This document shows positions 1 to 56,824 of a DNA stretch of 56,824 nucleotides, piece by piece. The position numbers were made by a program, and so were the translations under genes. The stretch is from a virus (Duplodnaviria > Caudoviricetes): IMG/VR virus record IMGVR_UViG_3300023172_000035, positions 1 to 56,824 of that record. One strand, given 5' to 3'. The notes beneath the pieces are model-generated. The model ran no database searches. It was given only the letters and a program-made list of their open reading frames with translations, and was not told the DNA's origin. The first letter of the stretch is position 1. Each line of letters starts with the position of its first letter.

Positions 1-120
1 ACAGCCCTCAACCATAACACTACTTCTAGCAAAAGTTCCGTTGGGGTACATAAGTAGTGGAGTTCTTTTCATTAACTTAGTTCTTCTTCTGTTGGTTGTG
101 TTTCAGTTGGGTGATTCCAT
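1..120. repeat. Terminal overlap, copy 1 (identical to 56610-56729)
   Basis: 120 nt match base for base; indicates a circular or circularly permuted assembly. Confidence 0.95.
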
Positions 121-242
121 TGTGCTATGTATGGACCTTGACCATTGCTATCATCTTGTAAAACTATTGTGCCTGTATCAGGCATAAAGTCATCTATCGT
201 TAAATTTGGTCTTAATTCTAATATCTTTTCTACTAATGTCAT
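72..242 (-). CDS. XkdW-like small tail-fibre-associated protein, copy 1 (56 aa, not in ORF track)
   Basis: Hand translation MTLVEKILELRPNLTIDDFMPDTGTIVLQDDSNGQGPYIAQWNHPTETQPTEEELS; TAATG coupling at both ends; paralog of 778-939; D..G.YIA.WN...PTEEEL pattern as in XkdW. Confidence 0.75.
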   Translation of the reverse strand: MTLVEKILELRPNLTIDDFMPDTGTIVLQDDSNGQGPYIAQWNHPTETQPTEEELS

Positions 243-778
243 TATGTTGCACTCACTAAAAAACCTTGAAATGTAACAGTAGCACTTCCAAATACTGCTG
301 TATTGGTAGCTACTCCATAATTATGATATGACCAAAACTCAACATAATCAGATGAGCCATTTAAGTGTAACAATGCACTAGTTTGTGTTGATGATTGAGA
401 GGCAGATGAGCTTCCTTCAAAACCTGTATCATTTGAACTATTCTTATAGATTCTTGCTACTAGCACTTTACCATCACTTGTTCCTGTATATCTAACCATT
501 CCTTTAATATAATAATATCCTGCTACATTGGGAGTAAACCTAGAAACTGATGTGTCATAACAACTTGCTGTATCAAACACTTCTGTATCAAATGATATTT
601 TAGTAAATACGTTACTTGTTACTGATTGAGCAGATGATTGATATGCTCTAAATGCAGGTCCAACAATTCCAACTGTACCTGTAGTTGAAGGTAAAGTAAG
701 AGTATTAGTTCCTGCTACAGCAGGTGCTGAGATTGTGATCTCACCACTCGTATCACCTGTTAATTTTATACTTGCCAT
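242..778 (-). CDS. Tail-tip protein with C1q/TNF-like jelly-roll domain
   Basis: PAFRAY...ISFDTEVFDT...YD....RFTPNVAGYYYI...F.GFLV is the C1q signature; lies in the tail-fibre cluster. Confidence 0.75.
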   Translation of the reverse strand: MASIKLTGDTSGEITISAPAVAGTNTLTLPSTTGTVGIVGPAFRAYQSSAQSVTSNVFTKISFDTEVFDTASCYDTSVSRFTPNVAGYYYIKGMVRYTGTSDGKVLVARIYKNSSNDTGFEGSSSASQSSTQTSALLHLNGSSDYVEFWSYHNYGVATNTAVFGSATVTFQGFLVSAT

Positions 779-939
779 TATGCTAATTCCTCATCTGTAG
801 GTCTTGATTCTGTTGGGTGATTCCATTGTGCTATGTAATCTCCACGACCATCTGAATCATTTTGTACAATTATGTTATCCATAAAATCTGCATCTGTTAT
901 ATTTGGTCTTAATGATTTAATTTTTTCTACTAGTGTCAT
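778..939 (-). CDS. XkdW-like small protein, copy 2 (probable start 939, 53 aa)
   Basis: MTLVEKIKSLRPNITDADF...DSDGRGDYIAQWNHPTESRPTDEELA; ATG overlaps the upstream stop (TAATG). Confidence 0.75.
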   Translation of the reverse strand: MTLVEKIKSLRPNITDADFMDNIIVQNDSDGRGDYIAQWNHPTESRPTDEELA

Positions 940-1382
940 TATGCTTTCCTTATAAAGTGTGCTTGAAACCAATTATCATCTTCTGTTACTTCAAAAGATG
1001 TGCCTGATGTGTAACCATAACACTCAAAATAATCATCTGCATCAGCATAAACTAAAACATTTAATCTTGGATATTTCATTCCCTCTACAATACTTCTTCT
1101 ATAAACTGCTCCATTTTTATAAAGAGCAACAGCATTAGTTGTTGAAGATGAACCTCTATTGCCCATACTAAACATATAGTATCCTGCTACTGTAGGTGTA
1201 AATCTATAATTTGTAGCATTGTCATATTTAGAATCTGTATCCCACATTTCTGTTGCACAAGCCATTTTTGTCCAAGTAGTAGCTGAAACAGATTGGTTAG
1301 ATGAAATTCTTGCACTAAAAGATGGTGCTGATATTAATAAATCTGTATTATCATTTTTTGTACCATGTAAAATGATTGCCAT
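939..1382 (-). CDS. Tail-tip protein with C1q-like domain
   Basis: PSFSA...WDTDSKYDNATNYRFTPTVAGYYMF...WFQAHFI; paralog of 242-778. Confidence 0.75.
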   Translation of the reverse strand: MAIILHGTKNDNTDLLISAPSFSARISSNQSVSATTWTKMACATEMWDTDSKYDNATNYRFTPTVAGYYMFSMGNRGSSSTTNAVALYKNGAVYRRSIVEGMKYPRLNVLVYADADDYFECYGYTSGTSFEVTEDDNWFQAHFIRKA

Positions 1383-2215
1383 TAATTATTCTCCAATGCT
1401 GTAATTCTTTCTTCTAATTCTTGTATTGTTTTGACTAGTAAAGGTACAAGTTTACTTTGGTCTATTCCTTGATAGATTGCATCACCATTATCATCAACTG
1501 CATCTTTTGTTCCTGTTACTGCTACAGGTACAACATCTGAAACTTCATGTGCAAGAAATCCCTCTACTGTTTCTGATTCACCTATGAAATTAAACTTACA
1601 AGGTTTTAATCTTTTAACTTCTGTTGTTGCATCAAATGTATAATTGACATTTTCTTTTAGTCTGTAATCTGATGACGTATTAAAGTTTGTTACAGATGCT
1701 GTCCAACGAATACTGCCGACCTCACTACCAGCTACATTAAAAAAAGGAATACCCCAACCACCATTAGAAACTCCATTTTGAAATGATGCAACATGTTCAC
1801 TACCATTTCTGCTTTTTACCTGAAATGCACCACCTGATGAACTTATATTGCTTGTTGTTGCTACTAGCAAATCACCATCAGAATCTATTCTCATACGTTC
1901 TGTGCCACCAGTATATGCTATCCATGTGTCATCAAATAATTGCATACTTCTGACATTGTTTGGTCTTATATCAATAGAATGGTCTGTGTTTGTTTGTATG
2001 TTAAAATCTGAATTCCCTGCTGATATTTGCCCTGTTACTGTATTTGTTGTGTCAGTAAAAGTTATTGATGGAGTGTCAGGGTGTTCTAATGTTAAATTAC
2101 CACTACTATCCATGTGTACTTTAGTTGTACCATTAGTTTGTAGGTCTATTTCACCACTTGTATCTGATACAAACTTTAATCCATCACTTGTATCTGCATT
2201 AATTTTAACTGTCAT
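1382..2215 (-). CDS. Tail fibre subunit with C-terminal intramolecular chaperone (peptidase S74); probable start MTVKINAD at 2215
   Basis: TSSDYRLKENV cleavage motif, GFLAHEV, IDQSKLVPLLVKTIQEL coiled coil; ERMRIDSDG fibre repeats. Confidence 0.85.
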   Translation of the reverse strand: MTVKINADTSDGLKFVSDTSGEIDLQTNGTTKVHMDSSGNLTLEHPDTPSITFTDTTNTVTGQISAGNSDFNIQTNTDHSIDIRPNNVRSMQLFDDTWIAYTGGTERMRIDSDGDLLVATTSNISSSGGAFQVKSRNGSEHVASFQNGVSNGGWGIPFFNVAGSEVGSIRWTASVTNFNTSSDYRLKENVNYTFDATTEVKRLKPCKFNFIGESETVEGFLAHEVSDVVPVAVTGTKDAVDDNGDAIYQGIDQSKLVPLLVKTIQELEERITALENN

Positions 2216-2691
2216 AGTATAACTAGCCTCTCTCCTGATGGGATCGTTACTGTAACCCCTGAATTGATTGTAAGTGGTCCAACACACATTGCTGATTTAC
2301 CAGTTGATAAAGTATAACTTGTTGTAACTGTCCTTGAGTTTTCATTAAAAACTTTGTCTGTACCACCGCCAGTAGCACCGCCCCCCATTTCTGATATATC
2401 TTCAAATAACTTAGCTACAGGTCTTAATTCAAATCTGTCCCCAGTAGAAAACGCCCTAGCTGATGTATTATCTTGTGCTCTGACTACAGTTAAAGAGTCG
2501 GTTGACCTAGCTGTAACTTTAACAATTTCAAGATTGTTTGAAGTATCTATAAGAGTCCCATAAAAATAATCATCAGTGCTTAAGGTAGGAAATCTAGATC
2601 CTTCACCTGAAGCTAGAGTAATAGTTGTAGCAGAATCTGTAATACCTGCTGATAATGTGCTAAATCCGTTATTTGTAACTTTAACTGTCAT
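2212..2691 (-). CDS. Short tail-fibre anchor/adaptor protein
   Basis: N-terminal ~95 aa are paralogous to those of 5693-6679 (NNLEIVKVTARS, ARAFSTGDR.ELR); C-terminal GGGATGGG..VF.EN...GPLTINSGVTVTIPSG. Confidence 0.7.
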   Translation of the reverse strand: MTVKVTNNGFSTLSAGITDSATTITLASGEGSRFPTLSTDDYFYGTLIDTSNNLEIVKVTARSTDSLTVVRAQDNTSARAFSTGDRFELRPVAKLFEDISEMGGGATGGGTDKVFNENSRTVTTSYTLSTGKSAMCVGPLTINSGVTVTIPSGERLVIL

Positions 2692-2700
2692 ATGCGTATT

Positions 2701-3453
2701 CTACCTGTTTAAAAACAATTTCTCTATAAAAAAAGCAGGTGGATCTAACTCCCACCATTTGTGTCCATGTCTGTAATCTTTCGATATTGTATGATGATAA
2801 TTGTGCCAACCCTCACCCCAAGATAATAGACTAGCTAATATACTATTGTAAGACTTATCATCACCTCTTGGCTCTACTACTTGATATCCACCAAACTTTT
2901 TAGAGTGTGGTATGACTGCAAATGCACCTGCTGCTTGATAAGCACAGGCTGCAGGAAAACTAAATGCAAATATACCCAACATTGGGTTTATCAAATAAAG
3001 TACAAAAGCATAACCTAATAACATCTTCCAATAGTGTTTAGTAATAAACATATAATCTTTATCTTTGAGTATGTCTTTGACCATTGTTTTAGGTACAGTT
3101 ATTGGATCATATAGGGTAAGCCATGCTCTAACATAACCAATATTGTGAGGTGCTTCATTATCTTTAATACCACCACTATATCTATGATGATATCTGTGCA
3201 TAGCTGTCCATGATAATGGGCTACCAAATCCGCATGGTATTGATAAATATTTTAATAATTTTGTTTTAAATGGTGTAGTTTCAAATGACCTATGAGATAC
3301 AAATCTGTGCATTGCAATATTAACGCTAAATATCATAACAAAAAACCATGCAGCAACTCCATAAATAATATATTCAGGAAACATTATTGAACCTGTAATA
3401 GCTATTATGGTATTAAGTAACGCTAATAACTGTATCTTTCTTGCTTCTTTCAT
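2701..3453 (-). CDS. Membrane fatty acid desaturase, Delta9 (DesC/OLE1)-type
   Basis: Three His boxes HRFVSH, HRYHH, GEGWHNYHH; hydrophobic segments; C-terminal WWELDP. Confidence 0.92.
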   Translation of the reverse strand: MKEARKIQLLALLNTIIAITGSIMFPEYIIYGVAAWFFVMIFSVNIAMHRFVSHRSFETTPFKTKLLKYLSIPCGFGSPLSWTAMHRYHHRYSGGIKDNEAPHNIGYVRAWLTLYDPITVPKTMVKDILKDKDYMFITKHYWKMLLGYAFVLYLINPMLGIFAFSFPAACAYQAAGAFAVIPHSKKFGGYQVVEPRGDDKSYNSILASLLSWGEGWHNYHHTISKDYRHGHKWWELDPPAFFIEKLFLNR

Positions 3454-4159
3454 TAGTCCATCCTAGCAAAGTTATAATAGAAACCCAAATATCAAACTTG
3501 TAATATCTTAATTCTGGTTTGATATGATGGTTCTTGTGGTGTGTTTCATTAAATATTAAAGGGTAAAGTATAGGTCTATTCTTGATTCCATCTTCTTGAT
3601 GACACATTACATTGATACCATAGTTAGTAATAGCATTGGTCATAGCACTAGGCAGTAACCACAAATATAAATACATCTCTAAACCTAGTAACGACAACAA
3701 TATCAAGTTAATAGATAAAGCATAAAGTCCTATATGTTTAGTTACATGAGCTACAAACTTATTTCTAAATAAATCTATACATCTTTTAGGTTCAGCATAA
3801 TGGTAATAACTCATAAATATCATATAAGGTACTGAACAATACTTAGGACTATGAGGGTCTTTTTTTGTATCTGCATAGTGATGATGAGTTCTATGCCAAG
3901 CACTCCATGTTATTGGTGTGCCTGTAAGACTACCTACAGAAAACATTGTTAGCACATTTTGTAACCATACAGGTGGATTCCACAATTTGTGAGCCGCATA
4001 TCTGTGTAAGAATAATCCATGTATGCAATCACCTAAAAACCAAAACATAATGTAGGATATTAATAGTTGTTCCCATGTTAAAACGTACAAGCAATAAGGA
4101 ACACTTGCTAGAAAAATCCAATATATTGAAGTTAAAATTCCCACTAATACTCCCAACAA
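3413..4159 (-). CDS. Membrane fatty acid desaturase, divergent second copy
   Basis: His boxes HRYAAH, HRTHH (followed by ADTKKDPHSP), HKNHH; TM segments. Confidence 0.9.
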   Translation of the reverse strand: MLGVLVGILTSIYWIFLASVPYCLYVLTWEQLLISYIMFWFLGDCIHGLFLHRYAAHKLWNPPVWLQNVLTMFSVGSLTGTPITWSAWHRTHHHYADTKKDPHSPKYCSVPYMIFMSYYHYAEPKRCIDLFRNKFVAHVTKHIGLYALSINLILLSLLGLEMYLYLWLLPSAMTNAITNYGINVMCHQEDGIKNRPILYPLIFNETHHKNHHIKPELRYYKFDIWVSIITLLGWTNERSKKDTVISVT

Positions 4160-4647
4160 TGTCTAACATTGTTAGGGGAATCATCATTTATTTCTCTTGT
4201 ATATGTGCCTAAACACACACCATCGGTTTGTAATCTTTGAAAATATGTATCTACTCTACTGTCTTTAACACAAGTAATTATATATTTAGATACACCTATA
4301 GATTCCTGATATGTTCTATGTGCTGTGTGCCATTCTGCACTATGAAATACTGCTTTACTCCCGTTTACTGTACCATTTAAAACCCATGCCCAAACAAAAG
4401 TATCTAATGGATTATGATTACCTACTATCCAATTAATAGGGTTTCCGTCTTTCTTAACTAAAATACCGTGCCTACTTACTGCCTCATAGTTAAACTGTTC
4501 TTTAGTCCATTCTTTTATTTGGTCATCAGTACTTAATGTACTAGGATACAATAATGTACCTGATTTAATATCATCTAATGATGTTTGGAATAAACTATCA
4601 AACAGTGTGTCATCTATTGTATCTGCTCTTTCAAATGTTATTGCCAT
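4144..4647 (-). CDS. Hypothetical protein, possibly GNAT-like fold
   Basis: ORF with SD GAGGT; alpha/beta pattern (ILVKKDGNPINWIVG...SIGVSKYIITC...YFQRL) suggests GNAT, weakly. Confidence 0.5.
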   Translation of the reverse strand: MAITFERADTIDDTLFDSLFQTSLDDIKSGTLLYPSTLSTDDQIKEWTKEQFNYEAVSRHGILVKKDGNPINWIVGNHNPLDTFVWAWVLNGTVNGSKAVFHSAEWHTAHRTYQESIGVSKYIITCVKDSRVDTYFQRLQTDGVCLGTYTREINDDSPNNVRHCWEY

Positions 4648-4656
4648 AAACCTACC

Positions 4657-5709
4657 TCAAACTATTTTTAATGTGTATGTTGCACTAGTGCTATTTAAAA
4701 AATTATATAAAACATTATTAGCCTCGTCTAAAAGGTAAGAACTATTCCCTGCTGAGATTGTCCTATAAGTATCTGCCCCACTTGGTTCAAAATCTGATGT
4801 TCCTAAACTACTTATTCTGTAAACATACGTTTTATTATCATTATTTCTTGACAGCACAAAAAATCTCATTCTGTCTTTCAAACCATTAGCATCACTACCT
4901 GTTACCTCTATTTTCCCACTATAACCACCACCAACTTCTTGGGCTGTAGCATTTGTTCCATGTACAGATATTACTGTAGTATATTGAGAATTGTTTTCAG
5001 GATTTCTAACTGAATTTGTACCTGAAGTTACAGAACCTCTATTACCAAAACTATTCAGGACGCTACTATTTAAGTTAAACCCCCTGTGATATAAAGTCTC
5101 CCCTTTACCAGTTGTAGATGTCCAGTTACTGACTTGAAATGTCATAGTACAAAATGGGTCATCATCTGCAAATTTTACTATCTCAACATCATAAGTTGAA
5201 TTGAGATTCATTATAGGAAAAGATCCTGTAATATTTTTGTCAGTACCTGATGTACTAAAATCAATCTCACCATATCTTCTTCTTTTAGTTGTACTTCCAA
5301 GTTTTACAGTATCAATATCCATTCTATCACCTGTAACTCTAAAAGTAGTTGGTTGAGTTCCTGTGGTTATTATAGTATCACTAATAGGAGCTTGATATGC
5401 CCTGTTCAACCCTATTGTATTTGTGCTTAAACTAAAACTACCAATGTTAGAATTTGAGTTAGGTGTGTTTTCATGTCTACCATAAAAATATTTAGAAGCT
5501 TTATCTAATACTCTACCAGCAGTTACAGTACCGTCTGCTAAATAAGTAATGTTTGATGTACCATAAAAGTTGGCAGCCATTTGTATCTGTCCACTTGCAG
5601 CTGCATTACCTTTACCATATAGAGATGACATAGCTATTTGACCCGAGCCTAAACCAAACTCATTCCTAATATCACTAAGTTTTATTTGACCACTACTTAC
5701 TAAAGGCAC
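4657..5709 (-). CDS. Putative tail-fibre tip adhesin/receptor-binding protein
   Basis: N-terminus MPL.SSGQIKLSDIRNEFG...IAMSSLYGK is typical of proteins encoded directly after S74 fibres; Gly/Ser/Thr/Asn-rich beta body. Confidence 0.6.
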   Translation of the reverse strand: MPLVSSGQIKLSDIRNEFGLGSGQIAMSSLYGKGNAAASGQIQMAANFYGTSNITYLADGTVTAGRVLDKASKYFYGRHENTPNSNSNIGSFSLSTNTIGLNRAYQAPISDTIITTGTQPTTFRVTGDRMDIDTVKLGSTTKRRRYGEIDFSTSGTDKNITGSFPIMNLNSTYDVEIVKFADDDPFCTMTFQVSNWTSTTGKGETLYHRGFNLNSSVLNSFGNRGSVTSGTNSVRNPENNSQYTTVISVHGTNATAQEVGGGYSGKIEVTGSDANGLKDRMRFFVLSRNNDNKTYVYRISSLGTSDFEPSGADTYRTISAGNSSYLLDEANNVLYNFLNSTSATYTLKIV

Positions 5710-6679
5710 TTTTTAACTCCTTAATTTCCTCTTTGAGTTCCTTAATACAGTTAATTAAAAGACCATGTATAGCGTCATACTCTACTGTTTTATATTTCTT
5801 ACCATCTACAAGTTTAAGTTCTTTTTCTCTAACAGCTTCAGGTAAAACTTTTTCTAATTCTTGTGCAATGATTCCAGCAGACTTTTGTCCATTGTGTCTT
5901 GTAAATGTAACACCTCTGACTTCATCTATTTTATCTAATGCGTTAGGTATTAACTCTATATCAGACTTTAATGCAACATCTGATATTGTAGTTGAGAAAG
6001 CAATAACATCTCCATCTACATGTAAGTCGCCATCTGATTCTAGTCTCATGTCTTCAGCGTCATTTGTTTTGAATCTCATGCTATTGTCAGAGTGATAGTA
6101 AGCTATTTGTCCTACATCTGGGTCATTTGTATCTTTAAAGTTTATATAACTTACACCTGTGTTTGCTGCTGATATATTCATTCCAGCATCTCCACCTGTG
6201 TTTTCTACTTCTAATAAATTAGCAGGACTTGCAGTTCCTATACCTACTCTGTTGTTTGTAGAATCTACTTTTAATGTAGATGTATCAATAGTCAAATCAC
6301 CACTACAAGATATAGCACCTGTACCCGTAATATTATTTGAGTTTAAATCTAAATCAGCCGCTAATGATGTAAGGGTAGTAGCAGCATCGAGTAGAGATTG
6401 TGCTGTAATCCTAAGTTCTATTCTGTCGCCAGTAGAAAAAGCTCTAGCTGTCGTACTTTCTTGTGCACGAGTAACAGTTAATACATTACCGGATCTAGCC
6501 GTAACTTTTACAATTTCTAAATTATTTGATGCATCTATAAGAGTTGCTCTAAAATATTCACTGCCTGTTAAGGATGGAAATTTTGATCCACCACCAGATA
6601 CAACAGTTATACTTGTATCAGAATTTGTAATGCCAGACGCTAATGTAGATATAGCATTATTAGTAAACTTTATTGTCAT
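5693..6679 (-). CDS. Tail fibre with C-terminal S74 chaperone
   Basis: NNRVGIGTASP repeat; ISDVALKSDI, GIIAQELEKVLPEAV, LLINCIKEL. Confidence 0.88.
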   Translation of the reverse strand: MTIKFTNNAISTLASGITNSDTSITVVSGGGSKFPSLTGSEYFRATLIDASNNLEIVKVTARSGNVLTVTRAQESTTARAFSTGDRIELRITAQSLLDAATTLTSLAADLDLNSNNITGTGAISCSGDLTIDTSTLKVDSTNNRVGIGTASPANLLEVENTGGDAGMNISAANTGVSYINFKDTNDPDVGQIAYYHSDNSMRFKTNDAEDMRLESDGDLHVDGDVIAFSTTISDVALKSDIELIPNALDKIDEVRGVTFTRHNGQKSAGIIAQELEKVLPEAVREKELKLVDGKKYKTVEYDAIHGLLINCIKELKEEIKELKSAFSK

Positions 6680-6695
6680 TTAAAGCCCCTTTGTT

Positions 6696-7136
6696 TTAGC
6701 TTACAGTCACAGTCCATGTAATCCCTAATGTATCAGCCGCACCTTTGTTTATCACAGAAAATACAGTTCTACACAATAGAGTACCACCTGAACTTGCATT
6801 TAATAATCCAGCTTCCGTAATAGCACCTGTACCTGTACCAGCACCAAATGATGCTACGTAGGCAACAGAGTTTGTAGTTACAGTAGTAGAAGTAAGAGCA
6901 ACACGCCCTGCCTCACTACCTAGTGCAGTATCGCCAGCTGCAGCCGCAGTTGAATCTGTACCAATAGCCATGTGTGACATAGCAGCATCTGTAGTATCTT
7001 TTAATCTAGACGCAATTAAGTTTTTACCTGTGGTAACAACTAAATTAGGTACTACAACTTCTTGCTTTACGTTTCCTTCTGGATTAGTAACAGTAATTTT
7101 AAGTTCGCCTGTTACTTTAATTAAATCATTAATCAT
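6696..7136 (-). CDS. Conserved tail/collar structural protein
   Basis: NLVVTTGKNLIA...MAIGT...DTALGSE...ITEAGLLNASSGGTLL pattern common in phage tail modules. Confidence 0.65.
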   Translation of the reverse strand: MINDLIKVTGELKITVTNPEGNVKQEVVVPNLVVTTGKNLIASRLKDTTDAAMSHMAIGTDSTAAAAGDTALGSEAGRVALTSTTVTTNSVAYVASFGAGTGTGAITEAGLLNASSGGTLLCRTVFSVINKGAADTLGITWTVTVS

Positions 7137-7148
7137 TCATCCGTCTCC

Positions 7149-8210
7149 TTAAGTATTAGCTCCAGCTGAAAGTGGAGTAGCATTACATACATGTCCACCC
7201 AACGAACTATCATCAACATCAGTATAATGGAATGTGACAACAAGTCCAGCGTTGGATGAATCGCCTTCTGTTATTTTATCATCGTTAACTATGATTTGCC
7301 CTACATAACCAGGTCCACCAATGATACCTGTATTAGGCTCATCTCTAGTAAATATAAACCCGACTGTACCATCAGATATGTTAACAAGTTCTGGATACAT
7401 AGGTGTTGTAACCCCAAGAGTAAGTGTTGTACTTATGCTCTCAGACGCAGAAACACTGTCTGTAGATACTAAATCTACAGTTATAGAATTTACAGCATCC
7501 GATGGTATAACACTATCAGCCTTAACTATACTTGGTTGTAAAATTGAAGATTCAGACATAGTTACTGAATCAGACCTACTAGTCGTAAACTCTTTAGCAT
7601 CAGACTCAGATGCAGATACTGAATCAGTAGGGACAGTATTTATAGTTTTTGCATCAGACTCAGACACAGATACTGAATCAGTAGGGACAGTATTTATAGT
7701 TTTTATATTAGATTCAGATGCCGTTACGCTGTCAGATTGTGGTATATCTGGCTGTAATGCTGGTGAATCAGAGGCTGATACTGAATCTGTTTTACCTGCA
7801 GGTGTTATTGTTTTAGCATCAGAATCGGTAACATTTATAGGGTCTGGATCAACATCATCATCACTTGGGTCAAAATCTACTGAAGAATTTATTATCTTAT
7901 TTGGTGTATCAGTTATTGTTACTGAATCAGACTTAACTAGCTGAGCATCAAATACTGGGTCGCTATCTGAAGATGTAACAGAATCTCCAGGAATCAAACT
8001 AATTTCAAGAACTGGGGAGTCAGTTATAGATACTGAATCAAATTTCTTACGTGTTGGTACTAATTCAAAAGCTTTTATACCTAGCCTAGAAGTATTTACT
8101 GTAGCTGATATCTTATTACCATCACTAACTACAGAACTAACACTATTAACACTAACGCTAAATGATATAGCCGTTGCGGCAATAGCGGATACAAGTCTTA
8201 TATTAGCCAT
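7149..8210 (-). CDS. Acidic Ser/Asp-rich repeat structural protein
   Basis: Many DSV(S/T)xS(D/E)S repeats; in the tail operon. Confidence 0.65.
   Translation of the reverse strand: MANIRLVSAIAATAISFSVSVNSVSSVVSDGNKISATVNTSRLGIKAFELVPTRKKFDSVSITDSPVLEISLIPGDSVTSSDSDPVFDAQLVKSDSVTITDTPNKIINSSVDFDPSDDDVDPDPINVTDSDAKTITPAGKTDSVSASDSPALQPDIPQSDSVTASESNIKTINTVPTDSVSVSESDAKTINTVPTDSVSASESDAKEFTTSRSDSVTMSESSILQPSIVKADSVIPSDAVNSITVDLVSTDSVSASESISTTLTLGVTTPMYPELVNISDGTVGFIFTRDEPNTGIIGGPGYVGQIIVNDDKITEGDSSNAGLVVTFHYTDVDDSSLGGHVCNATPLSAGANT
7597..7704. repeat. 54-bp tandem duplication (KTINTVPTDSVSxSESDA x2)
   Basis: 7597-7650 and 7651-7704 are nearly identical. Confidence 0.9.
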
Positions 8211-8542
8211 TAGAAGTTACTTCTTACTCTAAACTTTAGTAGGTCATATACAGTGTGTAAATTACCATTGAAGTTAACTACTATTTCACCTTCATATGAG
8301 CCTTCATCAACATCTAATTCACCACTAGTAAAATTAAATTGTACTTTACCATCAGAACCATCATTAGTTTTTGCACAGCTAATCGTTGATAATACTGATG
8401 TCCCACCTACAGCTCTAAACTTTACTGATACTGAAGTAGTAGCCGCTGATAAGTCTAATGCAGTATTAGCCACATCATCGTTTAATGTCAATTGTATGAG
8501 TGGTAACTCATCTCCTTTTACTAATTTAATTACATCTGCCAT
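8210..8542 (-). CDS. BppU N-terminal-like tail attachment protein
   Basis: KGDELP.I.L.L...ALDLS...DGKVQFNF...G.YEGEI pattern. Confidence 0.55.
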   Translation of the reverse strand: MADVIKLVKGDELPLIQLTLNDDVANTALDLSAATTSVSVKFRAVGGTSVLSTISCAKTNDGSDGKVQFNFTSGELDVDEGSYEGEIVVNFNGNLHTVYDLLKFRVRSNF

Positions 8543-8548
8543 AGTCTA

Positions 8549-9205
8549 CTACCCAAATGGTTGTCCTTGAACTCTCATGGATGCTCTTCCAGCACCAAGA
8601 TTAGCTCTAGCTCTACGCTCCGATAATTTAAATGCAAACTGTTTTGCATGATATGAAGCTAATTCTCTATCACTCCAGCTATTATCTGGTAATACCAACA
8701 AATGCTGTAGTGCTCCATGCATGATAACATTTTCTAATTCATCTAAAACTGTTTTATCCATACTTGTTGCTGATCTCAATGGTTTTAAACATACAATCAT
8801 TCTTATATCATAAGTCTCAGCACTATCTGGTACTGGTGCTACTGAGAAATGATCGGGGTCTAACTGAGCTATATATCTAGGTTTTGCCCTATTATCAGTA
8901 GGTTGATTAGGCCATTTAGGATATAACTCATATAACTTATCTAAAGTTACTGGCTCTAATATTTCATCATTTACTGTAGCTGTAATAAATGCATGTACTT
9001 CAGCATCTGATGGAGACTCATATGCATAATCGTGAGCTCCCACAGTCAAACGTATTCTTGGTTGTTCATACCGCCACGCTAGAGTACGTTCACATGCTTC
9101 TATCGCAGCATCCCGAACATAATTCTCTACAACAGGTGTCGGACATCCTGGAACACTTGGTAGTAATCTATTTACTATATCTGAAAAATTTCTTGTTCCT
9201 GCCAT
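8549..9205 (-). CDS. Head-tail adaptor/tail tubular protein
   Basis: VPGCP...VRDAAIEACERT.AW; position after the capsid genes. Confidence 0.6.
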   Translation of the reverse strand: MAGTRNFSDIVNRLLPSVPGCPTPVVENYVRDAAIEACERTLAWRYEQPRIRLTVGAHDYAYESPSDAEVHAFITATVNDEILEPVTLDKLYELYPKWPNQPTDNRAKPRYIAQLDPDHFSVAPVPDSAETYDIRMIVCLKPLRSATSMDKTVLDELENVIMHGALQHLLVLPDNSWSDRELASYHAKQFAFKLSERRARANLGAGRASMRVQGQPFG

Positions 9206-9870
9206 TATGTGAGGTCCTCCTCAATCTTTTGCTTGTTTACTGGCTGTAAACCTGCAGTTTCTGTATCTGTAAATATTCTATTAGAAGCAGAAACTCCTAA
9301 TGCTTGTGTAAATGATTTCAAAAATAATTCTGCTCTACCTGAATTGACATGCTCGTTATCAATAGACTCAGCTAGATATACTGTCCCATCTACAACAGCT
9401 GGTAGAAAAGCATCTGGTAGTAAAGCTACTGTAGTTGTCCCATCATAAGTAGGAGGAGATTGAGAGTACTCTACTTTTAATACCTGAGAAGCTGGAGCTT
9501 TTGGGTATATAAAAAATTTGTTTGGGTTTCTAGCATGCCTCATAAAATTTCTACATGCACCTGCTGCATCGTTAATCCATTGTGGATACGATTGATCTAA
9601 AATTTCTCTATTTGTTTCTGTTACTCCATTACCACCTACAACAGAAAATACTTCTATAAGTCTTATAGAATCACTAGGGGCAGATTGTAATACCTCATTT
9701 TCAGTACATGTAACTGTACCCATATATGCAAATAAGTCTGGCCTCAATACTGAAATACGTTTAAGAGCTTGGTTTGCAAACCCTAAAAGTACTGTATCAG
9801 AATACCTTTGAGGAGTATTTTCATCCTGTATTAGCCTTCTAACTTCAGTAATGACATCATTTAAAATCAT
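9205..9870 (-). CDS. Head-tail adaptor protein
   Basis: VRRLIQD...RYSD..LL.FANQA...RPDL; FFIYP; position. Confidence 0.6.
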   Translation of the reverse strand: MILNDVITEVRRLIQDENTPQRYSDTVLLGFANQALKRISVLRPDLFAYMGTVTCTENEVLQSAPSDSIRLIEVFSVVGGNGVTETNREILDQSYPQWINDAAGACRNFMRHARNPNKFFIYPKAPASQVLKVEYSQSPPTYDGTTTVALLPDAFLPAVVDGTVYLAESIDNEHVNSGRAELFLKSFTQALGVSASNRIFTDTETAGLQPVNKQKIEEDLT

Positions 9871-9871
9871 T

Positions 9872-10114
9872 TTAAAATTCTAATCCTTTTGTAGCTTCTT
9901 CAGCTAACTCTATATTAACAGCTTTTTCCTCTTCAGGAATCACTTCTGTTTTTAAATTTACCTTTGTTTTTCTACCTTTTTGTTTTTTAGGTAAAAATTT
10001 TTCTGGAAAAGCTTGTTCCTCAGTGACTTCTTCAGTTAATGGGTTATCTGCGAGTATTTGGTTCCACCCATAGACCTCACCATCTTTTGTATTTCTTAAC
10101 CATCTTCCTGCCAT
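9872..10114 (-). CDS. Hypothetical head-associated protein
   Basis: ORF with SD AAGGAG. Confidence 0.7.
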   Translation of the reverse strand: MAGRWLRNTKDGEVYGWNQILADNPLTEEVTEEQAFPEKFLPKKQKGRKTKVNLKTEVIPEEEKAVNIELAEEATKGLEF

Positions 10115-10134
10115 TTATTTCTCCTTTTAGGTAA

Positions 10135-10159
10135 TCGGGGGGTTAAAGTTACCCCCCGA
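10135..10159 (-). other. GC-rich hairpin after the capsid/decoration genes (attenuator or mRNA stabiliser; no U-tract)
   Basis: TCGGGGGGT...ACCCCCCGA inverted repeat. Confidence 0.6.
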
Positions 10160-10172
10160 CCATTGTTACATT

Positions 10173-10631
10173 TTACTCTGAACAATCAACCATTACGGCT
10201 GTCAAAGTCATAACCGCTGCATCCGCAGCATTGTTAAGAACAACGTCAATCGTATCAGCTGCTGTGTAAAATCTACCAGACTCATAAGCGTCTGTACCTG
10301 CAACAGTGAGGTATGCTGCTGTAGCATTAGCATTAACACCGTCAAGATATCCATCTGGGTTACCGCCATCACCGACATCAACAGTCAATGTTCCGCCTTC
10401 AGCAGTTGTCACATTCAAAGCCACGTTAGTGACGTATGTGTTTGCAGGAACCCTGATTACTTCAAGTACATCAGCCGCTGCAAGAGCTGTAAGCCCTGCT
10501 GCTGCTCGTGCTGTAGTAATTGCTGCGAAGTCTAGCTCCACGCTAATGGTTGAAACTTTGTTTATACCTTTAGCAACGTGTGCTGCACCAGTACCAAGTT
10601 TGTAACCTTTACCATCGTTATAAGTAGCCAT
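10173..10631 (-). CDS. Capsid decoration/cement protein
   Basis: Ala-rich beta protein right after the MCP; LTVDVGDG.NPDGYLDG. Confidence 0.65.
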   Translation of the reverse strand: MATYNDGKGYKLGTGAAHVAKGINKVSTISVELDFAAITTARAAAGLTALAAADVLEVIRVPANTYVTNVALNVTTAEGGTLTVDVGDGGNPDGYLDGVNANATAAYLTVAGTDAYESGRFYTAADTIDVVLNNAADAAVMTLTAVMVDCSE

Positions 10632-10650
10632 ATCTAATTATCTCCTATGG

Positions 10651-11556
10651 TTATACAGTTACAATCATTGTAGCAAGAGCTTCTGGTTTAACGACTTTAT
10701 AACCGTAAACTTGAAGGCCACGAATGATGTTACCGAAAGTTGTTTCTGAACGGATTGTTTCCATGTTTGTCATTTGTGACGCAAATGTGAACCCCATTGT
10801 GTGTCCGCCAATTACGCTGAACTCACTTCCGTTCTTATATAAATTGTGACTTACATAAACTGTAAATCTGTCAATCATACCTAGACGACCATTTCTTAAT
10901 GGTGAGTTTCCATCACCAGTAATAGATGCATCTTTAAGATCTGATTGCTTGATTAAGCCAGCCATTTTTGCAGGTATTACAAGAAAACGCCCTGTTTCAG
11001 GACAGTTAGCTTCATCAAGAACTGTACCCATATCGACAATTTTACCAATTACGTTTGTAGTGGTAAGTGCCTCTGGAGTACCTGCTACACCAAGGTCAAT
11101 GTTACCAGAGATTGCTCCAGCTGTTTGTCCTTTGTTACTTGCAGATACGTCAGGTAACAAATCAGTTAATACTCTTTGGTCAATTTTAATCTTCATACGC
11201 TCTGAAGCGTCTTTAGACCATTGATCCATCATAGCAATATCTGATTGTACTTCATCTACATCGTCTTCAACACAAGCGAAGTATTCGCCTTTGTCGATTA
11301 GCAATTGTAGTTTAGCTTTGTCAGGATTCTCTACTGTAAGAGTTTGACCCTTAACATAGGTTTGAATTGTTATTTCAGGAGTTGTACGGATATTGACCGT
11401 ATCTCCCATATTACGAATTTCACCTTCGTAATCGGTGTTTGAGATTGCTGATAATACAGTTGCATCATAGAAATTCTCAATTAATTTACCAGACCATATT
11501 TCAGGTATAAAATTACCTGTATAATTAGGATGACCTGATGATGTTGCAAAAGCCAT
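10651..11556 (-). CDS. Major capsid protein (HK97 fold)
   Basis: NFIPEIWSGKL...NTDYEGEI..GDTVNI, RGLQVYGYKVVKPEAL; SD AGGAGG; follows the scaffold. Confidence 0.9.
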   Translation of the reverse strand: MAFATSSGHPNYTGNFIPEIWSGKLIENFYDATVLSAISNTDYEGEIRNMGDTVNIRTTPEITIQTYVKGQTLTVENPDKAKLQLLIDKGEYFACVEDDVDEVQSDIAMMDQWSKDASERMKIKIDQRVLTDLLPDVSASNKGQTAGAISGNIDLGVAGTPEALTTTNVIGKIVDMGTVLDEANCPETGRFLVIPAKMAGLIKQSDLKDASITGDGNSPLRNGRLGMIDRFTVYVSHNLYKNGSEFSVIGGHTMGFTFASQMTNMETIRSETTFGNIIRGLQVYGYKVVKPEALATMIVTV

Positions 11557-11574
11557 AATAGCCTCCTTTTACTA

Positions 11575-12609
11575 TTAATTAACTATGCGACCTTCTCGCT
11601 GTGCAGCGAAAATGTCACGTTCCATTCTGCCACGCTCATCATCTCTTCCCTTATACTTACCTGTTCTAACATCTTTAAAAAATTTTTCGATGTCTTTAGG
11701 TGAATAAGTTTTAGCATCATTAGTTACAGGTTGTCCAGCACGTCCTCGTCCCGGAGCAACTTGCTTTTGTAATTCAGCAGATTGCGTAGCATTTTTCTCA
11801 CGAGCACTATTACCAATACCACTTACACCTTCAAAAGTTCTAAAGAAATTTATAACTCTACCAACATCTAGTTTACGCTGTGCGTCTTCTAAATGTGTCT
11901 GGCGGTTAATACCTGTTAGTGGATCTACCTCTAAAAGCCAAGATTGAAAATCTGGATTGCTATTAGTCTCATTCCAATTAGGTATTTGATGGTTTAAAGT
12001 ATCCCAAAACTGTTTTTCAGAATTAGTTTTTTGTTGCTGTTGAACTTGCTGTACTTGTGGTACAACACCTTTCAACGCTGCTATTTCTGCTTCCAGCTGT
12101 TTAACACGACCCAATTGTCCCGCTATTTCTTCTTTAGCTGCTTTACGCATGATTTCAATAGAATCACCATAGTCTTCCATTTCAGCATCAGTAATTAATT
12201 TTTCAACTGTTACTTCTTTTTCAACTGGCTTTTCTACTTTATTCATCTCGCTTAGTAAAGATTCTAACTGGGATACACGACTGTTTAATTCTCTGTTCTG
12301 TGCATTTAAGCTTGGAACTTCTTTATTATACATGCCCTGTAACGTTCTATACTTTTGTTCCCATGTTTCCTTTTTTTCTTCTTTGTCTGTTTCGCTGTGC
12401 TCTTCAGCTACAGACTCAGTTGCTTGCTCTTCGACACTGTCGGCCTGCGACTCAGCTACTACTTCAGTAAAAGCCTCAGCTTGTTTTTCTTCAGGCTCTT
12501 TTTCTCCTGATTCCAAACCAGCATTAGATTCTGCTGTTTCATTGTTGAGTTCTTTATACAATGCTTGTACATCCTCAGATTGCTTTTGAACTTGCTTTGG
12601 TATTGCCAT
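11575..12609 (-). CDS. Capsid scaffolding protein
   Basis: Acidic N-terminus, WEQKYRTLQG coiled coil, C-terminal IFAAQREGRIV; between portal and MCP. Confidence 0.75.
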   Translation of the reverse strand: MAIPKQVQKQSEDVQALYKELNNETAESNAGLESGEKEPEEKQAEAFTEVVAESQADSVEEQATESVAEEHSETDKEEKKETWEQKYRTLQGMYNKEVPSLNAQNRELNSRVSQLESLLSEMNKVEKPVEKEVTVEKLITDAEMEDYGDSIEIMRKAAKEEIAGQLGRVKQLEAEIAALKGVVPQVQQVQQQQKTNSEKQFWDTLNHQIPNWNETNSNPDFQSWLLEVDPLTGINRQTHLEDAQRKLDVGRVINFFRTFEGVSGIGNSAREKNATQSAELQKQVAPGRGRAGQPVTNDAKTYSPKDIEKFFKDVRTGKYKGRDDERGRMERDIFAAQREGRIVN

Positions 12610-12651
12610 AATGTTTCGCTCCTAACGGTATGCGTTAACTAACAGCTGTCG

Positions 12652-12867
12652 TCATGACTTTGCTGCATTATCAGGGGACTCTTTTATTACTGTATATATC
12701 TCTTTCAAAACTTGACACCGCCCCTGTGCAAGTGACACGTTTTGAGTAACATTAGGTAGCTGCTTCAACTCATGGTTTAACCATCCCTCTAACCATTCCA
12801 GTGTTTGAGGGTGTTGGCGTGCCATAATAGCTAAAGCCTTAATAACGTCTGGTTCTGGTCTAATCAA
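12652..12867 (-). CDS. Small conserved protein after the portal
   Basis: AQGRCQVLKEI motif; overlaps the portal stop. Confidence 0.6.
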   Translation of the reverse strand: MIRPEPDVIKALAIMARQHPQTLEWLEGWLNHELKQLPNVTQNVSLAQGRCQVLKEIYTVIKESPDNAAKS

Positions 12868-14900
12868 GATTGACCTCCAGTGTTACGGTTACTAACTGTG
12901 TTTGCTGCCATTCCACCTTTTGGGGAACCATCTGGTTGGGTTGGTGTTGGAGCTTGTTGCGACTGTGTCGCTCCAAACTGTGCTGCCATCCTTTCCTGGT
13001 ATCGTCCTTTCTCCCTAGTTGGAATAATTTCATCCACAGGCATTTGCAAACTTTTAGCCACTTCTCTAAGAATAGAGGAGCGACCTTCCTTACCAACAAT
13101 TTCCATATCAACTGGGTTGGCGGTTGCATTAAGGAATTCAATTCTACGAAGATTAACAGTTTCTTTAACTGCGAGATTAACTGCACCTTTTGGCAGAATC
13201 TCTACGTCTCCTTTAATGGATTCGTCTTCATCATATCGCATATTATACACAAACTGTCTGTGTACAACAGGTTTTATAACATCAGAATCTATATGCATAA
13301 CTACTTGACGTATACCTTTACCTGCTGATCCCATCAGCATAGATAGTCCTGATGCTGTACGACCAGCACCTTTTACATTCAAATCACCATATACATACGA
13401 TGGTATACCTGAATGATCGTCAGCTAGTTTACTAAATCTTTCATATACACTCATTAGTGTATTTGCATTATCAGCTGGCTGATTAAATCTAACTGCAGGA
13501 GAACTTGACCCTAGTGGATCGTTTGTTACCTGCCATATTTTCCATGGGTGCATCTGTGTAATATCTTCGTTAGGTGGAATCCTTTCTAGATTAACTTCAA
13601 CCTGTGGCCCACTTGATATACCCATGTTGTTAACTAATGCACGAGCTGCTGCATTACATACACCTTGTAAATCTTCTATAATTTCTGGTATGCCTTTACC
13701 CCAGAAAGCTCCTGGGTGCTTGATAAATGATGTCTTAGCATATGGTTTTTCACCTAGTGGGTCATAGTTTAGTACAGCTTTGATAACATAATTACCTACC
13801 ATCCATACGTTTGCATCATACTCACGAGCTTCATCAGGTACTTCTTCTTCAGTTAGCCCCCACTCTACAAGCATTTTACCGCTTACCTTACCCCAAAATT
13901 CTACAGCATCATATATTTCTGTAGGTCTATCAAATGCGTGGAACTTTCTTTCTTCTTCATCTTTAGCTAGTTCTACATCTTCTGATATCCATGAATCACC
14001 ATTACCATAATCTAGTACTTCTCTGATTGCATCATCATCGTAACCTGGCACACCTATTAGATCTGCTAACTCTGTACGACTTAATGGATGATGCTCAAAT
14101 AAGTATCCATCATTAATGTTAGTAACTCCGGGCTCTGGGTACATTCTAAATGGGTCTACACGTTCAAACTCTGGTGCTATAATTTCATCAGCTTCTACTG
14201 TGGTATTACCCATTTCATCTTTTGCGTAACTTAATTTCCTTTGCCTACGAACAATAGGCCCTTTAATAAAAGCACAAGGGTAAGTTACTAAGTCTGTAAT
14301 AAAGTCATTGAATGATTCGCCCCAACCACCTTGTGCAAACTGGTCAGAGATTTTAGTTTTCATTCCACGAGCTCTATTGTCAGCGGCCTGCAATAATTTA
14401 AATCTATATTCTTGAGCTATCATTTCTTTAAGCTCTGCCATTCTAGCTGGATCTGGTGCTTGCCCTTCTCTTTCTACAATCGTTACAACGTCTGCAGCAA
14501 ATGATCTTTCTATCTCTGCTAGTTGACTAGGTTCTAATTCGGGTATTGGTGTAGACTGCAAATCCCATGGGGGTGTTCCTGTCTCTAGTAATATATCACG
14601 AAGCCAACTTTCAGCTGCTCTACACTTGACTTCAGTAATCATCATGTAAATATCAGAGCCGCCTTGTTGTTTTATCTGGTTAAGTTTATCTGCTTCGTAC
14701 TGTCCGTTTCTTTGGCGAAGACCTTTGAGCATAATATTTTCTATAGGTTTTTTAGCTTGACGTGCTGCGTCCCAGCATTTACGTAAATGAGAAGCAAGCC
14801 CTAAAATTAGAGGTTCGTTTTGCCTTTCTTCTAAAGCTTTCTTAGTAGCTTCTTTCTCTCTTCGAGTTAGCTCTTCGTTATCGATTACTTGTAATACCAT
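12864..14900 (-). CDS. Portal protein
   Basis: 678 aa after terL; ERVDPFRMYPEP, FWGKGIPE, GRTASGLSMLM. Confidence 0.88.
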   Translation of the reverse strand: MVLQVIDNEELTRREKEATKKALEERQNEPLILGLASHLRKCWDAARQAKKPIENIMLKGLRQRNGQYEADKLNQIKQQGGSDIYMMITEVKCRAAESWLRDILLETGTPPWDLQSTPIPELEPSQLAEIERSFAADVVTIVEREGQAPDPARMAELKEMIAQEYRFKLLQAADNRARGMKTKISDQFAQGGWGESFNDFITDLVTYPCAFIKGPIVRRQRKLSYAKDEMGNTTVEADEIIAPEFERVDPFRMYPEPGVTNINDGYLFEHHPLSRTELADLIGVPGYDDDAIREVLDYGNGDSWISEDVELAKDEEERKFHAFDRPTEIYDAVEFWGKVSGKMLVEWGLTEEEVPDEAREYDANVWMVGNYVIKAVLNYDPLGEKPYAKTSFIKHPGAFWGKGIPEIIEDLQGVCNAAARALVNNMGISSGPQVEVNLERIPPNEDITQMHPWKIWQVTNDPLGSSSPAVRFNQPADNANTLMSVYERFSKLADDHSGIPSYVYGDLNVKGAGRTASGLSMLMGSAGKGIRQVVMHIDSDVIKPVVHRQFVYNMRYDEDESIKGDVEILPKGAVNLAVKETVNLRRIEFLNATANPVDMEIVGKEGRSSILREVAKSLQMPVDEIIPTREKGRYQERMAAQFGATQSQQAPTPTQPDGSPKGGMAANTVSNRNTGGQS

Positions 14901-14903
14901 ATT

Positions 14904-15146
14904 TTATTTTGGCTTTACTTTTTTTCTAAAGTCGTAAGCTCCGCTGTCTCTTTCTTTAATAAATTTTTTCTCTGCTTCATCTCTAGCTTTTTTGAATTCA
15001 GGTTCATCTTCATAGAAAGATTGTTTTATGGATAAATCTCTAATGTCTTCTTTTGTTAACACAGTCTTACCATCTTTATAAGATTTAGTTTCTACGAGGC
15101 CACCCTTCTCGTATTTCTTAATTGTATAATTTTTATATCCTGGCAT
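14904..15146 (-). CDS. Small basic protein (probable start MPGYK at 15146)
   Basis: SD GGAGGT before the ATG; YEKGGLV motif. Confidence 0.65.
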   Translation of the reverse strand: MPGYKNYTIKKYEKGGLVETKSYKDGKTVLTKEDIRDLSIKQSFYEDEPEFKKARDEAEKKFIKERDSGAYDFRKKVKPK

Positions 15147-15167
15147 AGTTACCTCCAATTATTTCAG

Positions 15168-15196
15168 AGTATATACTTAATTTTACCTTTATCCAA
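15168..15196 (-). promoter_or_regulatory. Candidate sigma70 promoter for the portal/head operon
   Basis: TTGGAT-N17-TATACT on the - strand. Confidence 0.45.
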
Positions 15197-15235
15197 CAAA
15201 ATAGATCTCCTGCTAGGGAGTAAAGCTAGCAGGAG
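15197..15235 (-). terminator. Possible terminator after terL
   Basis: CTCCTGCTAG/CTAGCAGGAG 10-bp stem followed on the - strand by ATCTATTTTGTT. Confidence 0.45.
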
Positions 15236-15310
15236 CAGTGAAAGATAGTTATAAGTGAGAGGAAAAGTCATATAACTATAGTCGCAAATATGAAAGCTAC
15301 TATTAGCATA

Positions 15311-16687
15311 TCAAGTCCAACCACCTGCTGCAACAGGTTTTATCTCTCTTTTCTGTGTAATTAATCCATCTGCAGTGCTATTTATATGCAACATTAAGTA
15401 TTGCAGGGCTTCAGCTACGTGTGAATGTTTATTTTTTTCTATGTTTCCGTTCTTCTTATGGAACCTATACCCACCCATCATTGCTGCTTTTAGTCTTGTA
15501 CACCTAGGATCTACAAGAAATGCTGAGTCTCCATCTACTTGACGCATAAGAAAATCATCTACAGCTGATAGTCTAGCTGATACATTATTTGTTTTAGCTG
15601 GCATAACTCTAAAACCTTCAGCTTTTATAATATCTACAGCTGAACGCTCATCAGTCTGAGCTCGTTGTATACCTGCAGGATCTGATATAACTAATATCGG
15701 TGCTGCTGAAAACCTTTCTGTAATCAGTGGTTTTAAAACGGTACGTACAAATCGTTGTATACCCATGTCAAAGCTTACAGCTTCGTCTAATATTAATATT
15801 CTACCTCTTGGATCTTGCTGTCCTATAACAGCTGCAGGCGTTAATCCTAAATCCATACCAATAATAATAGGCCTCACACCATTTATAATTGGCTGTAAAG
15901 TTTGATCTGCCATGTGGTAGTCAGGCCTAAAGTATTTATATACAGGCTGACCTGCAGTACTTAGTCCATATTCACCATCAATGTATACACGGATATATTC
16001 ATCTGATCTACCTTGAGTGTCGTAGTATCCTTCAGGTAGATTCTCAATGTTTTCTGCATCTTGACTTCTACCTGATGGCTGCTTGAATACGTCCCACCCA
16101 TTATCATTCGGACTAACTCCATCCGTAGAGTCAAGATGTTCCATTTGATAATACCACCACGTATCCATAGTGGGAGGGTTAGTGTCCCCCCACATCCCGA
16201 ACCATGTAGGTCCTCCATCTTTTGCTGATGGGAAACGACCAATACGTTTTGACATAGCATCTACGATATCTGGGTTAATATCCCGACACTCGTTAAACCA
16301 TGCAAACGTTAATTCTAATGAGTTCAGGTTAGCAACGTCATCCGAATCATCAAGTGCTCTGAACATTATCTCGCATTCTACATCCCCTACTTTTAAAAAA
16401 TATGTCTTAGTTGTTCTCATGTAATTACCACACACACCCGGTGGAAACCAATCATGAAATGTTTTAATTGTTGTATCTTGAAGCTGTCTTGCAGTCTCAC
16501 GAACTATAGCCACCCTTGATCTTCTTATACCTTGCTTGTTAGGCTTTTGCATAGATGCTCGTCTGACTACCTCAAAACAAGATGCTACTGATTTACCAGA
16601 ACCTACAGGTCCCATCAATACACGCATCTTACTGTCAGACATCATAAACTCTTTACATACTTTAGTTGGTGTATAATCTATTTCCAT
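15311..16687 (-). CDS. terL: Terminase large subunit
   Basis: Walker A GPVGSGKS, Walker B AWFNE, DTNPP coupling motif, nuclease GMDLG and SHVAEALQY. Confidence 0.95.
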   Translation of the reverse strand: MEIDYTPTKVCKEFMMSDSKMRVLMGPVGSGKSVASCFEVVRRASMQKPNKQGIRRSRVAIVRETARQLQDTTIKTFHDWFPPGVCGNYMRTTKTYFLKVGDVECEIMFRALDDSDDVANLNSLELTFAWFNECRDINPDIVDAMSKRIGRFPSAKDGGPTWFGMWGDTNPPTMDTWWYYQMEHLDSTDGVSPNDNGWDVFKQPSGRSQDAENIENLPEGYYDTQGRSDEYIRVYIDGEYGLSTAGQPVYKYFRPDYHMADQTLQPIINGVRPIIIGMDLGLTPAAVIGQQDPRGRILILDEAVSFDMGIQRFVRTVLKPLITERFSAAPILVISDPAGIQRAQTDERSAVDIIKAEGFRVMPAKTNNVSARLSAVDDFLMRQVDGDSAFLVDPRCTRLKAAMMGGYRFHKKNGNIEKNKHSHVAEALQYLMLHINSTADGLITQKREIKPVAAGGWT

Positions 16688-16689
16688 AA

Positions 16690-16989
16690 CTATACCGTTT
16701 TGTCTATTTGTTGATAATTAACTAACAGCGTAACACAATATTTTATTGGATGCTTCTTAGACCTATCTATCTTAGCGTTGTAAGATAATCCCAAATCATA
16801 TAGTGATCCAGTCAGTTCATTAAATTCGTCTAAAGTATTGACAATAGCTACGGGCTGCCCCTTATACGTTTCTGTAAATCTATGGATTACTTTCGATAAG
16901 TTGAGATTCCTCTGTGCTTTCTCCAGCATCGATGACCCTTGTGGTATGCTCTTGCCCCCCGAGATTAATCGTAATTTTGACTCCGCCAC
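16690..16989 (-). CDS. Hypothetical protein (true start probably downstream, e.g. MLEKAQ)
   Basis: Fills the gap between terS and terL; overlaps the terS 3' end. Confidence 0.5.
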   Translation of the reverse strand: MAESKLRLISGGKSIPQGSSMLEKAQRNLNLSKVIHRFTETYKGQPVAIVNTLDEFNELTGSLYDLGLSYNAKIDRSKKHPIKYCVTLLVNYQQIDKTV

Positions 16990-17359
16990 TTGTTTCCTCC
17001 TGTTCTTTGTTAGATGTTTCTAATCCACCCCACTTAACTGTAGATTTAATTAGATCTGCTTTCACCGCAGCCGAAGTCTCTGGACTATGAATTAATGTCC
17101 AACTAGTCGTAAGTAACTCCTCTGCTTGTGCACGAGCTTTAAGCTTAAAGGTCATTCCTTTTTCTTTGATCTCAGTTCTGTATGACTCTACTTTCTTTAA
17201 GAATACTTTATCTTTGTTGAAAATTATTATGTCATCTGCAGATATGTTGTGGCGTGTGCGAACCTCATCTAAAGATTCACCGCTGCCTTCTAACATAAGA
17301 GCTACATCAAATGCTAAACGGTCTGACCATTTCGTGTGTTTTAATGGAAGTGTGTCCAT
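16880..17359 (-). CDS. Putative terminase small subunit (probable start MDTLP at 17359)
   Basis: First late gene upstream of terL; helical body and C-terminal GGVKITINLG strand. Confidence 0.6.
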   Translation of the reverse strand: MDTLPLKHTKWSDRLAFDVALMLEGSGESLDEVRTRHNISADDIIIFNKDKVFLKKVESYRTEIKEKGMTFKLKARAQAEELLTTSWTLIHSPETSAAVKADLIKSTVKWGGLETSNKEQEETSGGVKITINLGGQEHTTRVIDAGESTEESQLIESNP

Positions 17360-17366
17360 ATCGGCA

Positions 17367-17395
17367 ATCATTAAGGAAAATCAAAGGTTTGTCAA
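17367..17395 (-). promoter_or_regulatory. Candidate late promoter
   Basis: TTGACA-N17-AATGAT, ending 7 nt before the ATG at 17359. Confidence 0.45.
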
Positions 17396-17563
17396 CCAAA
17401 AGTCTGAAACTTTACACGTTGGTTTTTTTGGTCTTGCTATGAGAGGTTTACTTATATGGGGGGGTGGTTACATTTCGCAGTCCGACTACCCCCCCTGCCT
17501 TGTCATGTCATATGTCTAGCTATGGTTAGAGAATATCTTAATACTTTACATAGATGTCAGCTT

Positions 17564-17615
17564 AAACTTGACAGAGAAAAATTAATCATGCAAAGTGTAA
17601 TCAAGCTCAAGGGGA
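17564..17615 (+). promoter_or_regulatory. Early promoter P1
   Basis: TTGACA(17568)-N17-CAAAGT; block conserved with 18803-18852. Confidence 0.65.
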
Positions 17616-17643
17616 GCTTATTAACAAACATAGGAGAGACAAT

Positions 17644-17967
17644 ATGTCTAAACTATTCGATGGAGAAGTCAATATTAATATTGGTGACTCTAAAAACGGT
17701 AAGGTCGTAAGAGTTTACACCGACCTCAAACAAGGAATGGAAGTGTACTCAAATAAAAAAGGGAATGTCGAGGAAGGTCTTAAGAAAGCTATCAAAGCTG
17801 TCAAAGACAAGAAAGCGACAAGGTTGGATACCTACTCATTCTGGGTAGAGACTCTAACTCAGAAAGGAAAAGCCGTCTTGTGCTACCACAAAGCCATCAA
17901 AGGTAGAGTGCAAATCAAGAGGGAAGACCCTAACAGAGTCCAAAGCTCTAACAGGGAAGACATCTAA
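17644..17967 (+). CDS. Early hypothetical protein
   Basis: SD AGGAG; first gene after P1. Confidence 0.8.
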   Translation: MSKLFDGEVNINIGDSKNGKVVRVYTDLKQGMEVYSNKKGNVEEGLKKAIKAVKDKKATRLDTYSFWVETLTQKGKAVLCYHKAIKGRVQIKREDPNRVQSSNREDI

Positions 17968-17974
17968 CAACCAA

Positions 17975-17999
17975 GTCCTCCTCCCGAAAGGGAGGGGGC
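17975..17999 (+). other. GC hairpin with GAAA tetraloop (no U-tract; abuts the next SD)
   Basis: GTCCTCCTCCC-GAAA-GGGAGGGGGC. Confidence 0.6.
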
Positions 18000-18009
18000 A
18001 GGAGTAAAA

Positions 18010-18117
18010 ATGAAAAGAATGACACAAAAATCATGGAACGAACTACAAAAACTAAAGGAAATAATAAACATTAACCATATATCTACTAAAAGATTTAGAA
18101 GATTAATTAATAACTAG
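18010..18117 (+). CDS. Small early protein (35 aa)
   Basis: AGGAGTAAAA SD; MKRMTQKSWNELQKLKEIININHISTKRFRRLINN. Confidence 0.55.
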   Translation: MKRMTQKSWNELQKLKEIININHISTKRFRRLINN

Positions 18118-18126
18118 GAGTAAAAC

Positions 18127-18276
18127 ATGAGTATATTTAAAAACATTAAAGTACATTACTTTGATAAGAACCAACCTAAAGTAAAAACATTTGATAATGC
18201 ATTAGAAGCTAACTTGTTTATCAAATTCCCACCACAGGATGTAAGAATAGTTAGCTGGATCCCACTATCTAACTAA
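18127..18276 (+). CDS. Small early protein (49 aa)
   Basis: AGGAGTAAAAC SD; MSIFKNIKVHYFDKNQPKVKTFDNALEANLFIKFPPQDVRIVSWIPLSN. Confidence 0.6.
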   Translation: MSIFKNIKVHYFDKNQPKVKTFDNALEANLFIKFPPQDVRIVSWIPLSN

Positions 18277-18399
18277 CCAACAGACCTGAACATGTCTATA
18301 AACTGTTCATTCTTTTTATTTATTTTTTTAATTATATATATCGGCCATGGCTCGGGGGGTTATAGCTCGTCTTTAAGCCGACTGTAATCACGTTCTTAA

Positions 18400-18730
18400 A
18401 GCTGGAGTGTAAGGTTTAGCCTAAAGTTGACACTATATACACTATCTAGGTAATACCTTACGCAGTCTTTAGGGTTTTATATACTCAAACCTTACATCAC
18501 AAAGGTACCAACACGTTGATACGTAAGGCTTACAGCCATTCATGTAAGGTATTACTATCTAAACTATCTAGATTATCTATGTAAAGTAATGTCTTTGATA
18601 CTATTTTTGTTTCTATTACGATATATAAGGTCTCGGGTGTTAAGACATTACCTAAAAAAACTTAGATAAACTAGATAGTTTAGGCTAACTTATTGATTCT
18701 TAAGGACTTATACTATCTAAGTTTACATGC
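18400..18730. repeat. Non-coding array of ACTATCTA iterons and nested inverted repeats (candidate origin or packaging region)
   Basis: ACTATCTA at 18441, 18554, 18563, 18712, variant at 18572; inverted copies at 18663 and 18672; 21-bp IR 18559-18579/18663-18683. Confidence 0.7.
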
Positions 18731-18802
18731 CTACCTACGTTTACCCACTGTCTATTCCAGATACTTCGCATAAGCTGACATAGTAAACTTTACTACTGCC
18801 GG

Positions 18803-18852
18803 AAACTTGACAGGAAAAATTTTCTCATGCAAGGTTTCCCCAAGCTCAGGGA
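18803..18852 (+). promoter_or_regulatory. Early promoter P2
   Basis: TTGACA(18807)-N17-CAAGGT; near copy of P1. Confidence 0.65.
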
Positions 18853-18899
18853 TTTCCCCTTAGCGAGATTTATATAACCCTATTGGGTAGGAGTAAAGT

Positions 18900-19238
18900 A
18901 TGAGTAAGATAGATGAAAGTAACTTTTATGTGTGTATTAAACCTACAGTTCATAAAGGTGAGGACTCTTTAAAGATTGATATCTGTGATGAGAGTGAGCC
19001 TAATAAGTACCATTGTAGTGAGTCTAAGAAATGCTATGATGATATGGTTGCTATGAGTAACCACATCAAGTGTGGCTTAGTAACTTGGTCGCCTAAGAAT
19101 GCTATGGGCTTTATACCTAAGATATCTTTAAACAGATATGGTAGTGCATTTATGATGTTGTCTAATGGGACATCAGGTAAGTCTAGAGCCCCTGCTAAGG
19201 CATTAAGTCTTAAAGATGTATTGGCTATCAAAGTCTAA
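18900..19238 (+). CDS. Early hypothetical protein
   Basis: SD AGGAGTAAA; first gene after P2. Confidence 0.8.
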   Translation: MSKIDESNFYVCIKPTVHKGEDSLKIDICDESEPNKYHCSESKKCYDDMVAMSNHIKCGLVTWSPKNAMGFIPKISLNRYGSAFMMLSNGTSGKSRAPAKALSLKDVLAIKV

Positions 19239-19250
19239 TACGTTCCCCTT

Positions 19251-19288
19251 GAGTTCCCCTAGTGATGTACTAGGGGAATTCTTTTATT
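19251..19288 (+). terminator. Rho-independent terminator
   Basis: GAGTTCCCCTAGT/ACTAGGGGAATTC stem followed by TTTTATT. Confidence 0.8.
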
Positions 19289-19320
19289 CAAAATATTAAA
19301 GATTAAATAAGGAGTAAATT

Positions 19321-19458
19321 ATGAACTATTTAAAACAACCTAGTAAAGAAACCTATCAGCAAAGAGATAGAAGAATAGAGGCAGTAGAGATGTATTGGAG
19401 TTTCCCTAAAGCATTGCGTATAGGGTTAAGTAGGAACAAGTTATTGAGAGTTAAATAA
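19321..19458 (+). CDS. Small early protein (45 aa)
   Basis: TAAGGAGTAAAT SD; MNYLKQPSKETYQQRDRRIEAVEMYWSFPKALRIGLSRNKLLRVK. Confidence 0.6.
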   Translation: MNYLKQPSKETYQQRDRRIEAVEMYWSFPKALRIGLSRNKLLRVK

Positions 19459-19465
19459 GGAGTAA

Positions 19466-19669
19466 ATGATGAGTAAGTGTGCTTTATGTAATGATGATAT
19501 TAACCCTAAGAGAGTAGCTCTAGGTTATGATACATGCCTTAGGTGTGGTGAGGTAGAGGCTCGTAGGGTTAGACATACAGTAGTTCCATTACATAAGTCT
19601 AACTACATAGTGGTGAGTAATAAGAATGACCTCAAAGGAATTAATAACAAAGGTGGTAAGCATGGATAA
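19466..19669 (+). CDS. C4 zinc-finger protein, DksA/TraR-finger-like
   Basis: CALCNDDINPKRVALGYDTCLRC matches Cx2C..I...R...Cx2C. Confidence 0.65.
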   Translation: MMSKCALCNDDINPKRVALGYDTCLRCGEVEARRVRHTVVPLHKSNYIVVSNKNDLKGINNKGGKHG

Positions 19670-19831
19670 CATAAGTCTAGAGCAGACATACCTACTGACA
19701 GTAGGTGATGAGAAAGTAAAGATATGTCTATATCAGTCTAATAATGATGATGATACTGACATATGGTTAGAAGTAGAAGATAGTCCTAAGGCAACTATAG
19801 AACAAGTTACTTAGGTGGTAAGCATGGATAA
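19651..19831. repeat. 19-bp perfect direct repeat AGGTGGTAAGCATGGATAA (19651-19669, 19813-19831)
   Basis: Exact match. Confidence 0.9.
19662..19814 (+). CDS. Small acidic protein (probable start MDNISL at 19662)
   Basis: AGGTGG SD-like element; flanked by 19-bp direct repeats. Confidence 0.5.
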   Translation: MDNISLEQTYLLTVGDEKVKICLYQSNNDDDTDIWLEVEDSPKATIEQVT

Positions 19832-19985
19832 GCGTAATCGTAAGGTTATTGTTACCATGTGGGGTAGGTAGTGGCAAAGTAGGGCAAGTCCCACGCCTAT
19901 CTACCCTTAATGAATTACTAGCATGGGGCTAGTACAAACGAGCCTATGTATGAGATGGCATAGGCTCACCATATAGGAGTAAACT

Positions 19986-20999
19986 ATGAAAGCTAATGAG
20001 CTGATAACTACTATCAAGGCATTGTTTCCACTTAAGAGGACACTTTGTGTTGAGGGTAGCCCCGGTGGTGGTAAGACTACCATTGTCAGAGATGTGGCTA
20101 AAGAGTTAGGTGTTGGTTACATTGAGTTACACCTACCGACCATGTTGGTAGAAGACTTCGGTGTGCTATATCCTAAAGCTGACAGCAACAAGTTGGAGTA
20201 CAAGCTACCTGAGTGGTTTCCATCAGAAGATAGGACTGACATACCTGATGAGGGTATTCTATGTTTTGATGACAGAAACCAAGCTAGTGCTGATATTCAA
20301 AAGGTCTTAGCAAACGTATGCCAAGCTAGAACATTGCATGGTGCAAAGCTTAAAGATGGTTGGCATGTGATATCTACAGGTAATAGACAAAAGGATAGAG
20401 CTGGTGCTAACAGGGTGCTATCTCATCTACGTAATCGTGAGACTGTAGTTGAGCTTGAGACTAACCTAGATGAATGGGTTAAGTGGGCATTGATGAATGA
20501 TGTTAAGCAATCTGTTGTGTCGTTCTTGCAGTTCAGACCAAATCTATTGCATGATTTTGATCCTCAGAGGGAACAGAATCCATCACCTCGTTCATGGGTA
20601 GAGGGTGTATCTGACATCATTGGTGTTATACCAAATGATATTGCTGAACAACAAGCAATCATGGGTGCAGTTGGTGAGGGTGCTGGTGCTGAGTTTATCA
20701 GTTTCCTAAACATTCAGTCTAACCTACCTAGCCCTGACAGAGTGTTTGAGAATCCTCAGACAGCACCAATACCTGAGGAAACTAGTCATCTATATGCATA
20801 CTGTGGTGCAATTGCTTACCAAGCTGACAAGAATATTGACAACCTTATCAAGTACTGTCGAAGACTATCTAGCGACACAGTAGGTAAGGCTGAGTTCTCT
20901 ATCTTGACAGTCAAGTTAGCAGTTAACAAGTTCGGTACTAAGCTACAAGGTCAAGAGTTTTCCAAGTGGTGTGTCGAGAACGCTCAGTATCTAAACTAA
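19986..20999 (+). CDS. MoxR-like AAA+ ATPase
   Basis: Walker A GSPGGGKT, Walker B ILCFDD, sensor STGNR, arginine finger LRNR, PSPRSW. Confidence 0.88.
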   Translation: MKANELITTIKALFPLKRTLCVEGSPGGGKTTIVRDVAKELGVGYIELHLPTMLVEDFGVLYPKADSNKLEYKLPEWFPSEDRTDIPDEGILCFDDRNQASADIQKVLANVCQARTLHGAKLKDGWHVISTGNRQKDRAGANRVLSHLRNRETVVELETNLDEWVKWALMNDVKQSVVSFLQFRPNLLHDFDPQREQNPSPRSWVEGVSDIIGVIPNDIAEQQAIMGAVGEGAGAEFISFLNIQSNLPSPDRVFENPQTAPIPEETSHLYAYCGAIAYQADKNIDNLIKYCRRLSSDTVGKAEFSILTVKLAVNKFGTKLQGQEFSKWCVENAQYLN

Positions 21000-21469
21000 T
21001 GGGTTATCGTAGTGAAGTGTTATGTGCTGTAGGGTTTCCCACTAGGGATAAACTTGTAGAGTACATGACACTACATAGACTGAAAAGCTATCCACATGAT
21101 ACTAGACATTTACTAGATGAGTTCATTAGTAAGGCTAAGATTATTGAGGGTGATGGTCATGCTGTTGCATTTCACCAATATGAAAGCATCAAGTGGTATG
21201 AAAACTATGAAGATGTACAGATTATATCGCAGTTCATAACAGGTGTATGTGAACATGATAACCAAGCTGTAGGTAAGATAGCAAGGGTAGGTGAGGAACA
21301 AGGCGATATTGAAAATGATACATATGACCAAATACCAAGTGGTGGTAATCATGATGTGTATGAGGCTTTGGATAATCTATTTTACCCTGTGTCGTATGTG
21401 TGTATAGACATACCAGAGGGTGAGTTACAACAATTAAAAACTATAGGAGAGTTACATGAAACTAAGTGA
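20999..21469 (+). CDS. Hypothetical protein (probable start MGYRSEV)
   Basis: TAATG coupling to the ATPase; KWYENYEDV...RVGEE..DIE pattern seen in phage early genes. Confidence 0.7.
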   Translation: MGYRSEVLCAVGFPTRDKLVEYMTLHRLKSYPHDTRHLLDEFISKAKIIEGDGHAVAFHQYESIKWYENYEDVQIISQFITGVCEHDNQAVGKIARVGEEQGDIENDTYDQIPSGGNHDVYEALDNLFYPVSYVCIDIPEGELQQLKTIGELHETK

Positions 21470-22307
21470 TAAGGCATTGCTAGTACAACTTAATGTATCA
21501 CAGTGGACAGCTCGTAAGCTAGACAAGAAAGCTACAGACCTTGTAGCCCAAGCTAGTAATACAGGCAACCACGCTGGTAGGTACAACAAGTCATTACTAC
21601 CAATGAATGAATACCTAGACAATGTGCATAAGAAAACCACATTGATTAGGAAAGAGTATTATCACAATACACTACCTTGGGGTATTGATGGGACAATGAT
21701 ACTACCAACTGATAACTATCTAGACTTCATGGCGAAGTTCAGACAGTACAAATCAGAATGGGAAATGCTAGTAGATAATTTTCTAGTAGCGTATCCACAG
21801 TTGCAGTTGAATGCACAAAGATATCTAGGTGATTTATATAACCCCAATGACTATCCAAGTGCAGATGTATTGAGGCGTAAGTTCAGTATGGACATGACTG
21901 TTCTACCTGTACCATCTAATGACTTTAGAGTTGGTATTGATGAGCAAGAACTTGCTGACATACAGCAACAAGTTGAGGCAAGAGTTCAGCAGTCTACCAA
22001 AGTTGCTATGCAAGAGGCATGGCAAAGATTATACGACAAGGTAAAGAGTATGGCTGAGAGATTGTCGGATACTAAAGCAGTCTTTAGAGATACGTTAGTA
22101 ACCAATATACAAGATGTATGTGATGTATTGAAAAGACTAAACGTAACAGGTGATGAAGACCTAGAGAACATGAGGCTCATGGTTGAAGGCACCTTAGCAA
22201 ACAACAACCCTGAAAGTCTAAGACTAGACCTTGACTTGAGAAAGAAAAAGTCTAGTGAGGCTAAGGATATATTAGACAGAATGGGTGCATTTATGGGACA
22301 ACAATAA
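21456..22307 (+). CDS. DUF3150-like helical protein
   Basis: WTARKLDK, TLPW, LGDLYNPNDYPS; typical neighbour of phage MoxR/VWA pairs. Confidence 0.55.
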   Translation: MKLSDKALLVQLNVSQWTARKLDKKATDLVAQASNTGNHAGRYNKSLLPMNEYLDNVHKKTTLIRKEYYHNTLPWGIDGTMILPTDNYLDFMAKFRQYKSEWEMLVDNFLVAYPQLQLNAQRYLGDLYNPNDYPSADVLRRKFSMDMTVLPVPSNDFRVGIDEQELADIQQQVEARVQQSTKVAMQEAWQRLYDKVKSMAERLSDTKAVFRDTLVTNIQDVCDVLKRLNVTGDEDLENMRLMVEGTLANNNPESLRLDLDLRKKKSSEAKDILDRMGAFMGQQ

Positions 22308-23461
22308 TGATTGATGAAATAACACAGAAACGACTAGAGAAGAAACTTAAGAAAGCTAAGGCTCAGTTGATACTAGACTATCCATTCATTGGTAACATTG
22401 CGTTCACCCTTGAAACTGTATGGGATACTAGCATACCAACAGCTTGTACTGATGGCGAAATGATTAAGTTTAATCCTCAGTTTGTAGATGACATGAGTGA
22501 TGATGAGTTTAAGTTCTTACTTGCTCATGAATGTATGCACCCTATGTTAGAACATTGCTTTCGTAGGGGTAATAAAGATCCATATAAATGGAATCAAGCA
22601 GGTGATTATGTCATTAACCAAATACTGATTGATGATAGTGTAGGTAAAATGCCTAGCTGTGGTGGTCTGTATGACAGAAGACTACATGCTGAGGGTGGTG
22701 GTACTACTGAGGGTATATACAACCTACTACCTGAGACACCTGAAGATGAACAAGGTATGGGTGGTGAGGGTAAGCCACTAGATAATTGTATGGACAGTAG
22801 TGGTACTGAATCAGACAGAAATAGACAACAAGCTAAGTGGAAAGTTAGAGTGGCTCAGTCAGCACAATCAGCTAAGATGATGGGCAAGATGTCAGCCGGA
22901 CTTGAACGACTAGTAGATGACATGCTTAAACCTAGAGTGGATTGGCGTGATGTCTTACACAGATTTGTTGTCAAGGCTAGGACTGATGATAGAACATTCT
23001 CTAGAGCTAACAGAAGATTCTTACCACAAGGATTGTACTTACCGAGTGTATCAGGTGAGGCTATGGGTGAGCTAGTGTTTGCAGTGGATTGCTCAGGCTC
23101 TATCAGTCAAGATGAGATAAACCAATTCGCTAGTGAGATTACTACTGTATGGCAAGACCAATGCCCAACAAGTATTCATGTGATATATTTTGATAGTGAG
23201 GTATGTCACTATGACAAGTTCGAGAGAGGAAATGATGAGCCTGTTATCAAGCCACATGGTGGTGGTGGTACAGCATTCAGCCCTGTCTTTAACTTCATGA
23301 GTAAGAATGGTATCGAGCCTGTTGCTTGTATATTTCTTACTGACCTCTACTGTAGTGACTTTGGCACAGAGCCACAATGTCCTGTGCTATGGGTATCTAC
23401 TGAGAGGAATAATACGAGTGTGCCTTTTGGTGAGGTAGTCAAAATGCATGATGAAAAATAA
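22307..23461 (+). CDS. Zincin metallopeptidase + VWA protein (DUF2201-like)
   Basis: PTACTDG, HECMH (HExxH), MIDAS DCSGS, GGGGT, FLTD. Confidence 0.88.
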   Translation: MIDEITQKRLEKKLKKAKAQLILDYPFIGNIAFTLETVWDTSIPTACTDGEMIKFNPQFVDDMSDDEFKFLLAHECMHPMLEHCFRRGNKDPYKWNQAGDYVINQILIDDSVGKMPSCGGLYDRRLHAEGGGTTEGIYNLLPETPEDEQGMGGEGKPLDNCMDSSGTESDRNRQQAKWKVRVAQSAQSAKMMGKMSAGLERLVDDMLKPRVDWRDVLHRFVVKARTDDRTFSRANRRFLPQGLYLPSVSGEAMGELVFAVDCSGSISQDEINQFASEITTVWQDQCPTSIHVIYFDSEVCHYDKFERGNDEPVIKPHGGGGTAFSPVFNFMSKNGIEPVACIFLTDLYCSDFGTEPQCPVLWVSTERNNTSVPFGEVVKMHDEK

Positions 23462-23481
23462 CTATAACCAAGGAGTAAATA

Positions 23482-24198
23482 ATGGCTACAGTTAGAATGA
23501 GTGGTGTCCTCAAACAAGACATCTTAAGAAACTTATCACAATCTTATAACCATAGACTTGTAGATTGGGATACTAATAATCCAAGACCTGAAGATTGGGG
23601 TAGTAGAATATACGATTCTCTAGTGCCACAGGACTTGAAAGATAAACTAAAAGCAATACCTAAAGGTTGGCTTGAGACAACGAGGACAATTGCCCTTAAT
23701 GGATTTAAAAATGTTGCTGATGATAGCTTACTTAAATTACCTAGAGAGCTTACAAGTAATTGCTATAGTGATGAGCCTTATTACATAGAGAAAACTCTTA
23801 GTGCGTCTCGTCTTGAGTGGGAGTTACCTGAAAAAGTACCTGTACCTGTACATAAAGAGGAAAGTTTATTCTCATATGAACGACTAATTGTTGCTGATGA
23901 CAGTAGGTTTGAGTGGCTTAGAATTGAGTATGCTAAGTGGATTCAACCACTACAAGAGTTATTAGCTGAGAGGAGAAAGATGATAGACAATGTGAAAGCG
24001 TTACTTGATTCTCATAAGACACTAGCCCCAATGCTTAAGAAGTGGGATGGATTATGGGGACTTCTACCTGAAGAGGCTAAGGACAGACACAAACAAGTTG
24101 TGGAGAGAAATGTTAGCTCTACTGAGGATAAGACTGATGGCATTGACTTCAATGAAGTTACATCTCATCTAACAATGAACAAACTAATGGAGAAATAA
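23482..24198 (+). CDS. Hypothetical protein, possibly Nmad5-like
   Basis: SD AAGGAG; C-terminal TLAPMLKKW..LWGLLP resembles Nmad5 (weak). Confidence 0.55.
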   Translation: MATVRMSGVLKQDILRNLSQSYNHRLVDWDTNNPRPEDWGSRIYDSLVPQDLKDKLKAIPKGWLETTRTIALNGFKNVADDSLLKLPRELTSNCYSDEPYYIEKTLSASRLEWELPEKVPVPVHKEESLFSYERLIVADDSRFEWLRIEYAKWIQPLQELLAERRKMIDNVKALLDSHKTLAPMLKKWDGLWGLLPEEAKDRHKQVVERNVSSTEDKTDGIDFNEVTSHLTMNKLMEK

Positions 24199-24199
24199 T

Positions 24200-25240
24200 A
24201 TGGGTATATATCATGATACTAGTTATGACTATAACAAAGGTGAGTTATATCATAAATATACTAGCCCTGATGACTACTATGAAAATAATACATGCAGATA
24301 TCACAGCATGAGTTGGGATAGTCTAAACGATATAATGTGTACATGTAGGAACAAGGCTAAGGGTAAGCCTATCAGTTCATGGGGTAGACTTAAACAAGAT
24401 GACAATGGTGATATCTTTTTATGTGATGATTGGAACGTAGATGGTAGGTATTGGACTGTATCTAAAGACAATATAGTTACATTCCACATAGACTCTAACA
24501 ATACAGGTGGGCAGACTGTTGTATCATCAATGCCAAATTGGTTTCCTGTAGGACTTCACAGACAAGGTGCTGGTGATTACAGAGTAGTATTTGGTTGGGA
24601 CCACTACAAATATACAAAAGCTTTTACAGACAAATCAGATAAGATTGAGTGGACTGAGAGATTTAAACTAATGGAGAGTGATAGAGATTTCTTTTCTAAC
24701 TCACCATATGTATTTGATGGGTTGCAATATGATCTAAATAATCATTGCTTTATTAATGCTAAATCTATGGAGAAATCTGTAGAGTATCCTGATAAACGAA
24801 AACAATGGAGAGGATTACTAACTAAACATAAACGAGTACTGAAATCTATGATTAGTATTGGTATGTTTAACAAATTCAAAGAAGACTTAGACAAACTACC
24901 AAATGAAGTTACAAGTACATACAGGTGGTATAATCTACCTTGGAATAGAGTTGATTTCGTAGAGTATGTATTATCACACATGGCAAAAGATGAGTTACCC
25001 GAAGTGCTACTTAGAATGTATGCGTTTCATTTCGCAAATAAAAGTGACACAATAACTACAGGGCAAGTGGATAGTTTCTTTTCTGAGTATGGGTTTTCAT
25101 TTAAAGAATACTTGGGTGTATTCAAATCACTTGGGTACAAACACCAACACATTGGTAGAAAATACTATGGCTTAAAAGACTTAACAAGTAACCCTAATGA
25201 GCAATCATTAGAATCTATAATTAAATTATTTACAATATAG
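24200..25240 (+). CDS. Hypothetical protein
   Basis: 346-aa ORF in the operon, SD GGAG. Confidence 0.75.
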   Translation: MGIYHDTSYDYNKGELYHKYTSPDDYYENNTCRYHSMSWDSLNDIMCTCRNKAKGKPISSWGRLKQDDNGDIFLCDDWNVDGRYWTVSKDNIVTFHIDSNNTGGQTVVSSMPNWFPVGLHRQGAGDYRVVFGWDHYKYTKAFTDKSDKIEWTERFKLMESDRDFFSNSPYVFDGLQYDLNNHCFINAKSMEKSVEYPDKRKQWRGLLTKHKRVLKSMISIGMFNKFKEDLDKLPNEVTSTYRWYNLPWNRVDFVEYVLSHMAKDELPEVLLRMYAFHFANKSDTITTGQVDSFFSEYGFSFKEYLGVFKSLGYKHQHIGRKYYGLKDLTSNPNEQSLESIIKLFTI

Positions 25241-25250
25241 GAGAAATAAA

Positions 25251-25433
25251 ATGAGTGAGAGAGATGTAGATAAAGTAAACATAGCAGTATGTGATTGTAC
25301 TAATGGAGAGGTAACTCTCTATTGGAAAGTGCAATTAGTACTAGGCACAGAGGAAGAGTGGGTAGCTGAAAGACACAACATAAGTAATTGTTCTTGGGCT
25401 ACATTTAAATCAGTTAGAGAGGTAATACTATGA
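25251..25433 (+). CDS. Hypothetical protein
   Basis: SD AGGAG; operon packing. Confidence 0.6.
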   Translation: MSERDVDKVNIAVCDCTNGEVTLYWKVQLVLGTEEEWVAERHNISNCSWATFKSVREVIL

Positions 25434-25684
25434 GTAAAGATGTAAAACTAAAAGACTTAGATAAAGCTAAGATACTTCAAATATGTATGGGTAGAAGACT
25501 ATTAATTGATAAGGTTAAAGTATGGCTGAGGTCTGAGATATCAGACAATCAAGATGTAGCTGACGCTAAGGATAACAACGAGGAAGAAGTAACTAGTGAT
25601 GGTACTGATGATATTATCTATGGCAGACATGAATGTGCAAAGTGTTTGTATGAACAGATATTAGAATGGGAGAAGAAGATATGA
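25430..25684 (+). CDS. Hypothetical protein
   Basis: ATGA overlap; SD GAGG. Confidence 0.65.
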   Translation: MSKDVKLKDLDKAKILQICMGRRLLIDKVKVWLRSEISDNQDVADAKDNNEEEVTSDGTDDIIYGRHECAKCLYEQILEWEKKI

Positions 25685-26148
25685 CAATAGTTGTATGGGA
25701 TGGTGAAACACTAGCTACTGATATGCAAGCTAATGATGGCATGCAGAAGTGGAAGTCAGAGAAAGCTTGGTATATAGATAAAGACTTTGATGAAGTTCAG
25801 ATTGTATCTGGTGTTGGTATACTACAAGATATAATAAGACTTCGTGAATGGTATAGGACAGGGTGTTCCGAAGATAAATTCCCCATAGCATTTGGATCTC
25901 ACAGGGTTACACCCACAGCAAAACTTATTGTGGTGACTAAGCCTGAGGGTTTGTTGTTATACGATGGTATACCACAACCAATTGAATATGGATTTAAACC
26001 ATGTGCATTTGGAGAGGGTAAAGATTTTGCCCTAGGTGCGTTATCTATGGGTGCTACATCTGTTGAGGCAGTTAACGTAGCTAATGAACATTCTTTACAT
26101 TGTGGTAAAGGTGTTACAGAATTGACTTTAAAAGTTAAAGAGCATTAG
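25681..26148 (+). CDS. Ntn-hydrolase/proteasome-beta (HslV-like) protein; probable start MTIVVWD at 25681
   Basis: M-T-I-V-V-W-D-G...ATD.Q N-terminus; AFGEG.DFALGAL.MGA...EAV..A. Confidence 0.65.
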   Translation: MTIVVWDGETLATDMQANDGMQKWKSEKAWYIDKDFDEVQIVSGVGILQDIIRLREWYRTGCSEDKFPIAFGSHRVTPTAKLIVVTKPEGLLLYDGIPQPIEYGFKPCAFGEGKDFALGALSMGATSVEAVNVANEHSLHCGKGVTELTLKVKEH

Positions 26149-26159
26149 GAGGGTAAACA

Positions 26160-26342
26160 ATGCCAAAATATAAGACAACAGGTTGGGTTAAAGTTAGAGA
26201 TAAACTTTCTTGTTCAGCAGAGGAATTGTTAGAAAGTATTATGGAGGCTACATCTGACATGGGTATATCAATATATAATGATGAGGATAAAGCAGAACAA
26301 GATGGTGTAGACTTACACATAATTATAGATAGGGAGGAGTAA
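26160..26342 (+). CDS. Hypothetical protein
   Basis: SD AGGAGG. Confidence 0.65.
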   Translation: MPKYKTTGWVKVRDKLSCSAEELLESIMEATSDMGISIYNDEDKAEQDGVDLHIIIDREE

Positions 26343-26573
26343 ATGAATATAAAAAGTAACGATATGGTCGCAAAGCCACACCACTATGCAAGGTATAAGA
26401 TTGAGCCAATAACATTTATTGTTGAGAACGAGATACCTTATTGTGAATCAAACGTAATCAAGTATGTCTGTAGGTGGCAACACAAACACCCAACTAAACA
26501 AGGACAGATTGAAGACTTAAAAAAGGCTAGGCAGTATTTAGATATATTAATTAAGAAAGCAGAACAGGGGTAA
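26343..26573 (+). CDS. DUF3310 (SaV/T7 gp1.7-like) protein
   Basis: DMV.KP.HY...IEPI...NVIKYVCRW..K...EDLKKARQYL. Confidence 0.85.
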   Translation: MNIKSNDMVAKPHHYARYKIEPITFIVENEIPYCESNVIKYVCRWQHKHPTKQGQIEDLKKARQYLDILIKKAEQG

Positions 26574-26575
26574 AA

Positions 26576-26764
26576 ATGAGACTAAAGGTAAACACATTTG
26601 TAGAAACTACTTATGAATTAAAAGACAAAGACATTCCTGATGACTTTGATAATTGGTCAGATGATGAGAAAGCTAATTACTTTGAAAAGTTTGGTAAAGC
26701 AATAGTAAAAGACGTAGGGTATTGTGGTTATCCTAATACACCTGTTGTAACTATTGAGGAATAA
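26576..26764 (+). CDS. Hypothetical protein
   Basis: Operon packing. Confidence 0.6.
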   Translation: MRLKVNTFVETTYELKDKDIPDDFDNWSDDEKANYFEKFGKAIVKDVGYCGYPNTPVVTIEE

Positions 26765-26767
26765 TTA

Positions 26768-28630
26768 ATGGATATAGTAACGATTGATTTTGAAACCTAT
26801 TACGATAGGGACTACTCTCTATCTAAAATGACTACTGAATCTTACATCAGAGACAAAAGGTTTCAGGTCATAGGCGTAGCAGTCAAGATAAACAATGGTA
26901 AGACCGAATGGTATAGTGGAGATGATGTCGGTAGATTTCTTCACACACTCATGCTATCAGACAAATACCTACTAGCACACCATTCGGCTTTTGATGGTGC
27001 TATTTTATCGTGGCACTATAATATAAAGCCTAAGTTTTGGTTTGACACTATGTCTATGGCTAGACCACTACATAACATGACAATAGGTTGCTCATTAAAT
27101 GCACTGTCATCTTGTTACAAGCTAGGACAAAAAGGAACTGAGGTCATTAATGCATTAGGTAAAAGGTTAGAGGACTTTACTTCGGAAGAACTAAAGCAGT
27201 ATGCAAACTACTGTATTAATGATGTTGAACTTACATATAAATTGTTTAAGGTTTTAGTTAAGGGGTATCCGCAATCAGAACTTAAGGTTATAGACCAAAC
27301 AATTAGAATGTATACCGAGCCTGAGATTGAATTAGATGTTGACTTACTTGGTGATCACCTAACAACTATAAAGGCAAACAAACAGAAACTTGTTGACACG
27401 CTAGCAACCAAGTCTTCTGGATCAGATGTGAAGAAAGTACTCATGTCGAATGTTATGTTTGCTGAGCTTTTGAGAAAGGTCGGAGTCGAGCCACCGACAA
27501 AAGTATCTATAAGAACAGGCGAGCCAACTTTCGCTTTTGCCAAAACCGATAAAGAATTTACAAAGCTTGCTGAACACCCCAAGCAAATCGTACAACAACT
27601 TGTCTCAGCAAGGCTAGGTGTTAAGTCCACTATAGAAGAAACACGAACAGAGAACTTAATAAAGGTTAGTGGGAGAGGTAAGTTACCAATCATGCTTAAT
27701 TATTATGGAGCACACACAGGTCGATTTAGTGGTGGAGATAAGATGAATCTACAGAACTTACCTAGAAATGGAGTGCTGAGAAAATCATTGACAGTACCAC
27801 AGGACAAGATGTTGGTGGCTTGTGACTCATCGCAGATTGAGGCTCGTGTTGTCGCATATATAAGTGGGCAGAAAGATTTAGTCGAGGCTTTCAGGCAAGG
27901 CAGAGATGTATATAGTGAATTTGCTAGTGAAGTTTATGGTAGAAAGATTACCAAACAGGACAAGCTAGAACGATTTGTAGGTAAAACATGCATACTAGGA
28001 CTAGGATATGGTATGGGTGCAGAGAAATTTAAGAATACCTTATCATTAGGACAAGGTGGTATGTCAGTAGACATTGACATTAATGAGGCAAAAAGAATTG
28101 TTAACTTATATAGACAGAAAAACCACAAGATAGTTTCCTTTTGGGGCGTATGTGATTATGCACTGAGAGGAATGCTACACAACAGGGAAGACTCTATATT
28201 AGATAACATGTTGGCGTATGATTCCAAAGGGATTGTACTACCAAATGGACTTCGTATCAGATACCCTATGCTACGAAGAACTAGAGATGGGTTTGAGTAC
28301 ATATCTAATGCAAGAACTTATAGGAAGTTAAAGACTACAGGTAAGATTGAGGATAAGGAATGGACTAAAATCTATGGAGGGAAAGTAACAGAGAACATCG
28401 TGCAAGCTCTTGCAAGAATAGTTATATCAGAACAAATGATAGAACTCAGTAAGTATTATAAAGTTTTATTCCAAGTACATGATGAACTAATTTTGATCAC
28501 AGATGCAGAAAAAGTATCTGAGACACGAGAACACGTTGAGACAATCATGTCAATGCCACCACGCTGGGGTAAGGATTTACCTGTAGCTTGTGAAAGTGGG
28601 GTTGGCTATAACTATGGAGAATGTAAATGA
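26768..28630 (+). CDS. polA: Family A DNA polymerase with 3'-5' exonuclease
   Basis: Exo DFET, YCINDV; HTGRFSG, NLQNLP; motif A DSSQIEAR, motif B RFVGKTCILGLGYG, motif C VHDE. Confidence 0.95.
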   Translation: MDIVTIDFETYYDRDYSLSKMTTESYIRDKRFQVIGVAVKINNGKTEWYSGDDVGRFLHTLMLSDKYLLAHHSAFDGAILSWHYNIKPKFWFDTMSMARPLHNMTIGCSLNALSSCYKLGQKGTEVINALGKRLEDFTSEELKQYANYCINDVELTYKLFKVLVKGYPQSELKVIDQTIRMYTEPEIELDVDLLGDHLTTIKANKQKLVDTLATKSSGSDVKKVLMSNVMFAELLRKVGVEPPTKVSIRTGEPTFAFAKTDKEFTKLAEHPKQIVQQLVSARLGVKSTIEETRTENLIKVSGRGKLPIMLNYYGAHTGRFSGGDKMNLQNLPRNGVLRKSLTVPQDKMLVACDSSQIEARVVAYISGQKDLVEAFRQGRDVYSEFASEVYGRKITKQDKLERFVGKTCILGLGYGMGAEKFKNTLSLGQGGMSVDIDINEAKRIVNLYRQKNHKIVSFWGVCDYALRGMLHNREDSILDNMLAYDSKGIVLPNGLRIRYPMLRRTRDGFEYISNARTYRKLKTTGKIEDKEWTKIYGGKVTENIVQALARIVISEQMIELSKYYKVLFQVHDELILITDAEKVSETREHVETIMSMPPRWGKDLPVACESGVGYNYGECK

Positions 28631-28893
28631 CAGACATAATAGGAACAGATGGAAAAGAAATTAAATCTGAAAGTAAAATGAAGAAAGATAAAGTACTTAA
28701 AGTACTTGAGGAAACACTACTAGTTGCGAAAGAAAGTAAAGAAGTTGAGCAAGTATTCGTACTAGTAAAAATAAAAGGTGTCTATGTAAGACACTCTACA
28801 CAGATAGATGACGTACCTAGTGAACTAGGTAGGATAGATATGCTTAAAAATGATATACTAACTAGAGCAAACTCGAGGGCTCAAAGTGAATGA
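28627..28893 (+). CDS. Hypothetical protein
   Basis: ATGA coupling. Confidence 0.65.
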   Translation: MTDIIGTDGKEIKSESKMKKDKVLKVLEETLLVAKESKEVEQVFVLVKIKGVYVRHSTQIDDVPSELGRIDMLKNDILTRANSRAQSE

Positions 28894-29555
28894 CAAAAGA
28901 ATTAACTCATAGCTATTCATCAATCAAGATGTACGAGCAGTGCCCAAAGAGGTACATGCACCAACGTATAAATAAAGATGTTGTAGATAAAGGTAGTGAC
29001 GCTACTATCTATGGAGAGAGAGTACATAAGCAGTTGGAAGACAGGCTAAGTATCGGTACCCCACTACCTAAAGAGTCAATTAAACATGAACAAGTTTGCA
29101 CAACAATCGAATCACTTACCAAAAAGGCAGACCTTTACCTTGAACAGAAGCTGTGTTTGAATGCTAATCTTACACCAACAGGTTGGTACGAGAGTGACGC
29201 ATGGCTGAGATCCATCCTTGATGTGTTAATCATAAAAGATAACAAGGCTATCGTAATGGATTGGAAGACAGGTAAAAGAAACCCTGACTTTACTCAACTA
29301 GAACTTTTTTCACTACAGGTATTTAAACACTACCCTAAGATAGAAGAAGTTAGAACAAGTTTCATATGGTTAAAGGAAGGTAAGACAGACTCAGAAACTT
29401 TCACACTAAAGGATACTAAGGTTATGTGGGCAGACCTACTATCTAGAATTGAAAGAATCAATCAATCATATGAGTCAGGTAAGTTTCCAGCTAGACCTAG
29501 TGGCTTATGTAGATATTGCCCAGCTCAAAAATTATGTGAGTATGCTCGTATCTAA
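28890..29555 (+). CDS. PD-(D/E)XK exonuclease, Cas4/RecB-like
   Basis: SYSSI..YEQCP, G..VH, LDV...DWKTGK, C-terminal CRYCP...C. Confidence 0.88.
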   Translation: MTKELTHSYSSIKMYEQCPKRYMHQRINKDVVDKGSDATIYGERVHKQLEDRLSIGTPLPKESIKHEQVCTTIESLTKKADLYLEQKLCLNANLTPTGWYESDAWLRSILDVLIIKDNKAIVMDWKTGKRNPDFTQLELFSLQVFKHYPKIEEVRTSFIWLKEGKTDSETFTLKDTKVMWADLLSRIERINQSYESGKFPARPSGLCRYCPAQKLCEYARI

Positions 29556-29587
29556 TACTTGACATACATGTAAATCTATATATTATT

Positions 29588-29923
29588 ATGAGTAATACAC
29601 CTGAGGGTAAGATAAAAAAGAAACTTGACACTATGTTAAAGTCTCTGGATGTGTGGTTTTATAGCCCACAATCAGGCATATATGGTAAGTCAGGGATACC
29701 TGATCGAATCGCTGTAGCAAATGGTAGATTCATAGGTATTGAGTGTAAGGCAAATAAAAGTAGGAAACCTACAGCCTTACAAGTTAGGTGTATGAATGAT
29801 ATTGAGAGAGCTAATGGTAAATGTTTCGTAGTTTATGATGACGATACCATTAATGAAGTGAAAGATTATATAGAGAACGTAGCATATGATAGTAGTAGAA
29901 CAGGCAAAGGCACTAGCACTTAA
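29588..29923 (+). CDS. VRR-NUC nuclease (resolvase-like)
   Basis: TPEGKIK, GIPD, FIGIECKA, PTALQ. Confidence 0.9.
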   Translation: MSNTPEGKIKKKLDTMLKSLDVWFYSPQSGIYGKSGIPDRIAVANGRFIGIECKANKSRKPTALQVRCMNDIERANGKCFVVYDDDTINEVKDYIENVAYDSSRTGKGTST

Positions 29924-31436
29924 ACCTAAATACCCAAACAGAATTTTGGAGACTGTTCCAGAATCCAGACCAATGACGTACAACAACCATGAACTTGTTG
30001 TCACACCGCATACTATAGAGTCGGTTCAAATTTTGAGACAAGTCGGACTCAAAGCACCAAGTCCTATTTTATATTATTATGATTGGTCAGGAGAATTTAC
30101 ACCTTACCACCATCAGAAAATGACATCAGCATTTTTAACTATACATCACAAGGCGTTGGTACTGAATGAAATTGGTACAGGTAAAACTCAATCAGCTCTA
30201 TGGGCAGCCGACTACCTGATGGGACTAGGTAAAATCCGTAAGGTTTTAGTTATCTCACCTTTGTCAACTTTAGAAAGGGTATGGGGTGATGGTATATTTA
30301 AAAGCTTTCCACATAGGCAAGCAGTTACTTTACATGGTACTAGTGCTAAGAGAAAGCAACTTCTTAGAACTGATTCTGATTTCTATATTATAAACCACGA
30401 TGGTTTTGGAATAATCTCAGAAGACATACATGGTATGTTTGATTTAATTATAGTGGATGAGGCAGCCGTATTGAGGAACCCATCTACTAATAGGTTTAAA
30501 TTATTCCGTAGGTTTATGGAGAAGAATAAAAGCACTAGGCTTTGGTTGATGACAGGTACACCTACACCAAACGATCCAACTGACGCTTGGTCTTTAGCTA
30601 AACTTGTTGACAGTCCTTATAACACTAAGACATATACAGCGTTCAAGGAATCAGTAATGATTAAAGTAAGTCAGTGGAAGTGGGTACCAAGAGTAGAATC
30701 TGTAGACATAGTAAAACAAGTACTACACCCTGCAGTTAGGTATACAAGGGATGAGTGTTTTGATTTACCTGAGACAGTATTCCAAACACGTAAAGTCGAA
30801 CTAACACCTGACCAAAAGAAACACCACGACAAGATGTTAAAGAACTTTGTAACTGAACTAGAAGAAGAAGGTACAATCACGGCAGTCAACGAGGCAGTTA
30901 AACTACAGAAACTTGTACAGATAAGTTGTGGTGTTGTTTACGGAGACGATGGTGATCACATTGAGGTAGATTGTACACCAAGAGTTAATGTAGTTAAGGA
31001 AGTAATAGAACAAGTCGATGGTAAAGTAATAGTTTTTGTACCACTTACTGGTACATTAAATATGTTAGAGAGGATTCTCTCAAAACAGTGGAGTGTTGGA
31101 GTAGTTAATGGAGCAGTTTCATCTAAGAAAAGAAACGAAATATTCTATAACTTTCAACATAAAAAAGATCCCCACATTCTTATAGCTCACCCAGCCACTA
31201 TGGCACATGGGCTCACACTTACAGCAGCAAGTACTGTTATATGGTATGGACCTGTGACTAGTAATGAGCAATACATTCAGGCTAATGGAAGAATAGAAAG
31301 GATAGGTAAAAAGCATGTATCAAACATTGTACATATTGAGGCAACTGAGCTTGAGTATAAGATGTATGAGAGGCTTAAGAGTAAACAGAAACTACAAGGT
31401 ATATTGTTAGACTTAATTAAAAAGGAGAGGTCATAA
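29886..31436 (+). CDS. SNF2-family helicase
   Basis: EIGTGKT, IIVDEA, MTGTP, HGLTL, QANGRIERIG. Confidence 0.92.
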   Translation: MIVVEQAKALALKPKYPNRILETVPESRPMTYNNHELVVTPHTIESVQILRQVGLKAPSPILYYYDWSGEFTPYHHQKMTSAFLTIHHKALVLNEIGTGKTQSALWAADYLMGLGKIRKVLVISPLSTLERVWGDGIFKSFPHRQAVTLHGTSAKRKQLLRTDSDFYIINHDGFGIISEDIHGMFDLIIVDEAAVLRNPSTNRFKLFRRFMEKNKSTRLWLMTGTPTPNDPTDAWSLAKLVDSPYNTKTYTAFKESVMIKVSQWKWVPRVESVDIVKQVLHPAVRYTRDECFDLPETVFQTRKVELTPDQKKHHDKMLKNFVTELEEEGTITAVNEAVKLQKLVQISCGVVYGDDGDHIEVDCTPRVNVVKEVIEQVDGKVIVFVPLTGTLNMLERILSKQWSVGVVNGAVSSKKRNEIFYNFQHKKDPHILIAHPATMAHGLTLTAASTVIWYGPVTSNEQYIQANGRIERIGKKHVSNIVHIEATELEYKMYERLKSKQKLQGILLDLIKKERS

Positions 31437-31843
31437 TGCTAACTGTAAATAAAGTTATTGAGGCATACCTTAAACTTAGAAGTCAGAAGGAAGTTATAGA
31501 GTCCGAGGCACAAGAAAAAGTTAAAGGTATAAAAGAACAAATGGCCAAGCTAGAGGCTTGGATTAAGAATAGGGCTGATGAAGAAGGTGTTGATTCCTTT
31601 AAAACAGCTAGAGGTACAGCATTCCTAACCACTACTGACTTTGCACAAGTAGCAGATTGGGATGCAGTCCTCGAGTTTATAAAAGATAATGAGGCTTTTG
31701 ATTTACTAGAGAAAAGAGTTAGTAAAACAGCAGTCCGTGGATACATTGAAGAAGATAAAGTAGTACCATCAGGTATTAACTATGGAACTCGTATCAATGT
31801 TAATGTAAGAAAACCAGCAAATAAAGCGGAAGACAATGAGTAG
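31436..31843 (+). CDS. Conserved phage replication-region protein
   Basis: Coiled coil followed by SFKT..GT...V.DWD...LLEKRVSK...PSGIN. Confidence 0.7.
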   Translation: MLTVNKVIEAYLKLRSQKEVIESEAQEKVKGIKEQMAKLEAWIKNRADEEGVDSFKTARGTAFLTTTDFAQVADWDAVLEFIKDNEAFDLLEKRVSKTAVRGYIEEDKVVPSGINYGTRINVNVRKPANKAEDNE

Positions 31844-32513
31844 GTCAAAGCTTTCTATAAAGAATTCAACTTTTTCCATAATCACTGATGGGGAATGCGA
31901 CAGTCTATCTGATACAAGTTTAGAAGTTGTGTTCGTTGGGGCTAACCCAAACCTATCTAAGATATGGTATGAAAGTGAATGGTCAGGTGATAGAGATTCT
32001 AATACACCTGATTGTTTTTCCCTTGATGGTAAGACACCTAGTAGTAGTAGTGTGTCACCTCAGAACGATATCTGTGCATTATGTCCACGTAATGCATGGG
32101 GTTCTAAGATAACACCTCAAGGATACAAGATTAAAGATTGCTCTGATATAAAAAGAGTAGCCGTTATTCTTGTAGATAAACCAAGGCGTGGTGTGTGTCT
32201 GTTAAATATAACACCATCATCACTTAAGAACTTAAATGCATATCACAAAACACTATCAATGAGGGGTATTGCTCCTGAGATAGCTAAGACTGTACTATCA
32301 TTTGATGAGAGTGTTGACTACCCTAGATTGAAATTTAACTTCGGTGGTTTCTTATCAGAAGATGTTCAGAAATATGTTGATACGTATGTAGGATCTGATG
32401 ATGTGAAGTATGTCACAGGAGAACTTACTATGCCTAGTGGACAATCAGCTACCGCAGAGGACTTTGGTTTCTCTGTTGAGGTAGGTTATGTAACTAATAA
32501 AGAGGAAAAATAA
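31836..32513 (+). CDS. Putative Zn-binding ssDNA-binding/recombination protein
   Basis: PDCFSLDG..P, CALCPRNAWGS, CSD; position. Confidence 0.55.
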   Translation: MSRSKLSIKNSTFSIITDGECDSLSDTSLEVVFVGANPNLSKIWYESEWSGDRDSNTPDCFSLDGKTPSSSSVSPQNDICALCPRNAWGSKITPQGYKIKDCSDIKRVAVILVDKPRRGVCLLNITPSSLKNLNAYHKTLSMRGIAPEIAKTVLSFDESVDYPRLKFNFGGFLSEDVQKYVDTYVGSDDVKYVTGELTMPSGQSATAEDFGFSVEVGYVTNKEEK

Positions 32514-33239
32514 ATGGCTAATAAAACATTTACAACCCCAGTGGGTGTCGCAAATTACCCTTATATAAGTAAACCCGACACTCAATTTGATGCAGAAGGA
32601 GTCTACAAAGTTACTCTTGCTGTACCTGAAGACGAGGCTAAACCTGTAATTGACTTAATCAATGCTGAGTTATTAGCTGGTATCAAAGCACTTAAAGAGT
32701 CAAAACCTAAGACTAAGTTTAAGAATGCTCCACTACCATATGCTAAAGAGTTAGATGATGACGGCAATGAAACAGGTAATGTCTTAATTAAATTTAAATC
32801 TAAAGCAGCATACAAACCATCTGTCTTTGATGCAAAGAATAACCCTATGATTAACCATAATATATGGGGTGGTTCTGAGATTAAAGTTAATGGAGCTATT
32901 GCTTTCTACAGCTCACCATCTATTGGTCAAGGTGTTACTCTAAGACTTAGAGCAGTACAAGTTATCCAATACGTTGAAGGATCTGATGGGGCAAGCAAAT
33001 TTAACTTTGAAGAAGAAGATGGATATGTAGCAACTAGCTCTTCCGAAGAAGAGTCTGAGGCACCAGAACAAGTTGACATAAGTGTGAACGTTCCTGCAGT
33101 CCAGGCGGAGGAAAGCAAACCTGTTGCTAAACCTAAACCAGCTGCTAAACCAGTCCCAATAGAAGAGCCTGAAGATATACCAGTAGTGTCATCAGATGAT
33201 GACCTAGCTGCTGAGATAGCTAAGCTTGTTGGGGAGTAA
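32514..33239 (+). CDS. ssb: T7 gp2.5-like single-stranded DNA-binding protein
   Basis: TTP.G.A.YPYI.KPDT.F...G.YKV.L, IWGGSEIK, GVTLRLRAVQVI, acidic tail. Confidence 0.85.
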   Translation: MANKTFTTPVGVANYPYISKPDTQFDAEGVYKVTLAVPEDEAKPVIDLINAELLAGIKALKESKPKTKFKNAPLPYAKELDDDGNETGNVLIKFKSKAAYKPSVFDAKNNPMINHNIWGGSEIKVNGAIAFYSSPSIGQGVTLRLRAVQVIQYVEGSDGASKFNFEEEDGYVATSSSEEESEAPEQVDISVNVPAVQAEESKPVAKPKPAAKPVPIEEPEDIPVVSSDDDLAAEIAKLVGE

Positions 33240-33242
33240 TAA

Positions 33243-33524
33243 ATGAGTAAGCTACCTCTAGACTTTAAGAAAGTTGAGGCTTTAAGAAAGCATATGTTAC
33301 TTACTACTAGTAATATGGCTACACTCCTAGAGGTATCTCGTATGACTTACTACGGATGGGTTAAAGGTAAGCCTGTCCGTAGAAAGAATGATGAGAGGGT
33401 ACGAGATATGCTAAGGAAACTACTGTCTATAATGGAAGATGGGTGGCCTATGCCTGAAATCATAGCATTAGAACAGAAGTTTAGGTTCGAGAGGCTCCTT
33501 GAGGTTTTAGAGAAAAAGGAATAG
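33243..33524 (+). CDS. XRE/Cro-like HTH protein
   Basis: LRK...T.SNMATLLEVSRMTYYGWVKG. Confidence 0.75.
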   Translation: MSKLPLDFKKVEALRKHMLLTTSNMATLLEVSRMTYYGWVKGKPVRRKNDERVRDMLRKLLSIMEDGWPMPEIIALEQKFRFERLLEVLEKKE

Positions 33525-33610
33525 TATAACAAATGGTGGCTAGTTACGTCTAAAATCCCCAGTCGTTAACCAGCGGGATCTAGTCACCATAACATTAAGG
33601 TAAAGCAAAT

Positions 33611-36460
33611 ATGAATATGTTGGAATTTCTCCAGCAAGTTTTACCAGACGAAGGATTTTATGTAACCACTGTAATTAACCCTGATGGGAGAAGGCAGGGA
33701 TTCTTTAAGTCTGTGGAAGAACTTGCAAAGGTATGTGAAAGATTAGATAAAACAAATAATAATACTTACTTTGCTATATCAGCATTCAAACAAAAGGGTA
33801 ACAGGAAACAAGATAATGTAAGGGCTACCAAAGTCGTAGCTATAGATATAGATTGTGGTGGTAACAAACCATACCCATCATGGAAAGAAGGCTTAGTAGA
33901 ATTAGGTAAGTTTGTATCAGAATTAAAATTACCAAAACCTATGATAGTACATTCAGGTAATGGACTACATGTGTATTGGATATTAGATGAAGAACTACCA
34001 CCCGAGCAGTGGAAACCTCTAGCTGAGGCAATGAAACAAGCTGCGATACAAAAAGAATTTAAGATAGACGCTGGTCTTACAGCAAATAGTGCATTGGTAT
34101 TAAGACCTGTGGGCACTCACAACCCAAAGAATGGTAATGAAGTTAAAGTATTAGTAGAGTCTGAGCCAATAACTGTTGAAACTCTAACTAAATGTTTGTC
34201 GTATTACTATTACCCGGCAGCTGCAAACGAAAGTCAGACACAGGACAACTCGTTGTTAGATAACTTAGCTACTAAAAATGAGTACCAACCAGCAGTGGGT
34301 TCTATTGTAGCTAAAAAATGTAAGCAGATAGAGTGGGCTATAGACAATCAGGATAAGGTAGATGAGCCTCTTTGGTATAGCTTGATAGGGGTAGCAGCTT
34401 TTTGTCAAGACCCTGAAACAACAGCTATAGAATGGTCTAAAGGGCATTCAGGATATAGCGAGAGGTCTACATTACAGAAGTTAAACCAATGGAAAGAGTC
34501 TGCATCAGGTCCAACTACATGTAGTAAGTTTGAATCTAGTAGGCCTACAGGGTGTAAAGGGTGTAAGTATAGGGGTAAGATAGGCTCACCAGCTAGACTT
34601 GGTGTGCAATACCAAGAGTCTCCTATAATAAACGAGGCTCCTGATAAGGTAGCTAATTCTGTACCTATGCCTAAACCATTTAAAAGAACTAAAGATGGTA
34701 TCAAAGTAACAATTGATGATACCGATATTGATATATGTAAGTTTGATATATACCCAGTGGGGTATGGGTTTGATGAGTCATTAGGGTATGAAACAGTTAG
34801 GTTTCATTGGAACAGACCACATATGGGGTGGCAAGAACTATGTCTAAGACAAGCACATTTAACTGATGGTAACAGGGAATTCCCTACTGCCATAGCAGAT
34901 CAAGGTATTGTACTTTACAATAAGAAACAAACGGAGTATTTTCAACTTATGCTAAGAACTTACATGGAAGAGTTAAAACAGATTAGAACTATGACTAACC
35001 TTTATGCAACTATGGGTTGGAAAGAAGATAATACATCTTTCTTATTAGGTAATACATTAATTAAACGTAAACCTGATGGCTCTGTAATAGAGGAAAACAT
35101 AAGTCTAGCATCTGTAATACAAAGACAAGGTGGAGATTTATATAGTACTAAAGGCTCTTTAGAACAATGGGTAAACCTCACATCAATTATGGAGAAAGCA
35201 CATTTAAAATCTCACATGTTTGCATTAGGTGTAGGATTCTCAGCCCCACTATATAATTTTACAGGGTTAAAAGGATTGACAATATCTTTGTATGGACCAA
35301 CAGGTGGTGGTAAAACACTAGCACAATATTGGGCACAGTCTATATATGGTGATCCTGAGAAGTTACACTTCGCTGCTAAGTATACTCAGATGGCTTTGTT
35401 CTCACGTCTTGGTACGTATGCTAACTTACCACTAACAATAGATGAAGTAACTATGATGAGTGATAAAGAGGTAGGAGACTTTTGTTATTGGGTATCACAA
35501 GGGCGTGATAAAGCAAGACTTAATAGGAATGCTGAAGAAAGAGATGCTAAGAAATGGGCAACACCAGTACTAGTATCTACCAACAAATCTCTACAAAGTA
35601 AACTTATAGCATCTGGTCTTGATACTGATGCACAGATGGCAAGGTTACTAGAACTTACTGTACCACAGGCTGATGTATTTATAAGAAACAGTGACGTTGG
35701 TAAGAAGATTTATCAAGCTATACATACTAACTATGGTTATGCTGGTAAACAATTTATAAAGAATTTAGTAGAGATGGGGCAAGAAGGTATACAGTCAGCT
35801 ATAGCTGAGGCATCAGATAATTTTAATAAAAAATATAGATGTAGTTTTGGCGGTCAAGAAAGGTATTGGGAGCAATCTATTATTCTTGCTGACTTATCTA
35901 TGAGTCTTGCAAAAGATTGGGGCTTAATAGAATACGATTATGAACAGTCTACTGAGTGGGTGTTAGCACAGATAGGTGCAATACGTAGGTCAGTACAAGA
36001 GAATCAAGTAGATGCATTTGATCTTGTTGCAGAGTACATGGCAGATGCAGCAGATACATCAGTTACAATCATGCATACAACAGGACAGAAAGCACAACCT
36101 GATTTTTCTAGAATACCAAGAGGTGATATAAGAATAAGGCTTGATGTATTTAGAAGGTCAGCAGCAGATGCATTTGATAAAGGAACTATGATGATTGATA
36201 GGACTCACTTTAGAAAATGGTTATCTATGCGTGGTGCTGACTATAAGACATTCAAACAAGAACTTATTGCAGAGAATGCTATTGCTACACCTAAGTCAGA
36301 GAAAGCGTCACTAGGTAAAGATACTCCTGTGAAACTAGCACAGACTTATGTAATAGGATTTAATTTAACACACCCAAGATTCCAGAGTTTACTTGACAAT
36401 GCAGATGTAGAGGCAGATGATTTATCATATGGTCAACTACAAGCATTAAATAATGAATAA
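33611..36460 (+). CDS. Primase-helicase (RepB/AEP-like primase, PriCT-like domain, DUF927 helicase)
   Basis: AIDID, VHSGNGLHVYW, LRPVGTHN, EPLWY...WS, C..C, Walker A GPTGGGKT, IDE. Confidence 0.88.
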   Translation: MNMLEFLQQVLPDEGFYVTTVINPDGRRQGFFKSVEELAKVCERLDKTNNNTYFAISAFKQKGNRKQDNVRATKVVAIDIDCGGNKPYPSWKEGLVELGKFVSELKLPKPMIVHSGNGLHVYWILDEELPPEQWKPLAEAMKQAAIQKEFKIDAGLTANSALVLRPVGTHNPKNGNEVKVLVESEPITVETLTKCLSYYYYPAAANESQTQDNSLLDNLATKNEYQPAVGSIVAKKCKQIEWAIDNQDKVDEPLWYSLIGVAAFCQDPETTAIEWSKGHSGYSERSTLQKLNQWKESASGPTTCSKFESSRPTGCKGCKYRGKIGSPARLGVQYQESPIINEAPDKVANSVPMPKPFKRTKDGIKVTIDDTDIDICKFDIYPVGYGFDESLGYETVRFHWNRPHMGWQELCLRQAHLTDGNREFPTAIADQGIVLYNKKQTEYFQLMLRTYMEELKQIRTMTNLYATMGWKEDNTSFLLGNTLIKRKPDGSVIEENISLASVIQRQGGDLYSTKGSLEQWVNLTSIMEKAHLKSHMFALGVGFSAPLYNFTGLKGLTISLYGPTGGGKTLAQYWAQSIYGDPEKLHFAAKYTQMALFSRLGTYANLPLTIDEVTMMSDKEVGDFCYWVSQGRDKARLNRNAEERDAKKWATPVLVSTNKSLQSKLIASGLDTDAQMARLLELTVPQADVFIRNSDVGKKIYQAIHTNYGYAGKQFIKNLVEMGQEGIQSAIAEASDNFNKKYRCSFGGQERYWEQSIILADLSMSLAKDWGLIEYDYEQSTEWVLAQIGAIRRSVQENQVDAFDLVAEYMADAADTSVTIMHTTGQKAQPDFSRIPRGDIRIRLDVFRRSAADAFDKGTMMIDRTHFRKWLSMRGADYKTFKQELIAENAIATPKSEKASLGKDTPVKLAQTYVIGFNLTHPRFQSLLDNADVEADDLSYGQLQALNNE

Positions 36461-36602
36461 TGAAATAATCCTTATAGGTTTTATCCTGTCACTGGTACTA
36501 TTATTTCCACACAGGATAAAAACTTTCTTCTTAAAACCCACACTTTCTATAGTGGAGTTCATTTTAGTTATACTTATTTTACTTTACATAACAAGTATTT
36601 AG
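36453..36602 (+). CDS. Small two-TM membrane protein (49 aa, not in ORF track)
   Basis: MNNEIILIGFILSLVLLFPHRIKTFFLKPTLSIVEFILVILILLYITSI; overlaps the primase stop. Confidence 0.5.
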   Translation: MNNEIILIGFILSLVLLFPHRIKTFFLKPTLSIVEFILVILILLYITSI

Positions 36603-36620
36603 TGTTAAGTATTAAGTATT

Positions 36621-36830
36621 ATGTGTAACAACATACCATATACTTCTAAAGAGATGGAGTTTATTCATGCCATCTTTATCATAGATCCCAATGCAAAATT
36701 TAAAGTTGTTTCTAGGTTAGAGACTAGAGATGACTACAAATATGGAGCTATAGAATGGGAAGATGGGTACATGCCTATACCATATGAACATGTAGCTGAA
36801 GTTATAAATGAAAATATAAGGGCTAAATAA
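36621..36830 (+). CDS. Hypothetical protein
   Basis: 69-aa ORF in the operon. Confidence 0.55.
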   Translation: MCNNIPYTSKEMEFIHAIFIIDPNAKFKVVSRLETRDDYKYGAIEWEDGYMPIPYEHVAEVINENIRAK

Positions 36831-36843
36831 CCAAGGAGAGGAC

Positions 36844-37869
36844 ATGCCAAGCACTAATAGGTCTAGCATATCGCTGGCCACAGCACACGATATAGTAAGA
36901 GCCTGGAACTTACCAGGGATGAAAAAGCAAAAAGATGTTTTTGAATACTTAGGGCTATCTACAGATTCAGGAACAATGTCTTTTTATAGACAACAAGCAG
37001 AAGAATTAACAGGCATTAAGCTAATGCCACATAACAACAATCGTAATGTAGTTGTAAGAAGTGAACGTCTTAACTTACCACCCCTAACTAATCGTGTAGA
37101 GATAACTGACCACCCATATTCAATGCTGGTATTTTCTGATGCACATTTTGAAGGGCACGAAACAGTATCTTTTAAAATTATGTGTGAAGTATTAAAAGAT
37201 TTAGTTAAAACAAGACAACTTAAATGTGTTGTAGCTAATGGTGATATTATGGATTTATCAGTCTTATCTTCGTTTGCAAAGTTTCACACAGAGATAAGAC
37301 CAAAAGAACGTACAGTACAAAAAGAGATATATGATTCACAAGCTCAAATAAACAAACTTCAAAAGATAATAGATAAAGCTAAATACCCTATTAAGCAAAT
37401 AGCAACCTTTGGTAATCATGAAACTAGATTATCTAAAGTAGCTATGTCTTGGGGTAGAGCCTTTGAAGATTTAGAAGCATTTAAAATACAAACTTTATTT
37501 CCTGATTGGGATTGGGCTATGTCTCATTTAGTAGATGATACAGTTTTAATTAAACATAGAATGAGAGGTGGTGTCCATACTGCATATCAAAACTCTATGA
37601 GGTCAGGTATACATATTGTAACAGGACATACACACCAACTGAACTTTAGAACATTTAACACATATTCCACAACATCAATGTCTATACAGACAGGACACTT
37701 ATCAGAACAATACCATCCTTACCTTGAAGATAATGTAGCTAATGATTGGAACAATGGGTTTGCTGTAATAACTGTTGACCCACAAGAGAAAACAGTTCAT
37801 CCTGAACTAGTACAAGTAAGCAATCTCCATCGTTCAGCATTCTTTAGAGGTAAAAAATACACAGTATGA
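36844..37869 (+). CDS. Calcineurin-like metallophosphoesterase
   Basis: SDAH, NGDIMD, GNHE, KH, GHTH; SD AAGGAG. Confidence 0.9.
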   Translation: MPSTNRSSISLATAHDIVRAWNLPGMKKQKDVFEYLGLSTDSGTMSFYRQQAEELTGIKLMPHNNNRNVVVRSERLNLPPLTNRVEITDHPYSMLVFSDAHFEGHETVSFKIMCEVLKDLVKTRQLKCVVANGDIMDLSVLSSFAKFHTEIRPKERTVQKEIYDSQAQINKLQKIIDKAKYPIKQIATFGNHETRLSKVAMSWGRAFEDLEAFKIQTLFPDWDWAMSHLVDDTVLIKHRMRGGVHTAYQNSMRSGIHIVTGHTHQLNFRTFNTYSTTSMSIQTGHLSEQYHPYLEDNVANDWNNGFAVITVDPQEKTVHPELVQVSNLHRSAFFRGKKYTV

Positions 37870-38147
37870 AAAGGGTTAGGATAGAAAACACAAAAGAAAT
37901 CAAAGAGAAATACCCTATAGTTATCATAGATTGGGAAGATCATACTGCTGACTCTGGGTGGGTAGATGATGTAGATGTTATTGAGCCAGCATATTGTCGT
38001 AGTATAGGGTGGCTTATCAAAGAAACTAAATCAGAATATAAAGTAGCCGACTGTGTTACTGCTGATTCAGGTCAAGGTGGTATTCAATGTATCTTAAAAA
38101 GAACAGTATTAGATATGTGGTATGTTGATATGCTAGATGAGGACTAG
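37866..38147 (+). CDS. Conserved phage hypothetical protein
   Basis: I.WED....SGW...C.SIGWLIKE pattern; ATGA coupling. Confidence 0.7.
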   Translation: MKRVRIENTKEIKEKYPIVIIDWEDHTADSGWVDDVDVIEPAYCRSIGWLIKETKSEYKVADCVTADSGQGGIQCILKRTVLDMWYVDMLDED

Positions 38148-41100
38148 TAATCATTAATTACACTTTCATATGCGTCTAATAAAAACTCTGTTTCAGGTCT
38201 AATATTTTTAGGAGCAAACTTTTTATATCTTTCAACAGCAGGCATTGACCAAGCTTTGTGTGCTCTTCGTGCTGAAGGTAGCCAATTTTTAAACTCAAAT
38301 TCAGTACCTCTAAACTCTCTATTGTGTTCTTTAACTTCTTTTTCAATATACCTCATAGTTTTTTTATCTTTATTTATCTTAGCTTTCACCCAAGCATCTG
38401 TATAAGATTTCTTAATTGATTTAACATAGCCATCTGTTTGTTTACTCATTCTTATAATATCATTCTGATATGTAGCACCAGCTGGGTAGAAGTTTAAAAA
38501 CCTAAATATAGTTTGCATGGTAGAGGCTTCTTTCATTAGCACCTTACCTTCTTTATTTGTAACAGCACCATCGTTAAGGTAAGTAAACCCATCTGATATA
38601 CCTCTAAGTGCACCGAATGGTTGATTCTTTAATACATCAGCCCAAGAAGTTGTTTCATCTTTAAGACCTATAAATTCTGCACCTTGTTGTGACAACAAAC
38701 TCATAGTTGCTACTGACTGTTCAAATGCTGAGAACACAGGACCAAAGAAGTTTTTAGTTTCTTGCCAGTTATCTGATCCTGCTTTACCGGCACCAGTTAG
38801 TGGTATTAAATCACCGAAGCCTAATCTAGTAGACATGGTAGCTCCAAGATAGTAATCTAAAACACCTCTCATAACTATTGGTGATAGCCCTGGTGCAAGT
38901 TCATTTAAGAAATCATTAAGTTGTTTTTCTATAGTAGCTTGTTTAAAACCAAACTTCTGCATTAGCGTATCTGCTAAATCTGATGCATCATCGGCAAAAG
39001 GTAAACCTTTTAGTCCTGACATTAAAACAATTAAACCTATCATATAAGCTTGTTCTTTTACATTTAATTGTCTCATGAGTTCTACAGTAATAACTACAAA
39101 CTGTTTATACATCATGATAAGACCAAGTATAGGTCCTCTAGCCATAGCTGGTCTGTTAAACATTCCATATTCACCTTGAGATGTGTTAACAGCTTTTAAT
39201 GCAAATTCTTCTGCGGCCTTTTGTATTTCATTTTGTTTTAAATCACCAGCTCGTTGTAGCTTATCTCTTTGTAATCTGTATGCTGCTAAGAAAGTTGTTC
39301 TTCTGTTTAATTGTTCTGTAATAGAGAATGTTTTCATCCAAAGTCTAACGAAGCCAGCTAAATTTTTTCTAGCCATTAGTCCACCTCTAGCTGTACCAAC
39401 TAAAGCGTTAAACTGTGCAGCTTGAAGTACACCTTGTTCAGTAGCATCAAGTAGTACTTGAGCTTCATCTTGTGATAAACCATATTTTTCTTGTAGTGCT
39501 TTACCTTCTGGAGTTTTCGCAGCTACTTCTCGAACATGAGATAGTTGCTCTAGTTTTAAATTTTTTACATTGCGAAGTGCTTTTAGTATAGCTGCATTTG
39601 AGTTCATTAAACCAAACCCACCACCATATCCAGTCTTAGGATTATATGTAGCTAGGAAAGGAACACTATGGGTAGCCATTGATATCATATTTATCATACC
39701 TGTAGCTACAGATCCACCAAGTTGTGAAGTTACTGTTAGTAATTTAAAACCAGAACCTACTTCACCCGCTAAAAAGTCTTCTGTAGATACATCTATTTTT
39801 CCAGCTTGGCCATAGTAATCTACTAACCCTGAAGCAACATCTCTATAACTTCTACCTTCTCCTTCAGTTTTAACCTGTACTGCTTCTCTGTTCCTACCAC
39901 TACCTTTATATACAGTAATAGTTTCGCCTGTTACATCACCAGCTGAATATCTATACATATTTGCATAAGAATCGTACTGTTGTTGAGCAATTTTTATTTG
40001 GTCATCGTTACCTGTACGCTCAACGTTTTCCATTTTTTCTTTTAGTCTGTTTAGTTTGTTCTTATCACCCATCCACAGTTTATTATCTGTTGTATATCTG
40101 TTTAATTTATGTGAATAAAACACTTTACCAGCCGAATGAGACATGGTTTCTAGATGTTCTGATACACTTCTTATTACATCTGTATCCCAACCTCCTGTAC
40201 CTGAACGTTGTAAACTTCTTCTTGCTCTATCAGATTGTTTAGTTAAAGCAGTAGTTACCTTCTTCATTTGCTCTGTTTTTAAATTTATATTTAGTCTAAC
40301 TAAGATACTGGTGAACTCATCTAAATTCATAGAACTTGCAAGTGGAGCAGACTCACCGACTCTACTAGTTTCTGGTCTTAGATTTACTTCAACATCTTGT
40401 AAGTTTTTATCTTTAAATTTATATTTAGTATCACTGAAGTCTTCTATTAATCCCTGTGCAAGATCTCGTGCATCTTTTTTAGAGCCAACTTGGTAGTATG
40501 GCAATACACTTTTAGTGTGGTCATCAAGTTCTATTTCATTACCGTTATCATCAAATGCTCTAAGTGTTACTTGATATTCACCACGTCTAGTAAATGGTAC
40601 ATATGCACCCATGATAGTACGTTTAGCATTGAACTCATTGTTTACATTTTTTAAATCTAATATTAATAAATTTTCTATGATTTTAGTTAGTTTTTTTGCA
40701 TCTGTTGAATTTCCTGAATATATTTGGTGAAGTTGTTGTAGACTATTTACAACATCAGTAAATCCTTCACTACCTCTTTCTAATATAGGAACTTCATTAG
40801 TATCACCACTAACCCAGTCATTAAGTTTTTTTGGTTCCCATAAAGCACGGTTAACATCTCGTAAAAAACGTTCTGCTGCTTTTTGTGATTCAGGGGCATA
40901 CCTTATACCCACACCATCTAACGTTGAGTTTTCAGAATATATTTCTATATACTTATCTAGTATTGCTTTAGCTGCAGCTTCATCTTGTACAGTAGATCCG
41001 ATGCCTCGTTTGTTTTCTGCAACATCTCTTACTAGTTTTAGTATGTCTTGTTTTTCTACTTCAATAGCTTCTAAGTTAGACTCTAATAAATCTTTGGCTG

Positions 41101-44100
41101 CTTCGTTTACAGTGTTTCTATTTTCCTCAAATATTTTGTATATCCTATCTGTTATTTGAAACTTTGGTTTATATGCAAATGCTGCACCATTTACATTAGG
41201 TGTGCCGTCTTCTAATATATCTAACACAACATCAAATCCATTTTCTAATTCTTCTTTACTCGGCATATTATCTTTTTTCATTTTATCAAAGACAGCTTTA
41301 TTAATAACACGCTCACCAAATTTATTAGTTGTAACTAAAGATTCAGCTTCGTTTATAGAATTTTGAGTTATACCTTTACTTTTAAATAAAGCATAGAAAG
41401 CTAACAGCTCACCAGCTTGAGTTAGTTCATCATTGGTAGGACCATCAGCATCTATTAATCCTGCACTTAATTTATCAAGAATTTTATTCTTTAGAGTGTG
41501 AGTAAACTTCGTCATATCTTGATAGTTTTGCTGGTACATTCTTGTTCTTGCTGTTTGACCTTGGAATAGAGCAAAGATTTTAGATAGCCCTTCACTACGC
41601 AAAGCAATGTTATCTAGTGTCTGTAATTTTTCTAACTGTTTACCAAACCACTTAGCTACATCCTTAGGTGAATCACTATCATATAATTTTTTACCTTTTT
41701 GTTTTGCTTTATCAAAGAAAGATTTGAAGTTTAAGATGCCAGCTGGCTCACCACTTATGTTTATCATTTGATTTGCTAATGATTTACCAGCTACAGATGT
41801 AGATGACTCTACATAGTAACGACCATAACTGCTTTCGTTTCTTATTCTTTCTATATTCTTTGCCATTTGACGTACCGTTACAACTCCACTACCGCCTGTA
41901 CGTAAGTTCTTACGAGATTGATATACTAAATATCTTGTCATCTCATCACTGAAAGTCATAAAAGGTATGTAATCTTTACCAGAACCAAATGCTCTACTTA
42001 TAAAGTTTTTAATAGCATTCCAAAATCTTGCAAGTATGTGTGAATCAACGTGAGCTGCATAATCAGCTAAAACTTCTTCTATAGCCTCATATCTTTCTTC
42101 ACCATTATTCATACGTATATTTGCTTTTGCTTTTATAGAAGGGTCACTTTCATATATGTCATCAAGAATTAGTTTTAATTCTCCTTTAGGTACAAACGCA
42201 CTAAACCCAAAATGTCCTAATGCTTCATGAGCTATAACACTACGAAGTGTTTGTTCGTCTTTAATGAAGTCTGTGAATATTATTATCTGATCACTAAAAG
42301 AATATCCTAACGCATTGACAGTAGCAAAATCTTCTCTAGCTGCAACTGCTCTATCGTATAATTTAGGATTAGTATCTCTTAAATCATCTCTGTTTTTAAC
42401 TACAGTAACTTTAGGTTTTGTCTCAAGTTTTTGTAGTACTTGTTTAACTATCAATTGTGCTTTACCTTTAGGTACTGGTTGAGTAATTTTTGTACCATCA
42501 TATCTATAGAAGTCACCTGTCTCAGAATCAGCCTCATCTATAATTTCATCAAACGAAGGAGCTGCTTTTTTAGACACAGGCTTAGGTATAAATCTTTGTG
42601 TCCCATCTATATTTGAAATACCTAAATTTAAATTACCTTGATTATCAAAGTAATCTTTTAGTTTAACCCCGTTCATCATAAACTCTGGGTTTGCTTGGTC
42701 AAATAAATCTTCTATATCTATAATACTACGAACTTTTTTACCTTTGTTAGCACCTTTAGTAACAGTTTTATTAATGATTAGATCTTTAGGTTTACCACTT
42801 ATATGACTGTCTATTAAATTAACAAGTTTTTGTGTAGCTAGCTCTTCAGTTAATATTGTAGGTTCTTGAGTTGTATCACCAACGACACCTGTAACTGGTT
42901 CTTGTGTTGCCCTCATTTCAGATGGTAGGCCTATTATTTTACCATCTCTTTTACTTATGATTGCATTTAAAGCTGAAAGTTTATCTTCAGCTATGATTGC
43001 CCAATCTGATTTAACACCTCTTGTTTGATAAGTAAGACTTCCACGTTCTGATATAACATCAATAAATTCTTCTCTTAATATGTTTAACTGTTGGTCTGAA
43101 AAGTTTGTAAGAAGTAGAAAGTCATTAACAAATTTACGTTCTGACTTACCTCCTAGTATATCTCTATTAGTATTAGGGTTTGGATTATCAGAACCATAAG
43201 CTATATCTATCATATCTCTTATAGTCTCTCTAAGCATTTGTTCATCAGAAGTAGTATTACCTTCCAACTCTTCTATTAACATTTGTTGTTCTATTAATCG
43301 TTCTGCATTTGGCAGATTTGCTTTTTGCTCATCAAACTCTCTTAAAGCTGCTGATGTATATTTACTTCTTAGTTTAGCCATGTTCATTTCAGGCCTTGTA
43401 AATGATGGGTCACTTCCAAACTGTTGTTTAAGTTCTGGTGATATAGCATCGTAACTTAAAACTGTACCTAAAGATGCCCATACGGTGGCTGGATCTCTAG
43501 TAGGTTTAGGAGGTGTTACTACACGATTTTCCCTCGCCCTATCGGTTGATTCTTGAACTTGTTCTTTGCGATCTTGCCTACCCCTTTTAAGCTGTTCTGC
43601 TTTCGATTCTTGTCTCGTAGTCGTGCTTCCAGCTTGAGCTTGTCCTTGGTCTTCTTGATCTTCTCTGGTAGTTTTAGCAACTGCTGGTTGCTCGTCTCTT
43701 TCTCGAACTCCTTCGCCACGTCTGGTCGGTTCTTGCGTAACCACCTCATCTGTGCCTTGCTCTTGAACGGCATCTTGTGTACCTCCTGTTGTTACTGCTG
43801 CAGCTGTAGCGGCAGCTTGATTTTCTAATATTTTAGTTTGTGCTTCGGCTTGTTTTACTCTTTCAGCTTCTAGTTTTTCAGCAGTTTTTCTACGTTTAGC
43901 TTCTTCTCTTTCAGCTTGTTTTAGAATTTTTGCATTTCGTTTATTTAATTCGTCTCTTTGTTTTTGCTCATTAACAATTTGTTGTAGTTTATTATCTTGT
44001 TCTGCTGTTGTAGTCATATTAGCTTCACGCCTACTAATAGCAGCTGTAACAGCTTGAAGGTCTTTATCTTCTCTTTTGGTTAATTTTTTCTTACCTACTA

Positions 44101-46225
44101 GTCTGTCTCTTTGAGCTATTAACTCTTGTTGGTCAAGAGTGCTTAAAGTTCTACCTGTTTTTAATTTATATAAATCATTGTTTATATCTGTTTCTGGTTT
44201 AACTTGAGTTTGGGACTGGCCAGAGGGAGTGCTATCGAGTAGAGGGGTTTGAGTCTTCTGACCAGCCTGTTGTACTGTTTGTAAAATCGGATTAGGTGCA
44301 GGTGCATCTACAGTTTCAGCAACATTAAAATCTGTTATGGGTGTAGGAGTAGCTGTTGTAGTTTCTATAGGTGTAGGAGTAGCCGTTGTAGTTTCGGGTG
44401 TTGTAGGAGTAGGTTGTCTTCTTCTATTTCTAGCACGACCTGTTGGTGTAAGTAAACTTCCTTGCCCTGTTGGTACCGTAGGAATTTGAACATTAGGTTC
44501 AACCGTTGCATCTTGAGTCGGTGATGCTTGTAAAGTTGTAACACCCGTATCACCAGCCACTGTAACTGGGGTTGGTTGAGCTTCTGGTGTAACCACAGGT
44601 GTAGCAACAGCAGAAGCAGTAGGTTGTGGTGCTACCCCTGTTTGATTTCTCCTAAGGTCTCTACTTCTTGATACTACTTCAGAACCAAATAATGGTATCT
44701 GTCCGCCTTTTTCTGTTTTAGGTTCATCAGTAGTTTTATCTTTATTGTTTGGCTCTGCGTCTTTGTTACCTTCTGGGTTTAATACATCAGCAACCTTATC
44801 TGTTTTAAGATTTGCAATACCACCGATAGGACCACCAATTGCAAAACCTGCTGCAAACGCATTGAGTAATCTTCTAAATGTACCAGCATCTCCCAACTGG
44901 TCTGTACCACCTAGTAATATAGATTCTTGTGCTAATTCAGTAGCACCTTCTAATGCACCACCAACTGCAATACCTTCACCAGCTCGTCTGATAAGACTCT
45001 TAGGACCACGTTTTAAAGCAGAACTACCCTTTTTAAATTTAGCTGGGTTTAAGCCTAATACTTTACTTGCTAAAAGAAATTCGGGTATAACTTCAGCCGC
45101 AGCATATGGGAACGAACCTATAAAAGCTGTGCCTCTATCACCAACACCTGTCTCTAATACTTCACCATAGATATCAGCTTGGCCTAATTGTTGACCTCCA
45201 AGTATAGATGCACCTGCTGCACCACCTATACGAGCTTGAGTTGCACCAGCTTTTTCTGCTATTTTAAACCCAGCATATTCTGCAGCTTTTCTATTCTCTT
45301 TACCCGTAAATGGATTGTTATACTTAACATCGTTTTTAACTTTTGTTGCACCAGCCATACCTGATACTTCACGAAGAAGTTTTTTCTCGGCAGTAGTCAT
45401 TGGCTGCTTTAAAGCATATTTTTTAGCAGCAGCTAATACACCTTGCTTAAATGATTCTTTGCCTGCTAGTGCACTTAAAGCACCACCGAATGCTGAGAAA
45501 GGATTCGCACCACCACCAGCTAGCCCACCAATTACACCACCAGCTAAAGCTACAACCAGAGATTCAAATATCATAGGACCTTGTTGTGCTAAGTTTGCTA
45601 CAAACCAATCTACTAATTCATTAGTTCCTTTATCAAATTTACCAGCTTCGTTTAAAAACTCTCTTTGAAATGGTTGGTTTTTATATAAATCTGTTAGTGC
45701 TTCATCAACCCACTCTTTGCCTGTCTCTTCTTTACCGTAGAATTGTAGGCCTCTACCAGTAAGTAACTTTAGATTGTCCATACCAATTTCCAAGTTTCTA
45801 AGAGCTAGTGTACCTGTACTAGGATTTTTTATATCTTGTATGTAACTAGTAAAAGTTTCTGGACTAACTCTAACCCAGTCTTGTGCTACGTCCATCGGAG
45901 CTTCAGCTGTAGGTTGTGATAAAAATTGTTTTGCATCAAGTGCTGATTGATAATCATCAATGTCAAAGGTAGCTCCATTGACAAACATCTTTTGTTTTGA
46001 TGGGCTAAATAATACTTGGGGGCCTAAGTTTACTTGTTCAGGCTCTTCAAGCTGTGATGTATCAGTAACAATATCAAGTAAAGCAGATGACTGAGCTAAA
46101 TCTTGATCTGCTTGGTTAGAGAAGTTACTAGAAGTATATGGGCTAGCTGGAATGCCAGAAGCCACAGCATCTGAAGCTGTGATATTCGCAGGTATCTGTG
46201 GTGTTAAACCTACTTTATCTACCAT
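38144..46225 (-). CDS. Giant internal virion/DNA-ejection (polyvalent) protein, 2693 aa
   Basis: Last late gene; Gly/Ala hydrophobic N-region, Pro/Thr linker, zincin-like HEALGH, helical C-terminus. Confidence 0.8.
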   Translation of the reverse strand: MVDKVGLTPQIPANITASDAVASGIPASPYTSSNFSNQADQDLAQSSALLDIVTDTSQLEEPEQVNLGPQVLFSPSKQKMFVNGATFDIDDYQSALDAKQFLSQPTAEAPMDVAQDWVRVSPETFTSYIQDIKNPSTGTLALRNLEIGMDNLKLLTGRGLQFYGKEETGKEWVDEALTDLYKNQPFQREFLNEAGKFDKGTNELVDWFVANLAQQGPMIFESLVVALAGGVIGGLAGGGANPFSAFGGALSALAGKESFKQGVLAAAKKYALKQPMTTAEKKLLREVSGMAGATKVKNDVKYNNPFTGKENRKAAEYAGFKIAEKAGATQARIGGAAGASILGGQQLGQADIYGEVLETGVGDRGTAFIGSFPYAAAEVIPEFLLASKVLGLNPAKFKKGSSALKRGPKSLIRRAGEGIAVGGALEGATELAQESILLGGTDQLGDAGTFRRLLNAFAAGFAIGGPIGGIANLKTDKVADVLNPEGNKDAEPNNKDKTTDEPKTEKGGQIPLFGSEVVSRSRDLRRNQTGVAPQPTASAVATPVVTPEAQPTPVTVAGDTGVTTLQASPTQDATVEPNVQIPTVPTGQGSLLTPTGRARNRRRQPTPTTPETTTATPTPIETTTATPTPITDFNVAETVDAPAPNPILQTVQQAGQKTQTPLLDSTPSGQSQTQVKPETDINNDLYKLKTGRTLSTLDQQELIAQRDRLVGKKKLTKREDKDLQAVTAAISRREANMTTTAEQDNKLQQIVNEQKQRDELNKRNAKILKQAEREEAKRRKTAEKLEAERVKQAEAQTKILENQAAATAAAVTTGGTQDAVQEQGTDEVVTQEPTRRGEGVRERDEQPAVAKTTREDQEDQGQAQAGSTTTRQESKAEQLKRGRQDRKEQVQESTDRARENRVVTPPKPTRDPATVWASLGTVLSYDAISPELKQQFGSDPSFTRPEMNMAKLRSKYTSAALREFDEQKANLPNAERLIEQQMLIEELEGNTTSDEQMLRETIRDMIDIAYGSDNPNPNTNRDILGGKSERKFVNDFLLLTNFSDQQLNILREEFIDVISERGSLTYQTRGVKSDWAIIAEDKLSALNAIISKRDGKIIGLPSEMRATQEPVTGVVGDTTQEPTILTEELATQKLVNLIDSHISGKPKDLIINKTVTKGANKGKKVRSIIDIEDLFDQANPEFMMNGVKLKDYFDNQGNLNLGISNIDGTQRFIPKPVSKKAAPSFDEIIDEADSETGDFYRYDGTKITQPVPKGKAQLIVKQVLQKLETKPKVTVVKNRDDLRDTNPKLYDRAVAAREDFATVNALGYSFSDQIIIFTDFIKDEQTLRSVIAHEALGHFGFSAFVPKGELKLILDDIYESDPSIKAKANIRMNNGEERYEAIEEVLADYAAHVDSHILARFWNAIKNFISRAFGSGKDYIPFMTFSDEMTRYLVYQSRKNLRTGGSGVVTVRQMAKNIERIRNESSYGRYYVESSTSVAGKSLANQMINISGEPAGILNFKSFFDKAKQKGKKLYDSDSPKDVAKWFGKQLEKLQTLDNIALRSEGLSKIFALFQGQTARTRMYQQNYQDMTKFTHTLKNKILDKLSAGLIDADGPTNDELTQAGELLAFYALFKSKGITQNSINEAESLVTTNKFGERVINKAVFDKMKKDNMPSKEELENGFDVVLDILEDGTPNVNGAAFAYKPKFQITDRIYKIFEENRNTVNEAAKDLLESNLEAIEVEKQDILKLVRDVAENKRGIGSTVQDEAAAKAILDKYIEIYSENSTLDGVGIRYAPESQKAAERFLRDVNRALWEPKKLNDWVSGDTNEVPILERGSEGFTDVVNSLQQLHQIYSGNSTDAKKLTKIIENLLILDLKNVNNEFNAKRTIMGAYVPFTRRGEYQVTLRAFDDNGNEIELDDHTKSVLPYYQVGSKKDARDLAQGLIEDFSDTKYKFKDKNLQDVEVNLRPETSRVGESAPLASSMNLDEFTSILVRLNINLKTEQMKKVTTALTKQSDRARRSLQRSGTGGWDTDVIRSVSEHLETMSHSAGKVFYSHKLNRYTTDNKLWMGDKNKLNRLKEKMENVERTGNDDQIKIAQQQYDSYANMYRYSAGDVTGETITVYKGSGRNREAVQVKTEGEGRSYRDVASGLVDYYGQAGKIDVSTEDFLAGEVGSGFKLLTVTSQLGGSVATGMINMISMATHSVPFLATYNPKTGYGGGFGLMNSNAAILKALRNVKNLKLEQLSHVREVAAKTPEGKALQEKYGLSQDEAQVLLDATEQGVLQAAQFNALVGTARGGLMARKNLAGFVRLWMKTFSITEQLNRRTTFLAAYRLQRDKLQRAGDLKQNEIQKAAEEFALKAVNTSQGEYGMFNRPAMARGPILGLIMMYKQFVVITVELMRQLNVKEQAYMIGLIVLMSGLKGLPFADDASDLADTLMQKFGFKQATIEKQLNDFLNELAPGLSPIVMRGVLDYYLGATMSTRLGFGDLIPLTGAGKAGSDNWQETKNFFGPVFSAFEQSVATMSLLSQQGAEFIGLKDETTSWADVLKNQPFGALRGISDGFTYLNDGAVTNKEGKVLMKEASTMQTIFRFLNFYPAGATYQNDIIRMSKQTDGYVKSIKKSYTDAWVKAKINKDKKTMRYIEKEVKEHNREFRGTEFEFKNWLPSARRAHKAWSMPAVERYKKFAPKNIRPETEFLLDAYESVINDY
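43519..43773 (-). CDS. Nested out-of-frame small basic protein (MPFKSKAQ... type)
   Basis: AGGAGGT 7 nt before the ATG; N-terminus resembles a widespread stand-alone phage protein family (from memory). Confidence 0.6.
   Translation of the reverse strand: MPFKSKAQMRWLRKNRPDVAKEFEKETSNQQLLKLPEKIKKTKDKLKLEARLRDKNRKQNSLKGVGKIAKNKFKNQPIGRGKIV
44340..44412. repeat. 30-bp tandem repeat encoding (E)TTTATPTP
   Basis: GGTGTAGGAGTAGC.GTTGTAGTTTC twice plus a partial third copy. Confidence 0.85.
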
Positions 46226-46237
46226 ATTACTTTCTAC

Positions 46238-47752
46238 CTACTGAGTTTTATCACCATATGCCATTTCATATGGATTAGCTTTTATAAAATTACCTTCTCT
46301 ATAGTCTATTGGTTTTAATCTATAATTAGTTTGCTCAACATCACCAATTTTTGTTTCAAATTCTTCTACTGCGAAAACTTTACCACCTTTTTCTATATAT
46401 GGTTCTCCACCAACGTTTACAACTTTAGCTCCTTGATCTGCTTCTTTCTGTAGCATTATCTTCATTTTTTCTGTTTTAGCATTTGCTACTGCTATTTGTA
46501 ATTCTTTAGCAATATCTAAATTAGACTTAAATTTCTGCATTGCCATCTCAGCATTAGACTTAGCAACTTGTTGTTTGTAAGTTGAATCAAATTGTAAACG
46601 TAATTGTGCAGATAATTCGTTAAGGGTTACTTCCTCACTAGATAATTCACCATCTACATACACGTCAAATTTATCGTCATCTCTTTTTACAATTTCAGTT
46701 TGATTTGCAGAGTAAGCAGATGCAACTTTTGATGCACGACCTGTACTACCTCGTGCTAAATCATTTATTCCTTGCATACCTTCTAGATATAATATTTGTT
46801 TATCATGGTTGCCTACTATACCTTTATATTGATCAGCAATATTTCTGACTTTTTTATAAGAGTCAAGATCAGCCATGGAGCCTGAATTTTGATATACTGC
46901 ATAATACTGTTGAGCTAATCTATAATATCTATTAGCTTCTTCTGCATTAGACTTCCTACTATCTAGTTCTTTTTTAATATCTATTCCTATACCACTTGGG
47001 TTCTTCATATATTTTTTAGATCTTTTGGTATAATCTTCACGAACTCTTTCATCAGCAGTTTGAATTTTTTCAGACACATCTCCGTCTTTTTGAAGTCCTA
47101 ATTTTTTACCATCAGATACTCTTACAACTCTACCTGTGTTATCTATTTTTACTTCTTTCTCTTTTTGAAATTCTTCTATACTAGGTGGTGTATCTTCTGA
47201 TAGCTTACCAGTAAACAAACCAGGTAATTGATCTCCTGGTTTAAAAGTTTGATAGTCAGCTTGCCCTGCTATATCCCTAGATAAGACAGATTTATCTGTC
47301 ATTTTAACATCTGTAAACTTAGGTCCTAACCCAATAAACATACCTCTTGTTCCAGAACCAAATCTAGGTAAGCCTAAACCTACATTTTGTTTTTGCCTTG
47401 CAGCTTGTTCTAATACAATATTTCTTGGTAGAGATGGAGAGCCTGCGAAATCTGCATCTTGCTCTCTAAGCATTCTATCTTGTTCACTACCAGAGACAGT
47501 TTTATATGGGCCTGTAGCTCCTTCAACGGGCATTTGCCTTAGCCCCGCTGATTGTGGTGCAGATAAATCAGGTGCATCAGGAATAAAAGAAGTTTGTTGT
47601 TGTTCTTGTGCTTTTCTTATTCTATCTCTAATCTCTTCAGCATCAATCCTAGCTTGATTCTGTCTTTGTATCTGAGCTAATTCATTATAACCTTTAGCAG
47701 CAGTTATATAAGCATTTGGGTCTAATGTTAATCCCGTTTTAAATATACTCAT
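46238..47752 (-). CDS. Putative ejection/internal virion protein
   Basis: Gln/Ala/Lys-rich helical protein; position before the giant gene. Confidence 0.6.
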   Translation of the reverse strand: MSIFKTGLTLDPNAYITAAKGYNELAQIQRQNQARIDAEEIRDRIRKAQEQQQTSFIPDAPDLSAPQSAGLRQMPVEGATGPYKTVSGSEQDRMLREQDADFAGSPSLPRNIVLEQAARQKQNVGLGLPRFGSGTRGMFIGLGPKFTDVKMTDKSVLSRDIAGQADYQTFKPGDQLPGLFTGKLSEDTPPSIEEFQKEKEVKIDNTGRVVRVSDGKKLGLQKDGDVSEKIQTADERVREDYTKRSKKYMKNPSGIGIDIKKELDSRKSNAEEANRYYRLAQQYYAVYQNSGSMADLDSYKKVRNIADQYKGIVGNHDKQILYLEGMQGINDLARGSTGRASKVASAYSANQTEIVKRDDDKFDVYVDGELSSEEVTLNELSAQLRLQFDSTYKQQVAKSNAEMAMQKFKSNLDIAKELQIAVANAKTEKMKIMLQKEADQGAKVVNVGGEPYIEKGGKVFAVEEFETKIGDVEQTNYRLKPIDYREGNFIKANPYEMAYGDKTQ

Positions 47753-49092
47753 GTTGTTAAACCACCCATATAACCTTGAGTATTTTTCTCAAGTTGGTCA
47801 TCTAGATAAGAATCTGGAGATACCTCTGCCAAACCGGCTCTTATAGATTCATCAATTCTTTCTTGATCTTCCGCATCTCTACCAGTTTGTAGATTAAATT
47901 GAGACATATAACCAGCTACATTTTGTCTTTGTTTATTACCTAAATTTGAGCCATAAGCTAAAGTACCTTGTAAACCTGCTAACCTGTCATAATAGTTTGT
48001 AGGACTTGAGGCAGGCATAGTCTTACGAGCTGCTTCTGTATAGTCAGTTTGTAATCCAATACCTTGAAGATACCCTTTATCAAAAGCTGTTTGTCTTTGT
48101 CTAGCTGTTTCTAGATTTGTTCTGACATTTTCACCTGCTGTAGGAGTTCTAAATGGGTCAAATGCTTGTTCATCTTCTTGCTGTTTTCTAGCACGAGCTG
48201 AAGCTATTAATGCTCTATTAGCAGACTGAGCTGCAAAATATGTTGGGTCAACTAAACCAGCTTGTTGTAGATATTGTTTCGATATTGCAATCTGTTGATT
48301 ATAAGCATCTAAATCTCTAACTTTTAGCTCTTCTAATTCTTGTCTTCTAGCTTCTACTAGTTCTTGTTCTTCAGGTGAGAAACCTGGAAGACCAGCTTCA
48401 GGTACCATAGCTGCAGCAGTAAGTTGTCCTACAGCTTGTAGTGTTGCCGAAGCTAAAACATCTGGACTAGTTATTCTATTTAATACTTTAGAGCCTGCCC
48501 TTTGTACGTTACTTAATAATTCTTGACCTAATCCTTGAGTTGTCGTATTTGTTACAGCTGATTGTTGTAAAGCTCCTGGAATACTTATACCAGCTCCTGG
48601 AACAGGAACACTTAAAGCAGGACCAGATACTGCAGGTCCAAACACTGCTTCAGTAGGAGATGCTGATGATAAACCAATTTCTGGAATTGGCGGTAAACCT
48701 GATCCTCCAGCTGCTACGGCTTCTCCAGTTGCAGTAGTAATCGCTGGTTCTCCTTGTAAGTAACCACCGACAGCACCACCGATACCACCCATAAGAGCAC
48801 CTCTAGTTATAGGTTGTCCACCGATTGCGGCTGCAATACCACCTATAGCTGCACCTGTGATTGCAGAAGCAACTGTGCTACTGACTGTCAAACCTGTTGC
48901 GGCAGATATAGCACCAGATACACCTAGTGATGCAGCAATTCCAGGGGCTGCAAAAGGCACTGCTACTGCAGCTACCGTTGCAATAACTCTTGTGATACCC
49001 CCACCACCATGCATTGTAGGGTTGAGTGGGTGTAAAGTAATTTCGTTACATTTTCTAATAGAAACTGCTAGTGGATTTAATTCTGTAGACAT
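47749..49092 (-). CDS. Putative ejection (pilot) protein
   Basis: Gly/Ala hydrophobic N-half, Gln-rich C-half. Confidence 0.65.
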   Translation of the reverse strand: MSTELNPLAVSIRKCNEITLHPLNPTMHGGGGITRVIATVAAVAVPFAAPGIAASLGVSGAISAATGLTVSSTVASAITGAAIGGIAAAIGGQPITRGALMGGIGGAVGGYLQGEPAITTATGEAVAAGGSGLPPIPEIGLSSASPTEAVFGPAVSGPALSVPVPGAGISIPGALQQSAVTNTTTQGLGQELLSNVQRAGSKVLNRITSPDVLASATLQAVGQLTAAAMVPEAGLPGFSPEEQELVEARRQELEELKVRDLDAYNQQIAISKQYLQQAGLVDPTYFAAQSANRALIASARARKQQEDEQAFDPFRTPTAGENVRTNLETARQRQTAFDKGYLQGIGLQTDYTEAARKTMPASSPTNYYDRLAGLQGTLAYGSNLGNKQRQNVAGYMSQFNLQTGRDAEDQERIDESIRAGLAEVSPDSYLDDQLEKNTQGYMGGLTT

Positions 49093-49563
49093 CTAGTCCT
49101 CCGTTATATTCTGTCTAAGCTGGACATATTGTTGTTTAAAACCAACATCCTCTAAAACTCTTTGCATTGCTGGGTGTACAGAGCATTCCATTTTCTTAAT
49201 ACCGCATATCCTTGCCCAACCACAAACATGTTTCCAGAACATATTTATCATATTTTTTAAATCTTTGCCACCTAATGCAACTACATTCATGGCTGTATAC
49301 TTTGGATAATATACCAATTCTAAAACTAAAGCTAACTTTACGTCAGGTATTTCGGTACTGTCATTTTTAACTGCTATAATAAACATCTCACCCTTTAAAG
49401 CTTTGGAGTAAATATCTTCTATATCTAGTTCTCCATCCATTTGTTTATCAATACACTTTTGAAGTAGTGGTACACATTGACCCCAATACCTATCTATAAG
49501 TTCTTTTGTTGATAATAACTGAGGTTCATATTTTAGTTCTTCTTTCTTTACCTCAGCCAACAC
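49093..49563 (-). CDS. GNAT-like virion assembly protein
   Basis: VVALGG...WARICGIKKMEC...MQRVL...GF; usual position before ejection genes. Confidence 0.6.
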   Translation of the reverse strand: MLAEVKKEELKYEPQLLSTKELIDRYWGQCVPLLQKCIDKQMDGELDIEDIYSKALKGEMFIIAVKNDSTEIPDVKLALVLELVYYPKYTAMNVVALGGKDLKNMINMFWKHVCGWARICGIKKMECSVHPAMQRVLEDVGFKQQYVQLRQNITED

Positions 49564-50300
49564 TATTCTTTATCCTCATAGTTAGCTAACATCTTATCAA
49601 AAAATTCTGTACCTTTTGCCATAACAACATGTTTAGGTATGACATACTCACCACCTTCCATCTCAGCGTTGTTAACACCAGCTACTTTTACTGGTATACC
49701 ACCGTCTTTATGTGATGGGCCTTTTAATACACCACCCTCTTGCATTTGTTGTGTTGGAGCCCCACCAAAGTTTATATCTGCATCTAATGACTTACCAACT
49801 ATAATAAGTGCTATAAGTAATCCTTCATCATACTCAGCAGGTATATCTTGTTCTGTAGCTAATCCTTTTTGGATAGCAAACTGTCTAATCTGTGGGTACA
49901 TAGCAGGGTTTTGCAATACAACTTTTGCTAACTCAACTGCCATATTTAATTCTTGTAAATTTAATTCACCTGATTGTATGCCTGCTTCTACACCTGCTCT
50001 AATTCTAACAAGTACTTCTGGATTCTGAGATACCATCTGTTGTATCTGCATATCAAGAGTTCTACCATCTGTAGGTCCTTGTTGTGGCTGCATAGATAGC
50101 CCTGCTGGTTGTACCATACCACCTTCTTGATATGTATTTGGTTGATCTTGAGGCATATCAAAACTACCCATAGCTGGCATATCTACAATTGCTTGTATCT
50201 GTGGGGGTAGGTCTAATGATGGTGAAGCTGACGTATCTACATCAGTATTCATATTATCTCCCATTATACCTACATTATTTTCCATATCTTCGTATTGCAT
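49563..50300 (-). CDS. Virion-associated protein with GPSH..GG/EGGEYVIP domain
   Basis: YQEGGMV, MQEGGVLKGPSHKDGGIP, EMEGGEYVIP. Confidence 0.65.
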   Translation of the reverse strand: MQYEDMENNVGIMGDNMNTDVDTSASPSLDLPPQIQAIVDMPAMGSFDMPQDQPNTYQEGGMVQPAGLSMQPQQGPTDGRTLDMQIQQMVSQNPEVLVRIRAGVEAGIQSGELNLQELNMAVELAKVVLQNPAMYPQIRQFAIQKGLATEQDIPAEYDEGLLIALIIVGKSLDADINFGGAPTQQMQEGGVLKGPSHKDGGIPVKVAGVNNAEMEGGEYVIPKHVVMAKGTEFFDKMLANYEDKE

Positions 50301-50304
50301 TATA

Positions 50305-50652
50305 TTATCCTTTTATCTGTTTTATTAAAGCATTTAGTACAGCTCTTGTATATGCTAAATCATTTGCTAGTGTTTGTACATCTGTAACTAACTTTACATA
50401 GTCTTCAAGTGCTACTACTTCTTGTCCACTTATTGTGAATCCATTACCTTTTGCTGTAACTTGACGCATATCCTGTGTTGACATTTGCTCTACACCAATA
50501 TCGCCTCTAAGTACTGCTCTACTTGATGAATCTTCTTCACCTCTAAGGCCAGCTAAAAGCTCAACATTCTGTTTTACTGCCGATACTAAAATAGATGTAG
50601 TATCAGAAAGTTCTTGTTCTGGTATTCCTGGAACTGATACAAACCTAGCCAT
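50305..50652 (-). CDS. Small tail-associated protein
   Basis: Coupled to the nozzle gene; C-terminal coiled coil. Confidence 0.65.
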   Translation of the reverse strand: MARFVSVPGIPEQELSDTTSILVSAVKQNVELLAGLRGEEDSSSRAVLRGDIGVEQMSTQDMRQVTAKGNGFTISGQEVVALEDYVKLVTDVQTLANDLAYTRAVLNALIKQIKG

Positions 50653-53030
50653 TATATTGCACTTAATCCTTTAGGAGTTTCACCTAAATGTATTGACCTG
50701 ATCCTAGCTGATCCTGATACAGACACCTCAATTGTGTCAGTACGATACCCAGTAGGTAATCTAAATATATCACTTGATGATATAGTTCCTTGGAATATTA
50801 ACTCTTTATTAGCAAATAACTTAAATGTAACTGGGAGTGCAGATGTAATTTCTATTAAGCTTTGTGTCTGACCATCACCATTTACAGGAAATGCATTTAA
50901 ACTACCTACATTCTCTACTCTAGTACTACCATCTAGATAGTCAGTAGGACCATTTAAACAACCTAGTTGTTCACTTGCAGCCCATATAGCCGCATTATAT
51001 GTAGGTACACCAAGGTTATAATTTTGCTGGTTTATAACTTCTTGGTCTATATCAGTATAATCTGCTACTACTCTTGCAGCTCCTATATTCATATAGTCTG
51101 CTGTGACAATAGTTTTTGATTTCCACTCTAATGGTGCAAGAACCTGACCATCATTATCCCACTCGAATATATCACCTAAAGCATCTTTAGTGAAATACAT
51201 AACACCTGATACACTATCGGTGTAGGCAGCTGTAAAAGTATAATCTATAGAAACTAAAAATCCTTTTACTTGTTCGTTTGTCTCAAATATAAATGAGCCT
51301 GTTGAATGTGATCCAAAATATTTACCATTATAAAAATGACCTATGATAGTAGATGGGTCTAAAGCATCTGACCAAGTATCCCAATCGTGTATATTAGCAG
51401 TTACTATACTAACCCCACCTGCTGAATACGCAGCTAGCCCTGCATGTGTAGCCCACACAACACCATAACCCATATTAACAATTGATTTCTTAGATACACA
51501 CGGATACTCAGCATTTATCTTTTGGAATGTCATAATTTCTGGATTATTACCAGAAACTATATATGGATATTTTTCGGTTAATACAATTAAGTAAGATGAT
51601 GTAACTGCTATACCAACAATATTTTCATCAAATGTTAGCCTATCTTTTATAGGCCATGCATGTGGTTTATCAGGAAAAGAAAAACATAATTGGTTATCAA
51701 AAAAGCCTGCCAACATGTTGTTATTAAAACTAGTTAGTCCTTTCATTGTAGATTTAGGTTTATCATAGTTTTCTGACTCAACGATTGTAGTTAACCCAGA
51801 TACTAGAAAATCATCAGTAAAGTCATAGGAGCTATCACCCCAATATCTAGCTGACAAAGAACTTAGTTCTGCTACATCATGATATAAAGTACCATTAGTA
51901 TCTGCTGTAGATGATACGTCAGAACCTGAGTTTGAATATGTAAATTGATATCTATCTATAACACTAACGACTGTACCATCTGTCACATTAAAGTTCCCGC
52001 TATCAGCCGTGGACCCTGATATCTTAAATCTTTCTCCTACTACTAAGTTATGGGGGTATTCTAGTTTTACCGTAGCTACGTTACTAGTTCTAGATACAGT
52101 AGCTGTAGATGTAGGAAACCATAGTGTATCAAGTAGGAAGAAATCTGAAGCTGCTGCAGATGTGACACTTCTATATAACCTTACACCTCGTACAAAATTA
52201 TCACCAGATGGTTTAGCTGTAGGTAAACTAGTTATAGTAACTGTCTGACCTTCTTTTATAAATAATTCATTTGATACATCCGATGGTATTGATTCTTCAC
52301 CCCACGGAGTTATATGTGTGTATATGTAAGTTCTAATTTGTGTACTACCAGCCATATCTGCTCGACCTGTAGTATTTGCTGTTTTAGATACCTGATCACC
52401 AGGATTATAATATTGAAAATCTGTTGAGTTAATTACAGTAACTTCTACGTTTGTAGCATTAAAAGACTCAGCTTCTGTAGAGCCTGAAAAATCTCTTATA
52501 GTAACCACATTACCTGAACGAAGATTATGGCTGGCCGCCCCATAATATGTAGATGTATTACCAGAATCCCTTTCATAATGTGTTGAATTAACTACAGTAA
52601 AAGATGTAGCTGTAGCTGTGACTGTTGTAGTAGGTACATCTAAACCTAACTCATAATAGCCATTACTTACAGGATATGGCTCACTACCATTAGTAGCTAA
52701 ATCATAATTACTTACTTTAGGTACGCCATCTCCAGTATAATAAAATCTTTGCTCGTTATCAGATGAATCAGAAGCATGAACTAAGTCAACATCAGAAGTC
52801 CAGCTAAGCCATACTAATGCATCAGTATCTGGATTTTTTAATGCATGTAAACTTTCAACTACCTCTGACCTTTCTGTGTTATCTACAATCTTTGGTATTG
52901 TATATGGTATTAAATCACCAGAATATAACTTAACATTAAAAGCTGTTTGTGCTGCAGAAGTCGGTAATAGCTCAGAAGAAAACTTCGGAGCCTCACCTAA
53001 AAATCCTGTTATCTTAATCGGTCTTGCCAT
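50652..53030 (-). CDS. Tail nozzle/tubular protein B (stabilisation protein)
   Basis: 792-aa beta-rich protein; GEESIPS, LCFS.P..PHAWP, LEWKSK, FRLPTG. Confidence 0.75.
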   Translation of the reverse strand: MARPIKITGFLGEAPKFSSELLPTSAAQTAFNVKLYSGDLIPYTIPKIVDNTERSEVVESLHALKNPDTDALVWLSWTSDVDLVHASDSSDNEQRFYYTGDGVPKVSNYDLATNGSEPYPVSNGYYELGLDVPTTTVTATATSFTVVNSTHYERDSGNTSTYYGAASHNLRSGNVVTIRDFSGSTEAESFNATNVEVTVINSTDFQYYNPGDQVSKTANTTGRADMAGSTQIRTYIYTHITPWGEESIPSDVSNELFIKEGQTVTITSLPTAKPSGDNFVRGVRLYRSVTSAAASDFFLLDTLWFPTSTATVSRTSNVATVKLEYPHNLVVGERFKISGSTADSGNFNVTDGTVVSVIDRYQFTYSNSGSDVSSTADTNGTLYHDVAELSSLSARYWGDSSYDFTDDFLVSGLTTIVESENYDKPKSTMKGLTSFNNNMLAGFFDNQLCFSFPDKPHAWPIKDRLTFDENIVGIAVTSSYLIVLTEKYPYIVSGNNPEIMTFQKINAEYPCVSKKSIVNMGYGVVWATHAGLAAYSAGGVSIVTANIHDWDTWSDALDPSTIIGHFYNGKYFGSHSTGSFIFETNEQVKGFLVSIDYTFTAAYTDSVSGVMYFTKDALGDIFEWDNDGQVLAPLEWKSKTIVTADYMNIGAARVVADYTDIDQEVINQQNYNLGVPTYNAAIWAASEQLGCLNGPTDYLDGSTRVENVGSLNAFPVNGDGQTQSLIEITSALPVTFKLFANKELIFQGTISSSDIFRLPTGYRTDTIEVSVSGSARIRSIHLGETPKGLSAI

Positions 53031-53296
53031 TATGTAACCCTTTTAACTCTTCTTGGCTTACCAGCTGGTTGGCCAAGGTTTTTCTTTTGGTTAATTCTAC
53101 TACGTTTTTCTGAAGCAGTTAACTCTGAAGATGTTTTAGGAGTCTTATCTGAAACTCTTTTAGATGGTCTGCAATACGGCACACCACGTTTCTCGCCCTT
53201 TTTTCTACCGCATGGTTTACCTGTACGAACATCTATCCATTTCTCTTTAAACCAACGTTTTAGATCAGCTCCTTTTTGTGTCTTCCTAACTGCCAT
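53030..53296 (-). CDS. Small basic conserved phage protein
   Basis: LKRWFKEKW.DV.TGKPCGR...PYCRP. Confidence 0.75.
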   Translation of the reverse strand: MAVRKTQKGADLKRWFKEKWIDVRTGKPCGRKKGEKRGVPYCRPSKRVSDKTPKTSSELTASEKRSRINQKKNLGQPAGKPRRVKRVT

Positions 53297-53448
53297 TACT
53301 TTTTACTTTTATTACCCCAGTTTTTAGCCCCTACTTTTCTGCATTTTGCTAAAGCTCCTGAAGCATAAGCTGAAGGCCATACTTTATATCTGGCTTTTAC
53401 TTTATAATAACAAGCATCTTTCTTAGATTGTACTTTTGGTGCTGCCAT
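53296..53448 (-). CDS. Small basic protein (50 aa, not in ORF track)
   Basis: MAAPKVQSKKDACYYKVKARYKVWPSAYASGALAKCRKVGAKNWGNKSKK; SD AAGGAG; TAATG coupling. Confidence 0.75.
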   Translation of the reverse strand: MAAPKVQSKKDACYYKVKARYKVWPSAYASGALAKCRKVGAKNWGNKSKK

Positions 53449-53449
53449 A

Positions 53450-53884
53450 TTATCTCCTTACAAGTGAGCCACCAAAATACAAGCCAATAATACTACTAAC
53501 TACATGTGTATCTAATGGTGTAATTACTAATCCATTAAGTGGCTTCCATTGTGTCATATCTGTATCTGATGCAAATATCCACCAACCTTGTTGTACTGTT
53601 TCTACATAACCTACATAAACAGGCATGTTAGGGTCTATAAATGGTGCTAACTTAGGTAAGACGATAATCGCCACAACACACATAAGGGCTATCCATCTAC
53701 GAGTATTCTTAGTAAAAGCATCTGTTACTTCTCTTGCTTTATCTATTTGTTGTGCTGCGAACTCTGATCTTTGTAGCAATAGTTTTTGTTCATCTGCTCT
53801 ATCTTTAGCTTTTTGTGCCATGATTGAAAGCACACCACCTAGTACAGTACTAGCTAACATGCTTAATAATTCCATTGGTATCAT
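53450..53884 (-). CDS. Holin-like membrane protein
   Basis: Three hydrophobic segments, TRRWIAL, C-terminal IIGLYFG...RR. Confidence 0.55.
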   Translation of the reverse strand: MIPMELLSMLASTVLGGVLSIMAQKAKDRADEQKLLLQRSEFAAQQIDKAREVTDAFTKNTRRWIALMCVVAIIVLPKLAPFIDPNMPVYVGYVETVQQGWWIFASDTDMTQWKPLNGLVITPLDTHVVSSIIGLYFGGSLVRR

Positions 53885-53885
53885 A

Positions 53886-54113
53886 TTATTGCCCTAGTGG
53901 GTTATCGCTTCTTGCTTTAATTTCATCTACTTTTGCTTTTAGTACTGCAATCTCAGCTTTATTTACAGCTATATCTTGTTCCAGAGGTTTAATATCTGGA
54001 GCAGATTGTGATTCAAGCACATCAATCCTTTGTATTAGTTGACCTTGAAATACAAAAAGAGAGCCAAGAGTTATTACTAACCCTACTAATCCTGCTATAA
54101 ATTTAATATCCAC
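53886..54113 (-). CDS. N-terminal TM + coiled-coil protein
   Basis: One TM then a heptad pattern; ends NPLGQ. Confidence 0.65.
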   Translation of the reverse strand: MDIKFIAGLVGLVITLGSLFVFQGQLIQRIDVLESQSAPDIKPLEQDIAVNKAEIAVLKAKVDEIKARSDNPLGQ

Positions 54114-55329
54114 GTATCCTCCTTAAATGTTCTTCTGCTCTAATTCTATTATCTACCGCAGTCTGAACATCTTGCTCATATTCTGCCGCAGGATCATTAT
54201 AGCTAATTTGACTCTCAGAATATATATCCCTAACATCAGCATAATATTGTGCATCTTCATAGTTTCCACCGTCAATATTTGGTTGGTCTTTAAATATATT
54301 ATTGTTAATTTGACCGTAGTTGTCTATTGATATATCGCTTTTCATTACACTTACCAATAATAAAGAAGTACCAACTAGTCGTTGATTTATATTATTTGTA
54401 GCCCTATTTATTCTTTTCTCAACATCTTCTACTGTAATAGATCTAGTATTGACTCTAGGACTTTCTTCACCCCCGCCTTCTTCAAGCGTCTCAGGTGTGC
54501 TTTCGTTATTTTCTGATTCTTCAACATTAACCTCATTTGATTCACTTCCTCCGTTACTAAGGCTTGTTTCTGCTTCTCCGACAGTTTCATATACTACTTC
54601 CTCCTCAGCAACAATAGTCTCTTCTTCTGGTTTAAATACAATAGTTTCTTCTATAAATTCTTTTTCTTCAAGCTTGATTTCTTCTTCAAATTTTACTTCT
54701 TCTATTTTTATTTCTTCTTTAATATCTACTTTAACTTCTTCAAACTTGTATTCTTCTATTTTTATTTCTTCTACATCATCGACTACTGATTTAATCTCTG
54801 CTGTTTGTGTGCTAGATAGAAATACAGGGTTTGGTTCGTACTCAATAACGAGTGTTGGTTTTTGTAAATCAACTGCCCAATGTCCAGATAATTGTGTTGA
54901 TTCACTAAAGTTAAATCTAACATCTATTGTGTAATCAGTATTACCATTTCTAGTTTCTGTATGACTATCAGTATAAGTAGTAAAAGGTTGATATGTATCT
55001 AGTGTTATCTTTCTTGATTGTGTAGTAACTGTTCCATCACTTGCAGTAATGGTCTGTATCATTTCAGTTTCACTAGTATCATTATTCCAATGATAAATGT
55101 CAGCACCTAATGTTGATGTCCAACCCCATTTGATTTGGTCTTCTGTAAGTGTGTCAGATAGTTTAACTTCTGTTTCTACATATTGACCATGAACACCTGC
55201 AACTGTATTGTTGCCATGTCTAGCTGTGTTTGTTCCAGACCACGTACTGAAATCCTGATTAAGAAGATTACCTGTGGTGTCTGAATTTGCCACTAGAGGT
55301 AGCATTAACAGAATCAAAAACTTTTTCAT
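54103..55329 (-). CDS. Secreted protein with acidic linker
   Basis: Signal peptide MKKFLILLMLPLVANS; beta domain; Glu-rich region. Confidence 0.7.
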   Translation of the reverse strand: MKKFLILLMLPLVANSDTTGNLLNQDFSTWSGTNTARHGNNTVAGVHGQYVETEVKLSDTLTEDQIKWGWTSTLGADIYHWNNDTSETEMIQTITASDGTVTTQSRKITLDTYQPFTTYTDSHTETRNGNTDYTIDVRFNFSESTQLSGHWAVDLQKPTLVIEYEPNPVFLSSTQTAEIKSVVDDVEEIKIEEYKFEEVKVDIKEEIKIEEVKFEEEIKLEEKEFIEETIVFKPEEETIVAEEEVVYETVGEAETSLSNGGSESNEVNVEESENNESTPETLEEGGGEESPRVNTRSITVEDVEKRINRATNNINQRLVGTSLLLVSVMKSDISIDNYGQINNNIFKDQPNIDGGNYEDAQYYADVRDIYSESQISYNDPAAEYEQDVQTAVDNRIRAEEHLRRIRGY

Positions 55330-55888
55330 TACCTAGTTTATCCCATCTTTGTTTAGCTTTTTGCCCTATTAATCCATCTATAGGACATGGAGTTCCAGCG
55401 TCCATCATTGCTTTCCACACGTCAACGTCTTGACACATAAGTGATATTGAAGCTACTTTCATACCTAGAGTATTTAAAAGTTTAGCTTTCTTTCTGCGTT
55501 CACAAGCTTCATCTACCATATAGCTCCCAAATGAGCCTGAGAAGCCGATTACGGTCACTCCTGCTGCAAGTGGTATGACACAGCTGTCTTGTCCATAAAC
55601 GCTCATACTGGGCGAATTAGCACTGTTTACAGCGGTTTCAGCATTTGTACTATTACTTGTGGTATTTGTAGTGGTATTAGTTTGTCCACCTGTATAGTTA
55701 TTGGTTGTTTCTTGCGAGTAACCACCTGATATAGAAGTATTACTACCTGATGTATTGGTTTGATTATTTGTTGTAGCCCCTGATGATGTCGTATCAGATA
55801 CTGCATCTTCTATTGCGTAACCTAAGATTATAATTATAAGTATAATGATTGCTGCAAATAATTTATTTACCACTTCTTGCATGACCAA
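55268..55888 (-). CDS. Membrane-anchored/secreted Cys-containing protein
   Basis: N-terminal TM, Thr/Asn linker, DSC...CER...MCQD...AGTPCP. Confidence 0.7.
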   Translation of the reverse strand: MVMQEVVNKLFAAIIILIIIILGYAIEDAVSDTTSSGATTNNQTNTSGSNTSISGGYSQETTNNYTGGQTNTTTNTTSNSTNAETAVNSANSPSMSVYGQDSCVIPLAAGVTVIGFSGSFGSYMVDEACERRKKAKLLNTLGMKVASISLMCQDVDVWKAMMDAGTPCPIDGLIGQKAKQRWDKLGNEKVFDSVNATSSGKFRHHR

Positions 55889-56112
55889 TACCTCGCTGTC
55901 ATTTTAGATGGAGGTCTAGAATCACAACCGTGCCTAGCCCTAAATGATTTACGCCTATTAGGTTGGTTCTTTTTGATCTTCATATTAGCATCACCGAAAC
56001 GGATAACTTTTTCTTTACCATTTTGACAAGCTTTTACAACAAACTTTTTACCACCAGATATCTGACGTTTAGGCTTATTACAAGCCATTTTAGACTTATC
56101 TATTTTAGCCAT
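55867..56112 (-). CDS. Small basic conserved phage protein
   Basis: KKFVVKAC...IRFGD...RRKSFRARH.C...ARYWSCKKW. Confidence 0.8.
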   Translation of the reverse strand: MAKIDKSKMACNKPKRQISGGKKFVVKACQNGKEKVIRFGDANMKIKKNQPNRRKSFRARHGCDSRPPSKMTARYWSCKKW

Positions 56113-56114
56113 AA

Positions 56115-56300
56115 CTATTTACTTTTTTTCCTACACTTACCAGCTTTCTTACAAGCTCCTGGTGTAGGACAGGTAGGGCAAGGCTTAAAGACTTTACCGC
56201 CTTTTTTATATTTCATCTTGCTACCACAAGAGCCGACTTTACCGCCACTCTTATACATAACAGTTTTCTTAGTCTTTTTCATTTTTGTTCCGTATGCCAT
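56115..56300 (-). CDS. Lys-rich small protein with two YKxGGKV motifs
   Basis: TAATG coupling; YKSGGKV, YKKGGKV, CPTC...C...C. Confidence 0.65.
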   Translation of the reverse strand: MAYGTKMKKTKKTVMYKSGGKVGSCGSKMKYKKGGKVFKPCPTCPTPGACKKAGKCRKKSK

Positions 56301-56524
56301 TATAATAACCTCAATATTTCTGTAAATTTATCACTCATTAAGACAAAAACAACGATTGCTCCATAAGCTACGTATTTGAATCTAAATATTTCTATTTTAA
56401 TTTCTTTAACTTCATCTTTTACATCACGCATATCTGCTTCTATGTGTGCAAGATGATTAGTCTTGATGATATGTACATCTTGTTTAAGTAATTCTATTTC
56501 TGTTTTAAGGTCTTTGTCGTCCAT
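56300..56524 (-). CDS. Coiled-coil + C-terminal TM protein (XhlA/holin-like)
   Basis: IKTNHLAHIE motif; hydrophobic C-terminus. Confidence 0.6.
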   Translation of the reverse strand: MDDKDLKTEIELLKQDVHIIKTNHLAHIEADMRDVKDEVKEIKIEIFRFKYVAYGAIVVFVLMSDKFTEILRLL

Positions 56525-56681
56525 TACTTTCCGCCTTTTTAACTGCTTCAGTTTGATCTATTACTTTAGCTTCTACCTCATCTTCTAACTCAGGTTCTTC
56601 TACTATCACACAGCCCTCAACCATAACACTACTTCTAGCAAAAGTTCCGTTGGGGTACATAAGTAGTGGAGTTCTTTTCAT
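56505..56681 (-). CDS. Hypothetical protein (58 aa; its 5' part is also at 1-72)
   Basis: MKRTPLLMYPNGTFARSSVMVEGCVIVEEPELED...; coupled to the XkdW stop. Confidence 0.55.
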   Translation of the reverse strand: MKRTPLLMYPNGTFARSSVMVEGCVIVEEPELEDEVEAKVIDQTEAVKKAESNGRQRP

Positions 56682-56729
56682 TAACTTAGTTCTTCTTCTG
56701 TTGGTTGTGTTTCAGTTGGGTGATTCCAT
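56610..56729. repeat. Terminal overlap, copy 2
   Basis: Identical to 1-120. Confidence 0.95.
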
Positions 56730-56824
56730 GAAGCTATAAAATCTCCATTACCATCTGAATTGTTTTGCACAATTATGTTATCCATAAAATCTGCATCTGT
56801 TACATTTGGTCTTAATGATTTAAT
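56681..56824 (-). CDS. XkdW-like protein, third allele (5'-truncated by the window end)
   Basis: IKSLRPNVTDADFMDNIIVQNNSDGNGDFIASWNHPTETQPTEEELS. Confidence 0.75.
   Translation of the reverse strand: MKSLRPNVTDADFMDNIIVQNNSDGNGDFIASWNHPTETQPTEEELS

Follow-up and report, generated by a model that had tools for sequence, protein, structure and literature searches.

Two divergent SCD1/DesC-type membrane desaturases form a conserved, mobile gene pair in podophages and T4-type phages

Why should a tailed phage carry two membrane fatty-acid desaturases, one directly behind the other, amid its tail-fibre genes? The question is raised by a stretch of 56,824 nucleotides (IMG/VR record IMGVR_UViG_3300023172_000035; hereafter the window), which represents the 56.8-kb, podophage-like genome of an uncultured coastal phage; among its genes are those for a portal, a large terminase and an internal virion protein, along with an ORF of 2693 aa. 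An initial annotation had described the two genes as overlapping, divergent, co-oriented and equipped with all three His boxes, had placed them between two fibre systems, and had suggested a functional tie to the fibres or the virion. The genes of this interval are the following:

1382-2287, minus strand: distal part of tail fibre 2, with an S74 chaperone domain (PF13884, 26.5 bits) and matches to PHROG tail-fibre families
2212-2691, minus strand: N-terminal protein of tail fibre 2 (phrog_8469, E 1.4e-34)
2701-3453, minus strand: DesA, 250 aa, ATG start, SCD1-like membrane fatty-acid desaturase with four predicted TM segments
3413-4144, minus strand: DesB, 243 aa, likely GTG start at 4144, divergent SCD1-like desaturase
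4144-4647, minus strand: o4144, 167 aa, predicted GNAT-fold (acyl-CoA N-acyltransferase-like) protein, whose stop overlaps the DesB GTG as TAGTG
4657-5709, minus strand: o4657, 350 aa, fibre/receptor-binding-like, with a conserved N-terminus of ~70 aa and a variable remainder
5693-6679, minus strand: tail fibre 1, with a C-terminal S74 intramolecular-chaperone domain (PF13884, 48.9 bits) and matches to many PHROG tail-fibre families

DesA and DesB are co-oriented, with fibre 1 and o4657 upstream and the second fibre set (2212-2691 and 1382-2287) downstream, and their location in the late fibre block of this phage is thereby confirmed. The DesB ORF was listed at 3413-4159 on the minus strand (248 aa from a TTG at 4159); translation most likely begins at the GTG at 4144 and gives a protein of 243 aa, since this codon forms a TAGTG overlap with the stop codon of o4144 and yields the length of a 97% identical, 243-aa homologue (P0106). 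The reading frames of DesA and DesB overlap by 41 nt. DesB of most relatives stops no more than a few bases from the DesA start, with ...GWT or GWA as its last residues; the longer C-terminal tail is confined to the window and its closest relatives, and the 41-nt overlap is a local peculiarity. Among the flanking genes, residues 1-98/99 of the N-terminal protein of tail fibre 2 are paralogous to the N-terminus of fibre 1, and both window fibres match each fibre N-terminus in the relatives (~60-95% identity), which indicates a homologous N-terminal domain common to both. The distal part of tail fibre 2 probably starts at an internal ATG near 2215, abutting the stop of 2212-2691; in locus L015 the match to it begins at residue 25. 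A programmed frameshift between these two frames was considered but rejected, as their overlap is accounted for by this internal ATG. Neither promoter-like sites (26 against 45.9 expected) nor terminator-like sites (4 against 3.7 expected) exceed chance in positions 1-9500; a terminator-like hairpin at 2756-2738, inside the end of DesA, is likewise within chance. Three salt-marsh metatranscriptome libraries contain contigs that match the window with zero mismatches at 3833-4214, 3223-3646, 2766-3104 and 2335-2734, which is compatible with expression of DesA and DesB, such libraries being able to hold DNA and contig depth being unable to rank genes.

Both proteins match the Pfam family FA_desaturase (PF00487) above its gathering score of 29.7 bits (DesA, 54.4 bits, E 2e-14; DesB, 47.1 bits, E 3.4e-12), and a scan of the genome for this family recovers exactly these two genes. 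Each contains the motifs HX4H, HX2HH and HX2HH in this order together with a further His ahead of box 3, a box pattern that marks the Delta9/first-desaturase class. In DesA all nine metal-ligand His are present (H49/H54, H86/H89/H90, H183, H217/H220/H221), and their counterparts in DesB are H52/H57, H89/H92/H93, H187 and H208/H211/H212. Alignments A1 and A2 (22 homologues in the case of DesA) show no variation at these positions, except at DesB H57, which is nearly invariant. The three boxes are kept in all 182 full-length desaturase ORFs of the window and 80 related viral loci, which, together with the low dN/dS values given below, argues that the desaturase pattern is not due to chance. DesA and DesB are only 27% identical to each other (over 93 aa, E 4e-10); the Pfam matches, the His positions and this divergence bear out the original description of the pair.

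SCD1 is the best solved relative of both proteins, and the Delta9-type or DesC-like label first given to them holds in the sense of the SCD1/DesC His-box class. For DesA it is the only solved relative, being matched over its full length (4zyo/4ymk) at E 2e-10 with the single sequence and E 5e-23 with a profile (positions 11-245); the DesB profile retrieves SCD1 first (E 2.6e-8) and AlkB at 2.3e-4. An AF2 model of DesB (pLDDT 89.3) recovers, in Foldseek at E <= 1e-3, solely four chains of three SCD1 entries (4zyo, 4ymk and 6wf2; TMq 0.67). SCD1, with its nine His ligands and four-helix membrane core, is thus the closest known structure by sequence and fold, although it is only 15-16% identical to DesB in the Foldseek alignment and the phage proteins are ~70-90 residues shorter. 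Judged by their sequences, DesA and DesB are SCD1/DesC-type membrane desaturases, and the AF2 model predicts the same fold for DesB. The one NCBIfam match, DesA_fam_desat, falls well short of the 400 bits required (42.6 and 25 bits), so that an equivalog assignment is not possible.

The association of the two genes is strongly conserved. In all 69 of the nearest viral loci (L003-L071) the gene immediately upstream of DesA is a DesB-type ORF, truncated by the contig end in 7 of them, and some second desaturase is found in this position in 77 of 78 evaluable loci. Arrays of three to four distinct paralogues occur in 23 of 80 loci. In loci L072-L079 DesA stands beside a different paralogue than DesB, and solo genes are represented by one DesA-like (L082) and one DesB-like (L171) member. 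In the phylogenetic tree DesA and DesB form separate clades (SH-aLRT 100 each); the T4-type DesA sequences nest inside the podophage-type DesA clade and the T4-type DesB sequences likewise inside the podophage-type DesB clade, which indicates that the pair was transferred together. With a median dN/dS of 0.131 over 652 pairs (DesA) and 0.159 over 835 pairs (DesB), and values of 0.07-0.11 for DesA against its closest relatives, both genes are under purifying selection. Relatives were found on 510 contigs for DesA and at least 571 for DesB among the viral scans; the two genes are part of a large phage-only radiation, whose paralogues span 227-262 aa.

The closest cellular matches in a scan of species genomes are 24-34% identical (best 80 of 585 matches), a figure obtained with two narrow peptide patterns, so that closer cellular relatives may exist; none of these 80 is from a cyanobacterium. 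In 401 alphaproteobacterial genomes the best match reaches at most 36% identity. The near-identity to host housekeeping desaturases against which the initial annotation had cautioned is therefore not seen among the matches listed (24-36%), and by sequence comparison DesA and DesB do not appear to be copies of a host housekeeping gene. A tentative view of the host draws on the low G+C of the window (0.33-0.41 in 2-kb windows) and from the desaturase pool common to Mosig-like contigs; a tRNA scan of the window found none.

The genomic setting of the pair differs between phage types. Fourteen loci have it in a T4-type backbone that resembles Mosig, with UvsW-like genes on one side and gp55/gp47/gp46-like genes on the other, and these loci are devoid of any fibre homologue. 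The UvsW of these carriers is 68.8% identical to that of Pelagibacter phage Mosig, the flanks are shared, and the arrays are extended to 3-4 desaturases. The window phage has at least 597 capsid relatives, which form a coastal and marine podophage group, and none of the 16 that cover both fibre paralogs carries a desaturase or the GNAT gene. The position away from fibres in T4-type phages and the absence from 16/16 capsid relatives identify the pair as a mobile accessory cassette that has moved between phage types.

Taken together, DesA and DesB are probably functional, anciently diverged di-iron membrane desaturases that constitute a mobile, auxiliary metabolic phage module of complementary specificity acting on host membrane acyl chains. 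They would be made in the infected cell and insert into the cytoplasmic membrane, where, in an oxygen-dependent di-iron reaction drawing electrons from host carriers, they would put cis double bonds into the acyl chains of existing host membrane lipids. A scan for 2Fe-2S ferredoxin (Fer2) found none in the window (the control was positive in 12 of 14 genomes), which is consistent with host electron donors. Pfam scans of 20 window proteins yielded no electron-donor gene, and those of ten early-region proteins no lipid or redox gene, the only matches of the latter being AAA, DUF2201 and PD-(D/E)XK. As both paralogues are retained together, they are most likely complementary rather than redundant, and may differ in chain length, sn-position, head group or double-bond position. 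Cellular models for such a complementary pair are the cyanobacterial DesC1/DesC2 and the Pseudomonas DesA/DesB, in which paired Delta9 desaturases split the work by sn-position or substrate class; unlike the phage genes, these are not adjacent mobile cassettes. We infer from these considerations the substrate, the division of labour and the benefit to the phage. The interval between the fibre paralogs is probably a recombination-prone accessory slot, and the cassette would be found there for this reason and not because its enzymes act on the virion.

The invariable pairing of DesB with DesA could equally reflect an obligate complex or a sequential pathway. Under this alternative the two proteins would form a hetero-oligomer, or act one after the other on one acyl chain, and yield a product that neither makes alone, such as a chain with two double bonds or with a double bond and a further oxidation. 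The adjacency with stop/start overlap in 69/69 loci, the joint movement between podo- and T4-type phages, the deep divergence of two clades that are both under purifying selection, and the longer paralogue arrays all favour it. On the other hand, contact between DesA and DesB is purely hypothetical (a complex prediction from alignments A1 and A2 scored 0.00 against a mark of 0.32, which counts neither way for binding), solo versions of each gene exist, and the pairing of DesA with a different paralogue in L072-L079 argues that its partner is exchangeable. We regard an obligate two-enzyme system as unlikely. Slightly less likely is its wider form, an obligate mobile "acyl-chain editing" module, working as a complex or in sequence, that is traded across podo- and myophages of streamlined low-G+C marine bacteria and generates a product new to the host. 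Such a module would sometimes be extended by more desaturases, LpxO/OlsC-like hydroxylases and acyltransferase-fold proteins, and the envelope of the infected cell would be rewritten.

The gene upstream of DesB bears on a further alternative. The AF2 model of o4144 (pLDDT 89.4) gives 429 Foldseek matches in the PDB at E <= 1e-3, the best 34 of which are all GNAT-type acetyltransferases (TMq 0.42-0.59), and searches of Pfam and NCBIfam return zero matches. Its homologues show NGSK/NNSK in the loop after strand 4, which differs from the canonical CoA pyrophosphate-binding motif of the GNAT superfamily. We accordingly describe o4144 as a predicted GNAT-fold protein and only a putative acetyltransferase. 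Among 39 relatives, all found through one peptide pattern, DesB directly follows the GNAT gene in 38/38 evaluable loci, and the GNAT gene never occurs without DesB. Of 48 GNAT-type loci, 41 contain an o4657 homologue, and in this phage type o4657 always stands ahead of the GNAT gene; most matches to o4657, which has no Pfam or PHROG family, span only its N-terminal 50-120 residues. Between the window and locus L003 the GNAT protein is 36% identical, as against 94% for DesB and 92% for DesA, which suggests that its similarity tracks the variable fibre-like gene and not the desaturases. The ORFs ahead of the desaturase arrays in L172 and L034 are unrelated to the GNAT profile in hhalign (probability 0.1).

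The coupling of the GNAT gene upstream of DesB gives a hint that the desaturases serve one particular acyl substrate and not the bulk membrane lipid. In this alternative the GNAT-fold protein would make or transfer an acyl or N-acyl compound, or the desaturases would modify lipids of the outer membrane (lipid A or ornithine lipid, for example, which are substrates of LpxO/OlsC-type enzymes), and the cell surface would be altered late in infection, for instance in superinfection exclusion. Besides the TAGTG coupling to DesB, it is favoured by the position of the cassette always downstream of a fibre-like protein in this phage type, and by the company that desaturases keep elsewhere. In other phage types the 130 ORFs neighbouring desaturase arrays include Asp/Arg hydroxylases (13), radical SAM proteins (13) and QueC-like PP-loop proteins (4), which suits a tailoring pathway; in L075, of another lineage, two adjacent desaturase genes stand between one for an Mtd_N-domain protein, ahead of them, and one for an Asp/Arg hydroxylase, behind them, and the desaturase of Mosig stands amid hydroxylase, aminotransferase and acetyltransferase genes. 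A scan for Asp_Arg_Hydrox gave a match neither in the window nor in any control genome. The 14 T4-type loci that hold DesB-DesA without a GNAT gene, the covariation of the GNAT protein with the fibre-like gene and its lack of a Pfam match count against this proposal, which we consider doubtful.

A function directed at the virion, with DesA and DesB tailoring a fibre- or particle-borne acyl group, has in its favour the position in the late structural block, on the same strand and with no promoter- or terminator-like signal above chance, and nothing else; it is very improbable, since both proteins are predicted to be integral membrane enzymes of the lipid-desaturase fold, the pair is remote from fibre genes in T4-type phages, and 0/16 close relatives with the same fibre genes carry a desaturase. 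A functional tie to the fibres, as had initially been proposed, is hence not supported, and the survey found no exclusive linkage to S74 fibres, the pair being also placed between UvsW-like and gp55-like genes. Equally improbable are decaying or hitch-hiking duplicates without function, given metal ligands intact in 182/182 ORFs, dN/dS of 0.07-0.16, open frames and tight coupling.

Among cultured phages only two organisms (three records) have a desaturase match, one being Pelagibacter phage Mosig EXVC030M. Its Mosig_00080 (MT647606) is a short FA_desaturase in a T4-type phage, like the T4-type carriers of DesB-DesA; it is, however, a single gene, 27-29% identical and on a long branch in the tree, and its island also contains FMN reductase and peroxiredoxin genes. 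Desaturases of phages have been published before, multi-copy examples among them (PMC5776448, PMC7300359), and DesA and DesB add to a described kind. According to the available text of the first report, vFAD-I and vFAD-II from cyanomyophage contigs are likewise of the SCD/DesC type with three His boxes, were assayed as Delta9 C16 desaturases in ole1 yeast, and were read as auxiliary metabolic genes for host-membrane unsaturation (PMC5776448). Cyanomyophages carry such genes beside auxiliary genes of the photosynthesis type, whereas the carriers here are the podophage-like window phage and T4-type phages closest to Mosig. As described there, vFAD-I and vFAD-II group with picocyanobacterial DesC types (Delta9-3/Delta9-4) at <70% protein identity, a comparison that we draw from the published description; here, by contrast, two and elsewhere up to four deeply diverged paralogues are carried by podophages and Mosig-like T4-type phages, with no cyanobacterium among the best 80 of 585 cellular matches of the pattern-limited scan. 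The available text of the second report describes Arctic cryopeg-brine and sea-ice viruses with several SCD1-like desaturase genes each (two viruses with five copies), in clades without microbial members and under purifying selection, and proposes a membrane-fluidity model (PMC7300359). Two copies are thus less unusual than was first supposed. Those viruses and their habitat are different, and that text mentions neither a conserved unit of two paralogues nor sharing by podo- and myophages, a location in a fibre interval or a GNAT partner (PMC7300359).

These findings carry a lesson for annotation, as position in a fibre block does not imply a virion function. Few auxiliary genes act on the host membrane directly, and virus-encoded desaturases are among them; one family has been assayed in the reports considered here (PMC5776448). 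The DesB-DesA pair occurs in a common podophage group of coastal and marine waters and in Mosig-like phages. If the specificities of the two enzymes do differ, DesA and DesB would be a compact natural toolkit for in-situ lipid editing, and would help to show how membranes are reshaped by the phages of abundant marine bacteria.

The window comprises 56,824 bases, a whole IMG/VR virus record estimated to be complete, with a G+C fraction of 0.33-0.41 (2-kb windows). Its genes include those for a portal, a large terminase, a major head protein, a family-A DNA polymerase, a primase-helicase and an internal virion protein. Even the nearest cultured relatives are remote, with portals 35% (Rhizobium phage RHph_TM3_14A) and about 25% (HMO-2011-type pelagiphages and roseophages) identical to its own. 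The desaturase genes, DesA and DesB, lie in a series of genes on one strand.

Genes at the desaturase locus, in order of transcription
5693-6679, minus strand: S74 tail fibre, first
4657-5709, minus strand: 350-aa protein with a conserved N-terminus, second
4144-4647, minus strand: 167-aa protein (GNAT fold), third, before DesB
3413-4144, minus strand: DesB, fourth, before DesA
2701-3453, minus strand: DesA, fifth, before the second fibre
2212-2691, then 1382-2287, minus strand: second fibre, its N-terminal domain homologous to that of the first
Downstream of the second fibre, minus strand: C1q-domain proteins, end of the listed order

The GTG start of DesB is overlapped by the stop codon of the 167-aa gene (TAGTG), DesB and DesA overlap by 41 nt, and the downstream fibre gene starts 9 nt past the DesA stop. 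Beyond the second fibre one module occurs twice (72-242, 242-778, 778-972 and 939-1382, minus strand), with a C1q-domain or C1q-like protein followed by a small protein. The C1q-module proteins (178 aa, PF00386, 35.6 bits; and 147 aa) both belong to PHROG 15750, and their 56- and 64-aa companions are mutually paralogous (MTLVEKI...AQWNHPTE...EEL); these modules have the look of alternative receptor-binding tips, each accompanied by a small protein. Elsewhere, a single 2693-aa ORF (38144-46225, minus strand) adjoins the internal-virion-protein gene (50652-53030).

The initial annotation had described two divergent Delta9-type desaturases with complete His boxes. Both proteins pass the Pfam FA_desaturase cut-off and keep the HX4H, HX2HH and HX2HH motifs, with one additional histidine before the third box, and they share only 27% identity over 93 residues. 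The three boxes are kept in all 182 full-length desaturase ORFs of the window and related viral loci. SCD1 is the sole solved relative of DesA at E <= 0.01 (E 2e-10 with the single sequence, 5e-23 with the profile) and the best match of the DesB profile (E 2.6e-8), an alkane monooxygenase being far weaker (2.3e-4); SCD1 entries are also the sole matches at E <= 1e-3 of the DesB AlphaFold model (pLDDT 89.3; TM-score 0.67). NCBIfam gave one match only for the two proteins, far under its cut-off. We accept the assignment to the SCD1/DesC type, with "Delta9" denoting a class rather than a regiospecificity. Pairwise dN/dS has medians of 0.131 (DesA) and 0.159 (DesB), with values of 0.07-0.11 against the closest relatives, and these low ratios indicate that both genes are kept by selection.

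Matches in cultured phages comprise three records only, at about 28% identity, from Pelagibacter phage Mosig and Acinetobacter phage MD-2021a (two records). Metagenomic relatives fall into 105 (DesA) and 43 (DesB) clusters, and IMG/VR contigs encoding relatives number 510 and at least 571, respectively. The DesA matches of at least 37% identity are all proteins of 137-275 aa on contigs of up to 56.5 kb, and the DesB profile retrieves 6221 representatives at E <= 1e-3, of which just 59 reach E <= 1e-30. Among the matches listed, from a scan by two narrow patterns, the closest cellular genes are 24-34% identical (Pseudobdellovibrionaceae, Planctomycetota and Bradyrhizobium-like); 37 of 401 sampled alphaproteobacterial genomes, including the unpublished G041, contain matches, the best being 36% identical. 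This top DesA match (G258:C1:1463264-1463911, locus L253) scores 143.6 bits and the rest at most 83 bits; the phage clade may have its closest cellular kin in the lineage of this 1.7-Mb genome. In a 60-row tree all 27 cellular sequences group together (SH-aLRT 88), DesA and DesB form separate clades (100 each), and further viral paralogues make up four more deep groups, for six viral groups in total. Given the low cellular identities (best 24-36% among the matches listed) and the separate clades, neither gene is near-identical to a host housekeeping desaturase, a prospect that the initial annotation had raised.

The pairing of the two genes was examined by profile scoring (DesA, DesB and the 167-aa protein) of the ORFs called at the 80 top-ranking DesA loci. 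In 69 of 69 loci (L003-L071) the ORF immediately upstream of DesA is of the DesB type, truncated by a contig end in 7 of them; another paralogue takes this position in L072-L079, and the desaturase gene of L082 stands alone; L080 and L081, not judgeable, are outside the count. Three or four different desaturases occur in 23 of the 80 loci. Exceptions among new contigs in the DesB-side survey are a DesB-like gene alone (L171), a divergently oriented pair (L166), and triple or quadruple arrays (L172, L205, L185 and L186; contigs of 20 to 113 kb). An obligate complex or a sequential pair would be in keeping with the recurrent DesB-DesA order and sits less easily with the solitary genes of L082 and L171; we consider it unlikely. 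In L172 (3210-6259), L185 (3192-6965) and L205 (3177-6226), whose contigs measure 20-106 kb, a 283-aa ORF comes right after the array of three or four desaturases; in L172 its product is a PP-loop protein of QueC-like type (PF06508, E 1.1e-7), a possible amide-forming partner.

A scan of 130 ORFs flanking arrays in 14 of 18 non-podophage loci (four near-duplicates left out) recovered Asp_Arg_Hydrox (13), Radical_SAM (13), QueC (4) and NifU (3) as the commonest Pfam families, and the desaturase gene of Mosig is located in an island of similar make-up. A DUF2201 protein is also among the neighbours of arrays in other viral loci; the window has one in its early region (19986-23461, plus strand), a 384-aa protein with DUF2201 metallopeptidase-like and VWA-like parts, encoded two genes downstream of a 337-aa AAA/AAA_5 ATPase.

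Of the 62 DesB-DesA loci whose upstream DNA is long enough to judge, 14 contain neither the 167-aa gene nor any fibre homologue. All 14 share T4-type flanks: the array is preceded by a UvsW-like helicase gene and a small ORF and followed by gp55-, gp47- and gp46-like genes. Their UvsW and that of Mosig share 68.8% identity. Their DesA is about 75% identical to that of the window, and T4-type DesA and DesB each nest within podophage clades in the tree; therefore the pair moved jointly between unrelated phage types. In these Mosig-like loci (within L033-L053; e.g. L034, 5306-8214) three or four different desaturases stand in a row from the UvsW-like helicase to the gp55-like sigma factor.

Close capsid relatives were also compared (80 of at least 597, 81-99% identical), and 16 of these loci cover both fibre paralogs. 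None of the 16 has a desaturase or the 167-aa gene at any point of the locus, which identifies the cassette as an accessory insert between the fibre paralogs; the only window-like capsid relatives (L256, L257 and L297) stop short of the desaturases. The two fibre genes (2212-2691 and 5693-6679) share their homologous domain over about 100 residues, and both match fibres of relatives at about 60-95% identity. The inter-fibre interval varies from 1.1 to about 4 kb among close relatives, with or without the desaturase cassette, and acts as an accessory slot. Another lineage (L075-L079; L075, 3700-8046) has a different desaturase pair, with a gene for an Mtd_N-domain protein (major tropism determinant, N-terminal) before it and one for an Asp/Arg hydroxylase after it, in L075 of the Asp/Arg beta-hydroxylase family. 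Receptor-binding loci thus draw such genes more than once, as expected for recombination-prone accessory slots. A functional link to the fibres is not supported, given the 14 T4-type loci and the 16 fibre-spanning relatives: the fibre neighbourhood of the desaturases is lineage history, not function.

The 167-aa protein has no Pfam match. Its model (pLDDT 89.4) adopts a GNAT fold with 429 PDB matches at E <= 1e-3, all 34 matches listed being GNAT-type acetyltransferases, and an Atlas look-up gave acetyltransferase-like leads. The gene occurs in 39 viral contigs, with DesB directly next in 38 of 38 judgeable cases; as T4-type loci have the pair without it, it is dispensable for the pair. Between the window and L003 the 167-aa protein is 36% identical, DesB 94% and DesA 92%; for L008 and L019 the values are 66-68% for the 167-aa protein and 43-44% for DesB. 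Its divergence tracks the variable fibre-like gene, not the desaturases, and its dN/dS of 0.62 is unreliable, many pairs being near saturation. The GNAT-fold gene (4144-4647) and the fibre-like gene (4657-5709) covary, far faster than the adjacent desaturases, and this sequence pattern suggests that a recombination boundary falls exactly between GNAT and DesB, in spite of the stop/start overlap. The 167-aa protein may partner the desaturases in acyl transfer or accompany the receptor-binding gene. A dedicated pathway for tailoring or surface remodelling that includes it would accord with its constant place beside DesB and with the hydroxylase and radical-SAM neighbours of other arrays, and accords poorly with its dispensability; we hold such a pathway to be improbable.

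Phage desaturases are already known, and those of cyanophages have been assayed (PMC5776448); multi-copy, phage-only clades have been published, with five copies in each of two cryopeg viruses (PMC7300359), and passing mentions concern pelagimyophage-type contigs (PMC7029224, PMC11480375). In the main-text portions covered of the desaturase literature on pelagiphages, SAR11 and marine podovirus tail fibres (for SAR11, listed titles and abstract openings), no account was seen of the conserved DesB-DesA unit, its sharing by podo- and myophages, or a GNAT partner; supplementary gene maps and sequences may bear on the point. The window's pair adds some new detail to known phage desaturases.

The window's stretch is found in salt-marsh, marine and "freshwater"-labelled metagenomes. 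Six metatranscriptome runs contain 32-58% of its sampled words, and contigs from three metatranscriptome libraries align to segments of DesA, DesB and the GNAT gene with zero mismatches, which is compatible with transcription.

Cells too have paired Delta9 desaturases. We think it fairly probable that DesA and DesB are desaturases of different specificities acting on existing host membrane lipids via host carriers. The data show the family and fold, the ligands, selection and pairing, and the mobility and accessory status; substrate, complementarity and benefit are proposed by analogy with these cellular pairs and the assayed cyanophage enzymes (PMC5776448). Virion acylation, which the fibre neighbourhood might evoke and the fibre-less T4-type loci disfavour, and non-functional desaturases, set against intact His boxes and low dN/dS, are both very improbable. 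With two desaturases of different specificities, both proteins would enter the host cytoplasmic membrane after infection and take electrons from host carriers; a search of the window found no ferredoxin. They would desaturate the acyl chains of existing lipids, each with its own specificity, and unsaturation might in this way be quickly raised or diversified without new fatty-acid synthesis.
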